Assembly (NCBI GenBank): GCA_050084515.1
Contig: CM114271.1
Span: forward strand, 10,602,001 to 10,666,000
Length of the DNA stretch: 64,000 nucleotides
DNA from: Blasia pusilla
Lineage: Eukaryota
Direction: 5' to 3'
In this document: positions 1 to 64,000 of the stretch, piece by piece
How positions within the stretch are numbered: position 1 is the first letter of the stretch
Layout of the letters: each line of letters starts with the position of its first letter
The notes under the pieces: generated by a model
The model's database searches: none
Seen by the model: the letters and a program-made list of their open reading frames with translations, nothing else
What the model was told of the DNA's origin: nothing
Translations under genes and position numbers: made by a program

Positions 1-679
1 ACCTTGCAACTATTACAATCGTAAGACACTCGCACAACTATTATCATGAGATGCACTCTATGACTATGTCATGATTGTGAAGTGCCATTTTATTTCATTT
101 GCAAGACAATTGCACAACACTTATTGCATGAAAATTGCAAATTAGCCATCAAGTACTCAAAAAAAGTTGCAGATTTGCGACTGGCACTTCCTTTGTAACT
201 AGAAAGAAGACGCAAACTAATATTTTTTAATAGCATTTAAATTTTCAAATAATTTTCAAAAATTATTTGAAAATTTTGGCAAATAAAATTCATGTTCCAT
301 ATTTGAACAATTGGAAAATTTCCAAAAATACATTTAAACATAAAATATTTCCAAAATTTAAAGCAATCCACGTAAAGAATTGACCAAACGTAGCACGCCC
401 ACAGGGTTGTGGTGGACATGTAGAAGTTCCATCATGACTAGGACGCGTCAAAATTCAAAGGTTTGGATTCCACAATCACGTTTGATCCGTCCTAATAGAG
501 GGATTTCCCCATCAACATGAGGAATATCTAACTATACATAGTCCCACAACCTTGGATTAATATTCTGAAATAATTTGAAAATAACTTAAACATAGAAACA
601 CTCTGGAAGTTAGAAACTAAGTAAGGATGCTATGCAAGGTTGCACACGAACATATGTCCATCCCGAGGACGTACATGTC

Positions 680-980
680 CGTGCGGTCTTGGGTGCGGGC
701 TCCATGAGCCCGCGTTGCCCGCGGCCCGCACCTAGGCCTGCGCACACCGAGCAATCCGCCCTTTCCCGGCCATTGCGCATCATGCCCGGGCCCCATTTCT
801 GTCGGGCCCGCGTCGTGGAAAAATTGGGACGCGTCATACCCTCTGATTCATCGCTTCGGGCCTACCCCTCATCATCCGGCGCTGGCCGTGGTGGCCCGCG
901 ACGCCCTCTCCCCGCCGCATGGGGCCTGGGGTATAGCCCCTTGGCTTTGGGTTCGCGACGGAGCCCGCATGCCAGCCCCG
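680..980. repeat. Left subterminal GC-rich GCCCGC/GCGGGC motif cluster of the hAT element
   Basis: Repeated gcccgc/gcgggc motifs in both orientations, the same motif as at 12690-13900. Confidence 0.7.
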
Positions 981-1755
981 AAATGTATGTATGAAAGGAG
1001 ATTTAGGGATAATTTACCTAATTATCTCTATTTTTCCATATTTTATCAAATTTTTGGTGACATCTTGGATTAGGCTCCAAATTTCCATGGTGCCTTGAGA
1101 GCTAAGGGCTTACTAGGAATTTTGGAGAAATCCCTTGGATGCCTTTTGGGAGTACTTGGATTTTATTTGGGACCAACTTGGATATTTGCACTGCTTGTTG
1201 CATCTGAAATAAACTCCAATTGACGCCACATTAGGTGAGTGTTTGTGAGTGTGGAAATCTCTTGTTTCACTAAACTTGTTTGGTGATTTTGAGATTTTTG
1301 ATTCATAGACCCAAGTGTTTTGACTTGTTTTATTGGTTCTCCTTAGCACATCGGGGATGTGGAGGTCATCAAGGAACCTTGTCTAAACACTCTCATATCT
1401 ACCTATTCCCTTTGAGAGCCCAACCCTAAACTTCCATCATTCATGCGCTGGTACATTTTGAGCCATTGTTTTAGCATCTCACGTCACTCTCTTTTCGGTA
1501 TTTTCTTATCTCAATCCGTACATTTCTTTCCCTTGTATTTTTTAAGATATTATTATCTTCTTCATCCGAGGGAAATATCTAGTGGGTCTGGGTCATAGAG
1601 AGCAGGAGAGAAATGAAATGAGTCCGACCTCCGTGCCAAGAGGCAAAGAGAAACTCTGAGGAATGATTTCAACATGGCCGTAAGAGAGGCATGGTTAGAC
1701 TGGTTTTTCCAGCTTTCTTTAGACAAGAGAAAATCCTACATTTTGAGGGGTATGG

Positions 1756-2930
1756 ATGGTTTACATGACTACACCTTGGAATTGCAAAGATTGTCCAATA
1801 GACTGGGAAGTGGATGCCTCAGAGGCTGATAGGTTGACTAAATTTTGTGCCCAACAAGGTGTTAACCTGGAGAAAGCGTATGTCGATCTCAAGACATATA
1901 AGGATGAGAAGCAAAATGATGCAGAGTTGGCTCTCCTAGAGAGATTCTGTATAGAGTTAAGAAGTGCTCAACGTCTTTTCAAGGGACGTAGTACTTCTCT
2001 AGGGTTGACATTGACCGTTCCATGTGCAATAACTTTGATTTCTGATAAGAATGTAGAAATATGACATTACCCGAGCAATATCGTGGGAACCGGTTTGCAC
2101 GGAATTGTTATCGTTGTAAAATAAATGGAACCCATGGCTTTAGGGAAGAAATGTACTATTGCATGAAGGTGTATAAGGAATCATCTCTATCAAGATCTAG
2201 AAAATTGATGATACGAGAGGGGTTGTTTGCAAGTATTTTACATCACGGTGTTTTTTGCATGATGATCGAGAATCCACCATGTGCCATTTTTTCATATTGG
2301 AATAGTGGACACCTCGAAAATTGGTTGCAAGCATGCCATGACTTAATGAACGGCAGGGTTAATCTAGGAGAGTTGGAAAAGATGAGATGTCTCGCAATAG
2401 CATCAAATGTCGTCCAGCTTGTGGTTGCCCTTCTTAGTACCATGGAGATTGTCCACAAGTGTGGGGTTTTTCATATCGACCTCCATGCTAGAAATACGTT
2501 AATCCATTTTGGATCCAATTCTAGCCCATACATCGGCGTTGGAGATTGGGGGAATGCCATGTGGATTGATGAAGTCTTAGAGTCTCCTCATAGATGGTGG
2601 CAAAATGAACAAAAAAATCATGTTGGGCATATAGCACCGGAGTTGACAACAGGGCTTCTGAATCTCCCTTTTAGCAAGGCCACTAAAATCTATGCCCTAG
2701 GAACGATTGTGAAGAATTTGAACTATGTGACATACAACCTCTTTGTCGGGAATGCCCAAGCGAACGTGAGATTTACTTTTTTGGAAAGGATTCAAAAGTG
2801 GGCATTAGATCCGAATCCCTTAGATCGCAAAAGCTTAGAGTTTCTTATTGCATATATTAGAGAAAATGCAAAAGTATTAGGTGTAGACAATGTAGATTTG
2901 GGATTAAGGCCAATAACAGTGGTTGTATGA
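1756..2930 (+). pseudogene. Intronless protein-kinase-like ORF, frameshifted (inside the hAT element)
   Basis: Gly loop IVGTGLHG in an alternative frame at ~2080-2103, then YCMK (VAIK-like), IREG (alphaC Glu), HIDLHARN catalytic loop, DWG (DFG-like) and IAPE in ORF 2061-2930. Confidence 0.75.
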
Positions 2931-3124
2931 TTGTAAACCCGTTTGAGGATTGGATATTTTTCATGAGAAATGAAAGACTTGGTTCAAAAAGAGAAATGTG
3001 TTACTATGAAATTTTGTAAATGGTGAATCTTGATTGATGTGTGGATGTATCGTGTGCCATCGTATCACTTTTATTGGAATCATTTCTAAATCATCTTTCT
3101 TTTTTTATTTTGGTTAAAGACAAG

Positions 3125-5322
3125 ATGGAGTTTCCACCTCACAAAGACCTTAGCCCTCACGACAATCAGGATGACGGAAGAGGGGAAGAACCCCTCGATA
3201 CACCGACACCAGAGATCCCTCAGAAGGTGAACAAGAAGACGGTCTCGCAATTTGTCATGGAAGATGAATTTAAGGTGCACTTGGATAGTGCCATTGACCC
3301 ACAAGTTTTGAAAGGAGAGTTCAAGAAGTCGCTGCTCAAGTGGCCGGAGCGTACGTTTTGAGAATGTGCAAGGAAATTGGAAGAGAATGGCTGGACAAAG
3401 GATTGGGCTTTATTTAATGGCGTCCAAAAGTACAAAGACCTCCCCAAGAGGAAGAGGAAGTTGGTGAGCAAGGTATTTGTTAAGCTCAAAGTCTCGGAGT
3501 TGATGAAGGATATGGAGGTCCAGTATGGCGATGTGGATGAGGGGTCTTTGAGAAGAGATAAGAGACCAAGAGAAGAAGATAGTAGAACCCCACGGAAACA
3601 CTTTAAACGAGAAAGAGTGGAAGCTTCATCACCATGAGCGTCATCACGCCATTATCAGTAAGGTGGATTGTCAAGGAGTCTTAGAGCCATACGTGCTCCC
3701 TTGGATGGTAAAAGAAGAAATCATCATGCTGAAGAATATATATAAGACGAGAGTGGAGATGAAGGGCGAGTACACATGGGGGCGGAGGATAGACGAGATG
3801 GTTTGAATGACCTCTATGTAGGTCGTAGTACGAGCTTTGATGAGCCCGGGGAGAGTTTGGATCGCCTTATACATAGTAGTCCTCCTCCCCATTCCTTTCG
3901 TGGGGAGAGTGCTTCGGATAATAGCGAGGTAATATCTCGTCTATCACAATTGGAGAGTTTAATAACAAATTCCCAACGCAATTTTGATTTGGCCGCAAAA
4001 TTCAACGTTTTGAAGGGTAAGTATGAACAACTATCTGAGGAGCACATCAGATTGAAGAAAGAGATGGAGAGAATTTTGAACGAATCTATTGCCACATATG
4101 ACCTCCATAGAAGGCAAAGAGTTGTAATGGTTGATCACACATAGAAGTGGAGGAGAGCATACGAGAACATCATGGCAAGACGACATCAAGAGATGGATTA
4201 ATCGTTGCGACCCTACTTGAGGGTTGTCTCGTGAAGGAGGTTGATATAATCTTATTTCAACCTATGGAGCAATTGTGGCCTCCAGCTCTACGCGCAGTAT
4301 GGGACAATGTTGTAGATCCAAACGATGCAAACTATGCCTCTATGATGTTGGCACCAACGCCTCTTAATCCAAACACACAAGTGCAACATCTTACGGATTG
4401 GATGAAGGCAATCGCACTATGTGAAGGAGGGGCCCTCATGCCAAACAACTGGCCCAAATGCATGATCTACTTCAATCCCATTGATGTAGAAGGTTGCTAC
4501 GTGACAGGCACACGTAAAGCTTGTTATTGGCATCCATATTGTCTTCAAAAATCCATGCTACTATCTCATAAGTGTCCAACTTGTAGACAAGCTTGGTCAG
4601 GAAGACTCTATCACCTTTTCGACATATCTTTCCGCGCTCCTGATGGTAATGCACCACCCACTTATTGCAAATTAACCCAAGAGCAAAAAAAATTCACTTT
4701 CAGTTTGGGACATCGTAATCTCCGATCAAACTATAACCCCGAAGTGAACATAGATAAGATGGTTCAAGCAAAAATCCCTCGCCAACGGAGGATTGATTGG
4801 GCAATGCGAGTGTGGTTGGTCTGCTTCATTGACATGTATGATTGAGGAGAGCTCATCCACATAACAGCCATTGATCTCCAAAATCGGGAGGCGGAAAACT
4901 TCTTCTTTGCTCCAGGGTTGAATTCACAAGAAATTCGAGACACCCTCCACACAACTTGACAACTTGTGCTAAACCATCATCAAAATCCATTGATGGATGA
5001 GCTTTTTTTTAGGAGACTCGAATTGATCTTGCCACCTTTCTTATGGCAAGATATTCCTCAAAGGACTGAAGGCGGATATCCTCGAACATACTATTACCCT
5101 CGTCGAATGCAGGAGGAACTCTTTGGATTCTTCGAGAGAGAGTGGGAGATGTTTCCGACATAGCCATCACAAGAAACTGATGATGTTGAAGTTAATGTTG
5201 AGTTGGAAAGGACTATTCCTCATGGCGGTGGGACGCGCGTGACTAGCGCTAGGGGAAGAGGAGGAAGAAATGGTGAGACGTCGGCACCGATATTACATAT
5301 ATCGGATGATGAGTCAAATTAG
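3125..5322 (+). pseudogene. Decayed intronless ORF with a coiled-coil and a RING-finger-like motif (inside the hAT element)
   Basis: Collinear ORF pieces 3041-3637, 3776-4144, 4147-4845 and 4966-5163 separated by stops or shifts. Coiled-coil-like LKGKYEQLSEEHIRLKKEMERIL; RING C-terminal half YWHPYCL..SHKCPTCRQ. Confidence 0.5.
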
Positions 5323-6169
5323 AGAGAATGAGTTGATATTTATATCTTTGTAATGTACATAAGTATTAGGTTCCTCTCAATCCATATGTTTTGTGAGGTA
5401 CTCCTCATTTGTTGTAAAACATTTTCAAAGAATTCAAAATATTCCACTAAGGAAACTTGTGAATGTGAGTTGATCATGAATGTTGTCCATGAAGTGAGTT
5501 CATGAAACGGATGAAATCTTTCTCTTGGGTTATAAATCCTTGGATAAGGTGGAAGGTACCATAATTGTAAGATTTGTTTGATATTAATTTAAAAAAAATT
5601 ATTACTAACTCCTAAAAAATTATTAAGTCATCAAAATAAGGGATTTTCTTTTATTTATTGAAAGATGGGGAATGGAAAAGGGTTAATTTTTTTCCAAAAT
5701 TAATGAAGGAAAATATATATTTGAATTGAATTGTAAAATAAAATAATTAATGATTTTTTTAGTGACCAATATTACATGGGGTAGAATTTCAAAGGAACTT
5801 GGGTGGAATAAAAAACCAAATTTAATTATTAATTAATTTTTTATTTAATGCTATAGTAGGTAAATATAAATATTACTAAATCTGTATAAATTTGAAAATT
5901 TTAGATAAATAAATTCAGAGGTTCCTTGATTCATATGCTATGGAAAGGGAAATCGAATTTTAATGGAGAGTGAATAGATTTGGTTTGAATTTTATGGAAG
6001 GATGAATTTACTCTAGGGAGTAGGATATCATTTACATTTGATTGCAAGAGTGTAATTACTTACAAGAGTGAAATGTATTAACACTTCTAATATTCTATAG
6101 AAAAGTGCAGATGGTCCCCAAGTAACATCTGTCACTTTGGCAAAGTCTCATCCCAAATTAACTTTAAAA

Positions 6170-9100
6170 TCACCTTTTGGACCCGAAACAGATAACCTTG
6201 AATGAAAAAAAATGTCTTTAACCAGACATCTTGTCCAACATTTCCATCTTGAGGTAAAATTTAGCCCACGTGGTCTCCAAGGTGCATCTAGCACTCTTGC
6301 CAAGTTTAAAGAAAAATGGAGTTGGGTCCACAAGCTCAAAAAGTGGCAAATCCATTTTGAACCTGAACCATCAGACCTTCTATCAAAATAAGGTTTTTTC
6401 GTTTTTCATCTTGTCCAAATTTCACATTTTGAACTGAAATTTGTCCCACGTGTTCCCCAAGGTTCATGTTAGACTCCAGTAAATTTTCATGAAAAATGGA
6501 GTTGTGAGCAAAAGCCCAAAAATACTAACTCCTTTTTGGACCAGAACCATCAGACCTTCTATGAAAAAAATAGTTTTTTCATTTTTCATCTTGTCGAACT
6601 TTCTCATCTTAAGCTGAAATTTTCACAATAGGGTTCCCAAGCTGCATGTGACACTCTCGCCGAGTTTCAGTCAAAATGGAGTTGTGAGAAAAAACTCAAA
6701 AATTACAAACTCTTTTTTGGACCCGAACCATTAAACGTTCTACCAAAATAAGGTTTTTTCATTTTTCTTCTTGTCCAAATTTCTCATCTTGAGCTAAAAT
6801 TTGGCCCACTTTGTCCCCAAAGAGCATGTTACACTCTTGCCAAGTTTCAGTCAAAATAGAGTTGTGAGAAAAAACTCAAAAATTATTAACTCCTTTTTGG
6901 ACTCGTACCTTTAAACCCTGAATGAAAAAGAAGGTATTATGACTTTTCACCTTGTTCACCTTTCTCAACTTGAGCTGAAATTTTTCCCACATGGTCTCCA
7001 AGATGTATTTAGGAGTCTTGACAATTTTCAAGGAAAATGGAGTTGGGACCACAAGCTCAAAATTTGGCAAGTCTTTTTTGGACCCAAACCATCATACCTT
7101 CTATCAAAATTAGGTTTTTTTATTTTTTATCTTGTCCAGATTTTTCAGATTTACGTGAAATTTGGCCCACAGGGTCTCCAAGGTGCATCTAGAAATTGTG
7201 TCAATTTTCAAACAAAATGGACATATGAGCAAAAGCTCAAAATTTTCTAACTCCTTTTTGGACCCGAAACCATTAAACCTTGAATGAAAAGAATATCTTA
7301 TGATTTTTCACCTTGTCCACCTTTCTCAACTTGAGGTGATATTTGTCGTACATGGTCTCCAAGGTGCATCTAGTAATCTTGCTAATTTTCAAGCAATTTG
7401 GAGTTGGGACCACAAGCTCAAAATTTGGCAAGTCCTTTTTGGACCTGAACCATCAGACCTTCTAACAAAATAAGGTTTTTCCATTTTTCATCTTGTCCAA
7501 CTTTGACCTCTTGAAGTGAAATTTGGCCCACATGGTATCCAAGGTGCATCTAGTAGCCTTGCCAATTTTCATGCAAAATGGAGATGTGAGCAAAAGCTCA
7601 AAAATTACTAACTCCTTTTTGGACCCGAACCATTAAACATTGAATGAAAAGAAGATCTTATGATTTTTCACCTTATCCACATTCCTCATCTTGAGATGAC
7701 ATTTGGCCCACATGGTCTCCAAGGTGTATCTAGGAGTCTTGCTAATTTTCAAGCAAGATGGAGTTGGGACCACAAGCTCAAAAATTGGCAAGTCCTTTTT
7801 GGATCCGAACCATAAGACCTTCTATCAAAATAAGGTTTTTTCATTTTTCATCTTCTCCAACTTTGTCATCTTGAGCTAAAATCTGGCCCACATGGTCCCC
7901 AAATTGCATGTAACACTCTTGCCAAGTTTCAATCAAAATGGAGTTGTGAGAAAAAGCTAAAAAAAATTCAAACTCCTTTTTGGACCCGAACATCAGACCT
8001 TCTATCAAAATAAGGTTTTTTCATTTTTCATCTTGTCCAATTTTTTCATCTTGAACTGCAATTTGGCCAACATAGTCCCCAAGATGCATCCAAGACTCTT
8101 GCCAAGTTTCAGGAAAAATGTAGTTGTGAGCAAAAGCTAAAAAATTACTAAGTCTTTTTTGGACCCAACCATCATATCTTCTTTCAAAATAAGATTTTTT
8201 CATTTTTCATCTTGTCCAAATTTTTTTCATCTTGAGCTGAAATTTTGCCAACATGGTCCCCAAGGTGCATCTAGTACTCTTGCCAAGTTTCAGGCAAAAT
8301 GAAGTTGTGAGAAAAAGCTAAAAATTTACTAACTGCTTTTCGGACCTGAACCATGAGACCTTCTATCAAAATAAGGTTTTTTTTTTGTATTTTTCATCTT
8401 GTCCGAATTCATTATCTTGAGCGGAAATTTGGCCAACATGGTCCCTAAGGTGACATTAACACTCTTGCCAAGTTTCAGGAAAAATGGAGTTTTGAGCAAA
8501 AGCTCAAAAATTACTAACTCCTTGTTGGACCCAAATCATGAGACCTTATATGAGAAAATGGTTCTTTTATTTTTCATCTTGTCCAACTTTGTCATTAGAC
8601 CTTCTATCAAAACAAGGTTTTTTTCATATTTCATTTTTTCCAACTTTGTCATCTTGAGCTGCAATTTTTTCCAAAATGGTTGCCAAGGTGACCCTAGCAC
8701 TCTTGCTAAGTTTCAGGAAAAATGGAGTTGTGAGTAAAAGCTAAAAAATTACTAACTTCTTTTTGGTTCCGAACCATTAGACCTTCTATGAAAAAAAGGT
8801 TTTTTTATTTTTCAACTTGTCCAAATTTTTCATCTTGAGCTGAAATTTGGTTCACGTGGTCCTTAGGATGCATGTTATACTCTTGCCAAGTTTCAGTCAA
8901 AATGGAGTTGTGAAAAAAAGCTAAAAAAGTACTAACTCCTTTTTGGACCCGAATCATCAGATCTTTTATCAAAATAAGATTTTTTCATTTTTCATCTTGT
9001 CCAACTTTGTCTTCTTGAGCTGAAATTTGGCCAAAATGATCCCCAAGGTTCCTCTAGCATTCTTGCTAAGTTTATGGGAAAATGAAGTCGTGAGCAAAAG

Positions 9101-9430
9101 CTACAAAAATTCTAACTCATGTTTGGACCCGAACCATCACACCTTCTATCAAAATGAGGTTTTTTCATTTTTGACCTTGCCTAACTTTCCCATCTTGAGC
9201 TGAAAGTTTTTCTACATGGTTTCCAAGGTGCATGTTCTACTCTTGCTAAGTTTCAACCAAAATGGAGTTGTGAGGAAAACCTCAAAAATATGTAAGTACC
9301 TTTTGGCCCGGAACCACTAAACCTTCAATGGAAAGAAGATTTTTTCATTTTTCATTATGTCCAACTTTCCCAAGTTGCGTTTGTAGCACTCTTGCAAAGT
9401 TTTGAGCAAAATGGAGTCATGACCACGAGA
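6170..9430. repeat. Tandem satellite array, ~180-bp unit, ~18 diverged copies
   Basis: Motif ggacccgaaccat recurs at ~6179, 6538, 6719, 6899, 7081, 7260, 7441, 7621, 7801, 7982, 8161, 8342, 8527, 8765, 8945, 9125 and 9305. Confidence 0.95.
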
Positions 9431-9602
9431 TCAAAAATCACACTTACCAATTTCACCTTCAATGTAAGAAAATAAATGCTTTATTAGCGAGAAGTATATA
9501 AAAAGAATGTCATAAAAATAACATTCTTACAATAGCCAAAAAAAAAACAATTTCGCTACAACTATCTATTATTCCATCTCGCTAACATCTGTAATTACTC
9601 TT

Positions 9603-12309
9603 CTAATCTAGGTCTATGGTTGGGTCCGGTGGATTAAGATGTAAGTGGTAATTTGGCGGCTCAATAGTTCGAAGTCGGGTGGATCGGCGACAACTTCCTG
9701 TTGCAGTTGTTTCACCATCGGAGGAAATGTATGAACTATCCATGCCATGATTGATGGGTTGAGATTTTGGAACCATAGGTATGAGAACATCATTATCATT
9801 AGGCTCATCAACTAAGTCCACCGTTTTAGCGCTCAAAGATTATGGAGGAGTATCCTCCATAGGTTCACTAGACTCGGTGGAATAATTCTGAACTCCTATT
9901 GGTGCAACAATTTGAAGGTCTTAGGTGGTGTTAGGAGAAGTACGAATGTTCCATTTCAACATCCAATGTTCCATTTCAACATCATCTTCATCTCTTCCAA
10001 GGCCCTCGGAATCAAAATTTTCAGTGTTGTCGATATGAGTATCCTCTCTCCTTCGATGTCATGAATTGTACGTATCACATCCACCTCCTCTAGGTTCCTA
10101 TCTTGCAAGTAATGGTTATCTTCATGATTACCATCACGGTTTCTTCCATGCAAGCTAGATTCACTGCCATTTTCTACTACCCTTCTAGCTTGTTCTTGTC
10201 CATCCCTTTCTACAAAGTATTGCTCGTACAAGAGCCCTTGTCTTGATTTTTGAGAAACACCCCTGTCTCTAGACCTTGAGTTTATGTAGATGTAAACCAA
10301 ATCCCTGGCACCCTCCTTGGTCAATTTATTTCTGTGCTTGTTGTGGATGAAACCATAACTACTCCAATTTCTCTCTGCTGAAGAAGATGAAACCACTTGT
10401 GCTAATATGGACTTAGCCACAGAGCGCAATATTGGTGCACCTTGATCGTGCATGCTCCACCAATCAAAGGGACTAAGTGAATCAACAACTTCCCTACCAA
10501 ATTCATCCACAAATATTTCCTGATGGTTGAAAATGTTGTCCAACTCTTGCAAGCAAGTTGCCACATAAGAATTAGCCTCAATGACATTGAGGCCATGCAC
10601 CCGCGTTGCATAAAGTTTCAGATATTGTTTGAAATCTCTCATGCACTCAGCATTTGAAGTGACGTCTTGAACACTATCAAGAAGATTGTAAGGGGCGAGA
10701 ATGTAGCCTATAGCATATAACTTGTTGTGGATAAGTGCCCACCGCCTAGAAATAATATCGACCATCTCTATAGCTCTAGACATTGTGACAAAATAACTAC
10801 GACGCCTTCCACCCACACCGGGCCATGGAGTTACAGGAAAAGAACGAGTCTCTTCCATTATCTAAAAATATGGTGATAAATATGCCCAGTCATTGCTTTA
10901 TGACCATCACACTCTCTCAACAGAATAAGAGTTGGTTGAGCCGCAACAAACAACTCCTCACCCTCCATCCAAAAATCGTGATTAGCCACAGAAGTCTCAA
11001 TTTCTTAGGCAATCTCCCTTTGCCTCCCATCCTTGCCATTGAAATACTCCCTAAAAGCATTGGTGGCAACCATGGCATGGAACGCCTCCCTCAATTCTAA
11101 GACGCGTCCCAACATGATAAAATTTGTCGCAAGGCGTGTATTTGCAGGAGGCAACAATCGTCTCTTCATTGGATTGGTTTCCACGAATTTGGCCATCACC
11201 CAAGTTCTAGTCTTCACAAATATTACCATCTCACGAGCTTGTGCAAAAATCTTGTCCACCCAAGGCCATTTACCCCACTCTTCGTAGACTAGATCAAGAG
11301 AATGTGATACGCATCCACCCCAAAGAATATAAGGGAACTTTGCTTCGATAAGTTTCCCTTCTGCTCGCTCATTGCTAGCATTTTTTGTCACAAGTTGCAA
11401 CACATTCTCTGGACCGATGCGCATGATAGTCCTCTCTATGTGACCTGCCAACCATTCCGCCATTTGGGATTCCCCTTTGGTGTCTACCGACTCAATCATG
11501 ACCTCACCTTATGGACAGGAGACCATTATGTTCACTAAAGACTCGCTCCTCATATTGGTCCAAGAATCCATTATGATCGTGGCCCCTAAACGCAAATTTT
11601 CCAATATGCCATCCACCTTTTCCTTCACATTCCCCATATGTTTCTCAAGTAGGGTGATGCGCAACGAATTGTAACTAGGACCTGAGTAACCCTTCACCTT
11701 TGTTGTTGCCAACACTACTTCTTTGAAAGCATCTTACCGTACTATGTTGAATGGTATTCCACATTCGTAGAAACACTTCGCCCACATGTCATTTGCAACT
11801 TCTATTTCTTGGATGTTGAAAGAATCCCTCAGATCAGCTTGCGTCTTCCCAGAACTACTACTCCCTCGAATAGGCCCAACAACTCCTCTGCATTCCTCAA
11901 GACTGTCATTCGGTGGCATGTCCGCAACCCCATCAACATTTTGTATAACATAAACACTATTTCCTGTTTGTTGCGAACCAATTTTTATTTGTAGTGGAAT
12001 CGTCTTTTCCACTTTACTCGAAGGTCTCACTTCCCTTATTTGTCCATTTCCCACTAGTACCCTGTTTCAGAGATCTTGTTGCACGTTGGGAGGGACCTTC
12101 ACACATAATTTGGCATGATGGATATCCTTATTCCCATCCTTTTTCTTTCATCTCTCTCATGTAAAATGCTCCACCATCCACGTGCTATGATAGGTTTTCA
12201 TAGAATAGGAATAATACTTGCATTGCCATCAGCTTGATGTTCCACCTTCCATCTGTACGTCTTCCCAATGTTCCTTCACAATCTGTTGGAGTTCTCTGGC
12301 TCTGGTCAT
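9603..12309 (-). pseudogene. hAT transposase (BED-like N-terminus, DUF659-type core, hAT dimerisation domain), disrupted
   Basis: N-terminal W..WQCKY..HF; FYECGIPFN; IIMDSWTN; IGPENVLQLVT; CVSHSLDL; PANTRLATNF; DWWSMH..LRSVAKSILAQVVSSSSAERNWSSYGFIHNKHRNKL. Multiple stops and frameshifts. Confidence 0.92.
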
Positions 12310-12689
12310 GACTACAAGCACTCACTAACCCCACCCAATAATATTTGGAAAATTTGCAACAATTTACTATGTCAATATTAGTATATATCGATCAATAAAA
12401 TATATGTAAATTATACCAAATATTGTCCGTGAATGCTCAAATAACAAAACATTTTTATTCTCATATTAGATTCCTTCTTGACCTAGTTTAAATTTCCAAA
12501 AGACCTATTTTGCGATACAACCACCCTATTCAAATCTATTTTAATATTTTCATTCCTTTCTCCACCACTAGGATCCCAAATTCATCAATTACTCTCATTT
12601 CTAACTAACTTATTCCAACCTCTCAAAGTGTCAATCACCCAAACCATAATAGTGACAGAATTTATTTTATACCTCACTCAAATCACAAT

Positions 12690-13900
12690 CCCTAGCACGG
12701 ATAGCTCGCAAGGAGCCCGTGTACGGCCTCGCGCCTTAGCCCGCATGCGGGCTGCAAGCCCATAGTGCGGGCCATCTGTGGGCTCCAAGGCCCGCGGGCA
12801 GGCTTAGCGACCCGCCTGCGAGCCCGCGCCCTAGCCCGCACGCGGGCTTCAAGGCTCAGAACTAGCCCGTACTTGCGGGCTCCCTGGCCCGCAAGCAGCC
12901 CGCACCCTAGCCCACAACAAGTCCATGCGCGGGCTCGGCCACTTGCGACATAGCATGTAGGTGAGCTCCAGGGCCCGCAACTAGCTTGCACGCAGGCTTG
13001 GAGGCCCGCATGTGAGCCCGCGCCATGCTCATAGGCCCGCAATCAGCCCGCATCCGGGCTTCAAGGTTTGCTCCCTAGCCTGCAAGCAGCCCGCACGTGG
13101 GCTTGATGGCCCGTGACCTAGCCTATAGGCGGGCTCCAAGGCCCGCAACAAGCCCATGCGCGGGCTTGGCGGCCCGCATGCAAGGTCGCGCGCCGGCTTT
13201 GAGGTCTGCAAGTAGGCCATGCTTCAAGGCCCACACCCTAGCCCGCAAGCGGCCCGTAATCAGACCAAATGCGGGCTTCAAGGCCCACATCCTAGCCTTC
13301 ATGCGGGCTTCACGGCCAGCAACAAGCCTACGACCTAGCCCGTAATCAGCCTGGATGCGGGCTTCAACGCCCGCACCCTAACATGCATGCGGGCTTCAGG
13401 GCCTGCAACAAGCCTGCGACCTAGCCCATAATCAGCCTGGACGCGGGCTTCAAGGCTCGCACCCCAGCCTGCATGCAGGCTCTAGGACCCGCAACAAGCC
13501 CGCGACCTAGCCGGCAGGCGGGCTCCAAGGCCCGCGACCTTGCCCGCGCGTGGGCTCGGCGGCCCGCAATCAGCCTGGATGCGGGCTTCAGGGCCCACAC
13601 CCTAGCCCGCAACCTAGCTTGCACGCGGGCTTCAGGGCCCCCACCCTAGCCCGCAACCTAGCTTGCATGCGGGCTTCAAGGCCCGCACCTAGCCTGGATG
13701 CGGGCTTGGTGGCCCGCAAGCACCGTGGACGCAGGCTTCAAGGCCCGCACCCTAGCCCGCATGTGGGCTCCTAGCCCCGCACTACGGGCCCTGGAGCCCC
13801 CACGTCACGCTCGCTTGCATCTCATGTCGCGATTGAGGCCCGCACCCTTCATTGGAGCCCGCACCGGTGGCCCGCAAGTGGAGCCCGCGCAGTCGATCTG
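12690..13900. repeat. Right subterminal array of GCCCGC/GCGGGC palindromic motifs of the hAT element
   Basis: Dozens of gcgggcttcaaggcccgca / cctagcccgca units lying between the transposase start and the TIR. Confidence 0.85.
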
Positions 13901-14013
13901 GGCACCACAAAAATCCATGCTCGCGCTCGGTGTTCGATGTTTGTCCCATGGACGAACTTGTCTGTTTCCGTACAACCTTGATGCTTTGATATCTTGATTC
14001 ACAAAGATGTCCT

Positions 14014-15419
14014 TGTCGTGTGAATACACATCGCTCCAAACCTACATTGGCTCTCAATATAAAGTTGAATATGCACTATAAACTCCGATAAAATCAGCAA
14101 ACAACCGTGCTCCATCCAAACAACCATATACGTGAATCAGATACACACTTGTGTAACAACAAAAGAAAGTATACAAAAGGACTCCCAAAATATGTGTGAT
14201 CTTTCTTATTGATCGCTCCTAGCCCACTCTTCAAGAGAGAATCTATGCTCAATACATGCAAGCCGCACTATATCACGGATCCCAATAAGGGTCTACAATC
14301 CTAAGGAGATGAGCTCCAAATGAGCTTCATCCAAGGTATACCCCCATGGGCACCTCCATGGGTGAGTTGTACACACAGGTCACCTCCCTCCTAGCAGTTC
14401 ACTACCCACCTATTGTACCTAAGTACTAACTCCCTAACAACTACACGTGTGGTTCCCTCATGAGACCAACTACCAACTAACCCACGACTCTATAGGTCCA
14501 AGTGGAGCCATATATGGCTGGGAAGGTCAATCTCTCCAAGGTTGCTACTCCTCATAAAGGGAAGGGTGACCTAGACTCATAGGTCACCTTCTAAGAGCAA
14601 GTCACATATGACCTCTCAAAATAGAGAAGTACAAGACCCCTCTAAGACCTCTATACTATCTCGCCCTACGCCTCATCTACCGTGACAACTGTCGTGCGAA
14701 TACACATGATGCCAACAGACATCGGATGTCATGCATACACATGTCTAAGATCCATCTAGCTATGAATCCTAACATCTCTACACATGAACGATTGGACAAC
14801 CCTATTTGCCCGCCTAGCTGATGGTTAGGTCCCTCTTACTCCAGATAGCCTACAAAACAAGTCTTAATGCTATGCACCTTTTTGGTGCTAAGATCAGGAG
14901 GTCGGGTGCTATGTCGCCCCATCATTTATCACCTTCCTGCAATCCATAACATAAAGAGTCATCCTGAATCTACCTATCACACATATGTGCATCTGAGACA
15001 AAGCCAACGTCCCTGAGGAACCAAGTCAAGAGGCGGCGTCAAACACAACATATGCCATCCTGAGAACAGCCATCATCAACTAGCATCGTGGCTGCACCTA
15101 TGGCAGACCCACACAACATGCATCTCAAGCTTGGAGGAACAACTGCCAAGTCGGATCAATCCTCCCATATACGTTTGGAAAATGACATGGCGCACAATTA
15201 CCCACATGATCTTTCCAAACGGTACCATCACGACCCTCTTAAACAAGGACTCTTGAAGGTAAAATCTCTCGCACTCGCCGAATAGTGCATCTTGCCATCA
15301 CGTTCAATGTCATGGGTGCTGTCTTTTGTAGGTAGACATAATCGCCACGATGGAATCGCCAAATTCCTGGTCGATAGCCTCCTCCAAGCGTAGTGGCGTA
15401 TTTTAGAGTATCACGATGT
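14014..15419 (-). mobile_element. 3' part of a gypsy-PHD family element (integrase tail, PHD, split terminal repeats); continues at 18361-18495
   Basis: Minus-strand translation HRDTLKYAT..VWKDHVGNCAPCH..LRCMLCGS..GWHMLCLTPPL..WLCLRCT. PPT-like site ~14807, cacgaca/tgtcacg junction at 14681-14697, terminus tgtcgtg at 14014. The upstream part ..VAIAQH lies at 18361-18480. Confidence 0.8.
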
Positions 15420-15525
15420 TGTCACGAATGTTAGGATAGATCGGCGGGATCTAGCAGAGCGTCTGCACGAGTAGTGGAGGACAGGCCCAGGAGGTCGAGG
15501 ATGACCTTTTGAGGCCTAGGGAAAG

Positions 15526-17403
15526 TACAACTCGTATGAGGGTAAGTGCTTGGCTGTAGTGTGGGCTGTCGCGCATTTCAGGTATTAATTATTTGGCAAC
15601 CCCTTTACCATCATCACTGATCATCAACCACTGAAGTGGTTGATAGAGTCCGACAAGCTTACAAGGAAGCTTGCGAGATGGGCTCTATTGTTGCACGAGT
15701 ATGGTTTTCAGGTGGTACATAGACCTGGGATGCTCAACCAGGATGCAGATGGGCTGAGTCGTAACCCATGCCCGAGTCAGCGAGATGCGACTGGAGCTCG
15801 ATGGCATGGAGAGACTGATGAGGAGTCAGTGCCAGGATGGCACGCGTCAGCCTATTTAGGCATGTTGGCTATGGAGAGCTTGAGTGTGGAGACTTCGATG
15901 GCGAGGTCTAGTGGAGAGTCCTTGGATCTCGAGGCTAGTGAGGAGACCAGAGATGGTTGAGATATTCATGATGATGGAGTAGTCTTGGAGTACCTTCGTA
16001 CTGGCAGCGTTGCGAGCACCGTGGGTGCTAGAGAGCGGGATCGGATCCTACATCGGGCTAGACGGTTCCATTGGGAGGGGACACATGTTTTGAGAGTTTG
16101 GGAGGATGATAGAGTATGTGTAGTGCCGCATCCTTTGCAGAGAGCACAACTAGTGCAGCATGCCCACAAGGAGTTGGGTCACTTTGGGGTGAAGCGGACG
16201 TACAACTTGCTCCATATTCAGTATTGGTGGCGAGGCATGCAGACTGACATTCAACAGTTTGTTGCCAAGTGCATGGTGTGTGATCAAGTCCAAGTATCGT
16301 TCAATGCTCCGATTCCACAGTTGCATCCATCACCTATCATGGGGTTATGGTATAGATGGAGTTTGGATTTTGCAGGACCTTTGCCTTTGACAAAGCGTCA
16401 CAGTCGTTATGTGTTAGTGATGGTCGAGCACTTCTCAAAATGGATCGAGTTGGTTGCATTTCTTGACAAAGTGAGTGAGGGAGTAGCTTATACCTTCCTT
16501 GACATAGTGTTGAGTCATTATGGCGCATCGGCTGAGGTGTTGACAGACCAGGGTACCGAGTTTTGCAGTGAGTTCCAGGCCTTGTGTGATCAGGCGCTGA
16601 TCGACCACCGTACGACTTCGTGAGATCATCCCAAGGCGGATGGATTAGCGGAGAGAGTTATGCACACGGTGAAGAGGAGTTTACGCAAGTACGGCTTGCA
16701 GAGATGTCACCTAGGAGATTGGGACCTCTAGTTGCCATGGTTGGCAATGGGATACGTATGCAGCAGGCAGGCATCCTTAGCGTCTTTTTCACCGTACTTG
16801 CTAGTTTATGGCTGAGAGCCAGATTTACCTGCGGCCATTCGTCGGGATGCACGTGAGGTGCTGGACCTTGATAACCTAGATGTATGGATACGAGCATATT
16901 CTCAGAGGACTGGGTTGTTTCGGAGAGTGATGCCTATGGCTTTCGAGAACTTGACGATTGCGCAACATCGGGATACGTTGAGGTATGCGACTATCCAGGG
17001 TGGTAATTATTTACCAACTATCCGGAGGTTTTATGAGGGAGATTATGTTTACTTGCTGCAGACGACACCGATGACGTTGGATGTGACTGCAAGGCGCACT
17101 ATCCTGAGAGTGCGTGACGTTTTGCCATCCGGTGTTCTCTTGCTGGAGGGACGCGATGGTATGGTATGGAAGGACCATGTGCGTAATTGTGCGCCATGTC
17201 ACCTTCTTAACATTGATGGTACAGTAGATCCGAGCTCAGCAGTAGTTCCTACAGGCTTGCATCGTATGTTGTGTGGTTGTGCTTGTGGTGCGGCCACGAT
17301 GCTAGTCTGTGATGGATGTTCGAGAGGTTGGCATATGGCATGTCTAATGCCACCTCTCACTAGGGTTCCTCGAGGACGATGGATGTGTCCCAGATGTACA
17401 TAG
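15526..17403 (+). pseudogene. Ty3/gypsy RNase H - integrase (H2C2 + DDE core) - C-terminal PHD finger
   Basis: [107 protein letters not shown]. In-frame stops present. Confidence 0.9.
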
Positions 17404-17580
17404 AGGAGATACTAGGTAGGTTTCGATTCCAACTTTTTCTATGACATGGATGATAGGAAGGCGACTAACAATGGGGCCACATGAGCACCCGGCCTTTCTA
17501 CTCTTAGCGTCTTAGAGATGTATGTCGTGGTAGGTAGGGATAGATGGCTATCTCGAGTTAGAGGGACCTAACCACCAGCT

Positions 17581-18360
17581 AGGGGGGCGATTGGAGATAT
17601 TTTGGTACTTCTCGCCTCTATGTATGGATGCCATAAGTAAGCATGGGATCGTGTGTGTTTGTGTGTGTGTTCGATGATAACGATGTATGTTGTGTAGCGA
17701 TGTGTATGCGCACGACAACTGTCACGACTGTTAGGATAGATCGGTGGGATCTAGCAGAGCGTCTGCACGAGTAGTGGAGGACAGGCCCAGGAGGTAGAGG
17801 ATGACCTATTGAGGCCCAGGGAAACATGAGAGAGCAGGTTTCCCCTTCGTTTCGGTTCATTTGGAGCCATATTGAGAAACTTACTACTTTAGGTAAGTAC
17901 CATTTTGAGTAAATGATCGAATTTCTATTTTTGGTAAGTGGCCCTTGACCTCCTACATCAAGTCAAGAGCCAAGGAGGTTACTTGGGAGAATAGGTTACC
18001 ATGGAGAGAGCTTGGGAGAGGGGAGGGGTATACCTCAAGGAGAGAGATTTTGAGAGCTCATTCTCTCTTTGTTGAAACTCTTGGCATAAGGCGGCGGAGC
18101 TATGGTCCCTTGCCTTGTGAGTGTAACCCAAGCCTCTCATTAGGAGAGTGGGTTTGGTTTGACATAAGAGATAGTGCACACCTTTAAGAGCTATAGTGTG
18201 AGATGGTGTAGAGAGAGATTGGATCTTACTTTATTGGAGATATTTTGGTACTTCTCGCCTCTGTGTATGGATGCCATGAGTTAGCATAGGATCGTGTGTG
18301 TTTGTATGTGTGTTCGATGACAGCGATGTATTTTGTGTATTGATGTGTATGCGCACGACA
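17581..18360 (+). repeat. PPT + S1 (17590-17717) + ac + L2 (17720-18232) + S2 (18233-18360)
   Basis: S1 and S2 are 128-bp direct repeats. The start of L2 matches 15420-15525. Purine tract aggggggcg immediately precedes S1. Confidence 0.85.
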
Positions 18361-18890
18361 ATGCTGAGCGATAGCCACGCTCTCAAACGCCATAGGCATG
18401 ACTCTCCGAAAGAGCTCAACCCGCTGAGAACACGCTCGCACCCATATGTCTAGATCATCGAGATGAAGTATCTTAACCACATCTCATCGAATCGATGACG
18501 GTAACTCCAGCTCTCTCCCATAGAGCAAGAAAAATGCTCTATGGGAGAGAGCCGGAGTTGGAACACCACGCTAGTGGCGTTCCAAATCCGGATTCTTCCT
18601 TTGGCAACCCACTTTCTAGACTCGACTCCTTTCAAGTCTTATTCTGCGATTGGTCCACGTTTCTCGGTCGCGACCATAACATCTGAAACGCGAAGCCTTG
18701 CTTGCGTCTCCTCTCTTGTCTCTTCTTCGAGACCACTCCAACGCGCAAACCATCTTAGCGTGAGCCCGCTAATGTTCTGATGTTCCGCTTGGGACTCGTT
18801 TGGTCATGAGGGTCACGACAGCGTGACCTACTGAACGCACACTTCCGCAACAACAAGATTAATGTTCAAGGAGAGTAGGTGCACGACACG

Positions 18891-18902
18891 TGGTATTAGA
18901 GC
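18891..18902 (+). promoter_or_regulatory. Primer-binding site (initiator tRNA-Met type) of the chromovirus
   Basis: tggtattagagc 2 nt after the LTR CA, one mismatch from canonical TGGTATCAGAGC. Confidence 0.8.
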
Positions 18903-19039
18903 AAATCCTTGATGAGCGTGAACTTGGGGTCGTGGAAGATCTGGAGGTTTGAGAAGAACTCAAGGTAGCTAGAAGACCGCGAGGCTCGAGGAGGAATGCA
19001 AGAGACGAGGAGGAGATATGAGAAAATGAAGACTCGCAA

Positions 19040-22000
19040 ATGGCGACCAAGGGCGAAGAACCGAGGAAACCGGGAGTTAAAGCAAAAAATCCAAGAGACG
19101 AATCAATGACATACCGTGAGCCAGAGGTGGAGATTGCGACTCTTGAAGTGCCGAGTCTTAGATATGAGGATGTTCCAAATGAAAATCTTTCCGCAGGACC
19201 TTCGGTTCCAAACTCAAACGATCTGGCCTTTTATATCCAAATGATGGGATTGATGAAGGTGATGGTTCGAAATAAAGTTCGAGTTTCTAACAGAACTCAA
19301 ACTTTATCACCGATTCACTCCGGAAACTCGAACTTTATTTCTAACAGAACTCGAACTTTATTTCGAAGCGCAACAGGCAAATGAGCAAGACAAAGTCATT
19401 GTAGCGGTCACGTTTCTGAAGGATCACAATCTCCATTGATGGCCGGCTCACCGTAAAGAACATCTAGGCCGTGGAAGAAAGCTGAGTTGGGAAGATTTCA
19501 AGGAGTTGATTAGCAACCGATTCACTCCGGAATATCATGAGTATCGCGATGGCATGGAAATTGTGAGGTTGCGCTGAAGCGGATCCCTTAGCGCTTATGT
19601 GCGAGAGTTCAGTGCACTCATGAGCTCACTTTCCATGGATGAGTTTACAAAGAAGGTGATCTTCTTAAGTGGACTCAAAACGAGTGCCAAGAAGGCCCTC
19701 TTTCATATGCCTCACATTCCAGAGACGTGCACGGAACTTCTGAGACTACCGGTGCCGATATGGGACGATGAAGTCCAAAACCAAAAACCCTTTGAGCCAA
19801 AAAGTTTTTCTAAGTTACCAAAAAACAAAGGGACATCCAAGAGGGTTTGGAATGGGGGTGAGCGCGACCACGGAGGGTCTTTTGTCCCAGCAGCTAAACG
19901 AGTGGAACTCAATGCGAAGCCAAGAGGGCCGCCGTCCACGAAGTCAACAAATGCCAAAGTGATTTGCTACAACTGTGGCAAACCCGGGCATATGGCTAAG
20001 GAATGTGTGAGGTCCAAAGTAAGTAAACCGAGTATGATTGCGTTTGATGCTAAGCACTTATCGGCGGGAGATCTAGATACATCTCTCCAAGTCACCAAGA
20101 GAACGCCCAATTTGGTTTATCTAGGATCCAAGATCGCTAACCGCGATGTGATGTTGCTCGTTGATACAGGTGCTTCGCGTTTGGTGCGTCATGGCTACAA
20201 GGAGTTGGGTCATTTTGGAGTGAAGCGGACGTACAACTTGCTCCAAATTCAGAATTGGTGGCGACGCATACAAAGTGATGTTCAACAGTTTGTTTCCAGA
20301 TGCATGGTGTGTGATCGAGTTCAGACATTGTTCAATGCTCTGACTCCACAATTGCATCCACTTTCGATCATGGGCTTAGGTTATAGATGGAGTTTGGATT
20401 TTGCAGGACCTTTACCTTTGACGGAGAGCCATAGTCGTTATGTGTTGGTGATGGTTGAGCACTTGTCCAAGTGGATAGAGCTAGTTGCATTGCCTGACAA
20501 AGCAAGTGAGGGAGTAGTGTATGAGAATTGTGAAGACGCTGGGATTGCCAACCACCAAGGCGGATGAACCCATAAGTGTAGGATTCGCGGGAGGCAAGTC
20601 CCACCTGACCTCAGAGCATGTTTTAGGGCTAGTTGTGGGATGCGGAGTATTTGAGTTGAAGGAGAATTTCACAGTTTGCGACATGGACGGAATCAATGAA
20701 GTCTTGGGGAACACGTTCTTGGATGCGTATGAGGTAGAACTAAGGCAAAGACCTTTGAGGTTGAGCGTCTTGGTTAACGGCAAATAGATGGACGTCAGAT
20801 TGGTTCGTGAGGTTCCTAGGAAGACGGAGTTGGTGAACGCCATCATGAGGATAAGTTTGGCCGAGTTAGAGGAAGGATTCCTTTGCTTGATGAGACAAGT
20901 AGAGGATGATATAAATGTGAGACGCAAAGATCAGAACTCAGCTTCAAGGGGAATCCCTGAAACACTCAAGATAGTTGTGAAAGAATTTGGAGATGTGTTG
21001 ACTAAGGAGCTTCCGACTGAGCTACCACCACATAGGTCGGTTGATCATAAGATAGAGGTGATACCTGGATCTCAACCACCTTCAAAGGCACCATATAGGT
21101 TGAATCAGGAAGAACTTTCCGAGTTGAAGAAACAGTTGGGTGAACTCCTAGAGAGGGGTTACATCCGAACTAGCAAGTCACCTTATGGAGCGCCCATTCT
21201 CTTTGTGAAGAAGAAGGATGGGAAGTTGAGACTCTGTGTTGATTACCGGGCACTGAATAAAGTGAAGGTAAGAGACAACTATCCTCTACCAAGGATGGAC
21301 GACCTCTTTGATCGATTGAGAGATGCCAAGTATTTCAGCCGGATTGACCTGAAATCAGGATATTATCAGATTCGCATGCCGAAGTGGATGTAGAGAAGAT
21401 TGCGTGTAGAACAAGATACGATTAGAAGATACGATGTGCACTTCGATGAATGATGGAGTTCATCGAAGTGGTGAACGTTGGAATTACTTCATCGAAGTGG
21501 TGAAGTAATTCCAACGTTCACCACTTCGATGAACTCCATCAAACATTAGGAGACAGATGAGTTTGTGATCATCTACATAGAGGACATACTCATCTACTCG
21601 AAAACACTAGAGGAGCACACTCAACATTTGAAGACAGTGTTTGAGAAACTCAGGACAAACAAGCTGTATGCAAATGCAGATAAGAGTGAGTTCGGTTTGA
21701 CGAAGATCAAGTTCTTGGGGCATGTGGTTAGTGCAAATGGAGTGAGTCCAGACATGGAGAAGGTAAGTGCCATTGCCAAATGGGAACCGCCTTCCATTGT
21801 GAAGGGGATGAGAAGGTTCATCGGAGCGGTCCAATACTTGAAGAACTTTTTGGGAATAGTGAAACCTCTCACAGATTGGACCGCAAAATTTTCCAACACA
21901 ACATGGACCAAGGAAGTGGATAAAGCGTTCAATCGAGTCAAAGAGATCCTCTCGTAAGAACCAGTTCTGAAGCTGCCAGAGTTTGACCAACCATTCGAGG

Positions 22001-23851
22001 TGCACATTGATGCTAGTGATTTCGCGATTGCTGGAATGTTGGTGCAAAAAGGGAGACTTGTAGCATAAAAGATCAAGAAGCTTAGCGACACTGAAAGGAG
22101 ATGGCCCACTCATGAGAAAGAGTTGTTCGCAGTGGTTCATTGCTTGAGAAAGTGGCGTCACTATCTGGGACTTCACACGACTCAAGTATTCACCGATAAC
22201 ATATCGCTCAAGTATTTTGAGACCCAGGATTGCGTATCACCAAAGCAACTTTGATGGCATGATACCTTGGCATTGACGAATGTGGAGCTAATCCACAAGC
22301 CGGGGAAAGACAATGTCATTCCACATGCGTTAAGTCGCAGGGATGAGCATATGCCATCGACGACACAAGTGTTGAGAGCAATGTTCCCTAATGAAACAGA
22401 CATGGAAAGAAGGATACATCAAGGATGCGCAAGCGAGGGAGTACCTTGGGAAGTTAACGCGGGGCGAGAAGGTGGCCAATCTAAGTTTGAGACACAGCTT
22501 GCTAAGGTTTAAGCAAAGCAGGATCTATGTAGGTCAAGGCAAGCTATGGACCAAAGTGTTTGTGGAATGTCATGATGGACTTTTGGCAGGACACAAAGGG
22601 GAGAAATCCTCTCTTGTTGTTTTGGCCAAAAGGTTCTTTTGGCCTAATATGAAGGAAGATGTTGCTCAATATGTGAAAACTTGCGCAACCTGTCAGGCAA
22701 ACAAAGTTTCTTATGCAAAGAAACAAGGCTTACTTCATCCTTTTCCGATCCCGGAGGGACCCTTGCAAAGCATTAGCATGGATTTCATTACGAGTGTTCC
22801 GGAATCTAAGGGATACAATGCTAAACTTCTGATACTTGATCGGTTTAGCAAGTTGGGGAGGTTTGTGCCGACGAGAGAGTCTGCGACGGCCTACACGACT
22901 TCCCGACTGTTCCTGGATGGTTGATGGCAAGCTCATGGATTGCCTAGGAGCATTGTGTCCGATCGAGATCCGAAGTTTACCAGCGCCTTTTGAAAACATC
23001 TACTCATGAGGTTTCGGACCAAACTCAACTTTAGTACGGCCTTCCATCCTGAAACGGATGGGCAAACGAAAAAAGTAAACTCGATCGTGAACCACTACTT
23101 AAGGAATTACGTGAGTGCGGACCAAAGAGATTGGGCCAAGTGGCTAAGTATGGCTGAGTATTGTTACAACTCGACCAAGCATTCTGCAACCGGAGAATCT
23201 CCGTTTCTTCTGGCGTATCAAAGAGAACCAGAAGGGCCTCTTGACTTGGCTCATTCAAAGGCCGCTACATCGGCACACACTCGTCAAGCAACGGCGGAAT
23301 TTTTGTTAGTGGAAATGCAAGAACGACAAGAGCGAGCGAGGAAAAGTCTTGCCAAGGCTCAACTAAGGTACGTGAAGCATGCTAACAAAAGTCGGCGCCA
23401 AGTGAGTTTCCAAGTTGGGGAACAAGTGTGGTTGAGTGTAAAAAATCTCACTCTTCCGAAGGAATTGTCCGCAAAATTGTCAACCAAGTATACCGGACCG
23501 TATGTGATCAAGGAAAAGCCGTTTGAGGATGTGTACACATTGGAGTTGCCAAACGAGTTCAAGATTCACCCCAGTTTCCATGTGTCATTGTTGAAGAAGT
23601 GTCTTCAAGACAATGTGCGTCCGGAACGAAGGATGGTATTGAGACCACAACCGGTCATCAGAAATGAGGAACCAGAGTTCAAGGTTGAGACCATTCTACG
23701 TTCTAGACGTAGAGCCGCCAAGTACGAGTACTTGGTCAAGTGGGAAGGCTACCATGTGAAAGAGGCGACTTGGATTGCGGAGGTGGAGCTTGAACACACG
23801 CAAGAAGCATTGCGAGACTTCAAATGGATGCAGGATAGGCACATGCATTAG
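19040..23851 (+). pseudogene. Chromovirus gag-pol: GAG/zinc knuckle, protease, RT, RNase H, integrase, chromodomain
   Basis: [54 protein letters not shown] (YIDD variant); ISMDFIT; FSTAFHPETDGQT; FKVETIL..YEYLVKWEGY..ATW. Many stops and frameshifts. Confidence 0.92.
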
Positions 23852-24803
23852 TACATGGTGAAGCAAAGGACATAACTTGTGATCGGGAAGCTTGGGCCGA
23901 TAACCCGTTGTAACTATAAATGTTTAGTTGTTGCAATAAAGAATGCATGGATTTGGAGATTCGACGCTTATGATTGCGATTTTGAGTTTGGTGGTCCATG
24001 GCAATGAGTAGTTCTTCATATGCTTAGGAGGTAAGTTAAGGAGGCCAAACAATGAGTATTTGAGGTGAGAGCTTGTATTTAGATAAGGCATCTAGATTAG
24101 GACCAAGTGTTGAAGTACTAGCATTTGGGCTCTCCCTAACGTTGGCGGGGCATATTAGTCTATCTTGGGGTTTGTGGTGATCTCATTCATGTTGCATGAG
24201 TGAACTTAGTGATGCGCCTAAGTGGAATACGAGTGACCCAAAAGTAGTACGAGTTGGCTAGGTAAGCAGGCGATTGTTTACAAATAGTGAGTGAAGTTTT
24301 AGGTTGCAGACTTAGTTAGCTTATTTTGATAGTTTAGATTAGTTCTACACAACTGGTCTAGGCTAATTGAAGTGAAGAAGCTAATAATTCTAAGTGCTGC
24401 AAGCAAAAACCTAACACTCAAGCCAAAAGTGGAATTGCGGGTTAGCTACCAGAATGCGATTCAGTGTTAAGGGATCGGCTTCCCAGAACTTAACATTAAC
24501 AAGGTTTGCGTTGACAAGGACATCAACCTTCGCGACCCTCATAACCAAACAACACCAAATAGGCGCCAAGCGGAACATCAGAACTCAAGTGGACTCACGC
24601 TGCGATGTTTGCGCTTTGGAGAGGCGTTTGGAAAGGTCTCTTGGAAAAGTCTAAGAGACAAAACGCGAAACAGAGTTGTGCGTTTTGTGCGTTAGTGTTT
24701 GCGACCAGGAAACCTAGACCAAATGCGAGCCAAGACTTGAGATGAGTTGAGTCTTGGAAGGTTGGTTGCCAAAGAGGTGAGAACCAGTTTTGGAACACGA
24801 CTA

Positions 24804-27800
24804 TGTCGTGTGAATCCACATCGTCATACAACATACATCGCTGACATACCATACTCACATACATACATAACATAGACGAGAGCATACACAAACACAAGTG
24901 TACCACAACTAAAATCCGTGAAAGATCTATTGTCATAAAACATGTATAGAATCACATACAATCGAGCCAAACCCACTCCACAATGGGAGAATCCAGGTCA
25001 AAGCTTGCAGGAACCATCATAGCCAAGAGCTCTACTCACGACCAAGGCTAACTCCCAACGCAACAGGCTCAACTCAAAGAACTAACTGTTTTTTGAGTAT
25101 ACTCCACACTATACCCTCCAACCTAAGGGCGGGCCCTACTGGAAAAGTCACCCTCAACGGATAACCCCCAACCCTATGTATGAAACCGTATCCCTACCTA
25201 GACACTACAGCCCTACATAAGGTATGGCCTCTACTAGCACACTATACTCTACGACATAATCTGTATGGTCATGACAGTTGTCGTGCGAATCCACATCGTC
25301 ATACAATATACATCGCTGACATACCATATTCACATACATAGATAATATAGACGAGAGCATACACAAACACAAGTGTACCACAACTCGCCCCCCTAACTGG
25401 CGGTTAGGTCCCTCTAACTCCCAGGTAGCCCTATACATCTACTACATGCTATACACCTTCGTGGGTGCACGAATCAGAAGGCCGGGTGCGAGATTGCCCC
25501 ATCGTTAGTTGCACATCTGTAATCCATATCATGCAAAGATCAAGTCATCTACCCCTCCTAAGTACATCGAGGACAAACCCACCTTCCAGTAGGAACAACA
25601 TCCATACGTGGAGTCAAACACATCATGTGCTAACACCGATCACACACCAACATACGGGTTGCATTACCAACAGACCCACACAACATGCACCTCAAGCTAG
25701 CATGTATCATGGCTAAACTTGGGTCAACAGTACCATCCACATTTGAAAGATGACATGGTGCACAATTACGCACATGTAATTTGAGCCTCCTCTTCCTCGT
25801 GAGGTATAACAGCCTCACACCACGCCTCATACACTAGGCAATCGGCCTCCTGCCGTAGTGCACCGCCTGAACTCTAAAGTGGCACATCCAACAATGAGGA
25901 TACCACTACTGCAAAACTAGGGACCTCCTCTACCTCCTCATGCACAGGAGAATCCATACCAGAAAGGTTACCCTCCAAAAAGTCTCATGGCCAAGAGACT
26001 ACTCCACCAAAACCAGCCACAGATGCTAACACTGTTGGGGAAGACCCTCCTGGTTGAGCCCTATAAATAGATCCCACAGGAACGTGGCTCAAACGTCCAT
26101 CCCGGAATTTCCAACCAGGTCTATAAGACGATGTCTCAGTCTAGTAGTCCATCTGAAAACCCATCGGGTACAATACTGCTCCTCCAACTAGTACATCATA
26201 TGACTCGGCTGATGTGACCACTGCAGGTACTCCCAACCTGGAGCTATCAATCGCATGATCTGGTCTCAACTGTATAGACAACTTCTCCTGTGTCATGAAA
26301 TGAGACCTATCATTGGATCCTCCAAGTAATGTCTGAATTTGGAATGGGCAAGGCTCAAACTCTGACCTCCAGATACCCAAACCAATACATGCTGCCTTTC
26401 CCAACATCAAAGGTTGGGCACCAGAGTCTAACAAGACTCTATTTGGTCTATACACTAGATGTTGCATCCGTGTCTACTGCACGCAATGTAGATGCCTCAG
26501 TCCCCACTGTAGGCTCAATAGGCTGCATAGGAACCATGGATGGAGTCCTAAGCACCTCAGACAACAAAAATGATTGGGGGAGCCTAGCCTACCTCCCAGC
26601 CTCACCCCTTTGTGGGTCCAACTCCACAGTAGCACCACGTGGTTTTGACGCTCGAGTGGCTCCTCTCGTAACTGTAGTTGATACCTCAACCTATGTTGCA
26701 CTCGCCATATAAGAGAGATCATCCCCTCCATAAGAGGTGGAAGCCCTTGCTTCCGAACGTGCTCTATGTGAATTCCAGCCATAGTAGCCAAGCTTTGCTC
26801 CAATTGCTCAATCCTGGCAGCCATAGCTGACTCTGTCGTAGTGGTAGGGGCAGCCACCATAGGCTCTCTAACCGCTGGTCCACCTATACCACCTCGGCCT
26901 CTCGGAGCTACTCCACCACGGTCGCGGTCTGATCTCAACTCTAGATGAAGATCAAAGCAACACTTTCAAGGATGATCTGGTCTTCCACAATGATCACACT
27001 GAGTTGGGGCTGACTGAGGCCCATCCTCCAAAGTCCGTCCCCCATCCTCTTGAGGACAAAACCTCCTAACATGATCACCTCCACATGTCCAACATGAATG
27101 TCCTTGCTGCGGGGCACCAAATGAAGGCAATGGTCTCTATTCAAGCGTCCCTCTAGGACCTAACAAAGGTCGTGTGGACCCCCACGACTCCCACTACTAC
27201 TACTACCACCACCACTACTACAAGACTATAAGGTGGATTGCTGAACACAAGAAGTAGTAGTTGTATCCTTATTGAATGCGGATGTCACCACCCTCTCCTC
27301 CACCATGTTAAGCTCAATCTTCTCAGATAGAGCAAACACATGGGCCAATGTGGGTGAATCATCACTCATAAGAGTAGCATCACGTACCCTACGGCGCAAC
27401 TCTCTGTCCAAGATCCCATACCAAAACTGGACTTCCTGAGCCTCAGTCACACCATGAGTAACTAAAATCAAGCGTCGCATATGAGTGTTTTCCTCACGAA
27501 GACTTTCACCAGTCTTTCGCTCAAATTCTTGAAGACTCCTCAACTTCTCTGTCTTCACTCCCTGATAGTTCTTCTTCAACCTCTTGAAGAACTCTGCAAC
27601 CGGGCTGAACGATGGTGGGGCACTAGTATCTCCACTAGTATCCCCACTGGTACCTCCATGGATACCTCCACTGGTACCCCCACTCCGACTCGTACTCGCA
27701 CCACTCAATATCGGGCTGGCTGACACAGTAAGAGCACTACTACCAATACCACCATGGGTGATAGACACATAGCCTAGAGACCAATATTGTCTCCACCCCT

Positions 27801-30442
27801 CAATCTCAACAGCATGGTCCCTCCTAAACTCATGGTAATCATCCATGGGTGGTCCCTCCAAGTGCTGAAACAACCCCTTCCAAGCCAAGAAGGGTGTAAA
27901 CAACGTGGCATTCCGCAACATCTGCATATCACACCACGTATCAAACTCATGAATGAAGTCCTCCGACTCAATGGTGCCCACTGCACCCAAGTATCATCGT
28001 GGGCCCTTCATGGCCCCATACATCCCGTCCATGTCCCAAATCAATGGAGCTGCAACACTCGATAACAACGTAGAAGACTTGGTGTTTGGAACAACTTCGT
28101 CCTCCTCTTCATCAACCATCGGAAGTGGAAAAGGTAGCCAATACCTCAATCCGCTCCATGGTCCCCAACCATATGACCAGACAGCTCCGTGATGACCAAC
28201 ACCGATGCCGCACCACCACCAAATCACCATCACTAAGTAACCAAGTGACGTCGATGTCGCTGTACTATTCTAGCTCTAGTAGCTATGGGTGTGGGCAACC
28301 TAACCTGTCATCACCACAAGAAGCCTCCCACGGTCTACTGGTCATCACTACAGTCTCACCGTGAGAGAAACAAATAAAGTCTCACTGGTCATCACTCCAG
28401 CCTCACTACCGATAGCACACGAGTTAAAATACTCTGGAAATCAGCGTCAGCCCTAACAATGGGCGTGAAAGCAAGAAGCAACGATGGAGGGGATCCAAAT
28501 ACAGGAAGTCCAACGACAACCCTCCAATCGCAAATGGAAGTAAAAAACGGAAATCAAGGTAACACAATCCACCAAACATGGCGTCCCCTGAATCCACAGA
28601 AACAACCACACAATTCTAACGCAATAGTTACTCCGCCGCTGGTCCATGACTTGCTAGTCGCACTCGCAACACCTAAAAATGTCACTTGCATGGAGAGGCC
28701 ACACCGTACTATGCGCTAGAGGTCCATCAACCTAAAACCCGAGATGCATAAAAGCGCCTAACACATCTACAAAAAACACCAAATGAACTACACCAGTGTG
28801 TACACTGGCATAGTTAAGTACTCAGCAGTTAAGCGTCTTCCAAGCACAATAGCCCAAGGATGGGTGACCACTTATGCAACACTCAACGCAAAAATCCTGC
28901 AAAAACAACCTCACGCCCAAGTAAGCATGCTTGCTCCTTACTCCGTCTCTCACGCCCACTCGCCCCGAGTTGCCTCGAAGCCTCGAAACGCCGAGAAATG
29001 CTCGAGACATGCCCCGTTCGCCACGCTTTGCTATGCTTCACTATGCTTCGCTATGGAGAGAGGCCCAACCAGGGCGCCCCAAGTGGGATAGGCGTCTCCA
29101 AAAATGGACAAGTCACCAACCAACCAGCCCCTCCGATCTGATGTCAACTATAGCCAGACTTCGTGTAGCGTCTTTTTTCGTACACCAGACTAGGCTGGAA
29201 ATTCGTATATTAGGCTAGCTATCCTCTTAGCACTATCGAGTGTGAGGGCTCGAAGGGAAGGGAAACATGCGTCGTAGACGCCGAAGGGCCTTCAGGGACA
29301 CCCAGCCGCTGTTACGCTCTTCTCAAAGTTTCCGCCCTTCTACTCATGGCAACCCTTGTTCCTCTTCGCTTCTTTGTTGGATCTTTAGCACTTAGCGCTG
29401 TGGTTGTATGTAAGCCTTATGTTATCCGTCTTACAAGGCCAGGGATATCCATTGCGGCAGCTTACTGGCCTAAGCGCTATGTGACCTTGAGCTAGTCCGC
29501 AAGATTTTGACCAACGATTACTCCACAAATCCTCAACCAAAATTAAATTTGTTTCAACCAGAATTCAATTGGACACCATAGTTACCCCTCCACAAAAAAT
29601 CAGCTACAATCAAGCTCTATACTTTGAGCTAAAAATCAGACAAACTTGCTGTCCATGCACCTCCAGAATCGCAAATCCAACAGCGCTTCCGCCCACATTC
29701 ATGCACACAGAAATCTGCAACACTCTTTCACCACAACAGCAATCCGCTCCACACACTCAAGCCGATAGCGTCACATGAGATCACAATAGAGGTAGCAATA
29801 GGAATCTCCAACCTACAGAGCTTCTGCACTCCAAGCTCTCCACATTAGAAAACCGTCGAACACGAACCAGAATCTTAAATCTTTGATAACTTCCAACTCC
29901 CTTGACCAGATGGGGCGATCTAAAGAGTGTTGGAAAGCTCTCAGCAAGACGCTTCTTTCCCAACCAACCATGCACCAGATCCACACCTCCAACATAGGCC
30001 ACAAGCCACAAACATCCACGGCTGAGTGCACAACCAGCCCTAACCAGATCCTATTGATCTACTCCAGTTCTTTGAGTGAAATCCGTGAAAGAGCTATTTT
30101 CATAAAACACCTATAGAATCACATACAATCGAGCCAAACCCACTCCACGATGGGAGAATCCAGGTCGAAGCTTGCAGGAACCACCATAGCCAAGAGCTAC
30201 TCACTACCAAGGCTAACTCCCAACGCAACAAGCTCAACTCAAAGAACTAACTGTTCTTTGAGTACACTCTACACTCTACCCTCCAACCTAAGGATGGGCC
30301 CTACTGGAAAAGTCACCCTCAACGGAGTAATCCTCAACCCTATGTATGAAACCGAATCCCTACCTAGACACTACGGCCCTACATAAGGTATGGCCTCTAC
30401 TAGCACACTATACTCTACGACATAATCCGTATGGTCATGACA
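24804..30442 (-). mobile_element. Complete-ended non-autonomous gypsy-PHD family element with split direct repeats
   Basis: L1 30079-30442, PPT ~25386-25395, S1 25279-25385, L2 24912-25276, S2 24804-24910. Perfect 4-bp TSD acta (24800-24803 / 30443-30446) inside the chromovirus 3' LTR. Confidence 0.88.
25560..28233 (-). pseudogene. gag - aspartic protease joined by an internal deletion to the integrase-tail/PHD
   Basis: FIHEFDTWCD..WKGLFQHLEGPPMDDYHEF (gag-like); RVLLDSGAQPLMLGK (protease); jump at ~25776 to HVRNCAPCH..CMLCGS..MLVCDRC. Confidence 0.82.
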
Positions 30443-31200
30443 ACTAGCGTTCGGGGAATTTGATTGTATTTTGGACCATGACGTTTAGCCCCAAGATGTG
30501 TTTGGGACAAATAAGGATGCGTTGGAAAGCTTCTCTTGAGACACTTCCAACGCATCAAAGATCTTAGCAAACACATAAGTACAAACCGAGATATTGGCCA
30601 AAAATGAGTGTGAGAGCAATCGGGTTGAGGGCCAATTGGAGAGGCCCGGGTGTCTTTCCCTAAAAGTAGGGGAACCTCGGAGATTCCCAGAAGTACTAGT
30701 AAGGGAGGAGTCTCTCCAAGATGTCTTGGAACACGAATCCCCACTTTGAGCGCCAAACGGCGTCTAAGAGGCACAGGATGGAACGGGAGTTTGGCGTTGG
30801 AACTCGAAACCCAAACGTGATCCAAGAGAGTGGACTTTGTATACCACACTTGGATTCCAACCTGAGATTCACTTTGTGCGAGTCTCGATTAGGGACTCAT
30901 TGGATGTCCATCGGACAGTTGGAACCGCCAGGCGCGAAACGCCGTTTGAGGTTCCTGAACCGACCATAAAGTCTCTCCGAAGTCTTTCGAGACTTTCCCG
31001 TGTTGTAAATCGCGAAACTAGGAAGGTTGAGCTTGATGAGAGACCGAGACGAGAACTCGGAAAGTTAGCCCGCTGATTGATCCAAGACCCGACTAACCAG
31101 AGTGCGTGTTTGGATGCAGATCAGCGTTGAGAGCGTGACCTACTAAACGCATGCTTCTGCAACAACAAGATTAACGTTCAAGGAGAGTAGGCACACGACA

Positions 31201-32663
31201 ATGCTAGTCTGTGATGGGTGTTCGAGAGGATGGCATATGGCATGTTTGACCCCACCTCTCACTAGGGTTCCTCAGGGATGATTTTTGTGCGCATACACAT
31301 CGCTACACAACATACATCGCTGTCACCAAACACACACACAAACACGCACGATCCCATGCTAACTCATGGCATCCAAACAACGAGACAAGAAGTAAGATCC
31401 AATCTCTCTCTACACCATCTCACACCATAGCTCTCAAAGGTGTGCACTCTCTCTCATGTCAAACCAAACCTACTCTCTTAATGAGAGGCTTGGGTTACAC
31501 TCATAAGGCAAGGGACCATAGCTCCGCCGCCTCATGTCAAGAGGTTCAACAAAGAGAGAGTGAACTCTCAAGCTCTCTCTCCTTGAGGTATACCCCTCCC
31601 CTCTCCCAAGCTCTCTCCATGGTAACCTATTCTCCCAAGTCACCTCCTTGGCTCTTGACCTGATGTAGGAGGTCAAGGGCAACTTACAAAAAATAGAAAG
31701 TCGATCATATACTCAAAATGGTACTTATCTAAAATAGTAAGTTCCTCAATATGCCTCCAAATGAGCCGAAACGAAGGGGAAACCTTCTCTCTCATGTTCC
31801 TCGGGGCCTCAGCAAGTCATCCTCGACCTACTCAGCGTGTCCTCCACTACTCACGAAGGCTCTCTCCTAGATCTCACCGATCTATCATAAAAGACGTGAC
31901 ACGATGGATGTGTCTCAAATGTACATAGAGTAGGTAGTTCTACATTCTGACTTGTGTCTGTGACATGGATGATAAGAAGGCGACTAACGATGGGGCCACA
32001 TGAGCACCCGACCTTCTTGCTCTTAGCGTCCGAGAGATGTATGTCATGGTAGGTAGGGATAGATAGCTATCTAGAGTTAGAGGGACCTAACCACCATCTA
32101 GGGGGGCGATTGGAGATATTTTGGTACTTCTTGTCTCGTTGTTTGGATCCCATGAGTTAGCATGGGATCGTGCGTATTTGCGTTTGTGTATATTGACAGC
32201 GATGTGTATGCGCACGACAACTGTCACGTCTTTTAGGATAGATTGGTGAGATCTAGTAGAGCGTCTTCGTGAGTAGTGGAGGACATGCTCAGTAAATCGA
32301 GGATGACATGCTAAGGCCCTTCGTTTCGGCTCATTTGGAGCCATATTGAAGAACTTACTATTTTAGGTAAGTACCATTTTGAGTGTATGATCAACTTTCT
32401 ATTTTTGATATGTAGCCCTTGACCTCTTACATCAGGTCAAGGGCCAAGGAGGTGACTTGGGAGCATAGGTTACCATGGAGAGAGCTTGGGAGAGGGGAGG
32501 GTATACCTAAAGGAGAGCTTGAGAGCTCATTCTCTCTTTGTTGAACCTCTTGGCATGAGGGGGCGGAGCTATGGTCTTGCTTGCCTTGTGTGTGTAACCC
32601 AAACCCACTCTCATTAGGAGAGTGGGTTTGGTTTGACGTTGAGAGAGACATGTGAGAGTGCAC
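31201..32663 (+). mobile_element. 3' end of another gypsy-PHD copy (PHD, 3' UTR, PPT, S1, truncated L2), interrupted by a solo unit
   Basis: [26 protein letters not shown] | RWMCLKCT*. PPT at ~32101, S1 to 32219, ac, then TGTCACG at 32222. Confidence 0.8.
31283..31901 (-). mobile_element. Solo L-S unit (solo-LTR equivalent) of the gypsy-PHD family
   Basis: Reverse complement of 17720-18360, flanked by 4-bp TSD tgat/cgat inside a PHD coding fragment. Confidence 0.82.
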
Positions 32664-32809
32664 CAAATAAGCCAAATAGATGGCTCCAAATATGGCTCCA
32701 AATGAGCCGAAACGAAGGGGAAACCTGCTCTCTCAGGTTTCGCGAGGCCTCAGCAGGTCATCCTCGACCTACTGAGTCTGTCCTCCACTACTTACGAAGG
32801 CGCTCTACT

Positions 32810-33404
32810 GAAATGTTCTTTCATGCTCATCTGAAATGCTCTCTCTTGCTCATCCCCCCGGCGCCACTCCTGATCCACCTTGGTCATCAAGGTTAGCGGC
32901 TTCGCAACCGAATTGAAACCCTTGATGTACTGTTGATAGAAGTTTGCCAATCCCATGAATGCAAGAACTCGACTCACATCTGTAGGATGTGGAATGCGTG
33001 AAATAGCCTCTACCTTCGTCTGTTGCACACCAAGGCCCCCTGGGTATATTGTATGACCCAAGTACTCAATCTGGTCGTAGAAGAACTTGCACTTTCCTGG
33101 ATGTAGCTTCAGCCCATGTAATTGCAATCGTCGAAACACCTCCTCTAGATGTCGCTCATGCTCCTCAACCGTGGCGCTAAAGACTACGATGTCATCAATA
33201 TAACACCTAGCAAAATCCAGACCTGCCAAGATCCTATCCATGACCCTCTGAAACTCAACCGGGTGTTCTTTAACCCGAATGGTAAAAACCGCTTCTGGTA
33301 CAAACAATCCTTCCCGTGAGGATTGATGCCCCAAAATGCTGTCTTTTGCATGTCCTCCAATCTGATAGGGAGCTGATGGTATTCGGCTCGCAAATCCAAT
33401 GAAC
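32810..33404 (-). pseudogene. Ty3/gypsy reverse transcriptase fragment, probably of the gypsy-PHD family, in a rearranged block
   Basis: LDLRAEYHQL..KTAFW..LPFGLKN..FQRVMD..CYIDDIVVFS..KLHPGKCKF..YLGH..FMGLANFY. Flanked by an L fragment (32688-32809) and PPT-S (33405-33540). Confidence 0.85.
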
Positions 33405-36400
33405 TAGGGGCGATTGGAGATATTTTGGTACTTCTTGTCTCGTTGTTTGGATTCCATGAGTTAGCATGACATCGTTTGTGTTTGTGTGTGTGTTCGGTAA
33501 CAGCGATGTATGTTGTGTAGCGATGTGTATGCACACGGCATATCATTAAAAGAAGATGGGATTAGAAGAAATCTCCTAGGGTGTTAGCACCTATCCCTTC
33601 TATAATTAGCAAATATCATCTGGAAGTAATTAGAGGAAAATCTATCATCCGTGCATCCACTCGTAATTACAACCCCTGCAATATTCGACTTCGAGTACAA
33701 TATCTTACAGAATGCAAATTATTCGACAAGATTCTCAACCCTCGAATATGAATTTTTCATGTCGGATGGATATGAACTTTCCCAATTATTCTACCATGTT
33801 AATATTCTCATCGGCATGGAATAGATTATTATTCTCTACCATACTATTATGTGCCTTAATCTATGTTATTGTGGGAGAGTGCCTTTTTTATTTACAAATA
33901 TGTTTTTCTTGATACGTGACAAACAAACAATAAAAAAATGTTTCATATGTTAGGGACACAAAATTTTTTCAATTTGTGTGCAATATCATTATTAATATTT
34001 TCATAAAATATATACTAATAAAAATTATTCAAAATTTTTTTATTTATTATTTCTACAATATATTTTTTTATCGTTGGTAAATTTTTAATAATTTCCCCTC
34101 CAAGGTTTGCATTATTGACTAGTGTATTAATATTTTGGAAACTACACCGTATACTGATTACATTAAAAATGTGCATGAACTATGTAAATAACAATGTAAC
34201 ATCTCTTCCGATACATAAAAGGACGCGGAAACCGCGGGACGCACGCGCGAGACACATCGACGTTAGTCAAAGCCTCGAAGGAGACTTCAGTGTGTTAAGG
34301 TAAATCTATGGAAAAGTCTGCGGGCCAGTGGAAAGGCGGACTGGTCACTGGAGTGTGGAGTCTGTGGACTGGACCCGCTGCCGTTGTGGTACTGAAGGTA
34401 GTAAGGGTAGTACGTGCAATACGCGTCGGGAGCCGAAAGCCAGATGGTGATCATCATGATCACAAACTGTGCCAGGTGGGCCTATTCTTCTTCCCTTGTG
34501 TCTCGTGTTGTACCCTGTGCAGAAGGTTCTAGATGCCTTGGGAGAACAGGGCGTTTCCTGGAATCCTGGGAAGAAAGACGGGGAGGCGAGAGGGAACGAC
34601 GACTTTGTATCACGGCGATTGGGCTCTGTGAGATCGATGCGCGTTTGCGAGATCCATTCCACGTCGCATTCGGAGCTGACTGTAGAGGCAGCGGATTTGC
34701 AGTGAGCTTCCTGCTTTCGGAGGGATTTTGTGAGCTGTTCGTGTCCAAATTGGTAAGTTCTTCCATCTTCCCGCCGTGGCGCGTGTTGTTGTTGGTATTG
34801 TTATGGCAGGCCGCCTCTGACGCACGGGACACGTGAAGGCGTTCTTGATGCACGGAGGCACGGTAGGATAGCTCACGAGTACGCTATGGTCCTGGTAGTG
34901 AAGTTCTGCGATTAGAAGCGAGAGGAACTCGGTTTAGAGGAAAGCCCGAGAAGGAGCGGCTGTGGCAACTGACCTAAAGACAACCTCGGAAGTCTAATAC
35001 CTCATTATCTTCCTTGGGTTTCAATTCCAGATCGGCAGCATCAGTGCCCGGGGACAGCTGTGCAGCCTGAAACGAATCGAACACAGAGAGAGGAAGGCGA
35101 GGATTTTGGTGTAATATTTTGAACGAAAGGTACTCTTCCTCTCTCCTTAGGGGTCGTATGCGCTTGCCTCAATCTCGCCAATCGATTGCCGGAAGCCTGG
35201 TTCGATAGGTTTGCTTTTGTAGTTGGTTGTTAAGTGGATCACATTCTGGTCCAACTCTGCCGCTTCTACTGATTTCTTCATCAACTTCGTCACTTCCTTT
35301 CAATAGAGAGCTTCGACAATTGAAGGGTGAGCATTCGTAATCGGAAAATCCTAGGATTCTCCTCACTTAAACTCGGTTGGCCGATTCACATCCCGATTTC
35401 ACCTGAGAAGGAGTAGAACACTACAGTCAGGAGACGTTGACTGTCTTTAACACACTTGATTAAATCCGATGGGATTGAGTGTAGCCAACACTTGACCTGT
35501 TGCTGTACGCGCAAATGATTGGCACTTTGGATAATGTTGAAGAGGGTGGTCTGACTATGAGCATTCATAAAATCGAGGAGACACGTGCTATGGAAATCGT
35601 GCGGCTGTGACTGTCTCGCAAGGTCTCATTGTATTCCTATCAAATCGCAATCTGTGACACTTCTATCCCCATCGTTTGCTCTACCCTTGTTGATATCTTT
35701 TCCAGATTCCAATATGCGTAGACACTCTCCAGAAGATTCGTGAATCGAAATGGAAAATTTTCGTTTTCCCTCTAGAACCCTCGGTAGACCTTCTCCCCGA
35801 GTCCCCTATTTTGTGTGTGGAGACTCTGAACTGAGTCCAAGGCTGGCACCAGGATGGTGAAATACCATGGTAAGAAATCACGATTATAAGTCCTCGGCCA
35901 ATACCGTTACCATGCCCATCGTGACATCCATTACATATTTCTTGAACTTCGGATATCTGCTGCTGTCACGAGGTCACTAACATATGCAGTCTTCTGAATG
36001 GTGTGGTCTTCACCAGACGTCATGATTGTGAGATCGTACTCCATGTTGAAACGTCGATCAGAACTGGATGTTTCTTACTTCGCTCTGCTTGAATGTTCAG
36101 GACAACGTCTTGAAGCCTGTCACACTTCCGTTTCGCTTGAAAAGCACGGCTAACTGCAGGCAGGAGAATAGTCCAATTGGCCTGGTTGTATCTAAGGTTT
36201 TTTTTTCGTTGACTTGAATGCACAGATTTTTCTGTTTACTAACTAGAGTGCTACTGTTGGAGTGACTACTATTGAAATGACCACGGTCATCTTCATCTAA
36301 AAAGTTCTTTTGAACATATGCCTGAGGTGTTTTCAAGCCTCACTATGTTATTGGTAGGGAGGGCAGCTCCTCCAAACATAACAGCACATAATGCTGCTGT

Positions 36401-37284
36401 CATGCATGCGCTCTAGGTGATCCTCACAACGAAGCAAATAGCTCAGATAGTGTGAGTGGCGTCCCAACATCTGGATCAGACCCATACTCCCACTCATTCA
36501 AGAAGTTTTGGAAGTGAAACTCCTCTCCAATCCTTTTTTAGGTGAGAAATGGCATGAGAGCACAAATTTTACCAATCTAGAAGCGTGACTCTGCACATTA
36601 TCAGACGGGTGGATCCCAGCTTTGCTCTGTGGCCTGTTGAAGTTACTTACCCTTGCCAGTCTTCAATATGTGACTTCCGAGGCTGAAAGCATAGCTGTTT
36701 CCCTCTTTGTCTCTGTAAATAAGCTTTTCCCTTCTACCCAAAGCTGGCTTAGATGTTTTAAACTCCTGTTCTTTATCCAGTTGAGTGCAAAACAATAAAT
36801 AATCCCCTAACACAATAGACATTTCGAAATGTTACGCAACCTCTTCAAAGAAATGATACAACAATCTGTCCAGAACCCAGCTTCTGACAAAAAAATACTG
36901 AGATTTGAAGATGGAATAAAAAGTTTAGCAGCATTCCTATTATTTATCCCCCTAGTATACAAGTTTTGAACTAATTTATCACTAAACTATGTCTTTAACC
37001 AGTTCTTCCGCAAGACTAAATTTCATCATCAACACATCATAGGTCAGGTGACATGTTCAATAAAGAGAAAGTCAGTGAAGAAAATATTCTGTTCGCTTCT
37101 TGCATGTCCATGTATATGCCCATCATGCTAAAGTCAAGTACTTGTAGAGCTTAGGTTTGGGTTACATTTGCTCACCAAGGTTTTGAATGTGCAGTTGAAT
37201 GGTTTCGTTGTGGCAGGGACACCTGATGACAACAATAACTTGGGTTTTGGCATGTGCAGAATTTTTTTGAAAGGGCTATAAAGG

Positions 37285-38771
37285 ATGGTAGGGCTTGTTT
37301 TGGCAAAGGATTACTGTGGAGATCAAGGGATTGGTCAGGCCGTTGAGAAGTGTCCATTCCTTCGGAATATTGCAAAGCCTACCGTTTTTGCATTCAACAC
37401 TCATGTGACTACCGCTGTGAGTCTCTTTTCCCACTTCTTCAACTGCACTGACTCTCAATGTGCCTCTCTTAGCTATCATGACTATAGTTTGGTTCCTTCG
37501 AAAGATACGTGGTCACATTCATACAACACTGCCCTCTTTGATATTGTTTCCAACAGTTAGGAAGGATTTGTTGTGATACTTGGATGTCTCGTCCTTTCAT
37601 GAGGTTGGTACTTGGAGAGAGTTCAGTGACTTCCACTTTATCTAATGATCTTCTCTGCTTCTTCAGCCTAGGGGAGCTAGGGGACCAATATTTGAGGATG
37701 GACCCAACTTCGAGACAATGTTCAGCTTATTTCATGGTCGAGATGGAGTCGTACCTCTCCCAGAAAGGAATTCATTTGGTCTTGATACTTTTGATTCACC
37801 TGCTCCAATAAGCACAAAGTTCAACCCATTAGCAGCAGCTGCAGCATCTATCAGTATGTCCTTCGGAAGTGGAGGTGGACCTTTTGGATTTGAGGCCTTC
37901 ATGGCAAGTAACTTCAAAAAGTCAGTTGGAAGGAAGCAGAAGTCCAAGAAAAAGGAGCCAAAGTCTGAATCACCTTCTGATGTATGCGCCTCAACTTGTT
38001 GCCCATGATCAGTTCCTTTATCATTATTTGATATTAGCATATGCACAGCTTTTGCTCTCTGGTATTTTGCTCTCTCTCAAGATCCGTCCAACCAGGGCGC
38101 GGGGTCTATGGTCGCATGGCTACGACCGGCAAGACTTTATGAGTACAGTCTCTCTGGTATTTAATTGTGATAGATGAGCATCTTATGTCAACTTGGGGTA
38201 TGATTTGTCTCAGGGACAGTCACATGAAGCAGGTAGTGAATGGCTCACAACTGGAAATTGCCCAATCGCAAAATCATATCGCGCCGTTGGTGGGATTCTT
38301 CCTTTGATGGCAAAAGCCATGAAGCTCCCAGCTAATATGAAGTACAAATGCCCTCCAGCAATTGTTGCCGCAAGAAAAGCATTAGCTGGGACTGCAGCTG
38401 TTAAGACATTACGTCCACAAGCGCTACATACGAAAGTCCTGGCTATTGGTTGCCTGGGGATGATGTTGAACATACCCTTAGGTATGTATAGAGAACACAC
38501 AGTAAAGTTTTCCCCACAATGGATTCTTGCAGTTCATGCTACTGTACCATTTATCGCAATGCTAAGGAAAGCTGTGGTCATGCCGAAATATGCCATGGCT
38601 TTCACAATTGGATCTGCCATTCTGGGACAAGCTATCGGAGCTCGAGCTGAGAGGGCCCGGTTGCTAGCAAATGCTGCTAGTACCAATCAAAGCTGTGATT
38701 GTAAAGTGCTTGTGGCTGCTCCAACATCATCACTAGGAATCAATACTTCACCAACAGTGGCTGTATGTTAA
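37285..38771 (+). CDS. NHR2: Conserved plant protein, NHR2-like (Arabidopsis At5g45410/At4g25030 family); 3 exons 37285-37416, 37667-37981, 38214-38771; 334 aa
   Basis: GT-AG introns join in frame. Motifs CPFLRNI, GPIFEDGPNF..FHGRDGVVPL, FNPLAAAAASIS, EWLTTGNCPIAKSYRAV, LRPQAL, REHTVKFS..HATVPFIAMLRK, GQAIGARAER. Family recognised from memory. Confidence 0.85.
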
Positions 38772-39422
38772 GTCAACAACAGCCAGCAGTTGAGGGCCAT
38801 GACATGTTCTTCCAACCCTTCCCACATTATCCCCAAAGTCCGTTATATAAAATTTAGTTCTAATTTGAAGAGATCTTCCTTTGTTCATGGCTCACTTTGT
38901 CTTAAAGTGAAGATTTGCCACCTTTTCCGTCTCAGATCCTCATTATTGTTGGATGCCTCTGGAACATTGATCTGCTCCTGAGGCATGTGTCAGAGGACGC
39001 AATAAAAGTCATACCTGGAACATAATAAAATGATCTTGAATGATTGGAACAAGTTCTTCCCTCTGTACTTTGTTTGATAAACCAGATGGTCTAAGCAATG
39101 AAAGAACATCAATTCCGCCATCATAGTTGTGATGTGAAACTTATGCAATGTGATTGGCCTCTCATTATGTTCAGAGTTCATGGTGTGAGTTGTGCCCTTA
39201 AGTTTTTATTTAAACAGAAGGTATTCTGGACTGTATTCTGATTGCTGAAGATATTATCAGCAGAATGTCTCTTTCATTATGGGACCATCACTTGAATGTA
39301 GTTTGATTAATTAGTCTTACACATTATCTGTTGTCTGAGAATATCTCCATTCCTTGCTAGCTCCTTGTCGATGTCTTTATTGTACACTTTATTGTATCAT
39401 ATTTAACTATCCAATATGAATT

Positions 39423-39726
39423 GTGCTGCTATTCACACTATTCATTTCATCTTTGTTTTTTTAGTAAAATAAACTGGCCTCCCTTTCTTGATGACTGGTG
39501 TGTAAATCCCCTTGTAATCAAAAACAATTTAACTCCATCCCTCACACTACTCATTTTGGAAAAAAATTCCCATTTTTACCCTACTCAAATCACTCATCTC
39601 CTCACCGAAGAAAAAATAGTACCCTCTCCTCTTCCCTCTGAATCAATCCCCTTGGCAATGCCGACTCTAGAGGTCTTCCAAAGTGGAATGCTTGTAAGTG
39701 CAATTGGATAGTGTGAATAGCAGCAC
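39423..39726. mobile_element. MITE-like element (~300 bp)
   Basis: Inverted repeat gtgctgctattcacactat at 39423-39441 and its reverse complement ending at 39726. No clear TSD. Confidence 0.55.
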
Positions 39727-40510
39727 CTTGTACGACAAAGTGTCACCATATAGATTGTACTCTCCACCATTGAAATAATCCATATCCTTACCCACACATA
39801 CTCCATATGATTTTGACCACACCTTTATAATTACATTGCTTAATATACAAATAAGCTCCAATGATTTCATCACATGACATATACACAAGCCCAATTACTA
39901 GACTAAAAAATAAATTCTCTTAAAGATTATGTTGGAAAGTTTTTTATTGCTCATAAGTTGGTCCCATTGTGCTCTCTTGGAACTCAAACATGTTGAAAAA
40001 GCATGACCAATATTTTCCCGGCATCTCCTTACATCTTGGTTGTAAGGTTTCATGGAGACTTATTGCATAACTATGGATTCAAATTGTTAATTATTTTGGT
40101 TTAAAGTAGATAATAACCCAATACGATTACCAATAAATTTGTTCAAAAATTTCCCCCGAATTTTCTTACAAAAATATCTCTATTGAGAGTAGCTAAGTTA
40201 TGATCCTAGAATTAATGAACATTTCTTCTTGAAAAATAATCACAAGGGGATGCGGAATGAGTCGGATGACTCCAAAGTATCAAAGATCAATATAGATTCC
40301 TCATAAATTCTCTATTAATTAGTCTCAAGCAATACATGTTGGCATAATATCCTTCCTATGGATTTCCATTTGAAAAATGTAGAGATTATGGATTTTATTT
40401 GAATTTTTAACATGAAAATTACCATTCTATATTCCAATAAGTATCCATCTATATGTAATACAAATACATTAGTAAACAAATGTGTTTCGCTCAGATTGCT
40501 CTACCACCAT

Positions 40511-43415
40511 CTATATGGGACGTCTTGAAACACGCCCACGAATGTCCCCACCAATGTTGACATCTTTCTCGAGAGGAGTTCCGACTACCCGACGATTGAA
40601 GGCTTCCACATACATTTTCTTATCACCAGATCTCACAATGGCCCTTAAATAGAGCTCGTAAATCGAAGGACCCTTTTGCTTGGTTATACCTTTTGTCAGG
40701 AATATATGGGATGCTACAGTTTGTAGCATTGATCTTGCCTAATTTTATTGGCATGCCTCCACGAGTAATATTTTTTGGCATGTTTGTGATGACCTTGAGG
40801 AGGAATGGACACTCTCGGTTCCACTTGTATTTGGGCAATGGACATTTTCATGAATGTTCAATCCCTACACAAGCCAAATTGTCAATTGATGGAGAAAAAC
40901 CGAACGCTTAAGCGAACAATATGGCAATATGTCGGAATCCGACAGGTTGCAACACCCAAGAACCTCCTATTGCAACCCGTCGGAATCGGACGGGTTGGAA
41001 GTAGGAGACAAGTTTTTTGACCAAAATCTACCTGCAACCTGTCGGATTCCGATGGGTTGCAATAAGAATTTTGTTAGAAATAACAACTTGCAACCCGTCG
41101 GACTTCGACGTGTTGAAAGTAGAATCTGGTCACGAAAAAACTCTTTGCAACCCGTTAGAATTCAATAGGTTGCATCTGTCTGCAACCCGTCGGATAACTA
41201 CCCATTGCACAAAAAAAAATTGGATCTAATTGATTTTGCAACCTTTCGAAATCCGACAGATTGCAGACTAATGTAACTTGTCGATTCTGACGGGTTGTTT
41301 AACCTCTAGAGTTTTCAGGCTATCGGATTCTGACGGGTTGCAACCTCACATTTCGACCACATTTATTTTGCAACAGTTTCTACCTGTGAGCAAGAAAGGA
41401 GAAAATGTTGAACTCACCTGACGCATAAAGTTTCCCCGTTGTCTCATATATACAGTCCACCAACTGAGCCAAGAATACAACTCTTTATATTTTTCCTCAA
41501 TTGCATGCTTCCTCCACCACACATGAAGCTCTTATTGCAACGTTGTAGTAGAGCAACATGCTCTATTCTCTTATTCTCCTTGCTGCAAGATTTCGTGTAG
41601 CGAGTAACGGACTGTTGCCAATGGAAAGTATCCGACCTTTCCCTTTCCGGTTAAACTTCTCCATCCGAGAACACTTCTTTGATAGCAATCCATCATGGGT
41701 TTGAATTTTTGCCATGAACCCATAAATTTCAAGAGGTGGCCTTTTGTTTTCCTTCACCGCCTCCAATGAGAGTAACCAACACATCTTCAAGCTGCCAACA
41801 TCTTCTACTTTTACGTCACAAACAAAAATGTTTTTGAGTCCCTTCTCCACATAGTTGTAAACGTATGCACCCATGGTCAACCATCCATTCAACACCCTAT
41901 AGCAAATATCAAAGCTAATCCTGCTCCCAAATAGATCTTCTCCCTCCCTCATCCTGTCAATAAGATCCAGGCTGCTAGACGGCCCTATAGTAGAAATTTT
42001 GAAGACATAAGCTCTAGATCCCTCCCCTCCTTGACCCATGAATTGCCATCTCTAAAGACATGGAAACCAGGAGTTTGCTTTGATCTTGGCGATTGTATCC
42101 ATCTCTACGGTCTTTCCTGAACCATAAAGTATTCTTATCTACCGCAGCAAGTTCCTGAAGCATTTAGGATCATCAAGAAAGGCCAGATTTTCCCAAAGTT
42201 ATTTTTCCTCAGCTGGTGTGATCTCCCCTTGGCCAGATATTTGGAGCACTTGATCATAGATTTGTGTTGCCCTTGTGAGTTTGATCACTCTAGGCTTAGA
42301 TCCCGGTGAGTTTTTATATACCCTTGCCACTTTCTTGGCCACATCCTCCTTGATGTGTCTGTGAATGGCATGTGTGATAGGATGAGTATGAGATCCAACA
42401 TGAACACACAACCTGGTGTACATGGACATAAAATTGTAGTCATGCACTAGGAAAAAAATGTAAGCGGGACACGCTCTAATGCAAAAAGGGGAGGCTTGAT
42501 AATGAGGACATCGATGGCCACCCGACGATATGGTTGTACCGACCGCATAAGGAGTTTCTACATTTGGGGGGATTTTGAGGTATTGACTATCCCGTTTCGC
42601 TCGAGGAAAGGACATCCATGACGTCTACACTCAAAGGCTCCAACGTATTGGCGACGAGACACAATCCAAGGACCACTTGGATTTGAAGCACTTGTCCGCT
42701 GTAGTCTAGACCATCGATGACAACCGGATTTTCTGTCCATACCCTTCAAGCGTCCTCCATCTTTCTTATGAGTAGGACCAGCAAGTGAAAGCAACTCAAA
42801 AATACAATTTCCATCACATGTGGTTGGCAGCTCATCCACATGAATGTATTTGAACATTTTCAAGGGTAGAGATAAAAGCAAACTATTCCCCGAAACTCGC
42901 AGCAGGAATGAGTAAGCGCTTGTCGGGTCTAATATGTTTCAAACAAATCCTATGAGATTGATGAGATCTAGAATGTCTTCAGTTTGATCCATATTGTCAT
43001 GAACTTGTGAGTTTGGAGTCGATACAGGATTGGCACAAGGAATGGTATCAAACATGGAGCTCACAACACTCGTAGGTTTCAGACTGTCGACATGAGTAAG
43101 AGTGGGCTTCAAAGGTAGGCCATAAACTCTGAATTTTCCATTGGAGTAAGATAAGAGATTCCACACTTTGGAGTCTCCAATCTCTAGCTAGACTATTTCG
43201 CCTATCACGTCATCCGTTTCATCAACCTTGACATCCTTGGAAACGAAGATGGTTCCAATTTGGAGAAGAAATCGGAGTGAGAGGAAACGTTCTTCAACAA
43301 GTATATGAGAGTCAATAGGTTGGGCTCCAATTGAGGAAGGGCTGCTAGATGACTGCCACATGTGAGCTTCACATAATTTTCCATTTGGATCTGACTGTAG
43401 ATATGATTCGATCAA
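40511..43415 (-). pseudogene. Mutator-like (MULE) transposase, decayed, with an intron at 40865-41417
   Basis: WRKY/GCM-like Zn motif C..C..CVHVGSHTHP; core ISFD..GWLTM..IFVCDVKVED..GFM; DTFHWQQ; WLSWW. After a GT-AG intron comes HCPNTSGTESVH, the candidate third catalytic Glu. Confidence 0.65.
40930..41345. repeat. Cluster of short palindromic repeats (caacccgtcggaatccgacgggttg type); further copies at ~43580-43710
   Basis: About 10 degenerate copies of a ~25-bp self-complementary motif. Confidence 0.8.
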
Positions 43416-43791
43416 AAAGGAAAAAAAAAAGAATGAGAATGTTTAATTTATAGTGAATAGTGTCTGTTTATATTCTAATAGAAGATCTCTAAAAGGCGGT
43501 TGGTAGTTAGGTTGAACCATCGCCAACTGACTGGACCAACCGGAAAGGAATATTTGTACATCCTTTCACTTGGATTACAACTCGTCGGACTTTGGCAGGT
43601 TGCAGTGTGGCTATCTTTGATCGAGTCACTTACCGACTGCAAACGCTAGGACTCTTACGCGTTGCAAGGAGTGTTTTTGGTGAACCCGCCGGATTCCGAC
43701 ATGTTACAATTGAAATTGAAAAGTTGCTTGGAGACCAGATAAGTACCTTGACTTGATGCAAGTTCAACGTCAACATCGAGGAACAAACCCG

Positions 43792-44840
43792 ATGATTGAT
43801 CTGGATGATGAAATCACCCCACCTAGGTATTCGGAGACACTAGATAGCTCCCAAATTTAAGTTGAAGTAACTTCTGCAAAATCAGTGAATGTCTTATTTC
43901 AAAATTCCTCTGTTGATGGGACTTCCCAACATCCAATATCAGGGGTTGTTCAACAATATGGAACTCCGATCATTGAGGTAGATTGCAACCTCAAGAGGTG
44001 GCATATTTCTAGAAGCAACCCCCAACATGGACCAACCTATAGGGCAAGATCGGATGAAATTAGGAGAGCATGTGGGACTTCATGAATAAGAAGTGTACAA
44101 GGACTGTGCGACCACTGCCAGGCTTCTGGGGGCTGAAAAATATTCATCATTTTACAAGGATCGGGGATCAATTGAAGTACTTCTTTTGCCCAAATGAATC
44201 ATGCGCTTTCCAAAAATCATATCCAACTGCCATTGGAGCTCCATGGAATATCCCCACGATTTGGCCCATTGTTGTAAGAACCAATTGCACTCAAGAGGAA
44301 GTGGACAATCTTACAAGTGTAGGATTCAGACTCATAGACGGAGGAGGGACTTCGAAATATATTCGCATTACAAAGATATTCACATTTTGGATCCAACATA
44401 AGATTGATGTCAGCTTGTATCCTGAGAAGGCGGATGATCTCAATCCACTATTTTTGTTCGAGTCAAGAAATGAGGTGAAGAGAAACAGAACGTGTAGGTC
44501 AACGGTGGAGAAAGTAAAGCGAATCGCTTTAGCTCAGGAGGCCAACGTGGAAATCATTGCCACAAAAGACGTTCATAGTGGGAATGGAATAGGAAGGATG
44601 TATTGGGTCATGAACAACATTGTGAATTCAAGTGTTTCTGGTATGTATGTTATACACATCTGTTGCTTTCCCACATGTTCGTATGATGACTTTGTCCAAA
44701 GAGAGACAAGTGGGAAAAGGTATTTCCACATATACTATGTTGTGCTTGTAGCTTTAAGAGAGTTGGAGCTATGAGTAGGAATCCATCAACCAATTTTGTC
44801 CCTCAAAGAACTGCAAAGTATCCTAAACAAGCCACTTTGA
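43792..44840 (+). pseudogene. Decayed ORF with a degenerate C-terminal SWIM zinc finger, divergent from the MULE transposase
   Basis: YVIHICCFPTCSYDDF..KRYFHIYYVVL resembles SWIM CxC-xn-CxH; also Cys-rich YFFCPNESC. Confidence 0.5.
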
Positions 44841-47119
44841 GGATGCAACATTAGGTCTCTCAGTAGTTTGGAAATGCCAAATTATTCAATGCAATCTGAA
44901 ACTTTCATCAATGTGTTGAAATGAAATATTTTTCAGACCTTGGATGGAAAAAGTGATTTGTTCCACATTTGTGCTCCAATAAATTTTCCAATTTTATAAC
45001 TATGTGTTGAGAAATGATTGGATGAAGGAAAGTTTCATGTATACTACAACCTGTCTGATTCAAACGGGTTACCATAGTGGGAAGGAGGAAACAAAGTTTG
45101 TGGGAGTGACTAAGGAAGAGAACATAATTGTAATTTTTTTTAAAAAAATTCCTTCCTCTCTTCAACATACAAGAAGCTCTTCAACCTACAGGAAATTCTC
45201 TTAAAAAAAAGATCTCTTTGGGTTGACAATAGTTTCCTCTTTCCTCTCTCCCTCTCTTTCTCTCCTCTTATCGCTCCTCCTTGTTGATTGGAGGATTTTT
45301 CTTCACGACCGAGTTAGGGCCAAGATTTGCACTTGATGAGGAGTGACACTTACATTTTTTTCAGGTTACCCATTCTAGTCTTTTTCCCTATACGTATGAG
45401 GAAATTATGGGAATTGGGTAGTTATTTGGGGATAGATATTGGGTTTAATGCAGATGCTCACAACATTGTTGATGTCTGTGATTTAGGGGACAGAGACCAG
45501 TGTGGAATATCCAAACTTGAGGATGTATTCTATTGATTAGACAATAGGAGAATAGGCAATTTGCGGCACCACGCCGCATAGTACACATCTCAATGAGAGG
45601 GAGTGTAGATTGAGTGCCACATGTTTGGGTTGAGTGATTGAGGGATTACTCGTGAGATTGAGAGTGATCATGTGAGCTGGGCATAAGGCCATCATGCGAG
45701 GCGCCCTTCGAGGACTTTGAGAGGTGAGATGGTGGATTTAAGAGTAGCTCTAGGGGATTCATGCGGAATGGCGCTAGGTTTAATTTTGAGGGTCTCCAAG
45801 TGAGGGACTACCTCGACCTCCTTCTATGATATCTTCAGATGAGGGGAAGGGCGTAGAGGAGTTTTTGAGCACATCATTACACATAGTGAGTGGTCCCACC
45901 ATTTGGGAGTACGAGATGGAAGACTGGGGTAGAGGACTGCGTAGGTTTTTGGGAGCTGTAGGTACGATAGAGTTGCACGACTTCATTATGGAGTTAAGGA
46001 GTTGGTGTGATTCACAACACGCCACGAACTCTAGAGAGTTCAACCCGTTCACAACATGGAAGGGCATGTTCCAAAATTTAGAGGGGGCACCCATGGAAGA
46101 TTACCATGAGTTTTCCCAGAGGTACGCTCATGAGATTGAGGCATGAAGACTCTACTATGATCCATATTATGTATCATGGACTGAGCCATTTCCAGATGAG
46201 GAGGAGGAGCTAGGAGAGGCTACTTCTTCTACCACTAGTGATGTGTTAGGAGGGGTGAGTCGGATTGAGGCAGTTGCATCGTCTAGTGGGGTTTGTCCTA
46301 GGTTCAACCCCGTGGTTGACTTCTTTGCGGAGTTATGGAGCATCCACGACTTCCATAGGCATATAGGAGAGAGTCAAAGGGAGGCATTTACTCGCTTACG
46401 TTGGTTGATTCGTGTCACTTAGGGGATGATAGAGGCCCAGGCTATCCAGGCATGGTACGCAATGCTGGAACAAGACGTGCAGATATGGGTGAGGGATACA
46501 GTACTTCTTATGCACACCTCACCTACGCTAAGAGATGTTTTTGAGATGGCGGAGTGTATTGAGCACAACATGGCCGAGGAGAGCGTAGCAGCTATGGGTC
46601 ACGTGAGAGAGTAGTCACGATTACCTACACCACCAATGGAGCAACGTGGATTCCGGGAGAGGACTATGGCATCACAAGTTGAGGGAGGATACCGAGAGTC
46701 CATGCCAAAGAGACCTAGAGCCTAGAGGTCGTGCGCCAGGTGGTCCTATTGGGGAACAAGGAGTTGGATTTTTCCGAGGGGGTGGTGGAGTTGCGTGTGG
46801 AGAAGGTAGAGGTCCGCCACCTAGAGGCGTTGAGGGATACGCCAGGTGTGAGGATGGGATGGCTACTCAGATAAGGCAGTTGCAGCAATAGATTGCCGTT
46901 ATGGCATTTCGGTTACTCGATGCCGGATCAGTGGCATTGATGTTAATGGAGCAATTAGAGACATGAAAGATCCTGGCTCGATGAGTGGGACTGCAGAGAT
47001 GGAGACAACCGTTCTTATTACTCGTGGAGCAACTGCAAAGTTGGATCCGGAGAGAGGGAAGACCAAAAAATAGACCAAGCTTCCTCAGTCTTTCACGTTA
47101 TCCAAGGCGATGAGGATCA

Positions 47120-48493
47120 TGTAGTACCCACATTTTTGTAATTTTGGCAGAAAGATCAATTTTTGTATAGAAGTTTTCCTTGAGCGAGGACTAAAGACTC
47201 AATACCGAAAGTAAAGAGTCTTATTTTACTGAAATTGTGTGAAAGAGTGACTGATAGAACTCTGATGAGAGGACATGATAAGTTAGAAGGTTAAGGACTG
47301 TCTTGGAAGAGTGAGAATTGTGTAAAAGTAGTAAAAGATAGGAAAATAAGTAAGAAGAGGAAGCGCGGGTACTTTGCGAGGAAGACCGCAGTAAGAATAG
47401 TGTAAAAGACTTTCAACGAAGACTGGAAAAAGCTTCTTTGAAAAGAAGAATGAAGTTAGTCTTTGTGTAAAGACTGGGTACAAAGAATGAAGAGCAAAGA
47501 GCAAAGACTCACGAGCAAAGACTAAGAACTCAAAGAAGATAGGATCGCGAAGATAGGATAGCAAAGATAAAGACTACAAAGACTGCAAAGAGCACAAAGA
47601 GTGTGAAGACCGAACCGTCGCGGCAATTTCGGAAGCCAGAAATGGAGCGGCGCAGCGGCTAAGAAGGAAGAGGAAATGAAACGTCAGGGCAACCAATCGA
47701 CTTAGGAAGATGGAGGGTTGGGAATCTGAATAGAGTAGGTTAGTATTATCAATTAGAATTCTAGTTCAGAATAGGAAGATCAATCGGAGATTATAAAGAC
47801 TATTTAAAGAGCAAATTAGTAGAAGAAGGGGGCATTCCCTGGTGTCTTGAATCTTCCAAATACTTATGATTGAGCGGATGAAGAGGGATTATGCCCTTGT
47901 GTTTGGAATTTCCAGTACTTGTGAGGATTGTGTGAATAGGTTGTTAAGGGATGATCCAAGTTGAAGAGTCTTTTACTTCCTGAAGCTTGTAATAGTTTCT
48001 AGTTCTTTCCACTCTTTGATGCAGTTGAAGTCTCTTCTCTCGTGCTTTCTGATGTACGGAGTTGAGTGTAAAATCTTATTGGGCTGCAGCAGGGATGAGA
48101 GTTCAATCTTGTGATTTCGAAATTCCAAAAGATAATTAGGAAGAGCGTAGGAAAGCTGTTAGACAGTGAGTAACATGCCATGACAGATTCAGTTCTAAAA
48201 GTAGGGTGAGCCACCATTCTTAAGGTCTTCATTGGAGCTTTGTTATTCAAGATTTGCAAGAGTCTTTTTTTGCACTTGATAAGAGTCTTATCTAAGAGGG
48301 AAGAAAACCAATTTATTCTTTTGTACTTGTAAAGGCTGTGTCGTTATAGTTAGTCAGTAAAATCATTGAAGAAGGAGTTATTCTTGTTAATTTTTATAAA
48401 ACCTCTCTTTACTCAAGAATAGTGGTCTCTTGGGAACGAACTTAGTACTTTATGATAGAAAGGAGTATCTTTTTCCTTGAGTTGTCCATTACA
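47120..48493. mobile_element. Solo LTR (1374 bp) of an unrelated family inserted between gag and protease
   Basis: TGTAGT...ATTACA termini and 5-bp TSD gatca/gatcc. The flanks rejoin as LPQSFTLSKAMRIP, matching LPQSFLLSEVLRTP in the 26.5-kb copy. Confidence 0.85.
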
Positions 48494-49692
48494 GATCCCA
48501 TTGATAGGTCTTGATCAGAGTTCCCAAAGAGTTGATGTTGTTGGTATGCAAGCACAAAGGGCGATGGGAGAAGCAAGTGTGACAACTCCTATGGCAAATG
48601 CTCATATGGAGCCCGTGTTGAGTATGTTTTTGGGGACGACCACTACAATGTATCGTGCCCCATGGTTTGCTACTTCCGATGTTACGACGTTAGGAGGTAT
48701 GTCTATTGAGATTTTCTGGCTTGCCGCTACATTATGTGAGCGTGGAGGAGTTGGTGTTCTTGCATCACATTCAGAGATGATTGGAGAGGAGGTGATAGAT
48801 CTGCCCTTGGGGCCTATGCTCGGGCTGTCCATCTCAAAATTCATGGCAGGTTGTGGCTACTAGGATGGTGGAGATGCCCGCTAGATTTGCTATAGAGTGT
48901 GCCATGGTGTCTCAAGGAGTTGTTTTGCTGGATAATCGAGGAGAGGTATTCCATTTGGTGAGTCCAAGAGGTACAGTATTTTGTCCATAGTGTGTCTTGT
49001 TGGATTCAGGAGCGCAACCCCTGATGTTGGGGAAAGCAGCATTTACAAGATTGGGCATGACGAGGGCCGCTATGGAGTGTTGCCCATTGAAGATATAAAT
49101 TTCCTTGGATGGAGTGAGTACAACACAGTTTATCACTCGACATGAGGTCTTGGTGAGGATTCGTCCAGGTCATCCTTCTGATGAGTCCGTGGTGCGGGCC
49201 AAGGCAAGTGTAACCGATGTCGAGTCCTATGACATCTTGGTTGGAGGAGCAATATTTTATCTGATGGGGTTTTCCTTGGATTACTGGGAGGAGTCAGCAT
49301 CCTACAGACCAAGATGGAAATTAGGTGATGGGCGACTTATCTTGTTATCCGTTCGATTCACGGATGGAGTGATCTAGCGACAACTAAGAGAGATGGCGAC
49401 ATTAACATCATTAATCAACAACGCCATCACTTGGCCTGTTGATTTGATCAAGGGGCATGTCCATGCAAGGGACAAACCCATATCTTAAACTTCTATGGAT
49501 AGGAGTGTTATGGTAGCCGCCTCATTCCATGGAGGAGAGGTGCGGCTGTAGGGCTTGAGTGAGGAGCTTCGACGCGTGGCTGATGAGCATGTGCAGATGG
49601 CATTGAGTGAGACGTTTGCACCAGAGCGTGACAGATCAGAGGAACCCGAGGTAGCCAGAAGTGCTACAATATCCTTGGACACCACACCCATT

Positions 49693-50670
49693 GTGTGGCG
49701 CATCCCAAAGGAGGGTATTCTGGTGTTGGATCTCTTTGGAGGGATCAACACTGGATTGGTTGTTGTTTTGCAGGCAAGAGTGCACATGCAGCAGTATCTA
49801 TATGTTGAGCTTGATGAGGTTGCGAGGCACGTTTCACTTCAACATGTGGCGCACTTACGCCTCCATTTTTCCCAACTTGTTTTCTGCGTCCTACGTAAGG
49901 GGTTACGAGAGTTCCCTACGAAATGACATTTCATTGTTGGGGATGTAGGATTTGGAGCAAATAGGGACCATTGATTTGGTCATTGATGGTGAGCCATGTC
50001 AGGGCCAATCGAGTGTTGGACGAGGTAGTGTGTTGGCTGACACTTGATCCAAGTTGTTTTGGGAAATGATGAGGATCTTGCAATATTTGCAAGAGCATCA
50101 GTCCCATTCTCCAACTTACATATTGGAGAATATGCCAATTTAGGGCGATTCGAGGTTACGAGTGGAGACAAATGCACATCAAGTGCGCGTGTGCTTGGAT
50201 CGGCCTAACAATGTTATTGGATGTAGCGAGTATAGGTTCAGAAGCACATCGCCCGATCTATGGTGGACCAACTTGGTGCCACATGAGGTGTTGCATAGGG
50301 CGTATGTGAGAGTGGGGCGCGCCTCCCATTTGTTGGTGGATTCTATTATGGATCCATGTCATCAATCACATGCAGAGAGGCACGATGATTGATCGCCCTT
50401 GACTATAGTCAATAGGGTTGGCATGCCATGGGCAACCTTTCCCACGTTTGTAAGTTTTCGTACTTCCTATGCATACAAGGAAGCCAGACTTGGGTTGGGA
50501 TGGGATGACCAGACTCAACGGTTGGTAAAGCCTATTGCCGATGAGCGAGAGCGAGTGATGAGATTCCCATAAGAGTAATAGTAGTACTGTCACTATCAGA
50601 GGTGTCACGATGTCATGTCTTGGATCAGGCGATGGACCTGAACTGTTTGACATGGATCATCAGCTTAGGA
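49693..50670 (+). pseudogene. DNMT3-like DNA (cytosine-5) methyltransferase domain within the retrotransposon pol, disrupted
   Basis: Motifs in order across frameshifts: I VLDLFGGI, II YLYVELD, III NDI, IV IDLVIDGEPCQGQS (PC at 49994-49999), V D..SKLFWE, VI YILEN, VIII LLDVASIGSEAHRP/LWWTNL, IX ADERERVMRFP, X SEVSRCHVLDQAMDLN. Confidence 0.85.
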
Positions 50671-51211
50671 GTAGTTGAGCAGTTTCGGATCGATGAGGTT
50701 GCAACAAGTCATAGCTCTTGCATTGGTGAGCCCCATGCCTACTTAGACGGTTGAGGCAATGGCAAAGGCCGAGATCTGAGGAGATCGACACACCTTGGAT
50801 GATCCGGAGAGACAACCTTGGATTTCATGGGATATTTTGCAAGTGCGCTGATAGATGATAGCCACAACATCGAGGGTGGATTTGTGGATTGCATTTGGAG
50901 GAGATGAGAGTTTGCAGTTGGCTATAGAGGAGAAGTCGAGTTCGGTTTTCCAAGATGGGGTTGCACCATAGCAACCACCAATGCCTGCGCTTGAGAGTCC
51001 TACGGTAGTCACAATGGAGACTTCGGAGCCAGATATGGGCCCCAAGTTGACACGAGGAGAGCAACGACAGATATATCAGTTCCTGAGGAGTTATAGGAGC
51101 TATTTTGCATTTAGCATACATGATTTGGGTACGTTGAAGGATCCAAGGATCCGCATTGGGTTGTCTAACAACACGCCAATCTTTCGGCGACCCTGTAGGT
51201 ATAGTGATATG

Positions 51212-52480
51212 AACATTACTTATAAATCTCTCATCATCATCTTTCTTCTTCATATTTAGGCCTTCCTCTTCATTGTAAAGTTAATAAATCATGAATTTTT
51301 TTCAGAACATGCATTTGAGTGTCAAGATCCCAATGGAAAAAGAAAATCTCCAAATGACCACCCATAGAGGGATTTAAAAATCCAAAACCCTGAATATGGT
51401 CTCCAAATTTTAAATTGAACATGAAGTATGATATGGGAGATCCACATGATCTAGCAGCAAGAGGGACTTTTCAACCCCACATCTCTAATGTTTCAGCTCC
51501 ATCTAACGGTGGGAACTTAGGATTCTTTAGTAAAGAGGTCGAAATCCCAAAAAGACTCTACACATTACTTGTAAATCACTCATTATGCTCTTTCTTCTTC
51601 ATTTTTTGGCCCTCCTCTTCACCATAAAGTCCATGAACTATGAAAGTTTGTCACAACATGCACTTCTGTATGAGGATCCTAGGAGAAAAAGAAGATCTCT
51701 AAACGACCGTCCATAGAGGGAATTTAAAATCCAAAACCCTTAATATGGTCTCCCAATTTTAAGTGAACATGAAGTGTGATATGTGAGATCCACACCATCG
51801 AGCATTAACCGGGCCTTTGCAACCCCTCATACCTCATGTCTCAGCTCCATCCAATGGTGGGAACTCATGACGCTTATGTAAAAAGATCAAAATCCAAAGA
51901 AGACTTCGGACATTACTTGTAAATCACTCATCATCCTCTTTCTTCTTCATATTTTGGCCCTCCTCTTCACCAAAAAGTCCATAAGTCATGAAAGTTTGTC
52001 ACAATATGCACTTGAGTGTTAGGATCCTAAAGGGAAAAGAAAATCTCCAAATGACCATTCATAGAGGGAATTAGAAATCCAAAACCTTCAATATGGTCTC
52101 CCAATTTTAAATTGAACATGAAATATGATGTGGAAGATCCAAACTGCCCAACAAGAAGAGGACCTTTGCAATCCCACATCCCTCATGTTTTAGCTCCATC
52201 CAACAGTGGGAACTCATGATGCTTGAGTACAAAAGTCAAAATCCAAAGAAGACTTGGAACATTACTTGTAAATCGCACATATTCCTCTTTCTTCTCCATA
52301 TTCTAGCCTTCCTCTTCATAACAAACTCCATAAATCATAAGAGGTTGTCACAAAATGCACTTCAGTGTCACGATCCCAGGGAAAAAAAAAATCTCCAAAT
52401 AACCATCCAAAGAGGGAATTAAAAATCCTAAATTAATTTGGTCATCCAAATTTAAATTGATATATGAAAACTCCTTAAAG
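51212..52480. repeat. Tandem repeat, ~349-bp unit, ~3.6 copies
   Basis: acattacttgtaaatc at ~51212, 51562, 51910 and 52259, with collinear unit content. Confidence 0.9.
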
Positions 52481-55139
52481 ACCTCTTCTTTGTCTTGAAA
52501 TTTGAGGTCTTTTAGGGAAAAATTTTCATGTGAGATTATTTTTGCAAGTTTGCAAGCGTTTGGAAATAAAAAAAAAATAGAATTGCAAGCTTGAAGTCGT
52601 TGTTTATAATTGACAATTACTAGGCAAGTGCAACAAGTATGACTTGTCATGAGTAAAGGGTATTGCTAACTACTTGTGTTATAAGCATATGACTAGGTAA
52701 GCAGGGCGATCCTAAATTTAATGATTAAACTTAAAAAGTTTTAAGTCACAATTTGAATCACTCTTTCGATCAGTCATTTAAAGTTTAGTCATAAAAACCA
52801 TACATTTCTTCTAGTACTCAATGTCATCTAGGTTCTTTTTGCAACCCTTCAACATGTACTAGGAAAATCTTGAGGGTAATAAGTAAATTATGTTGCATAT
52901 CTTAACTAAAACGATGTTGTCTAAGAGAGGTAGTGACATCTTCCATTGATGCTACTAAGATTTTGTTTACTGCTTGAAGGTCACGAACAAAATTCACCAT
53001 AAATGGAAGTGACTTTGTTGGAGGGATTACATTTCAAGATACGGAATGAATAATATTTTCTCCTTCTCTTGCTCTACGCTCTGCAAGAAACATCTAATAC
53101 TACTCGATTGTCTTTGTACATGAGAAACTTGCTCGTTGATACTCACATTGTCAAAATCAACAACAAATTTCTCCATAAGAGCATCACTATCTTGCCAAAC
53201 TATAATTTTTTTGAAGATTCCTTGGCAAGTATTCAACCATATCATGGTCAATTAAAAAAAAAACCACTTAGTCATTGATCCATGATCGCCACATATATGA
53301 TCATGACATCCACAAATTTTTCCTCGTGGCTCTACCATCCTATTGCAATTTCCCATCTTTCTATTTCCTTTGAACATGCAAGCAAGGTATCTATGTCGTC
53401 TTGCCTTATTAGAAAGAACTAGCCTTCACCCATATGGGAGGCAATGCCATATTGGCTTCCCTCTCTTTGTCCAAAGTTCTCAATTCGACAAGGGTATTCT
53501 CCACCTTGTTGCAAATCCTAGAGTATATCTCCATCGCATCGTCAATGTTCCCCTATATTTAGCCATCGATACTCACATCCCACCCAATTCTTGTTTCTCG
53601 CCAATTTCTACTTCCCTGCCTTCAACGTCTTACTGTAACGTTGTAGTATGCTATACACAAGGACACCTGAAACATAACTTTCTTTCATGCAATAACAATG
53701 GATTATGAGAACACTATCGGTCGATCTGGCTTGTACTCCTCGCCTTATCCGCTAGGACTGATGAAGGGGGTGACAAGAAACGATTTAGGAGGCCGCTATA
53801 TGGACAAAGGTTTCGTAAGGGGCCCGTGAAACAACACCCTTGCAATCGAGTCGAGTCCTTATGGCGCATAAAACCGACATTCTTTATAGTTTCTAAGGAA
53901 TTTTCGACTCATTCATGAGAGTTTAAGGAGAAAATGGCCCCGGAAATCAAGATTGTTATTGGAAAGTGCCCTTCATTTTGCAAACTCCTTTCAACACTTG
54001 AGATTTTCAGCCAATGGGATCGCTCCATTTTTGAACCATTGTAATAATTCAAAATTAATTAAAAATAGCAAGATTGTGAGTATTAGTTATGGGACGACTT
54101 ACGCATAAAGTGGATATACATAACTTACACTAGTACAATTTTGGGCTTCCACCTACAAAACGAACAAAACCGGTAAATCTTTGAAACTTACCTATCAGGC
54201 GGGAGAAAACCGACGAGGTCGGAGAATTTATGCGGAAAATCTATGGCCGAGTCCATTGCATGGCATGGAAGGGAGGCCTTAGTAAGTTAGTAGTACCAGA
54301 AGATTCGGGGTTGGGGCGTCAGGGGCACTCTGGGACTGTTGGGGGTTGCACGCGCGCATGCAGCCAAATCGATCAGACCGAATGCGTACATTATCATCAT
54401 TATCATTTCATTAGTATTATTCTTATTCTTCTCCGAGGTTCAATCGCCGTCCCGCGACCAACAGACAATTCGAGTCACGATTCTGTCACAGGCTCGCACC
54501 CCTCGATTGCAGTTCCTGACCGACGTCAGTCGCGACGATCGCGATGCTCCGAGCCAATCACAAGACGCCCTCTCTCCCGCTCTGCGACGGAACTCCTCGA
54601 TGTCACCCCACCGCGCGACCGATTCCGAAACCGCGCGACTGACCACGTGACGGACGGCGCGACGGAGAGTCCGGTCCGTGTGTGGAGCGAGTTCTGCCTT
54701 CCTTCGAAGTTGGAGCAGGGAGGAGGGGACACTTGGCGCCTTGGCGCTACCGAAAGGCGGAGCAGGAGGGTGGGCGTGGGGTTTTGCAGTTTGCGGATAT
54801 GATGGCGTGCAGAGTACGTGTTTCTTCGGAGTGGTGACAATGGGGCTGTCCTTTTGTCGAGGGAAAGCTGCACGACTCGTCTGCGCCTTTGGATCACTCA
54901 GGGAGTGCGGGAGACCCAGGTTTCGCGTGCCCTCTCACGTCAGTTCGCGAGGACATGCCTCAGTGTGGGACTAATCCAATCGGCGTAGAAGTCGGTATCC
55001 GCCTCGCGGCATTTGAGGTCAGGGGAGAGGAGGAGCGAGGGGAGGAGAGGAGGGATTGTCGGTAGAGAAAGAGGGCAAGGGATGAGAGTGTGCTGGATTG
55101 GGGGGAAGGTGGACGGATTGAGAGAGGGAGGGGAGAACC

Positions 55140-58100
55140 ATGACGACCAGGAATGGATCGGCCGCGCACTTTAGTGGGGAGGACGATGACATCAACCGGA
55201 GTTCCTTGACGTGCCATCTTTCGAAAAGAGGAAGGAAGGCACTGAATCCGTTTTCTCCGTATATTGAAGCAGTCAACCAGGTGAAGACGCGGCAATGGAC
55301 GCCGACTAACCCCGAGGGATACTTTCTCGTAAGCTGTCGTTCTATCTTCGGAGAGAGCACTTGCGTTGCCACATTTCGCGTTTTTAGACTCATGAAGAGT
55401 GGATCTATGTTTCTTGAGCGAGTATTCGTTTACAAACTGTTTTACTTTGCCTAGTACTGTCCGAATCGCCCTCCTTAAATTGCTCTTCAGCTTGCTTGCT
55501 CGCTTCCACTTCGATGCCATGGGCACACTGCTTGAGTACTGCAACCTCGCGTTTCTCTTCGACCAGAATAATCTGTCACACAGCTGCCAAAATTTGCGAG
55601 CGTAAGCATTACAAGCCTTGTCGTAATTTGAACCGGCGTCTTGAACTATCCCAACGCGGGGCCGGCTTCGATCCTCTTTAGGTGACTAGATCTGAGTTTT
55701 CTCCCAACGACTGTGGCAGCTCTACGCATCCGAAGGAGACATACGTTGGCACTATTTCTTCTTCTACGTAGTTCAGTGCCTAGCAGGCTGGATGTGACAG
55801 GAAATTTTGATCTTACCGCCCTGCCAGTAGCTTCTGACACCTCGTGCATCAGCTAGGGTATTCAGCTGAGATGATCCTCATCAAGCTAAATTCAACATTG
55901 TAGATTTTGGATTGGAAAAACAGCGATGAACTGAGAGGCAATTGATGAATCAACGCGTCAAAAATTACTTTCCTGTAGCCTCTTCCCAGGGTAGATCACT
56001 AGGAAAATTACCAGGAGGAGGTCTCAAAGCCCAATTGAGTCGTAATGTGAAGTAAGTTGAAGTAGCTTAAGGATTCCTTATTACCAGAGCTAGATCTTTT
56101 GGCTTTTGAAGGAAGGTCGGTGATCACTTCAATGTGACTGTGTTTGGTTTATTTATGGTATCTACAGATGGCAACGGCAGAAAGTGTGCTTTCTTTCGAC
56201 CTAATTCACAACAAAATACGGTAAATATTGCCCAAAAAATCTGCATTCAGTTGTGGAGTGACCAAGTTAAGATTTTCCAGTTGTCACTCAAGTAACTCAG
56301 TCTGCTGAAGAAACAAGTGAGAGCTATCAATCCACAGTATGATTGTGAACATTACTGCAAAGTGTTCACACAAGTGAGACTAGTGGTGCCCACTATTGAA
56401 GCTACAACTGGGAATACTTATTTCGGGATTTATAATCCAGAAAAGTTGGAGAGAATTGCGTATTCATTTGAAGGAGTCAATGCTGCTATTTTTTCGTTGA
56501 AGAATATGAAAAAGTACACGTCTTGCAGAAGTGAACTTCCAGTGTTTCATCAACTCTATCATGACAGTGTCTTCAAATTCAATTCACGTGTTGCGTATAA
56601 TGTATACATTTAGTCACTAATCTCGAGTGTGTTGGCTTTCATGACTTCATGTTGAAGTTGTATTACTCCAAGAAATCCTTAACATCTCTTAATGTCTGTT
56701 GCTGAGGTGCAGGAGCTGTAGAGAAGTACCTGCTACTGTAGGCCTTTATGGAGACTTCAGAGGAGGAGATAGATTGCGTAGTGCACTTGCAAAGATGATG
56801 CAGAGGACTTTTATGGGTGTGGAGGTTCGTCAGTTCCTGCACTTAACCTGCAAGCAAAATCTCACACATTTTCTGATTATTTTTAGATTGAATATGTTTC
56901 AGATTCTTTTTGGTGTTGTCTAGTAAGTATCTCTGTTATAGATTTCATCAGCAAATGAGTTAAATTGGAAGTTCATGCAGTTGTCGATGTACATGTCTCA
57001 TGCTTCTCATTGACGGGGTAAGTAATGTATTAAGGTTTCGTAATTGGAATATTCCATCTCTGGTGTGAATTCTTGATAATCACCATCCCTATATTGCAGG
57101 TCAGCGTTTCCAACATTTGTATTTCAAGTGGTGTCACTGCGTGAGCCTTCAGCACCCACTCCCATAGCACCTGCAGCGTGTGTGCTCCTCATCTAGATAT
57201 CTGTAATTAGATCCTTATTGCTGACAAACCTCACGGATGTTGCCCTCATTGCAGAGATCAAAGATATTCATTATATGGTGATCTGAGAACTGGAACCATG
57301 TGTACCCGACCTCGATCATTTGATATTTTTTAAGAAGGTTCTATCAGCTACCTCTGTGTCTGAGGAGAACCTCAAGGCAGTAGATGCCATATCTGGCACT
57401 CATAGCTCACACACCTTAATATTAAAGCTCGGAGATTGTCATGATGGCTATACATTTCAGTTTATCTAGAAAGTTAACTTGCCATCGTTTTTGTGCCTCC
57501 CTTTTTTTTACAGCGTGTTGGATCTCTTTTTCTTTGCAACCTGTGATGCTGGGGATGGGTGTCTCATTCCAGCACCATACTTCCCTGCTTTTGATAATGA
57601 CATGGCCATCCGAGTGAGTATATTGTTCTCCATATATCTTTTAAATTCAGCTTGACAGCTAGGAAAATAAACAATAGTTGTTGATCCGGTTCTTCAAAGT
57701 ATTTGGCAACTGTTAGAGGATGAAACGTAAGTCACTGTGCCACCAAAGAGGGAGAGGAAGAGAGACCCTTAGTTGGACAGGAAGCTCGATGAAGTTGAAG
57801 AAAAGGAAGGAAAATTCTTTGGAATAGAAAAATTCTAGCTCAATTTTCGTTCCTGTTGTGGTTTAATAATTGGAAAATCAAGAAGTTTTTATCAGTATGG
57901 GCCCAATCCTCGTTGCTCCTAGCTTGATTTTTATGAACAAAGTTTGCTTGTCAGAGGAGTGGAGGTTTGAATTGGTTATGAGCTTTCGGTCTTGGTACTT
58001 TGCTGTTGAACTGTACTGTGTTGAAATTTGTTAATATCTAGTTTATGCTCTAAAAATAATTAGTCAAATACTAACTTAGTTGGATACTAATTTAGTTAGC

Positions 58101-61100
58101 TAGAAATAACTTAGTGTTCCTCTATCTTTTAGGGTAACCTTGAATTAGGGCAATTCTCGAGTTAGGGTTAGCCACCATCTGTTATTTAAGGTATGGATCT
58201 GTTCAAGAAGATCTAAGGGCCAGAAGTGCTCACCCTGATGTATATAATGTCTCTGTTTAGAGAGCAGAAGCCAATTCTACAGCATGCACAGTTTTGGTGA
58301 GGACTCCTGAGGCTCTTGGTCCTGCTGCAGAGTGATCAGAGAGTAGGAAGAGGAGATTGAGACTAATTGCTGTGCTTGCTAGAGCCTCACTGGAAGGCAG
58401 GTTGTTTTGTCTAGTATGCTGATGGAGATTGTTTGTGCTCAATGGTGAGCCATGTCTGATCTCTGAGCTGGTGACATGTGAGGACCTGTAGTGTGAGTGC
58501 AAGGTGTGGCTGAGTAGAATCCTTCTTAGTATCTCTTAGATAGTAAGAAGAGTCACATCATGGTAGGGCTCTGATTTGGCAATAGAGATAGGAACTGATT
58601 TGCTGATTGTGTACAAGCTGAAATCATGGATGGTCTAGCTGATGCTAGCTCTGACTTTGTACAAGGAGATACTTCTGCTGGTCAATCATATTCTCATCGT
58701 TGCTCCTAGCTTGATTTTTATGAACAAAGTTTGCTTGTCAGAGGAGTGGAGGTTTGAATTGGTTATGAGCTTTCGGTTTTGGTACTTTGCTGTTGAACTG
58801 TACTGTACAATATAAGTGCATCAAAGTTTGAGAAATATATCAGAGGAGGTGTATCATGCTACTGTTGGAGGCCAAAGTTGCCGGGGGAATGGTCTCTTTT
58901 CTTAGTTCTAATCAACAGGCTTATACGAGTATTGCTGTCCTTTACTGTTGTCTTTATATGGTAGCAGAATGGAGTGGAGCCTTTACCTGTCCAACCAGCA
59001 GATTCTTTAACTTACATTTCAACTGCGGAGGAGATGGAAGCTGCTGCTGTGGCAGCAGAGAAGAAAGGCATCAAACCTAGAGTTTTACTGGTGACCAACC
59101 CTGGAAATCCACTCGGCACTCTTTACCCAGAGTCTGCCCTGAAGGTAATATTCCAGGGTTTGTACGCTATTGCTTGTGTTTTTTTTTGCATTAGTTAATT
59201 TGTGGGGTTACATGTGCCTTTGAGTAACCTTAGCTGTGTAATATCTAGTCTGATAGTATTTGGATGTGTGGGGTGTTTTTGCATGGACAGGAGCTCCTGG
59301 TTTGGGCTTTAAATCGAGGATTGCATGTCTTATCCGATGAAATTTATGCAAACTCAAAATTTGGGTATGAGTTCTGACATTGACAGTGATCATTTGTTGC
59401 TTACTTCAGCTGGGCTAGTCTTGATGTCATTTCTTAATTCATATTGTGTATATCTAAGTTTCATGAGGTAATTTGCATTTGTTCAATCAATATCATGATG
59501 GTGAAAGAGTTGTTAAAAGAGTTCCATGGCATAGGAGTGTCCAGGAGGTTTTGATTGCAAAAAAATGATGCGATGGTTGTTCCCCAAAGCCTCAAAAAAT
59601 ACGAATGACTCACAGTCTTTTACCATTCTACTGTCATCATATAAAGCCCATCTGCTTTCATAATAATACTGTCTAATCTGGAAGGAGTTGAAGTATTTCT
59701 TAAGTTCTTTTAATACTTAATTCTGTAGGGCATCACCTAATGAATTCATTAGCATGGAGAAAGTTGCCAGTATTGCTGTTGCGGAGAAGTTGCTGTCAGA
59801 GAAAGTGGTTTCGGAAAGGTTGCACACAGCATATGGCATGAGCAAGGACTTTGGCATGAGTGGTTTCCGCGTGGGCTGCATCCATACAAGGAATCTATAT
59901 ATGCAGAAGGTGAAGAAAACATCCTGACTTTGTTGTGGCTAAAGCTTTTCTCATGACCAATTGAAGATGTAGTGTTAATATGGATTTATGTCCTGAGTAT
60001 AGTAGATGCCATAATTAAAGATCTATGCAGTTCTCTTCGATAAAACTAGTTCTATCAGGTTTTCCTTACAGTCTATTTTAACGATATTCAGGGAACTCGT
60101 TTTGAAGTAGCTCCTGTGATGCAGGTTTGGCAGAACATGGGTATGTTTGCTGCAGTTTCCAATGATACACAACATGCACTCTCAATGATGCTCGAAGATG
60201 ACGAATTTGTTGATTTCTACGTGGCTGAAAACAATAGGTCAGTTTTTCTCACTAGTCTTGTTTAGCTGCAATGGAAAGTTGGTATGGACATTAAGATAGA
60301 AAGTCTTCGTGAATGCTGAAGAGTTAGCGGGAATATGTGGATACCTAGTGCCAGAATGATCATGACGCTTTGAGGATGGACGCTCATAAAAAAAAGTGGT
60401 CACTGTCTTGGTGGTTAGGAAATCCCCTCCCTAAACAATTTGCTATGAGCAATTGTATGTGCTGATGTACGAAACCAGCCAAGGACTCCGAGCACTTCTG
60501 AAAGTACTCAAAGAATTTAGTCATGAGTCGGATATGGTAGTGAACAAGGAACATGGTTTTGCATGAAGACTAGAATCCACGAGAAGGTCACCTACACATG
60601 AAGTTGACCCACAATAGGTAGATTCCAAATGCAAATACCTTGGCATGAAATTCCACTGTGCAACAGAGTACTTGAAGAGGTTCGAGGTGGGGATCATACT
60701 GGATGGAGAAACCTTCATTTTATCATTTTAAACTATCGCTATTTGGACCTTTTGGCCATTCATGGATGAAAAGCTCTTTCACACACTGTCCACTCTAACT
60801 GTCTTGTACAGTTTGATGTGGGGACCAGGGTTGAATGCGTATGGCTGGAAGCAGAAAGGCTAACGCTCACAGAAATCCTTCTTCACAAGAGAGGATCATA
60901 TTAGAACTCCATCTTCACAGGTACTTGTTCTTGCTCAGTTGAATGAAATACCCTTGAAGATCATGGCCCTGGAAAGATTGATCATCCCTGCCTACCTTTT
61001 GTAGGACAGACTGACGAACGGCTACCTCATTATTACCTAGGGAACTTAACAAAACATGAGCTGAACAGGTGCCAAGAGTTAGATCAGAGAAGGACAATCT

Positions 61101-63475
61101 TGGTTTGTTATCAAGATGGGAAATTCCCATCAACTCAATTCACATGTCTCCTTGCATCTGCAATTTTCTGTTTGCAGTAACATGGAAGGATCACTTGGAA
61201 AAGCACTATGCCAAAATTTATAGCATACAAACATCAATCTTCCTGAGCGAATGGTTAAAGTGGTGATAACTTCTTTGTTGTACCTCGCCAGGAAACCCTA
61301 TCTAAACGAGGATTCGTCTCTCAAGACAATGATAGACTGCTGTGTGAACCAGGGGAATGGCAGAATATGGAATGTATTAAGTCCCCTCTCAAGGAGAAGA
61401 TCTTCCACTACTGCAAGGAGAAAATAAGTATGCGTCATACAGAAGATGATAGTCAAGTGTCTTCTTTTGTGGACTCCACACTAACACAAGAGAGGGGACG
61501 AGGGATTGGTTGATGGTGTTACTGTCACTTGAGAGATTGATTCCTGAGACGTTGGAATCAGAATCGGTTGGTAGTTTCATGGATGAGTTTTCTAAGTTCA
61601 AAGATACACAGATGAAGGAGCTTAGATCGGGCCGAAAACTTGGAGGTCATATGCATAAATGGTCCAGAATCTGCAGGGCTAGGGTCTATTTTGGGATCTT
61701 GTGTTTTGTGCCTAGCTGTCATATGGTGTGCCCTGTCAGATCATGGGTAATTTGGCGTTGGTTTATGTGATTTTTGTTTAAATTACCATCATCTCTTAGC
61801 AGATCAAATCCTGGAGGTGCTTCCAGAAATTCGTCAGTTAAGCCCTGAAAGAAGATAATTCGGTAAATTAGAGTGTCTCAATGCTGCCCCCGTGTAGGAG
61901 CAGCTTCTATCCACATAGAGCAGTGAACTGTCCCCATTGTTGGAATTGGTATGTTGAGTTTATACACACATTGTGATTCTGAGAACTTTTTTGTGATGTG
62001 AAACAGGCGCTTAAAAAAATCTTACGAGTTGTTTACATCAATATTGAGTGCAGAAAATGTTCCTTATATGCCAGCTTGTGCAGCTATGTTTTGTTGGTTG
62101 GATTTGCGATATCTACTGCCTGAGGTATGCTTGCGTGCAACTCTTCCAAAGTGCTCATGATGTACGTATGAACAATTTAATAATTTTTTTTCTAATTCCA
62201 GAATTTAATGGCATCATTGAGAACAAGTTGTCTCAGAAAAGCCATTTTCTAAAAGAACTTTGTTGTAGAGTTCTCCAATGTTGTATAACTTCGTTTCTAC
62301 TTTTTTATTACATTGTTGTTAGCCATCAACAGTGATCATGGGTGCTATTCTACTATTTAGACTGATGGCATTGCTGTAGAAAGAAATTGGTCAGAAGACT
62401 GTTTCTGGTTTGTACATTTTAAAGAGTTCATACCTCCAAAAAACGGTTAGGTCTAATTTTATGTGGTAATGAACTATTGATGAGTACAGATGTAAATTTA
62501 CTAATTTGACTAGGTGGTGACATGACTGGACCATCAAACTAGTTGCAATAGAAATTTTGGTTAATATATCTTAAAGAAATCTTGTGAAGGTCAGGCCTAT
62601 TGCTTCTCACTGAGTTGGCTGACTGAAAGTCAGCCACTAATTCATCACTTGAATAGATTTGAAAAAAGCTCCGACAAGGCAATGGCTCTAACCTGCGAAC
62701 ACCTGAGTTGCTTATAAGATATGGATGATAATGATTGTTACAGCCTACATTTGAAGCTGAAGATCGATTGTGGAAGGAGATCCGGGATGAATGTCGAATT
62801 ATTCTCACCCCAGGTCAGTAATTTTTCTTGACCAGTTCATTCAATCAAATCTTCGACTTTTACTGGCAGAAGCACTATGAAGCTGCACTTGGCTGAAATG
62901 TATCATTTTGTTGGCTGCCATGATGGTGTCGAAAGGGGTATGCTTGAAGATAGTAAATCTGAGATGAGATATTACTGCAGATCTTTTATTAAAATAACTT
63001 TGAACTAGATTGCAGTAGGTTCAGGTGGTAGTAGTGTCCAAGAAAACTGACCTTAGGTTAATGGGAGAAAATTGGTTTTGCTTAATATTTCATTGCATAG
63101 CAGTTGATCATTAAAGCAAAGACCTTCAGTATTGTATGTGTGTTCTAGCATGTGCTCTCTCGTTCTTTCTACATTGGGCTATGAGGAACTCCTCGGTCCT
63201 TGCTAGGGAGTGCTTGAGATGTGGACCCTTCACCTGATCTAGCTTGGAATGGACCACTTGCAAAAACTTTGAAATGATCACTCCTTTTGCCTAGTAACTT
63301 TTTTTTGGGCCTTGATCACGCAGGAAAGGCCTGCCATTATGCAGAACCTGGTTTTTTTCGAAGCTGCTATGCATCGATGCCAATAGAGCATCTTAAAGTG
63401 GCAACTGAGCGCTTGACTGACTTTGCCAGAAGAAAGCGGAGAAAAAGGAAGGCAGAGCAAGATAGTACAGGTTAA
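55140..63475 (+). CDS. ACS: ACC-synthase-like class I/II PLP-dependent enzyme; 12 exons (55140-55328, 56168-56220, 56713-56824, 57100-57140, 57514-57613, 58968-59144, 59291-59364, 59729-59909, 60125-60237, 62007-62124, 62744-62813, 63324-63475); 459 aa
   Basis: All introns GT-AG with compatible phases. ACS-box-like motifs MATAES, LYGDFRG, LIPAPYFPAFDND, TNPGNPLG, SDEIYA, YGMSKDFGMSGFRVG (PLP lysine), AMFCWLDL, LTPG..EPGFFRSCYA. Confidence 0.9.
57910..58806. repeat. 110-bp direct repeat (57910-58019 / 58697-58806) flanking an LTR-like insert in intron 5
   Basis: The two copies differ at one position. The insert starts TGTTG (58019) and has ..CATCA followed by PBS-like tggtagggc at ~58560. Confidence 0.75.
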
Positions 63476-64000
63476 ATCCGCAAAGTATGTAATTATTATG
63501 AGGTGGCCTCGATTTGATTTTCGTGAAGGGTTCGTCATACCCCTTATCTCTCACGGTTTATACAAGGCACGGTTGTACTCTGGAAAATTTAGAGCACAAT
63601 TCTTGAAATAGTTTCAAATGCCCACAAGTGGAGTGAAATATCCGTTGTACATGTGATGTATTGTCTAATTGCTTGACAATGTTGTCACACCAAATTTGTG
63701 AGACAAGAATTAAACATTTCATACAAAGCACAAATATAAATTGTATCTTCATGGCACTTCCTGCGAATCCACTTTTGTGGAGTCGTCATTTGTCTTGACC
63801 TGCTAAAATATCATTCTGTGCAGTCCCAGTTTTCTCGTACAGGAAGGTCATTCCATATCTGTGTTTGGTGTTTCTGTACTTCTTCTAACAGATCTCTTAT
63901 TGCTTAGGCACATCGTGTACATGTATGTCTAGTCTTATTGGTGTAGTTTAGAAGTTTGGCTCTGTCAAGCTTGGGCTGAAAATACGGATGAGAATCAAAT

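Follow-up and report, generated by a model that had tools for sequence, protein, structure and literature searches.

Split direct repeats of the form A1-internal-B1-A2-B2, in which the internal joint holds both element tips, are described for PAT, Ngaro and TOC1 elements of the order DIRS. These elements use a tyrosine recombinase and are not known to make target-site duplications (TSDs). In the Goodwin and Poulter model, the split-repeat ends of PAT, Ngaro and DIRS elements reportedly arise by template switching. Joined cDNA ends are normally regarded as dead-end by-products, and the LTR circle as integration precursor is an old, abandoned idea. Integrases of foamy virus and HIV-1 cleave the palindromic LTR-LTR junction of 2-LTR circles (PMC1905944, PMC1180852, PMC4372172). 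In that case, an integrase multimer cuts the palindrome of two abutted LTR tips into integration-fit ends, as is proposed here, but the palindrome is the circle junction itself with 4 bp between CA and TG, while in the present elements it lies inside each LTR with 2 bp. Unlike in the viruses, the circle junction would persist here in the integrated copy.

Among Ty3/gypsy elements, REM1 and Gypsy-7a_cRei of Chlamydomonas reinhardtii show the order gag-protease-RT-RNase H-PHD-integrase, like the elements reported here (PMC9940879). The legend in that paper places the PHD finger before the integrase while it follows the integrase core in one of our copies (element B), so its position may differ. 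In Chlamydomonas, a left LTR is described that is without the last 8 bp of the right LTR, which is left unexplained (PMC9940879; preprint 10.1101/2022.06.16.496473), and the available text of both papers gives no mechanism for this difference. Compared by description, the present elements are unlike those of Chlamydomonas in having an S repeat of 99-176 nt with a second copy before the 3' L. In the Tf1/sushi group, the primer binding site (PBS) directly after U5 is complementary to the own LTR and not to a tRNA, and the PBS candidate here appears to be of the same kind. The Tcn1 and TAR lineages of plants are predicted to be self-priming (PMC6317226); in the available part of that survey of plant elements the PHD finger is mentioned 0 times. 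No published description of split-repeat elements with a DDE integrase was found in the literature.

The window analysed here is a stretch of 64,000 nucleotides from Blasia pusilla (contig CM114271.1). Its focus element, element A, covers 24804-30442 and reads on the minus strand L1, one c, ACTCAAAGAACT, internal region, aggggggcg, S1, AC, L2 and S2 (Table 1). The termini are TGTCA...GACA and are flanked on both sides by ACTA. Contigs representing the exact empty site were found in two runs (1 in X1 and 2 in X2). The sequence-only reading of this element, with its repeats, PPT-S1-2 nt-L2-S2 end and flanking ACTA, was confirmed by these observations. Further contigs (70 in X1 and 13 in X2) pass from 24803 directly into sequence found from 30447 onwards, so the flank of the focus element is itself a repeat, other copies of which possess a single ACTA.

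Table 1. Features of the focus element (element A) and of the other copies in the window. Dots in the strand column denote features without strand.
Feature	Position	Strand	Evidence or remark
TSD ACTA, upstream copy in element orientation	30443..30446	.	empty-site joint 24799 to 30443, 4 letters common to both sides
L1, sole 5'-end repeat, begins TGTCATG	30078..30442	-	30079-30442 is 93.7% alike to L2; no S upstream
Palindrome within L (inverted repeat); second arm 30237-30248 complementary to PBS, proposed self-primer	30237..30263	-	
Self-priming PBS candidate ACTCAAAGAACT, directly 3' of L1	30066..30077	-	complementary to 30237-30248 in L
Longest internal ORF, 255 aa; position of gag-side part of full-length relatives	27226..27993	-	aligns to L008 element positions 1362-2950; no family found in Pfam scan
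ORF with LLDSGA motif, protease-like by eye only	26141..26473	-	label is a motif reading, no tool result; no family found in Pfam scan
Deletion breakpoint; about 4.2 kb of full-length L008 gone, including RT, RNase H and integrase	25776..25783	-	L008 element positions 3980 and 8158 abut
Remnant of C-terminal PHD-finger region	25630..25833	-	25385-25776 aligns to the 3' internal part of element B holding the PHD ORF
Polypurine tract (PPT) aggggggcg	25386..25394	-	G-run directly 5' of S1, as in every family examined
S1, begins right after PPT, final letters CACGACA	25279..25385	-	95.3% alike to S2
Two-base spacer, AC on element strand, palindrome centre	25277..25278	-	spacing 2 in 32/32 junctions
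L2, begins TGTCATG	24911..25276	-	
S2, joined directly to L2 end, closes element with GACA	24804..24910	-	
TSD ACTA, downstream copy in element orientation	24800..24803	.	
Element B, diverged family, inserted into element C	15420..18360	+	flanks and paralogous empty site
Element B, L1, shortened to 105 bp	15420-15524	+	
Element B, integrase ORF	15961-16623	+	H2C2 and rve domains
Element B, PHD ORF, after integrase core	16816-17403	+	PHD match
Element B, PPT	17581-17589	+	
Element B, S1, then spacer AC	17590-17717	+	
Element B, L2	17720-18232	+	
Element B, S2	18233-18360	+	
Element C, 3' end: S1 14690-14807, GT, L from 14687 downwards, degenerate S2 with final GACA at 14014	14014..14807	-	
Element E, solo L+S, inserted in internal region of element F	31283..31901	-	about 20 nt missing at L/S join
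Element F, 3' end: PPT, S1 32109-32219, AC, L2 from 32222	32100..32648	+	rearranged past about 32648
PPT-like ctaggggcg and S, then directly unrelated sequence, no L	33404..33540	+	3' end as in second form of metagenome loci

The same layout is present in four further window copies, B, C, F and solo E. In element B, for which it had been claimed earlier, it proved real and lies on the plus strand. Duplications of 4 bp were found in 8 of 8 events checked, five being perfect (A, L008, L009, L039 and L075) and three having one mismatch (B, E and L077). For B and E the comparison was made with paralogous empty sites; B is flanked by ATGT and ATGC where the homologous stretch of the paralogue has one ACAT, and E by TGAT and CGAT where the homologue in element B has one CGAT. 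Contigs of runs X1, X2 and X5 as well as RNA reads contain the joints of E (31273..31279 to 31901..31904). Recombination between L1 and L2 is expected to leave just such a solo L+S with a duplication. Outside the window, the PPT-S1-nn-L2-S2 end was found in 29 of 80 related metagenome loci, corresponding to 23 unique insertions of at least three diverged families. Two further families (L015 and L059) show PPT-S-palindrome-L and then the contig end. The length of L is about 280-510 nt. As the window is full of nested, rearranged copies, one may think of ordinary LTR elements changed by local rearrangement, nested solo LTRs or misassembly. This is hardly credible, since the same precise joints recur in 23 unique metagenome insertions and in no fewer than five diverged families, the spacing is fixed at 2 nt and empty sites are present in independent runs. 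The layout is a family trait, as the sequence-only reading had supposed, and not a local rearrangement.

The lineage encodes RT, RNase H, an H2C2/rve integrase and a PHD finger (Pfam RVT_1, RT_RNaseH, Integrase_H2C2, rve). In the full-length element L008 (RT 6943-8178, integrase 8621-9283), RT, RNase H and integrase are situated between L1 and S1. Among the 120 relatives listed, rve, RVT, RNase H and PHD domains are recorded, with PF00628 in most. Chlamydomonas eustigma and Tetrabaena have integrase relatives of 44-48% identity which possess PHD, and the PHD finger in pol that characterizes the green-algal PHD gypsy elements is present in element B. The pol order RT-RNase H-integrase with an rve (DDE) core and the TG...CA ends with short TSD are those of Ty3/gypsy (Metaviridae). 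Two identical full LTRs, also typical of that group, are not found, the 5' end being L only and the PPT preceding S1-nn-L2-S2. The proposed DDE-integrase family with TG..CA ends and 4-bp TSDs thus holds for the lineage while the focus copy itself is without integrase, having internal deletions at about 25776 and about 26455 relative to full-length relatives. After 25776, 110 RNA reads continue with sequence differing from the window.

The A1-internal-B1-A2-B2 repeats are shared with the order DIRS, and by layout the elements could be true tyrosine-recombinase elements of the PAT/Ngaro kind, with the integrase coming from other, nested elements. The integrase of L008 is enclosed by L1 and S1 and that of element B lies within the element, 4-bp duplications accompany all eight events and the ends are TG..CA, all of which make this origin very improbable. 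The search for a tyrosine recombinase, called for earlier, found no such family in the recorded domains of the 120 relatives listed and none in the scanned ORFs of the window or L008. DIRS-order elements possess this enzyme and insert without TSD; the present elements differ from PAT, Ngaro and TOC1 by their rve integrase, by tips reading TG..CA, by the duplications of 4 bp and by the PPT and PBS which border the repeats. The repeat layout is convergent between tyrosine-recombinase elements and integrase elements. If the obligatory end-joined route proposed below is real, split direct repeats alone would be no sign of tyrosine-recombinase elements, and the class of coding-deficient elements such as TOC1 would be reopened.

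At the S-nn-L joint, the spacer measures 2 nt in all of 32 junctions, two rows of which were off-register as printed and were re-read by eye, and the consensus is a 16-bp palindrome, CA(C/T)GACA-GC-TGTCATG. After this re-reading, 31 of the 32 junctions have a purine as first spacer base and 30 a pyrimidine as second, a pattern which would fit GC decayed through C-to-T change on either strand. No indels were found at this joint in 27 aligned copies. The recurrence of GACA-nn-TGTCA noticed earlier stands by position, all four window sites of GACANNTGTC lying exactly at S/L joints; the count excess alone is weak (4 seen against 1.41 expected, with 6 of 100 shuffles reaching 4). The genomic ends are formed by the L start (TGTCA) and the S end (GACA), and the halves of the palindrome resemble ordinary LTR tips.

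A G-run PPT adjoins S1 in all families examined. In 7 of 9 copies, a stretch of 10-17 nt immediately 3' of L1 is complementary to L, a match equalled by no more than 8 of 1000 random 24-mers (3 of 1000 for the focus candidate). The PBS letters vary by family and their complementarity to L covaries over three families (ACTCAAAGAACT, AATCACCAAAAGT and TCTAGAAAAACT). The PBS motifs are located after L1 and never after an S-nn-L. Since the PPT is immediately followed by S and L reaches exactly to the PBS, reverse transcription should yield S-nn-L LTRs, and L2|S2 would therefore represent joined cDNA ends, with the U5 end abutted to the U3 start. The suggestion that the true LTR is S+L and that L2/S2 is the PBS-side end plus the PPT-side end is in agreement with these borders. 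L1 of the focus element would then comprise part of U3 plus R and U5. Some L|S joins possess a few extra letters matching the PBS start or PPT end (L038 and L002), and deletions or insertions are found at others (E, L010 and L072). The RNA run contains 13 molecules starting at 25116. Should this pile-up represent an RNA 3' end in L2, that end would be upstream of the proposed primer site and no R would remain, which is a misfit with self-priming.

Taken from the sequences, this anatomy suggests that a plant and green-algal gypsy lineage integrates as a rotated DNA copy, its integrase cutting a palindrome inside the LTR and not the DNA ends. Reverse transcription would produce a linear cDNA with an S-nn-L LTR at each end, naturally blunt at the S start and the L end and without an integrase site at either. 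These two ends would be linked to each other in the manner of a 2-LTR circle, a route which we infer from the anatomy of the copies. An integrase multimer would bind the palindrome of the PBS-side LTR and nick 3' of each CA, giving two recessed CA-OH ends with 2-nt 5' overhangs. Insertion of these ends with a 4-bp stagger would result in L-PBS-internal-PPT-S-nn-L|S. Cutting inside the LTR, as proposed by the sequence-only reading, is supported in that the genomic ends lie at the LTR-internal palindrome, but the circle product expected along with it was not seen. A free circle has two identical palindromes, so cutting the other one should give the permuted form L-S-nn-L-PBS...PPT-S, which was found at none of 9 unique 5' ends, so that either one palindrome is preferred or the permuted form collapses quickly.

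This absence would be explained naturally if no free circle is formed and the integrase binds the left-LTR palindrome of the linear cDNA, cleaves it on both strands and inserts the two ends so formed. One natural blunt end would then be left on the short S piece and one on the long body, to be sealed by host end joining after integration, without change in the product or in the L|S join. S sets the left palindrome closer to the DNA end than the longer L sets the right one, and in the retroviral strand-transfer scheme the left LTR is the first to become double-stranded after second strand transfer. We consider this route unlikely, as the chromosome would stay broken until repair, which is costly, and the kinetic argument is carried over from the general retroviral scheme.

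The L2-S2 join could also be copied. The RNA would span L1 into S2, template switches on the S1-nn-L2 bridge would restore the ends in the manner proposed for PAT/Ngaro/DIRS elements, formally the same in their A1-B1-A2-B2 layout, and the integrase would then open the rebuilt S-nn-L joint. In family M, a minority of up to 0.3 among 10 copies shows an indel where L meets S, and several other alignment sites reach 0.4; being no commoner than elsewhere, these indels give no statistical proof of a join made afresh each cycle, which is in favor of copying. Copying gives no reason for S starting exactly after a conserved PPT and L ending exactly at a covarying PBS. The RNA depth of 8.6 in the S2 bin against 100 in the S1 bin, a comparison weakened by reads of other copies fitting both S copies, means that few transcripts reach S2. 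Altogether we regard a copied join as quite improbable.

The elements are probably Ty3/gypsy-type LTR retrotransposons with a C-terminal PHD finger, apparently self-priming, the genomic copy of which is a cDNA rotated via the palindrome cut. More tentatively, with somewhat less than even confidence, we propose a widespread clade of DDE-integrase retrotransposons in the green lineage, reaching from chlorophytes to liverworts, which obligatorily integrates via end-joined cDNA opened at the LTR palindrome, so that every copy carries the circle junction. If true, retroviral-type integrases would have a second way of integration, with an att site within the LTR and a 2-nt spacer giving ready-processed ends. 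Joined cDNA ends would become part of the integrated copy, and the LTR circle would have a natural case as integration precursor. LTR finders which seek identical repeats with an adjacent duplication are expected to take L1 and L2 as the pair, to overlook the duplication and to reject such elements or place them wrongly; this may be the reason why the PHD lineage is absent from the available part of the plant survey (PMC6317226). Laboratory strains of Chlamydomonas harbor an active relative, which gave 86 new insertions in one of them (PMC9940879) and makes the mechanism directly testable.

A second form, L-internal-PPT-S with a duplication, is common in the metagenome loci (15 loci, 13 unique insertions) and was not foreseen by the proposal of cutting inside the LTR. 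It could result if both palindromes are cut, if a 1-LTR circle is cut or by later repeat recombination. The metagenome contigs were assembled from short reads, so this form could partly represent collapsed repeats. For four of the 13 insertions (two of the duplicate pairs), the same structure is present in two separate contigs of the collection.

The element under study (element A) is delimited by split direct repeats, and both the repeats and the outer boundaries proposed for it in the sequence-only reading proved real, the boundaries to the nucleotide. Its long repeats, L1 and L2, share 93.7% identity and its short repeats, S1 and S2, share 95.3%. Read along the minus strand, flanking TAGT is followed by L1 (TGTCATG...ggattt c), ACTCAAAGAACT, the internal region, aggggggcg, S1 (ending in cacGACA), the dinucleotide AC, L2 (starting with TGTCATG), S2 (ending in cacGACA) and TAGT of the other flank. 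The empty site, in which 24799 is joined to 30443 with four letters in common, was found in one contig of sequencing run X1 and in two contigs of the independent run X2. A further 70 (X1) and 13 (X2) contigs lead from 24803 into the sequence found from 30447 onwards. The insertion-site flank is a repeat, and its other copies carry a single ACTA. The junction motif GACANNTGTC occurs four times in the window against 1.41 expected, and four were reached in 6 of 100 shuffles; the count alone is weak evidence. All four matches, which had been pointed out before as a recurring junction, lie at joints of S and L.

Features of the window, with elements B, C, E and F as further copies
Feature	Position	Strand	Description
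Element A (focus)	24804-30442	minus	L1-PBS-internal-PPT-S1-AC-L2-S2
L1, element A	30079-30442	minus
L2, element A	24911-25276	minus
S1, element A	25279-25385	minus
S2, element A	24804-24910	minus
Target sequence of element A	24300-24803 and 30447-30900		Multi-copy repeat; uninterrupted form in 70 X1 contigs
ORF in target repeat	30415-30888		No Pfam family
Element B	15420-18360	plus	Diverged family; order PPT, S1, AC, L2, S2; L1 down to 105 bp
Integrase of element B	15961-16623	plus	Integrase_H2C2 and rve
PHD finger of element B	16816-17403	plus
Element C	GACA end at 14014	minus	S1-GT-L
Element E	31283-31901	minus	Solo L+S, inside internal region of element F
Element F	From 32100 onwards	plus	PPT-S1-AC-L2
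Rearranged stretch	32650-33412		Between L2 of element F and another PPT-S
Reversed 5' piece of L	32689-32809		Within rearranged stretch
Reversed RT ORF	32792-33403		Within rearranged stretch; RVT_1
Class 2-type end	33404-33540
ORF with weak kinase match	2049-2930	plus
Tandem array	6160-9377		Unit about 180 bp, 75-79% identity
hAT transposase remnants	9956-11508	minus	Dimer_Tnp_hAT and DUF659 in two ORFs
Tandem array	12833-13781		G+C-rich, units about 31-63 bp
Chromodomain gypsy element	19578-23851	plus	RVT_1, Integrase_H2C2, SH3_Tf2-1, Chromo
ORF of chromodomain element	19578-20567	plus	CCHC knuckle joined to H2C2 piece
Tandem array	51211-52469		Period about 350 bp

The same layout had been claimed for element B and was recovered there, in a diverged family with a shortened L1. 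Element B sits within element C, where its flanks read GCAT and ACAT, and the homologous stretch in element B itself has one ACAT only. By this comparison its insertion produced a duplication of 4 bp, one letter of which changed afterwards. Element E is flanked by TGAT and CGAT, a single CGAT stands at the homologous place in element B, and contigs of runs X1, X2 and X5 as well as RNA reads skip the element. A solo L+S of this kind should be the expected remnant of L1 x L2 recombination in the split layout.

Spacing between S1 and L2 was 2 nt in all 32 junctions compared, two rows of which were off-register in the alignment and were re-read by eye. The junction consensus, CA(C/T)GACA GC TGTCATG, is a near-perfect 16-bp palindrome. 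On re-reading by eye, the spacer has a purine first in 31 and a pyrimidine second in 30 of the 32 junctions (GC 10, AC 10, GT 6, AT 5, AA 1, TC 1; with the two rows uncorrected, GC 10, AC 9, GT 5, AT 5, AA 2, TC 1). This pattern suggests a GC that has decayed inside CAGCTG, C having turned into T on one strand or the other. Derivation of the two letters from the flank of the parent copy was also considered and was rejected, since the purine-pyrimidine pattern is better fitted by such decay.

The G-run PPT adjoins S in every family. Right behind L1, 10-17 nt are complementary to a part of L lying 125-175 nt from its end in 7 of 9 copies, and at most 8 of 1000 random 24-mers match equally well; the two copies lacking this pairing (metagenome loci L018 and L027) are apparently one insertion. 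Because the PBS letters differ among families, the pairing with L is maintained by covariation. PBS motifs were found behind L1 only and behind none of the S-nn-L units (nn, the 2-nt spacer). As the PPT adjoins S1 and the PBS adjoins L1, the join of L2 and S2 sets the U5 end against the U3 start. An ordinary L+S LTR with misplaced PBS and PPT was ruled out, the sequence before L2 not being purine-rich and no PBS standing behind S.

The copies surveyed came from contigs and reads of coded runs and from metagenome loci. An integrase alignment run against metagenome contigs brought up 80 loci with 44-70% identity to the window integrase, in which S and L were placed using queries of three families (W, G and M); viral contigs scanned with the same kind of alignment gave no relative. 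Class 1, in which PPT-S1-nn-L2-S2 is followed by the flank, comprised 29 loci, and with its 23 unique insertions the structural part of the sequence-only interpretation, S+L as the true LTR, is supported across the whole lineage. Class 2, in which PPT-S runs into the flank with no L after S, comprised 15 loci (13 unique insertions). Other loci had a truncated S (6), L-S with S1 lost (2), S-L with S2 not seen (2), S at the contig end (1) or fragments of L only (1). Nothing was detected with the W, G and M queries in 24 loci, 17 of which have less than 2 kb of sequence downstream; two of the 24, L015 and L059, are members of further families in which PPT-S-palindrome-L can be made out by eye. 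No ordinary LTR layout was seen in the 80 loci. The full-length copies are flanked by duplications (AAGG/AAGG in L008, AATC/AATC in L009, TTTG/TTTG in L039, CCAA/CCAA in L075 and GGAA/AGAA in L077).

The cDNA ends fixed by the PPT and PBS (start of S, end of L) differ from the genomic ends (start of L, end of S). The latter are the two halves of the palindrome inside the S-nn-L LTR, and the genomic copy holds the two cDNA ends joined together. We propose that the cDNA ends become joined, as in a 2-LTR circle, and that an integrase multimer would open the palindrome of the PBS-side LTR with a nick 3' of each CA. Given the 2-nt spacer, this would leave recessed CA-OH ends with 2-nt 5' overhangs, a form like processed retroviral ends, which would then be inserted with a 4-bp stagger. 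Judged from the sequences, the 2-LTR circle route is plausible, and the accessible portions of earlier reports give precedent in foamy virus and HIV-1 for palindromic LTR junctions cut by integrase (PMC1180852, PMC1905944, PMC4372172).

Such a circle has two identical palindromes, so cutting of the other one predicts the permuted form L-S-nn-L-PBS...PPT-S. This form was found at 0 of 9 unique 5' ends, representing 11 copies (A, B, L007 = L008, L009, L018 = L027, L039, L061, L075 and L077), where L is always single and directly behind the flank. Possibly the left LTR, which is the first to turn double-stranded, is the one always chosen by the intasome, and on this choice rests also the possible alternative that the cDNA ends are joined after integration. 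The missing form may instead collapse to class 2 by way of the L copies that lie side by side in it. Class 2 may have arisen by this collapse, by cutting of both palindromes, from a 1-LTR circle or by S1 x S2 recombination. In a part of class 2, repeats might have been collapsed by short-read assembly. Against this, 4 of the 13 insertions of that class (two of the duplicate pairs) have one and the same structure in each of two contigs, and the window, too, has such an end at 33404-33540.

The direct join of L and S varies among copies. In family M it reads CA, CAA, CAAT (the major form), CAATC or CAATTCA before ATACATG; L010 has 17 extra nt, element E lacks about 20 nt, and in L038 and L002 the extra letters match the beginning of the PBS or the last letters of the PPT. 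The join is not exceptional as an indel hot spot, several other positions in that alignment having indels just as often, and its indel rate was therefore dropped as statistical support for fresh joining. The variation itself would fit cDNA ends being joined afresh.

None of the six ORFs scanned in the focus copy contains a Pfam family. The focus copy is a deletion derivative: compared with full-length L008, about 4.2 kb are missing at 25776/25783 and about 0.36 kb at 26451/26455, and RNA reads from expressed relatives continue past both deletion points (110 and 29 reads). The element B integrase is closest to proteins of liverworts (75% and 71% identity) and next to those of streptophyte and chlorophyte algae. 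Among the 120 relatives listed, domain strings comprise RVT, RNase H, H2C2, rve and PHD, and a tyrosine recombinase is on record for none of these 120. A C-5 cytosine DNA methylase domain is recorded in pol of six relatives (P0024, P0025, P0047, P0093, P0094 and P0096); positions 5627-6097 of L008 match this domain weakly (20.4 bits, below the 22-bit cut-off).

The enzymes, tips and duplications are those of Ty3/gypsy elements, whereas the pair of identical full LTRs defining that group is absent here. PAT, Ngaro and TOC1 have the A1-B1-A2-B2 layout in common with the present elements, which differ in having duplications and no recombinase. Among named elements, Chlamydomonas gypsy elements with a PHD finger stand closest to the split-repeat lineage; their anatomy, so far as the accessible text describes it, in which a left LTR is noted to lack the last 8 bp of the right LTR, can be read as the same with a very short S (PMC9940879). 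A relative of this kind is active in laboratory Chlamydomonas, with 86 new insertions in one strain, some of them described as holding less or more than one copy. PHD fingers go unmentioned in the accessible text of a broad survey of LTR elements in plants (PMC6317226). In the literature that could be consulted, neither the layout nor the route has been described for an integrase element.

In an RNA run of the same species, first mates map to the plus strand along the entire focus element, which in a library of the standard stranded type would mean that the transcripts are sense. Depth was 100 over the S1 bin versus 8.6 over the S2 bin. Thirteen RNA molecules start at 25116, within L2, where the depth beside is 53; an RNA 3' end at this place would be upstream of the proposed self-primer site and at odds with it. 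A joint from 30444 to 24804, linking the L tip to the S tip via GT on the element strand, was seen in 16 reads with 10 start places. Most likely these reads stem from other copies, whose internal S-nn-L joint has GT as spacer, a transcript across a joined-end form being possible.

The chromodomain gypsy element of the window is separate from these copies, and the H2C2 piece in its ORF at 19578-20567 is 84% identical in DNA to 16153-16486 in the integrase region of element B. The ORF with the weak protein-kinase match scored 31.5 bits for Pkinase (cut-off 31.7) and 29.9 bits for PK_Tyr_Ser-Thr, above the cut-off of 23.1.

Follow-up and report, generated by a model that had tools for sequence, protein, structure and literature searches.

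A decayed gypsy-type retrotransposon from Blasia pusilla with a predicted DNMT3-like cytosine methyltransferase between protease and reverse transcriptase

Introduction

Positions 45931–51214 (+ strand) of a 64,000-nucleotide stretch of Blasia pusilla DNA (contig CM114271.1, assembly GCA_050084515.1, positions 10,602,001 to 10,666,000; hereafter the window) are best read as an old, decayed, 3′-truncated Ty3/gypsy-type LTR retrotransposon of the Gypsy-DNMT3 lineage, a reading to which we give a probability of about 90%. Alignments to related proteins show the predicted methyltransferase to be encoded within the gag-pol coding region of this element, as an integral part that lies collinear between protease (PR) and reverse transcriptase (RT).

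Some retrotransposons carry the kind of enzyme by which their hosts silence them. Such elements have been published as a curiosity, with a single alga as the known example among green plants. Here we describe the same type of element in liverworts and, from a moss, in at least one gene model, together with a second architecture in chlorophytes, a range that is not stated in the parts of the literature we consulted. The copy in the window itself does nothing; of practical use are the open copies in Marchantia.

Results

Parts of the element and their order

When the Marchantia gene model Mp_4g09160 (P0170) was compared with the window by tblastn, it produced a collinear series of matches on the + strand with a summed E of 5e-134. 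The parts of the element, and the satellite that follows it, are as follows.

45931–46653, + strand: gag-like N-terminal region in frame +1, with 2 stops; 43% identity to Mp_4g09160 (P0170) residues 9–266, E 9e-51
46966–47106, + strand: gag middle piece; 38% over 56 aa to P0170 residues 426–481, E 1e-5
47107–48641, + strand: Lys/Glu-rich stretch of ~1.5 kb inside gag, without counterpart in relatives
48642–48794, + strand: pre-protease piece in frame +3; 35% over 52 aa to P0170 residues 522–573
48814–49686, + strand: retropepsin-like protease and linker to the methyltransferase, frame +1
49687–50691, + strand: DNMT3-like C5 cytosine methyltransferase domain with motifs I–X in order, frames +1/+2/+3/+2/+1
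50692–50836, + strand: post-methyltransferase tail in frame +2, within the alignment to P0170 residues 1204–1243
51026–51214, + strand: N-terminal lead-in of RT, 63 aa, frame +2; 56% to MARPO_0091s0058 (P0171) residues 697–759, E 4e-16
51211–52468, no strand assigned: 349-bp tandem repeat (satellite), 3.6 copies; 80% matches and score 1547 in Tandem Repeats Finder

In the three frames of 45001–51302, Pfam recognised only PF00145 and left gag, PR and RT of the decayed copy unrecognised; since Pfam sees only the methyltransferase there, the gag, PR and RT calls rest on alignment to relatives. Protease, linker and methyltransferase motif I (48814–49881) fall in a single unbroken alignment to P0170 residues 573–935, at 44% over 365 aa. 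The protease carries D-S-G-A at 49003–49014 and ILVGG...LDYW farther along, and residues 772–907 of the metagenome polyprotein P0026, which cover its Pfam Asp_protease_2 match (796–888), align to 48877–49308. One Marchantia protein spans protease, linker and methyltransferase (48814–50836) without a break, and another extends into RT. The tail at 50692–50836 is the counterpart of the end of the first ORF in those relatives whose first ORF stops there.

The original prediction, made from the letters of the window, had placed a protease with VLLDSGAQP at 48994, a methyltransferase collinear with it, and the N-terminus of RT at about 50981–51210. The protease motif does start at 48994, the RT lead-in is confirmed at 51026–51214 by its similarity to MARPO_0091s0058, and the collinear order is borne out by the Marchantia gene-model alignments.

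The gag portion is interrupted by the Lys/Glu-rich stretch at 47107–48641. P0170 has only ~40 residues between the matches that flank it, and the stretch occurs once within the window (blastn). It is possibly an insertion or an expansion.

A methyltransferase domain spread over three reading frames

The domain was read in the three forward frames of 49552–50702, with X in place of each stop. Motif I is VLDLFGGINTGL, with LFGG in frame +1 and FGG at 49735–49743. Motif IV, GEPCQG, lies in frame +2 with P-C-Q at 49994–50002 and the catalytic Cys codon at 49997–49999; motif VI, YILENMP, is in the same frame, with ENM at 50126–50134 where the canonical residues are ENV. The two halves of motif VIII are in different frames, LLDVASIGSEAHRP at 50214–50255 in frame +3 and LWWTNL at 50258–50275 in frame +2. 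ADERERVMRFP follows in frame +2, its ERER at 50543–50554, and motif X, LDQAMDLNCLTWI, starts at 50620 in frame +1. The canonical series I, IV, VI, VIII, IX, X is present in full and in order between 49735 and 50658, distributed over three frames. A full, ordered set of C5 methyltransferase motifs had been claimed for this DNA, and every motif was found in its place, both in the three-frame reading and in the alignment of relatives.

The domain had also been described as hidden by stops and frameshifts, and these can be counted. There are 4 frame changes (+1 to +2 at ~49868–49881, +2 to +3 at ~50193, +3 to +2 at 50256–50257, and +2 to +1 at ~50570) and 5 in-frame stops (49946, 50045, 50141, 50390 and 50570). 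Nonetheless, Pfam PF00145 (DNA_methylase), the profile proposed in advance as a check, scored above its curated cut-off of 22 bits on the frame-2 read-through (E 2.7e-7, 30.8 bits), and gave 27 bits on a longer read-through; in frames 1 and 3 of the domain no Pfam family matched. A phmmer search against 1.84 billion proteins returned 433 matches at E ≤ 1e-3, of which 126 reached E ≤ 1e-10 and the top one 9.2e-38. The methyltransferase match in the window is real and far beyond chance.

In tblastn alignments the domain is 41–49% identical to P0163, P0168, P0170 and P0171. The remainder of the methyltransferase after the motif I alignment (49868–50566) shows 41–47% identity to Marchantia models, and the motif X stretch (50575–50691) shows 64% identity to Marchantia relatives.

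State of the copy and its surroundings

The element stops abruptly at ~51212, where the 349-bp satellite starts. The satellite, which corresponds to repeat families D5 and D6, stands where the rest of the element would be, and five full-length relatives compared with the window gave 0 HSPs with E < 1 past 51214. Of pol, the copy retains only PR and the 63-aa RT lead-in; nothing is left of RNase H, integrase and the remainder of RT. There is no second methyltransferase piece in the window, nor was an LTR or direct repeat pair bracketing 45931–51214 found in it, and the upstream region 43000–45930 is unique within the window. Because no terminal repeat was found for the copy and these pol parts are gone, the assignment to gypsy rests on its relatives. 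Across the window, transposon fragments are nested in a mosaic, and Rfam returned 0 matches over the full length of the window.

The copy had been called dead in the original prediction, and its stops, frame changes and truncation at the satellite bear this out: it is a relic, unable to make any protein.

The window holds a second, younger gag-protease copy on the minus strand (28032–25751), 56–71% identical to Mp_4g09160. It was considered as a possible family member without methyltransferase, and this was rejected: the copy ends before the position of the domain, and it has no RT either.

The domain is of the DNMT3 type

A family profile was built from 19 family proteins and the window read-through (20 sequences) and searched against all PDB sequences. 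DNMT3A ranked first (1.7e-24), ahead of DNMT3C (1.5e-21) and DNMT3B (2.4e-20). Weaker matches were tobacco DRM (6.8e-15), Arabidopsis DRM (1.9e-11), M.HhaI (5e-10) and DNMT2 (~4e-4), and none of the 57 PDB sequences at E ≤ 0.01 was a chain named DNMT1. The raw frame-2 read-through, searched against the PDB with phmmer, gave only weak DNMT3B matches (E 0.004).

The intact relative P0163 was modelled with AlphaFold, with the family alignment as input; the mean pLDDT was 86.7 and the pTM 0.87. Foldseek comparison of this model with the PDB returned DNMT3A, DNMT3B and DNMT3C only, among the matches listed (to rank 49), with 6f57_D at the top (E 7.5e-19, TM 0.83 normalised to the target). Profile and predicted fold together show the putative enzyme to be of the DNMT3 type among C5 cytosine methyltransferases, with its motifs unpermuted, in agreement with the DNMT3-like character first proposed for it.

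Relatives carry the domain at the same place

The original prediction held that the domain would be a one-off insertion if other copies of the family ran directly from PR to RT. No such copy was found. P0026 (2188 aa) shows, by Pfam, a CCHC zinc knuckle at 530, Asp_protease at 796–888, DNA_methylase at 978–1226, RT (RVT) at 1421–1575, RNase H at 1664–1766 and integrase at 1895–2061, and the order is the same in P0209 and P0231, which like P0026 are metagenome polyproteins. In Klebsormidium nitens KFL_009030040 (P0227), PR is found at 50–169 by blastp, and Pfam places DNMT at 312, RT at 770, RNase H at 1002 and integrase at 1235. The Marchantia proteins MARPO_0091s0058 (P0171) and Mp_2g26090 (P0223) read methyltransferase, RT, RNase H in Pfam, and with the protease their order is PR-DNMT-RT-RH. 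All six keep the domain in this position, and because related copies have it where the window has it the objection fails. Intact relatives encode the series gag(CCHC)-protease-DNMT3-like methyltransferase-RT-RNase H-integrase.

How general this placement is was examined in a census of 247 fetched sequences matching the domain profile, a set that also counts the frames of the window and a few duplicates from clusters. The domain stands alone in 107 of the 247, follows PR and/or precedes RT in 52, and lies between RNase H and integrase in 88; in the last group a PHD finger mostly follows. Both PR and RT/RNase H surround the domain in 11 of the 52 PR/RT-side sequences. Among 34 proteins of the PR-methyltransferase type, the 24 with a complete domain end 39–164 aa past it.

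These observations bear on the reading in which the methyltransferase lies outside the element's design, as a pseudogene of a host DNMT3, or a fragment captured a single time, wedged between two retrotransposon fragments. Such a reading could draw on the heavy decay of the copy, on the nested fragments that make up the window and on the absence of terminal repeats to delimit the element. It does not, however, account for the unbroken Marchantia alignment from 48814 to 50836 or for the other protein that continues into RT; nor does it sit with the recurrence of the domain beside PR and/or RT in 52 of the 247 census sequences, with both neighbors around it in 11, or with the same order in K. nitens. 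We regard it as very improbable, and we retain the reading of the domain as a built-in part of a gypsy-type polyprotein.

Range of the family

A profile search for longer proteins yielded 86 matches at E ≤ 1e-10 among 7999 scored candidates. A word-indexed search had eight M. polymorpha models (961–1278 aa) among its 9 matches from 941 candidates. The profile search found 15 M. polymorpha models with the domain, and two further, shorter Marchantia models also carry it, which makes 17. The domain is also present in Sphagnum fallax BDL97_09G086500 (E 5.7e-64 in the profile search) and in one Calypogeia fissa gene model. The same profile search returned one K. nitens protein and two from the chlorophyte Haematococcus lacustris; we take the codes 'Chrzof1' and 'Tetstr1', seen on other sequences, to stand for Chromochloris and Tetraselmis. 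In a look-up in the Protein Atlas, the Marchantia domain fell in generic PF00145 clusters, one of them Streptophyta and two phage-dominated.

The named proteins from Marchantia, Calypogeia and Sphagnum suffice by themselves for the presence of the predicted family in land plants. From these matches its range takes in liverworts and probably mosses, with a second architecture in chlorophytes. The Marchantia paralogues are up to 93–95% identical over 940–1280 aa and are therefore fairly young open copies, much younger than the copy in the window.

A tree of the domain

For phylogenetic placement, a quick maximum likelihood tree was computed from the in-frame part of the domain (71 rows, 233 columns; unrooted, with SH-aLRT as the only support measure). 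The rows are a sample of 131 aligned ones. Besides every named row with ≥90 filled columns, the sample takes in 4 domain-only rows and, from the rows without a name, 24 of 27 of type A and 22 of 78 of type B; Sphagnum was left out for having too few columns filled.

The window falls in a clade of 18 rows with SH-aLRT 100, alongside 13 Marchantia rows, Calypogeia fissa and 3 environmental sequences, and the 13 Marchantia rows form a clade of their own with support 99. Calypogeia fissa is a leafy liverwort, and the window clade joins Marchantiopsida and Jungermanniopsida. K. nitens sits on a long separate branch within the same major clade as the window, and the window clade is apart from the chlorophyte rows. 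With the exception of two long Tetraselmis rows, the two pol layouts fall on opposite sides of a branch with support 97. By this tree, the nearest relatives of the window copy are shown to be liverwort sequences. The similarity of the transposon proteins by itself, that of the second copy to Mp_4g09160 included, would make a liverwort the most likely host and a green alga, streptophyte or otherwise, an unlikely one, although such proteins may pass from species to species.

We tentatively suggest, at slightly less than even odds, that Gypsy-DNMT3 is an ancient lineage found widely among green plants, with a PR-DNMT-RT layout in streptophytes and an RH-DNMT-INT-PHD layout in chlorophytes, and that it persisted into land plants with young open copies in Marchantia polymorpha. 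If so, DNMT3 activity borne by transposons could add to the de novo methylation of bryophytes or disturb it, and the benefit of a methyltransferase to the retrotransposon that carries it could be tested in a transformable haploid plant.

Conservation of catalytic residues

Conservation was counted over 130 aligned family rows, the window excluded, with filled rows as denominators. The motif IV Cys is kept in 124/124 rows. In motif VI all 129 rows have the Glu and 125 of them the Asn, and in motif VIII the counts are 125/127 for Arg, 126/126 for Trp and 126/126 for Asn. The E-R-E residues of the ERERAMGF motif are kept in 121, 117 and 123 of 123 rows, respectively. Such conservation of catalytic residues across a deep tree fits a working enzyme.

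The only bench test in the lineage was done with the isolated domain of KnitGypsy-Dnmt3, which produced no methylation in yeast (PMC5890265). Its authors call the result inconclusive, because human DNMT3B also failed there (PMC5890265). The yeast result is nonetheless what one would expect if the element is as described and its domain writes no 5mC on DNA, acting instead on the RNA of the element or binding SAM or DNA without any turnover; RNA methylation has in fact been proposed for a LINE-borne DNMT (PMC5890265). Against this stand the catalytic Cys, the Glu of the ENV motif and the Arg, Trp and Asn of motif VIII, all nearly or fully invariant in the counts above, a profile and predicted fold that match DNMT3A/B/C, which act on DNA, far better than DNMT2, which acts on tRNA, and the failure of human DNMT3B in the same assay. 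We consider a domain without DNA methylation unlikely and favor an enzyme that would act on DNA.

Discussion

A possible role of the enzyme in the element

In live elements, the enzyme would be translated together with gag and protease. The first ORF of many relatives ends just past the methyltransferase, and the enzyme would therefore be made in gag-like amounts. The protease of the element could then cut the enzyme out, leaving it to travel with the particle. Its most likely substrate would be new cDNA or the DNA around a new insertion, an idea that de Mendoza et al. put forward for retrotransposon DNMTs (PMC5890265). Methylation of this kind could make the new copy resemble resident methylated DNA, or could set a local chromatin state. 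Since Marchantia offers many long open copies together with good genetics, the function of the transposon-borne enzyme is testable there.

What was known of the family

The Gypsy-DNMT3 kind of element is known already (de Mendoza 2018); the modest addition here is its range, with its occurrence in liverworts, and open copies in a genetic model. The 2018 work placed the transposon copies of K. nitens in a divergent Dnmt3-related clade and their acquisition 'in the K. nitens lineage', and Marchantia is absent from its text (PMC5890265). Later papers of the field cite it under 'streptophytes', among them a 2026 preprint that writes 'streptophytes (Gypsy-DNMT3)' and refers to the 2018 work. Within the portions covered of a literature that includes PMC5890265, PMC12344493, PMC11982613, PMC5784723, PMC6453930, PMC9516144, PMC11244446 and bioRxiv 2026.05.21.726589, 363937 and 2021.02.12.428880, no gypsy element with a methyltransferase is reported for Marchantia, for liverworts in general or for any other land plant. 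The novelty that the original prediction claimed for a land plant holds in that no such report was found in these portions. It is narrowed by the published Klebsormidium example of the kind, and by the fact that the 17 Marchantia models and those of Calypogeia fissa and Sphagnum fallax, one each, are public.

Comparison with known systems

With the host enzymes DNMT3A, 3B and 3C, the family domain has the catalytic fold and the motif order in common. The motif VIII AHRxR-(L/Y)(W/F)W(T/G)NL and the ERE-x-x-GF motif of DNMT3A align with the family, whereas the aligned motif IV residues are PCN in DNMT3A and PCQ in the family. Pfam finds no PWWP, ADD or other companion domain of host DNMT3 in the family relatives that were scanned. 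DRM enzymes differ in having permuted motifs (PMC5890265), and those of the family domain are unpermuted.

SymbioDIRS-Dnmt3 and SymbioLINE-Dnmt of Symbiodinium, which we compare by description only, are also retrotransposon-borne cytosine methyltransferases, but they belong to other classes of element, DIRS and LINE (PMC5890265). They are considered to have acquired their methyltransferases independently, and SymbioDIRS-Dnmt3 methylates CG de novo in yeast (PMC5890265).

A further comparison is with the gypsy elements of chlorophyte type, represented by Haematococcus lacustris QJQ45_005506, a 'Chrzof1' protein and many other contigs. They have a homologous DNMT3-like domain in a gypsy pol, with profile E values down to ~1e-130. 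Their layout is RT-RH-DNMT-INT-PHD, however, with the domain between RNase H and integrase, and they occupy the other major branch of the tree (support 97).

KnitGypsy-Dnmt3 of Klebsormidium nitens is, as here, an LTR gypsy-type element with an unrearranged Dnmt3-like domain inside its polyprotein, and the K. nitens element has DIRS-like repeats at its ends (PMC5890265). The K. nitens protein KFL_009030040 matches our family profile at E 2e-104 and shares the PR-DNMT-RT-RH-INT order, whereas the window copy groups apart from it, in a liverwort clade with strong support.

The same gag-PR-DNMT(-RT-RH) order as in the window is found in the Marchantia models Mp_4g09160, Mp_8g17980, Mp_6g11220, MARPO_0091s0058, Mp_2g26090 and others, which are 43–44% identical to the window over gag and protease. 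In contrast to the decayed window copy, these models have long uninterrupted reading frames, and their sole annotation is that of hypothetical proteins.

Position of the methyltransferase and the reading-frame boundary

The DNMT3-like domain occupies two positions in gypsy polyproteins. Besides the protease-methyltransferase layout of the main window copy, a homologous domain lies between RNase H and integrase in 88 of the 247 sequences matching the domain profile in our census (a total that includes window frames and a few cluster duplicates), Haematococcus lacustris among them. Polyproteins of this second type, which include the relatives P0017, P0020, P0036, P0058, P0063 and P0206 together with others from the protein searches, usually end in a C-terminal PHD finger. 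An unrooted tree of a 71-row sample of domains splits the two layouts with an SH-aLRT support of 97, two long Tetraselmis rows breaking the division. In the literature searched, we found no description of the RNase H-DNMT-integrase architecture in these algae. One further relative, P0211 (1974 aa; order RT-RH-DNMT-INT-PHD), is deposited at NCBI as part of a metagenome-assembled genome labelled 'Minisyncoccia bacterium'; its source is most likely a misbinned eukaryotic algal contig.

In many relatives of the protease-methyltransferase type, the first ORF comprises gag, protease and methyltransferase and ends 39-164 aa past the domain, with RT, RNase H and integrase in a separate ORF; in others all domains are fused. 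The boundary in the two-ORF relatives therefore falls after the methyltransferase, not after gag. The corresponding stretch of the window is:

50692-50972, region past the methyltransferase relevant to the ORF boundary

Other members and possible members of the DNMT family in the window

Further pieces of the window bear on this family:

25751-28032, minus, second family copy, gag and protease only
24804-25385 and 30079-30453, direct repeats around the second copy, about 5.2 kb apart
15523-17403, plus, fragment covering RNase H, integrase and a PHD finger (PHD called by Pfam at E 1.4e-8)
31198-31289, near-copy of the PHD stretch of that fragment
32819-33405, minus, isolated RT fragment

The second copy is younger than the main copy at 45931-51214. 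It is 56-71% identical to residues 1-865 of the Marchantia polymorpha gene model Mp_4g09160 (gag-PR-DNMT), retains ORFs of up to 255 aa, and stops just short of the methyltransferase. One of its bracketing repeats is itself a 475-bp tandem. This copy could have arisen by deletion, or could represent a non-autonomous variant.

The plus-strand fragment may derive from the 3′ half of an element of this family. Its RNase H is 52% identical to that of a second Marchantia model, MARPO_0091s0058 (PR-DNMT-RT-RH), and no methyltransferase lies between its RNase H and integrase. The isolated RT fragment, 60% identical to residues 816-976 of MARPO_0091s0058, is a further piece of the family.

Tandem repeats and other sequences

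The remaining features are as follows:

51211-52468, 349-bp satellite, 3.6 copies, at the break of the main DNMT element
6077-9431, extended tandem array, repeat unit 180-181 bp
13035-13800, GC-rich array of a ~43/86-bp repeat (GCCCGCA...GGGCTTCAAGG)
2049-2930, plus, 293-aa open frame
9956-11508, minus, remains of a hAT-type transposase (hAT dimerisation domain, E 1.9e-11; DUF659, E 1.1e-19)
21049-23851, plus, chromovirus with RT, integrase, SH3_Tf2-1 and chromodomain (Pfam E 1.5e-11)

Copies in the 180-181-bp array are 60-87% identical, with a single interruption near 8200-8660, and the ~43/86-bp array lies where GC content peaks within the window, at 55%. The 293-aa frame, which weakly matches a protein kinase (PK_Tyr_Ser-Thr, 29.9 bits against a cut-off of 23.1), might be an exon of a host gene, or a pseudogene. 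The chromovirus is a distinct gypsy element, only 25-30% identical to the pol of the DNMT family.
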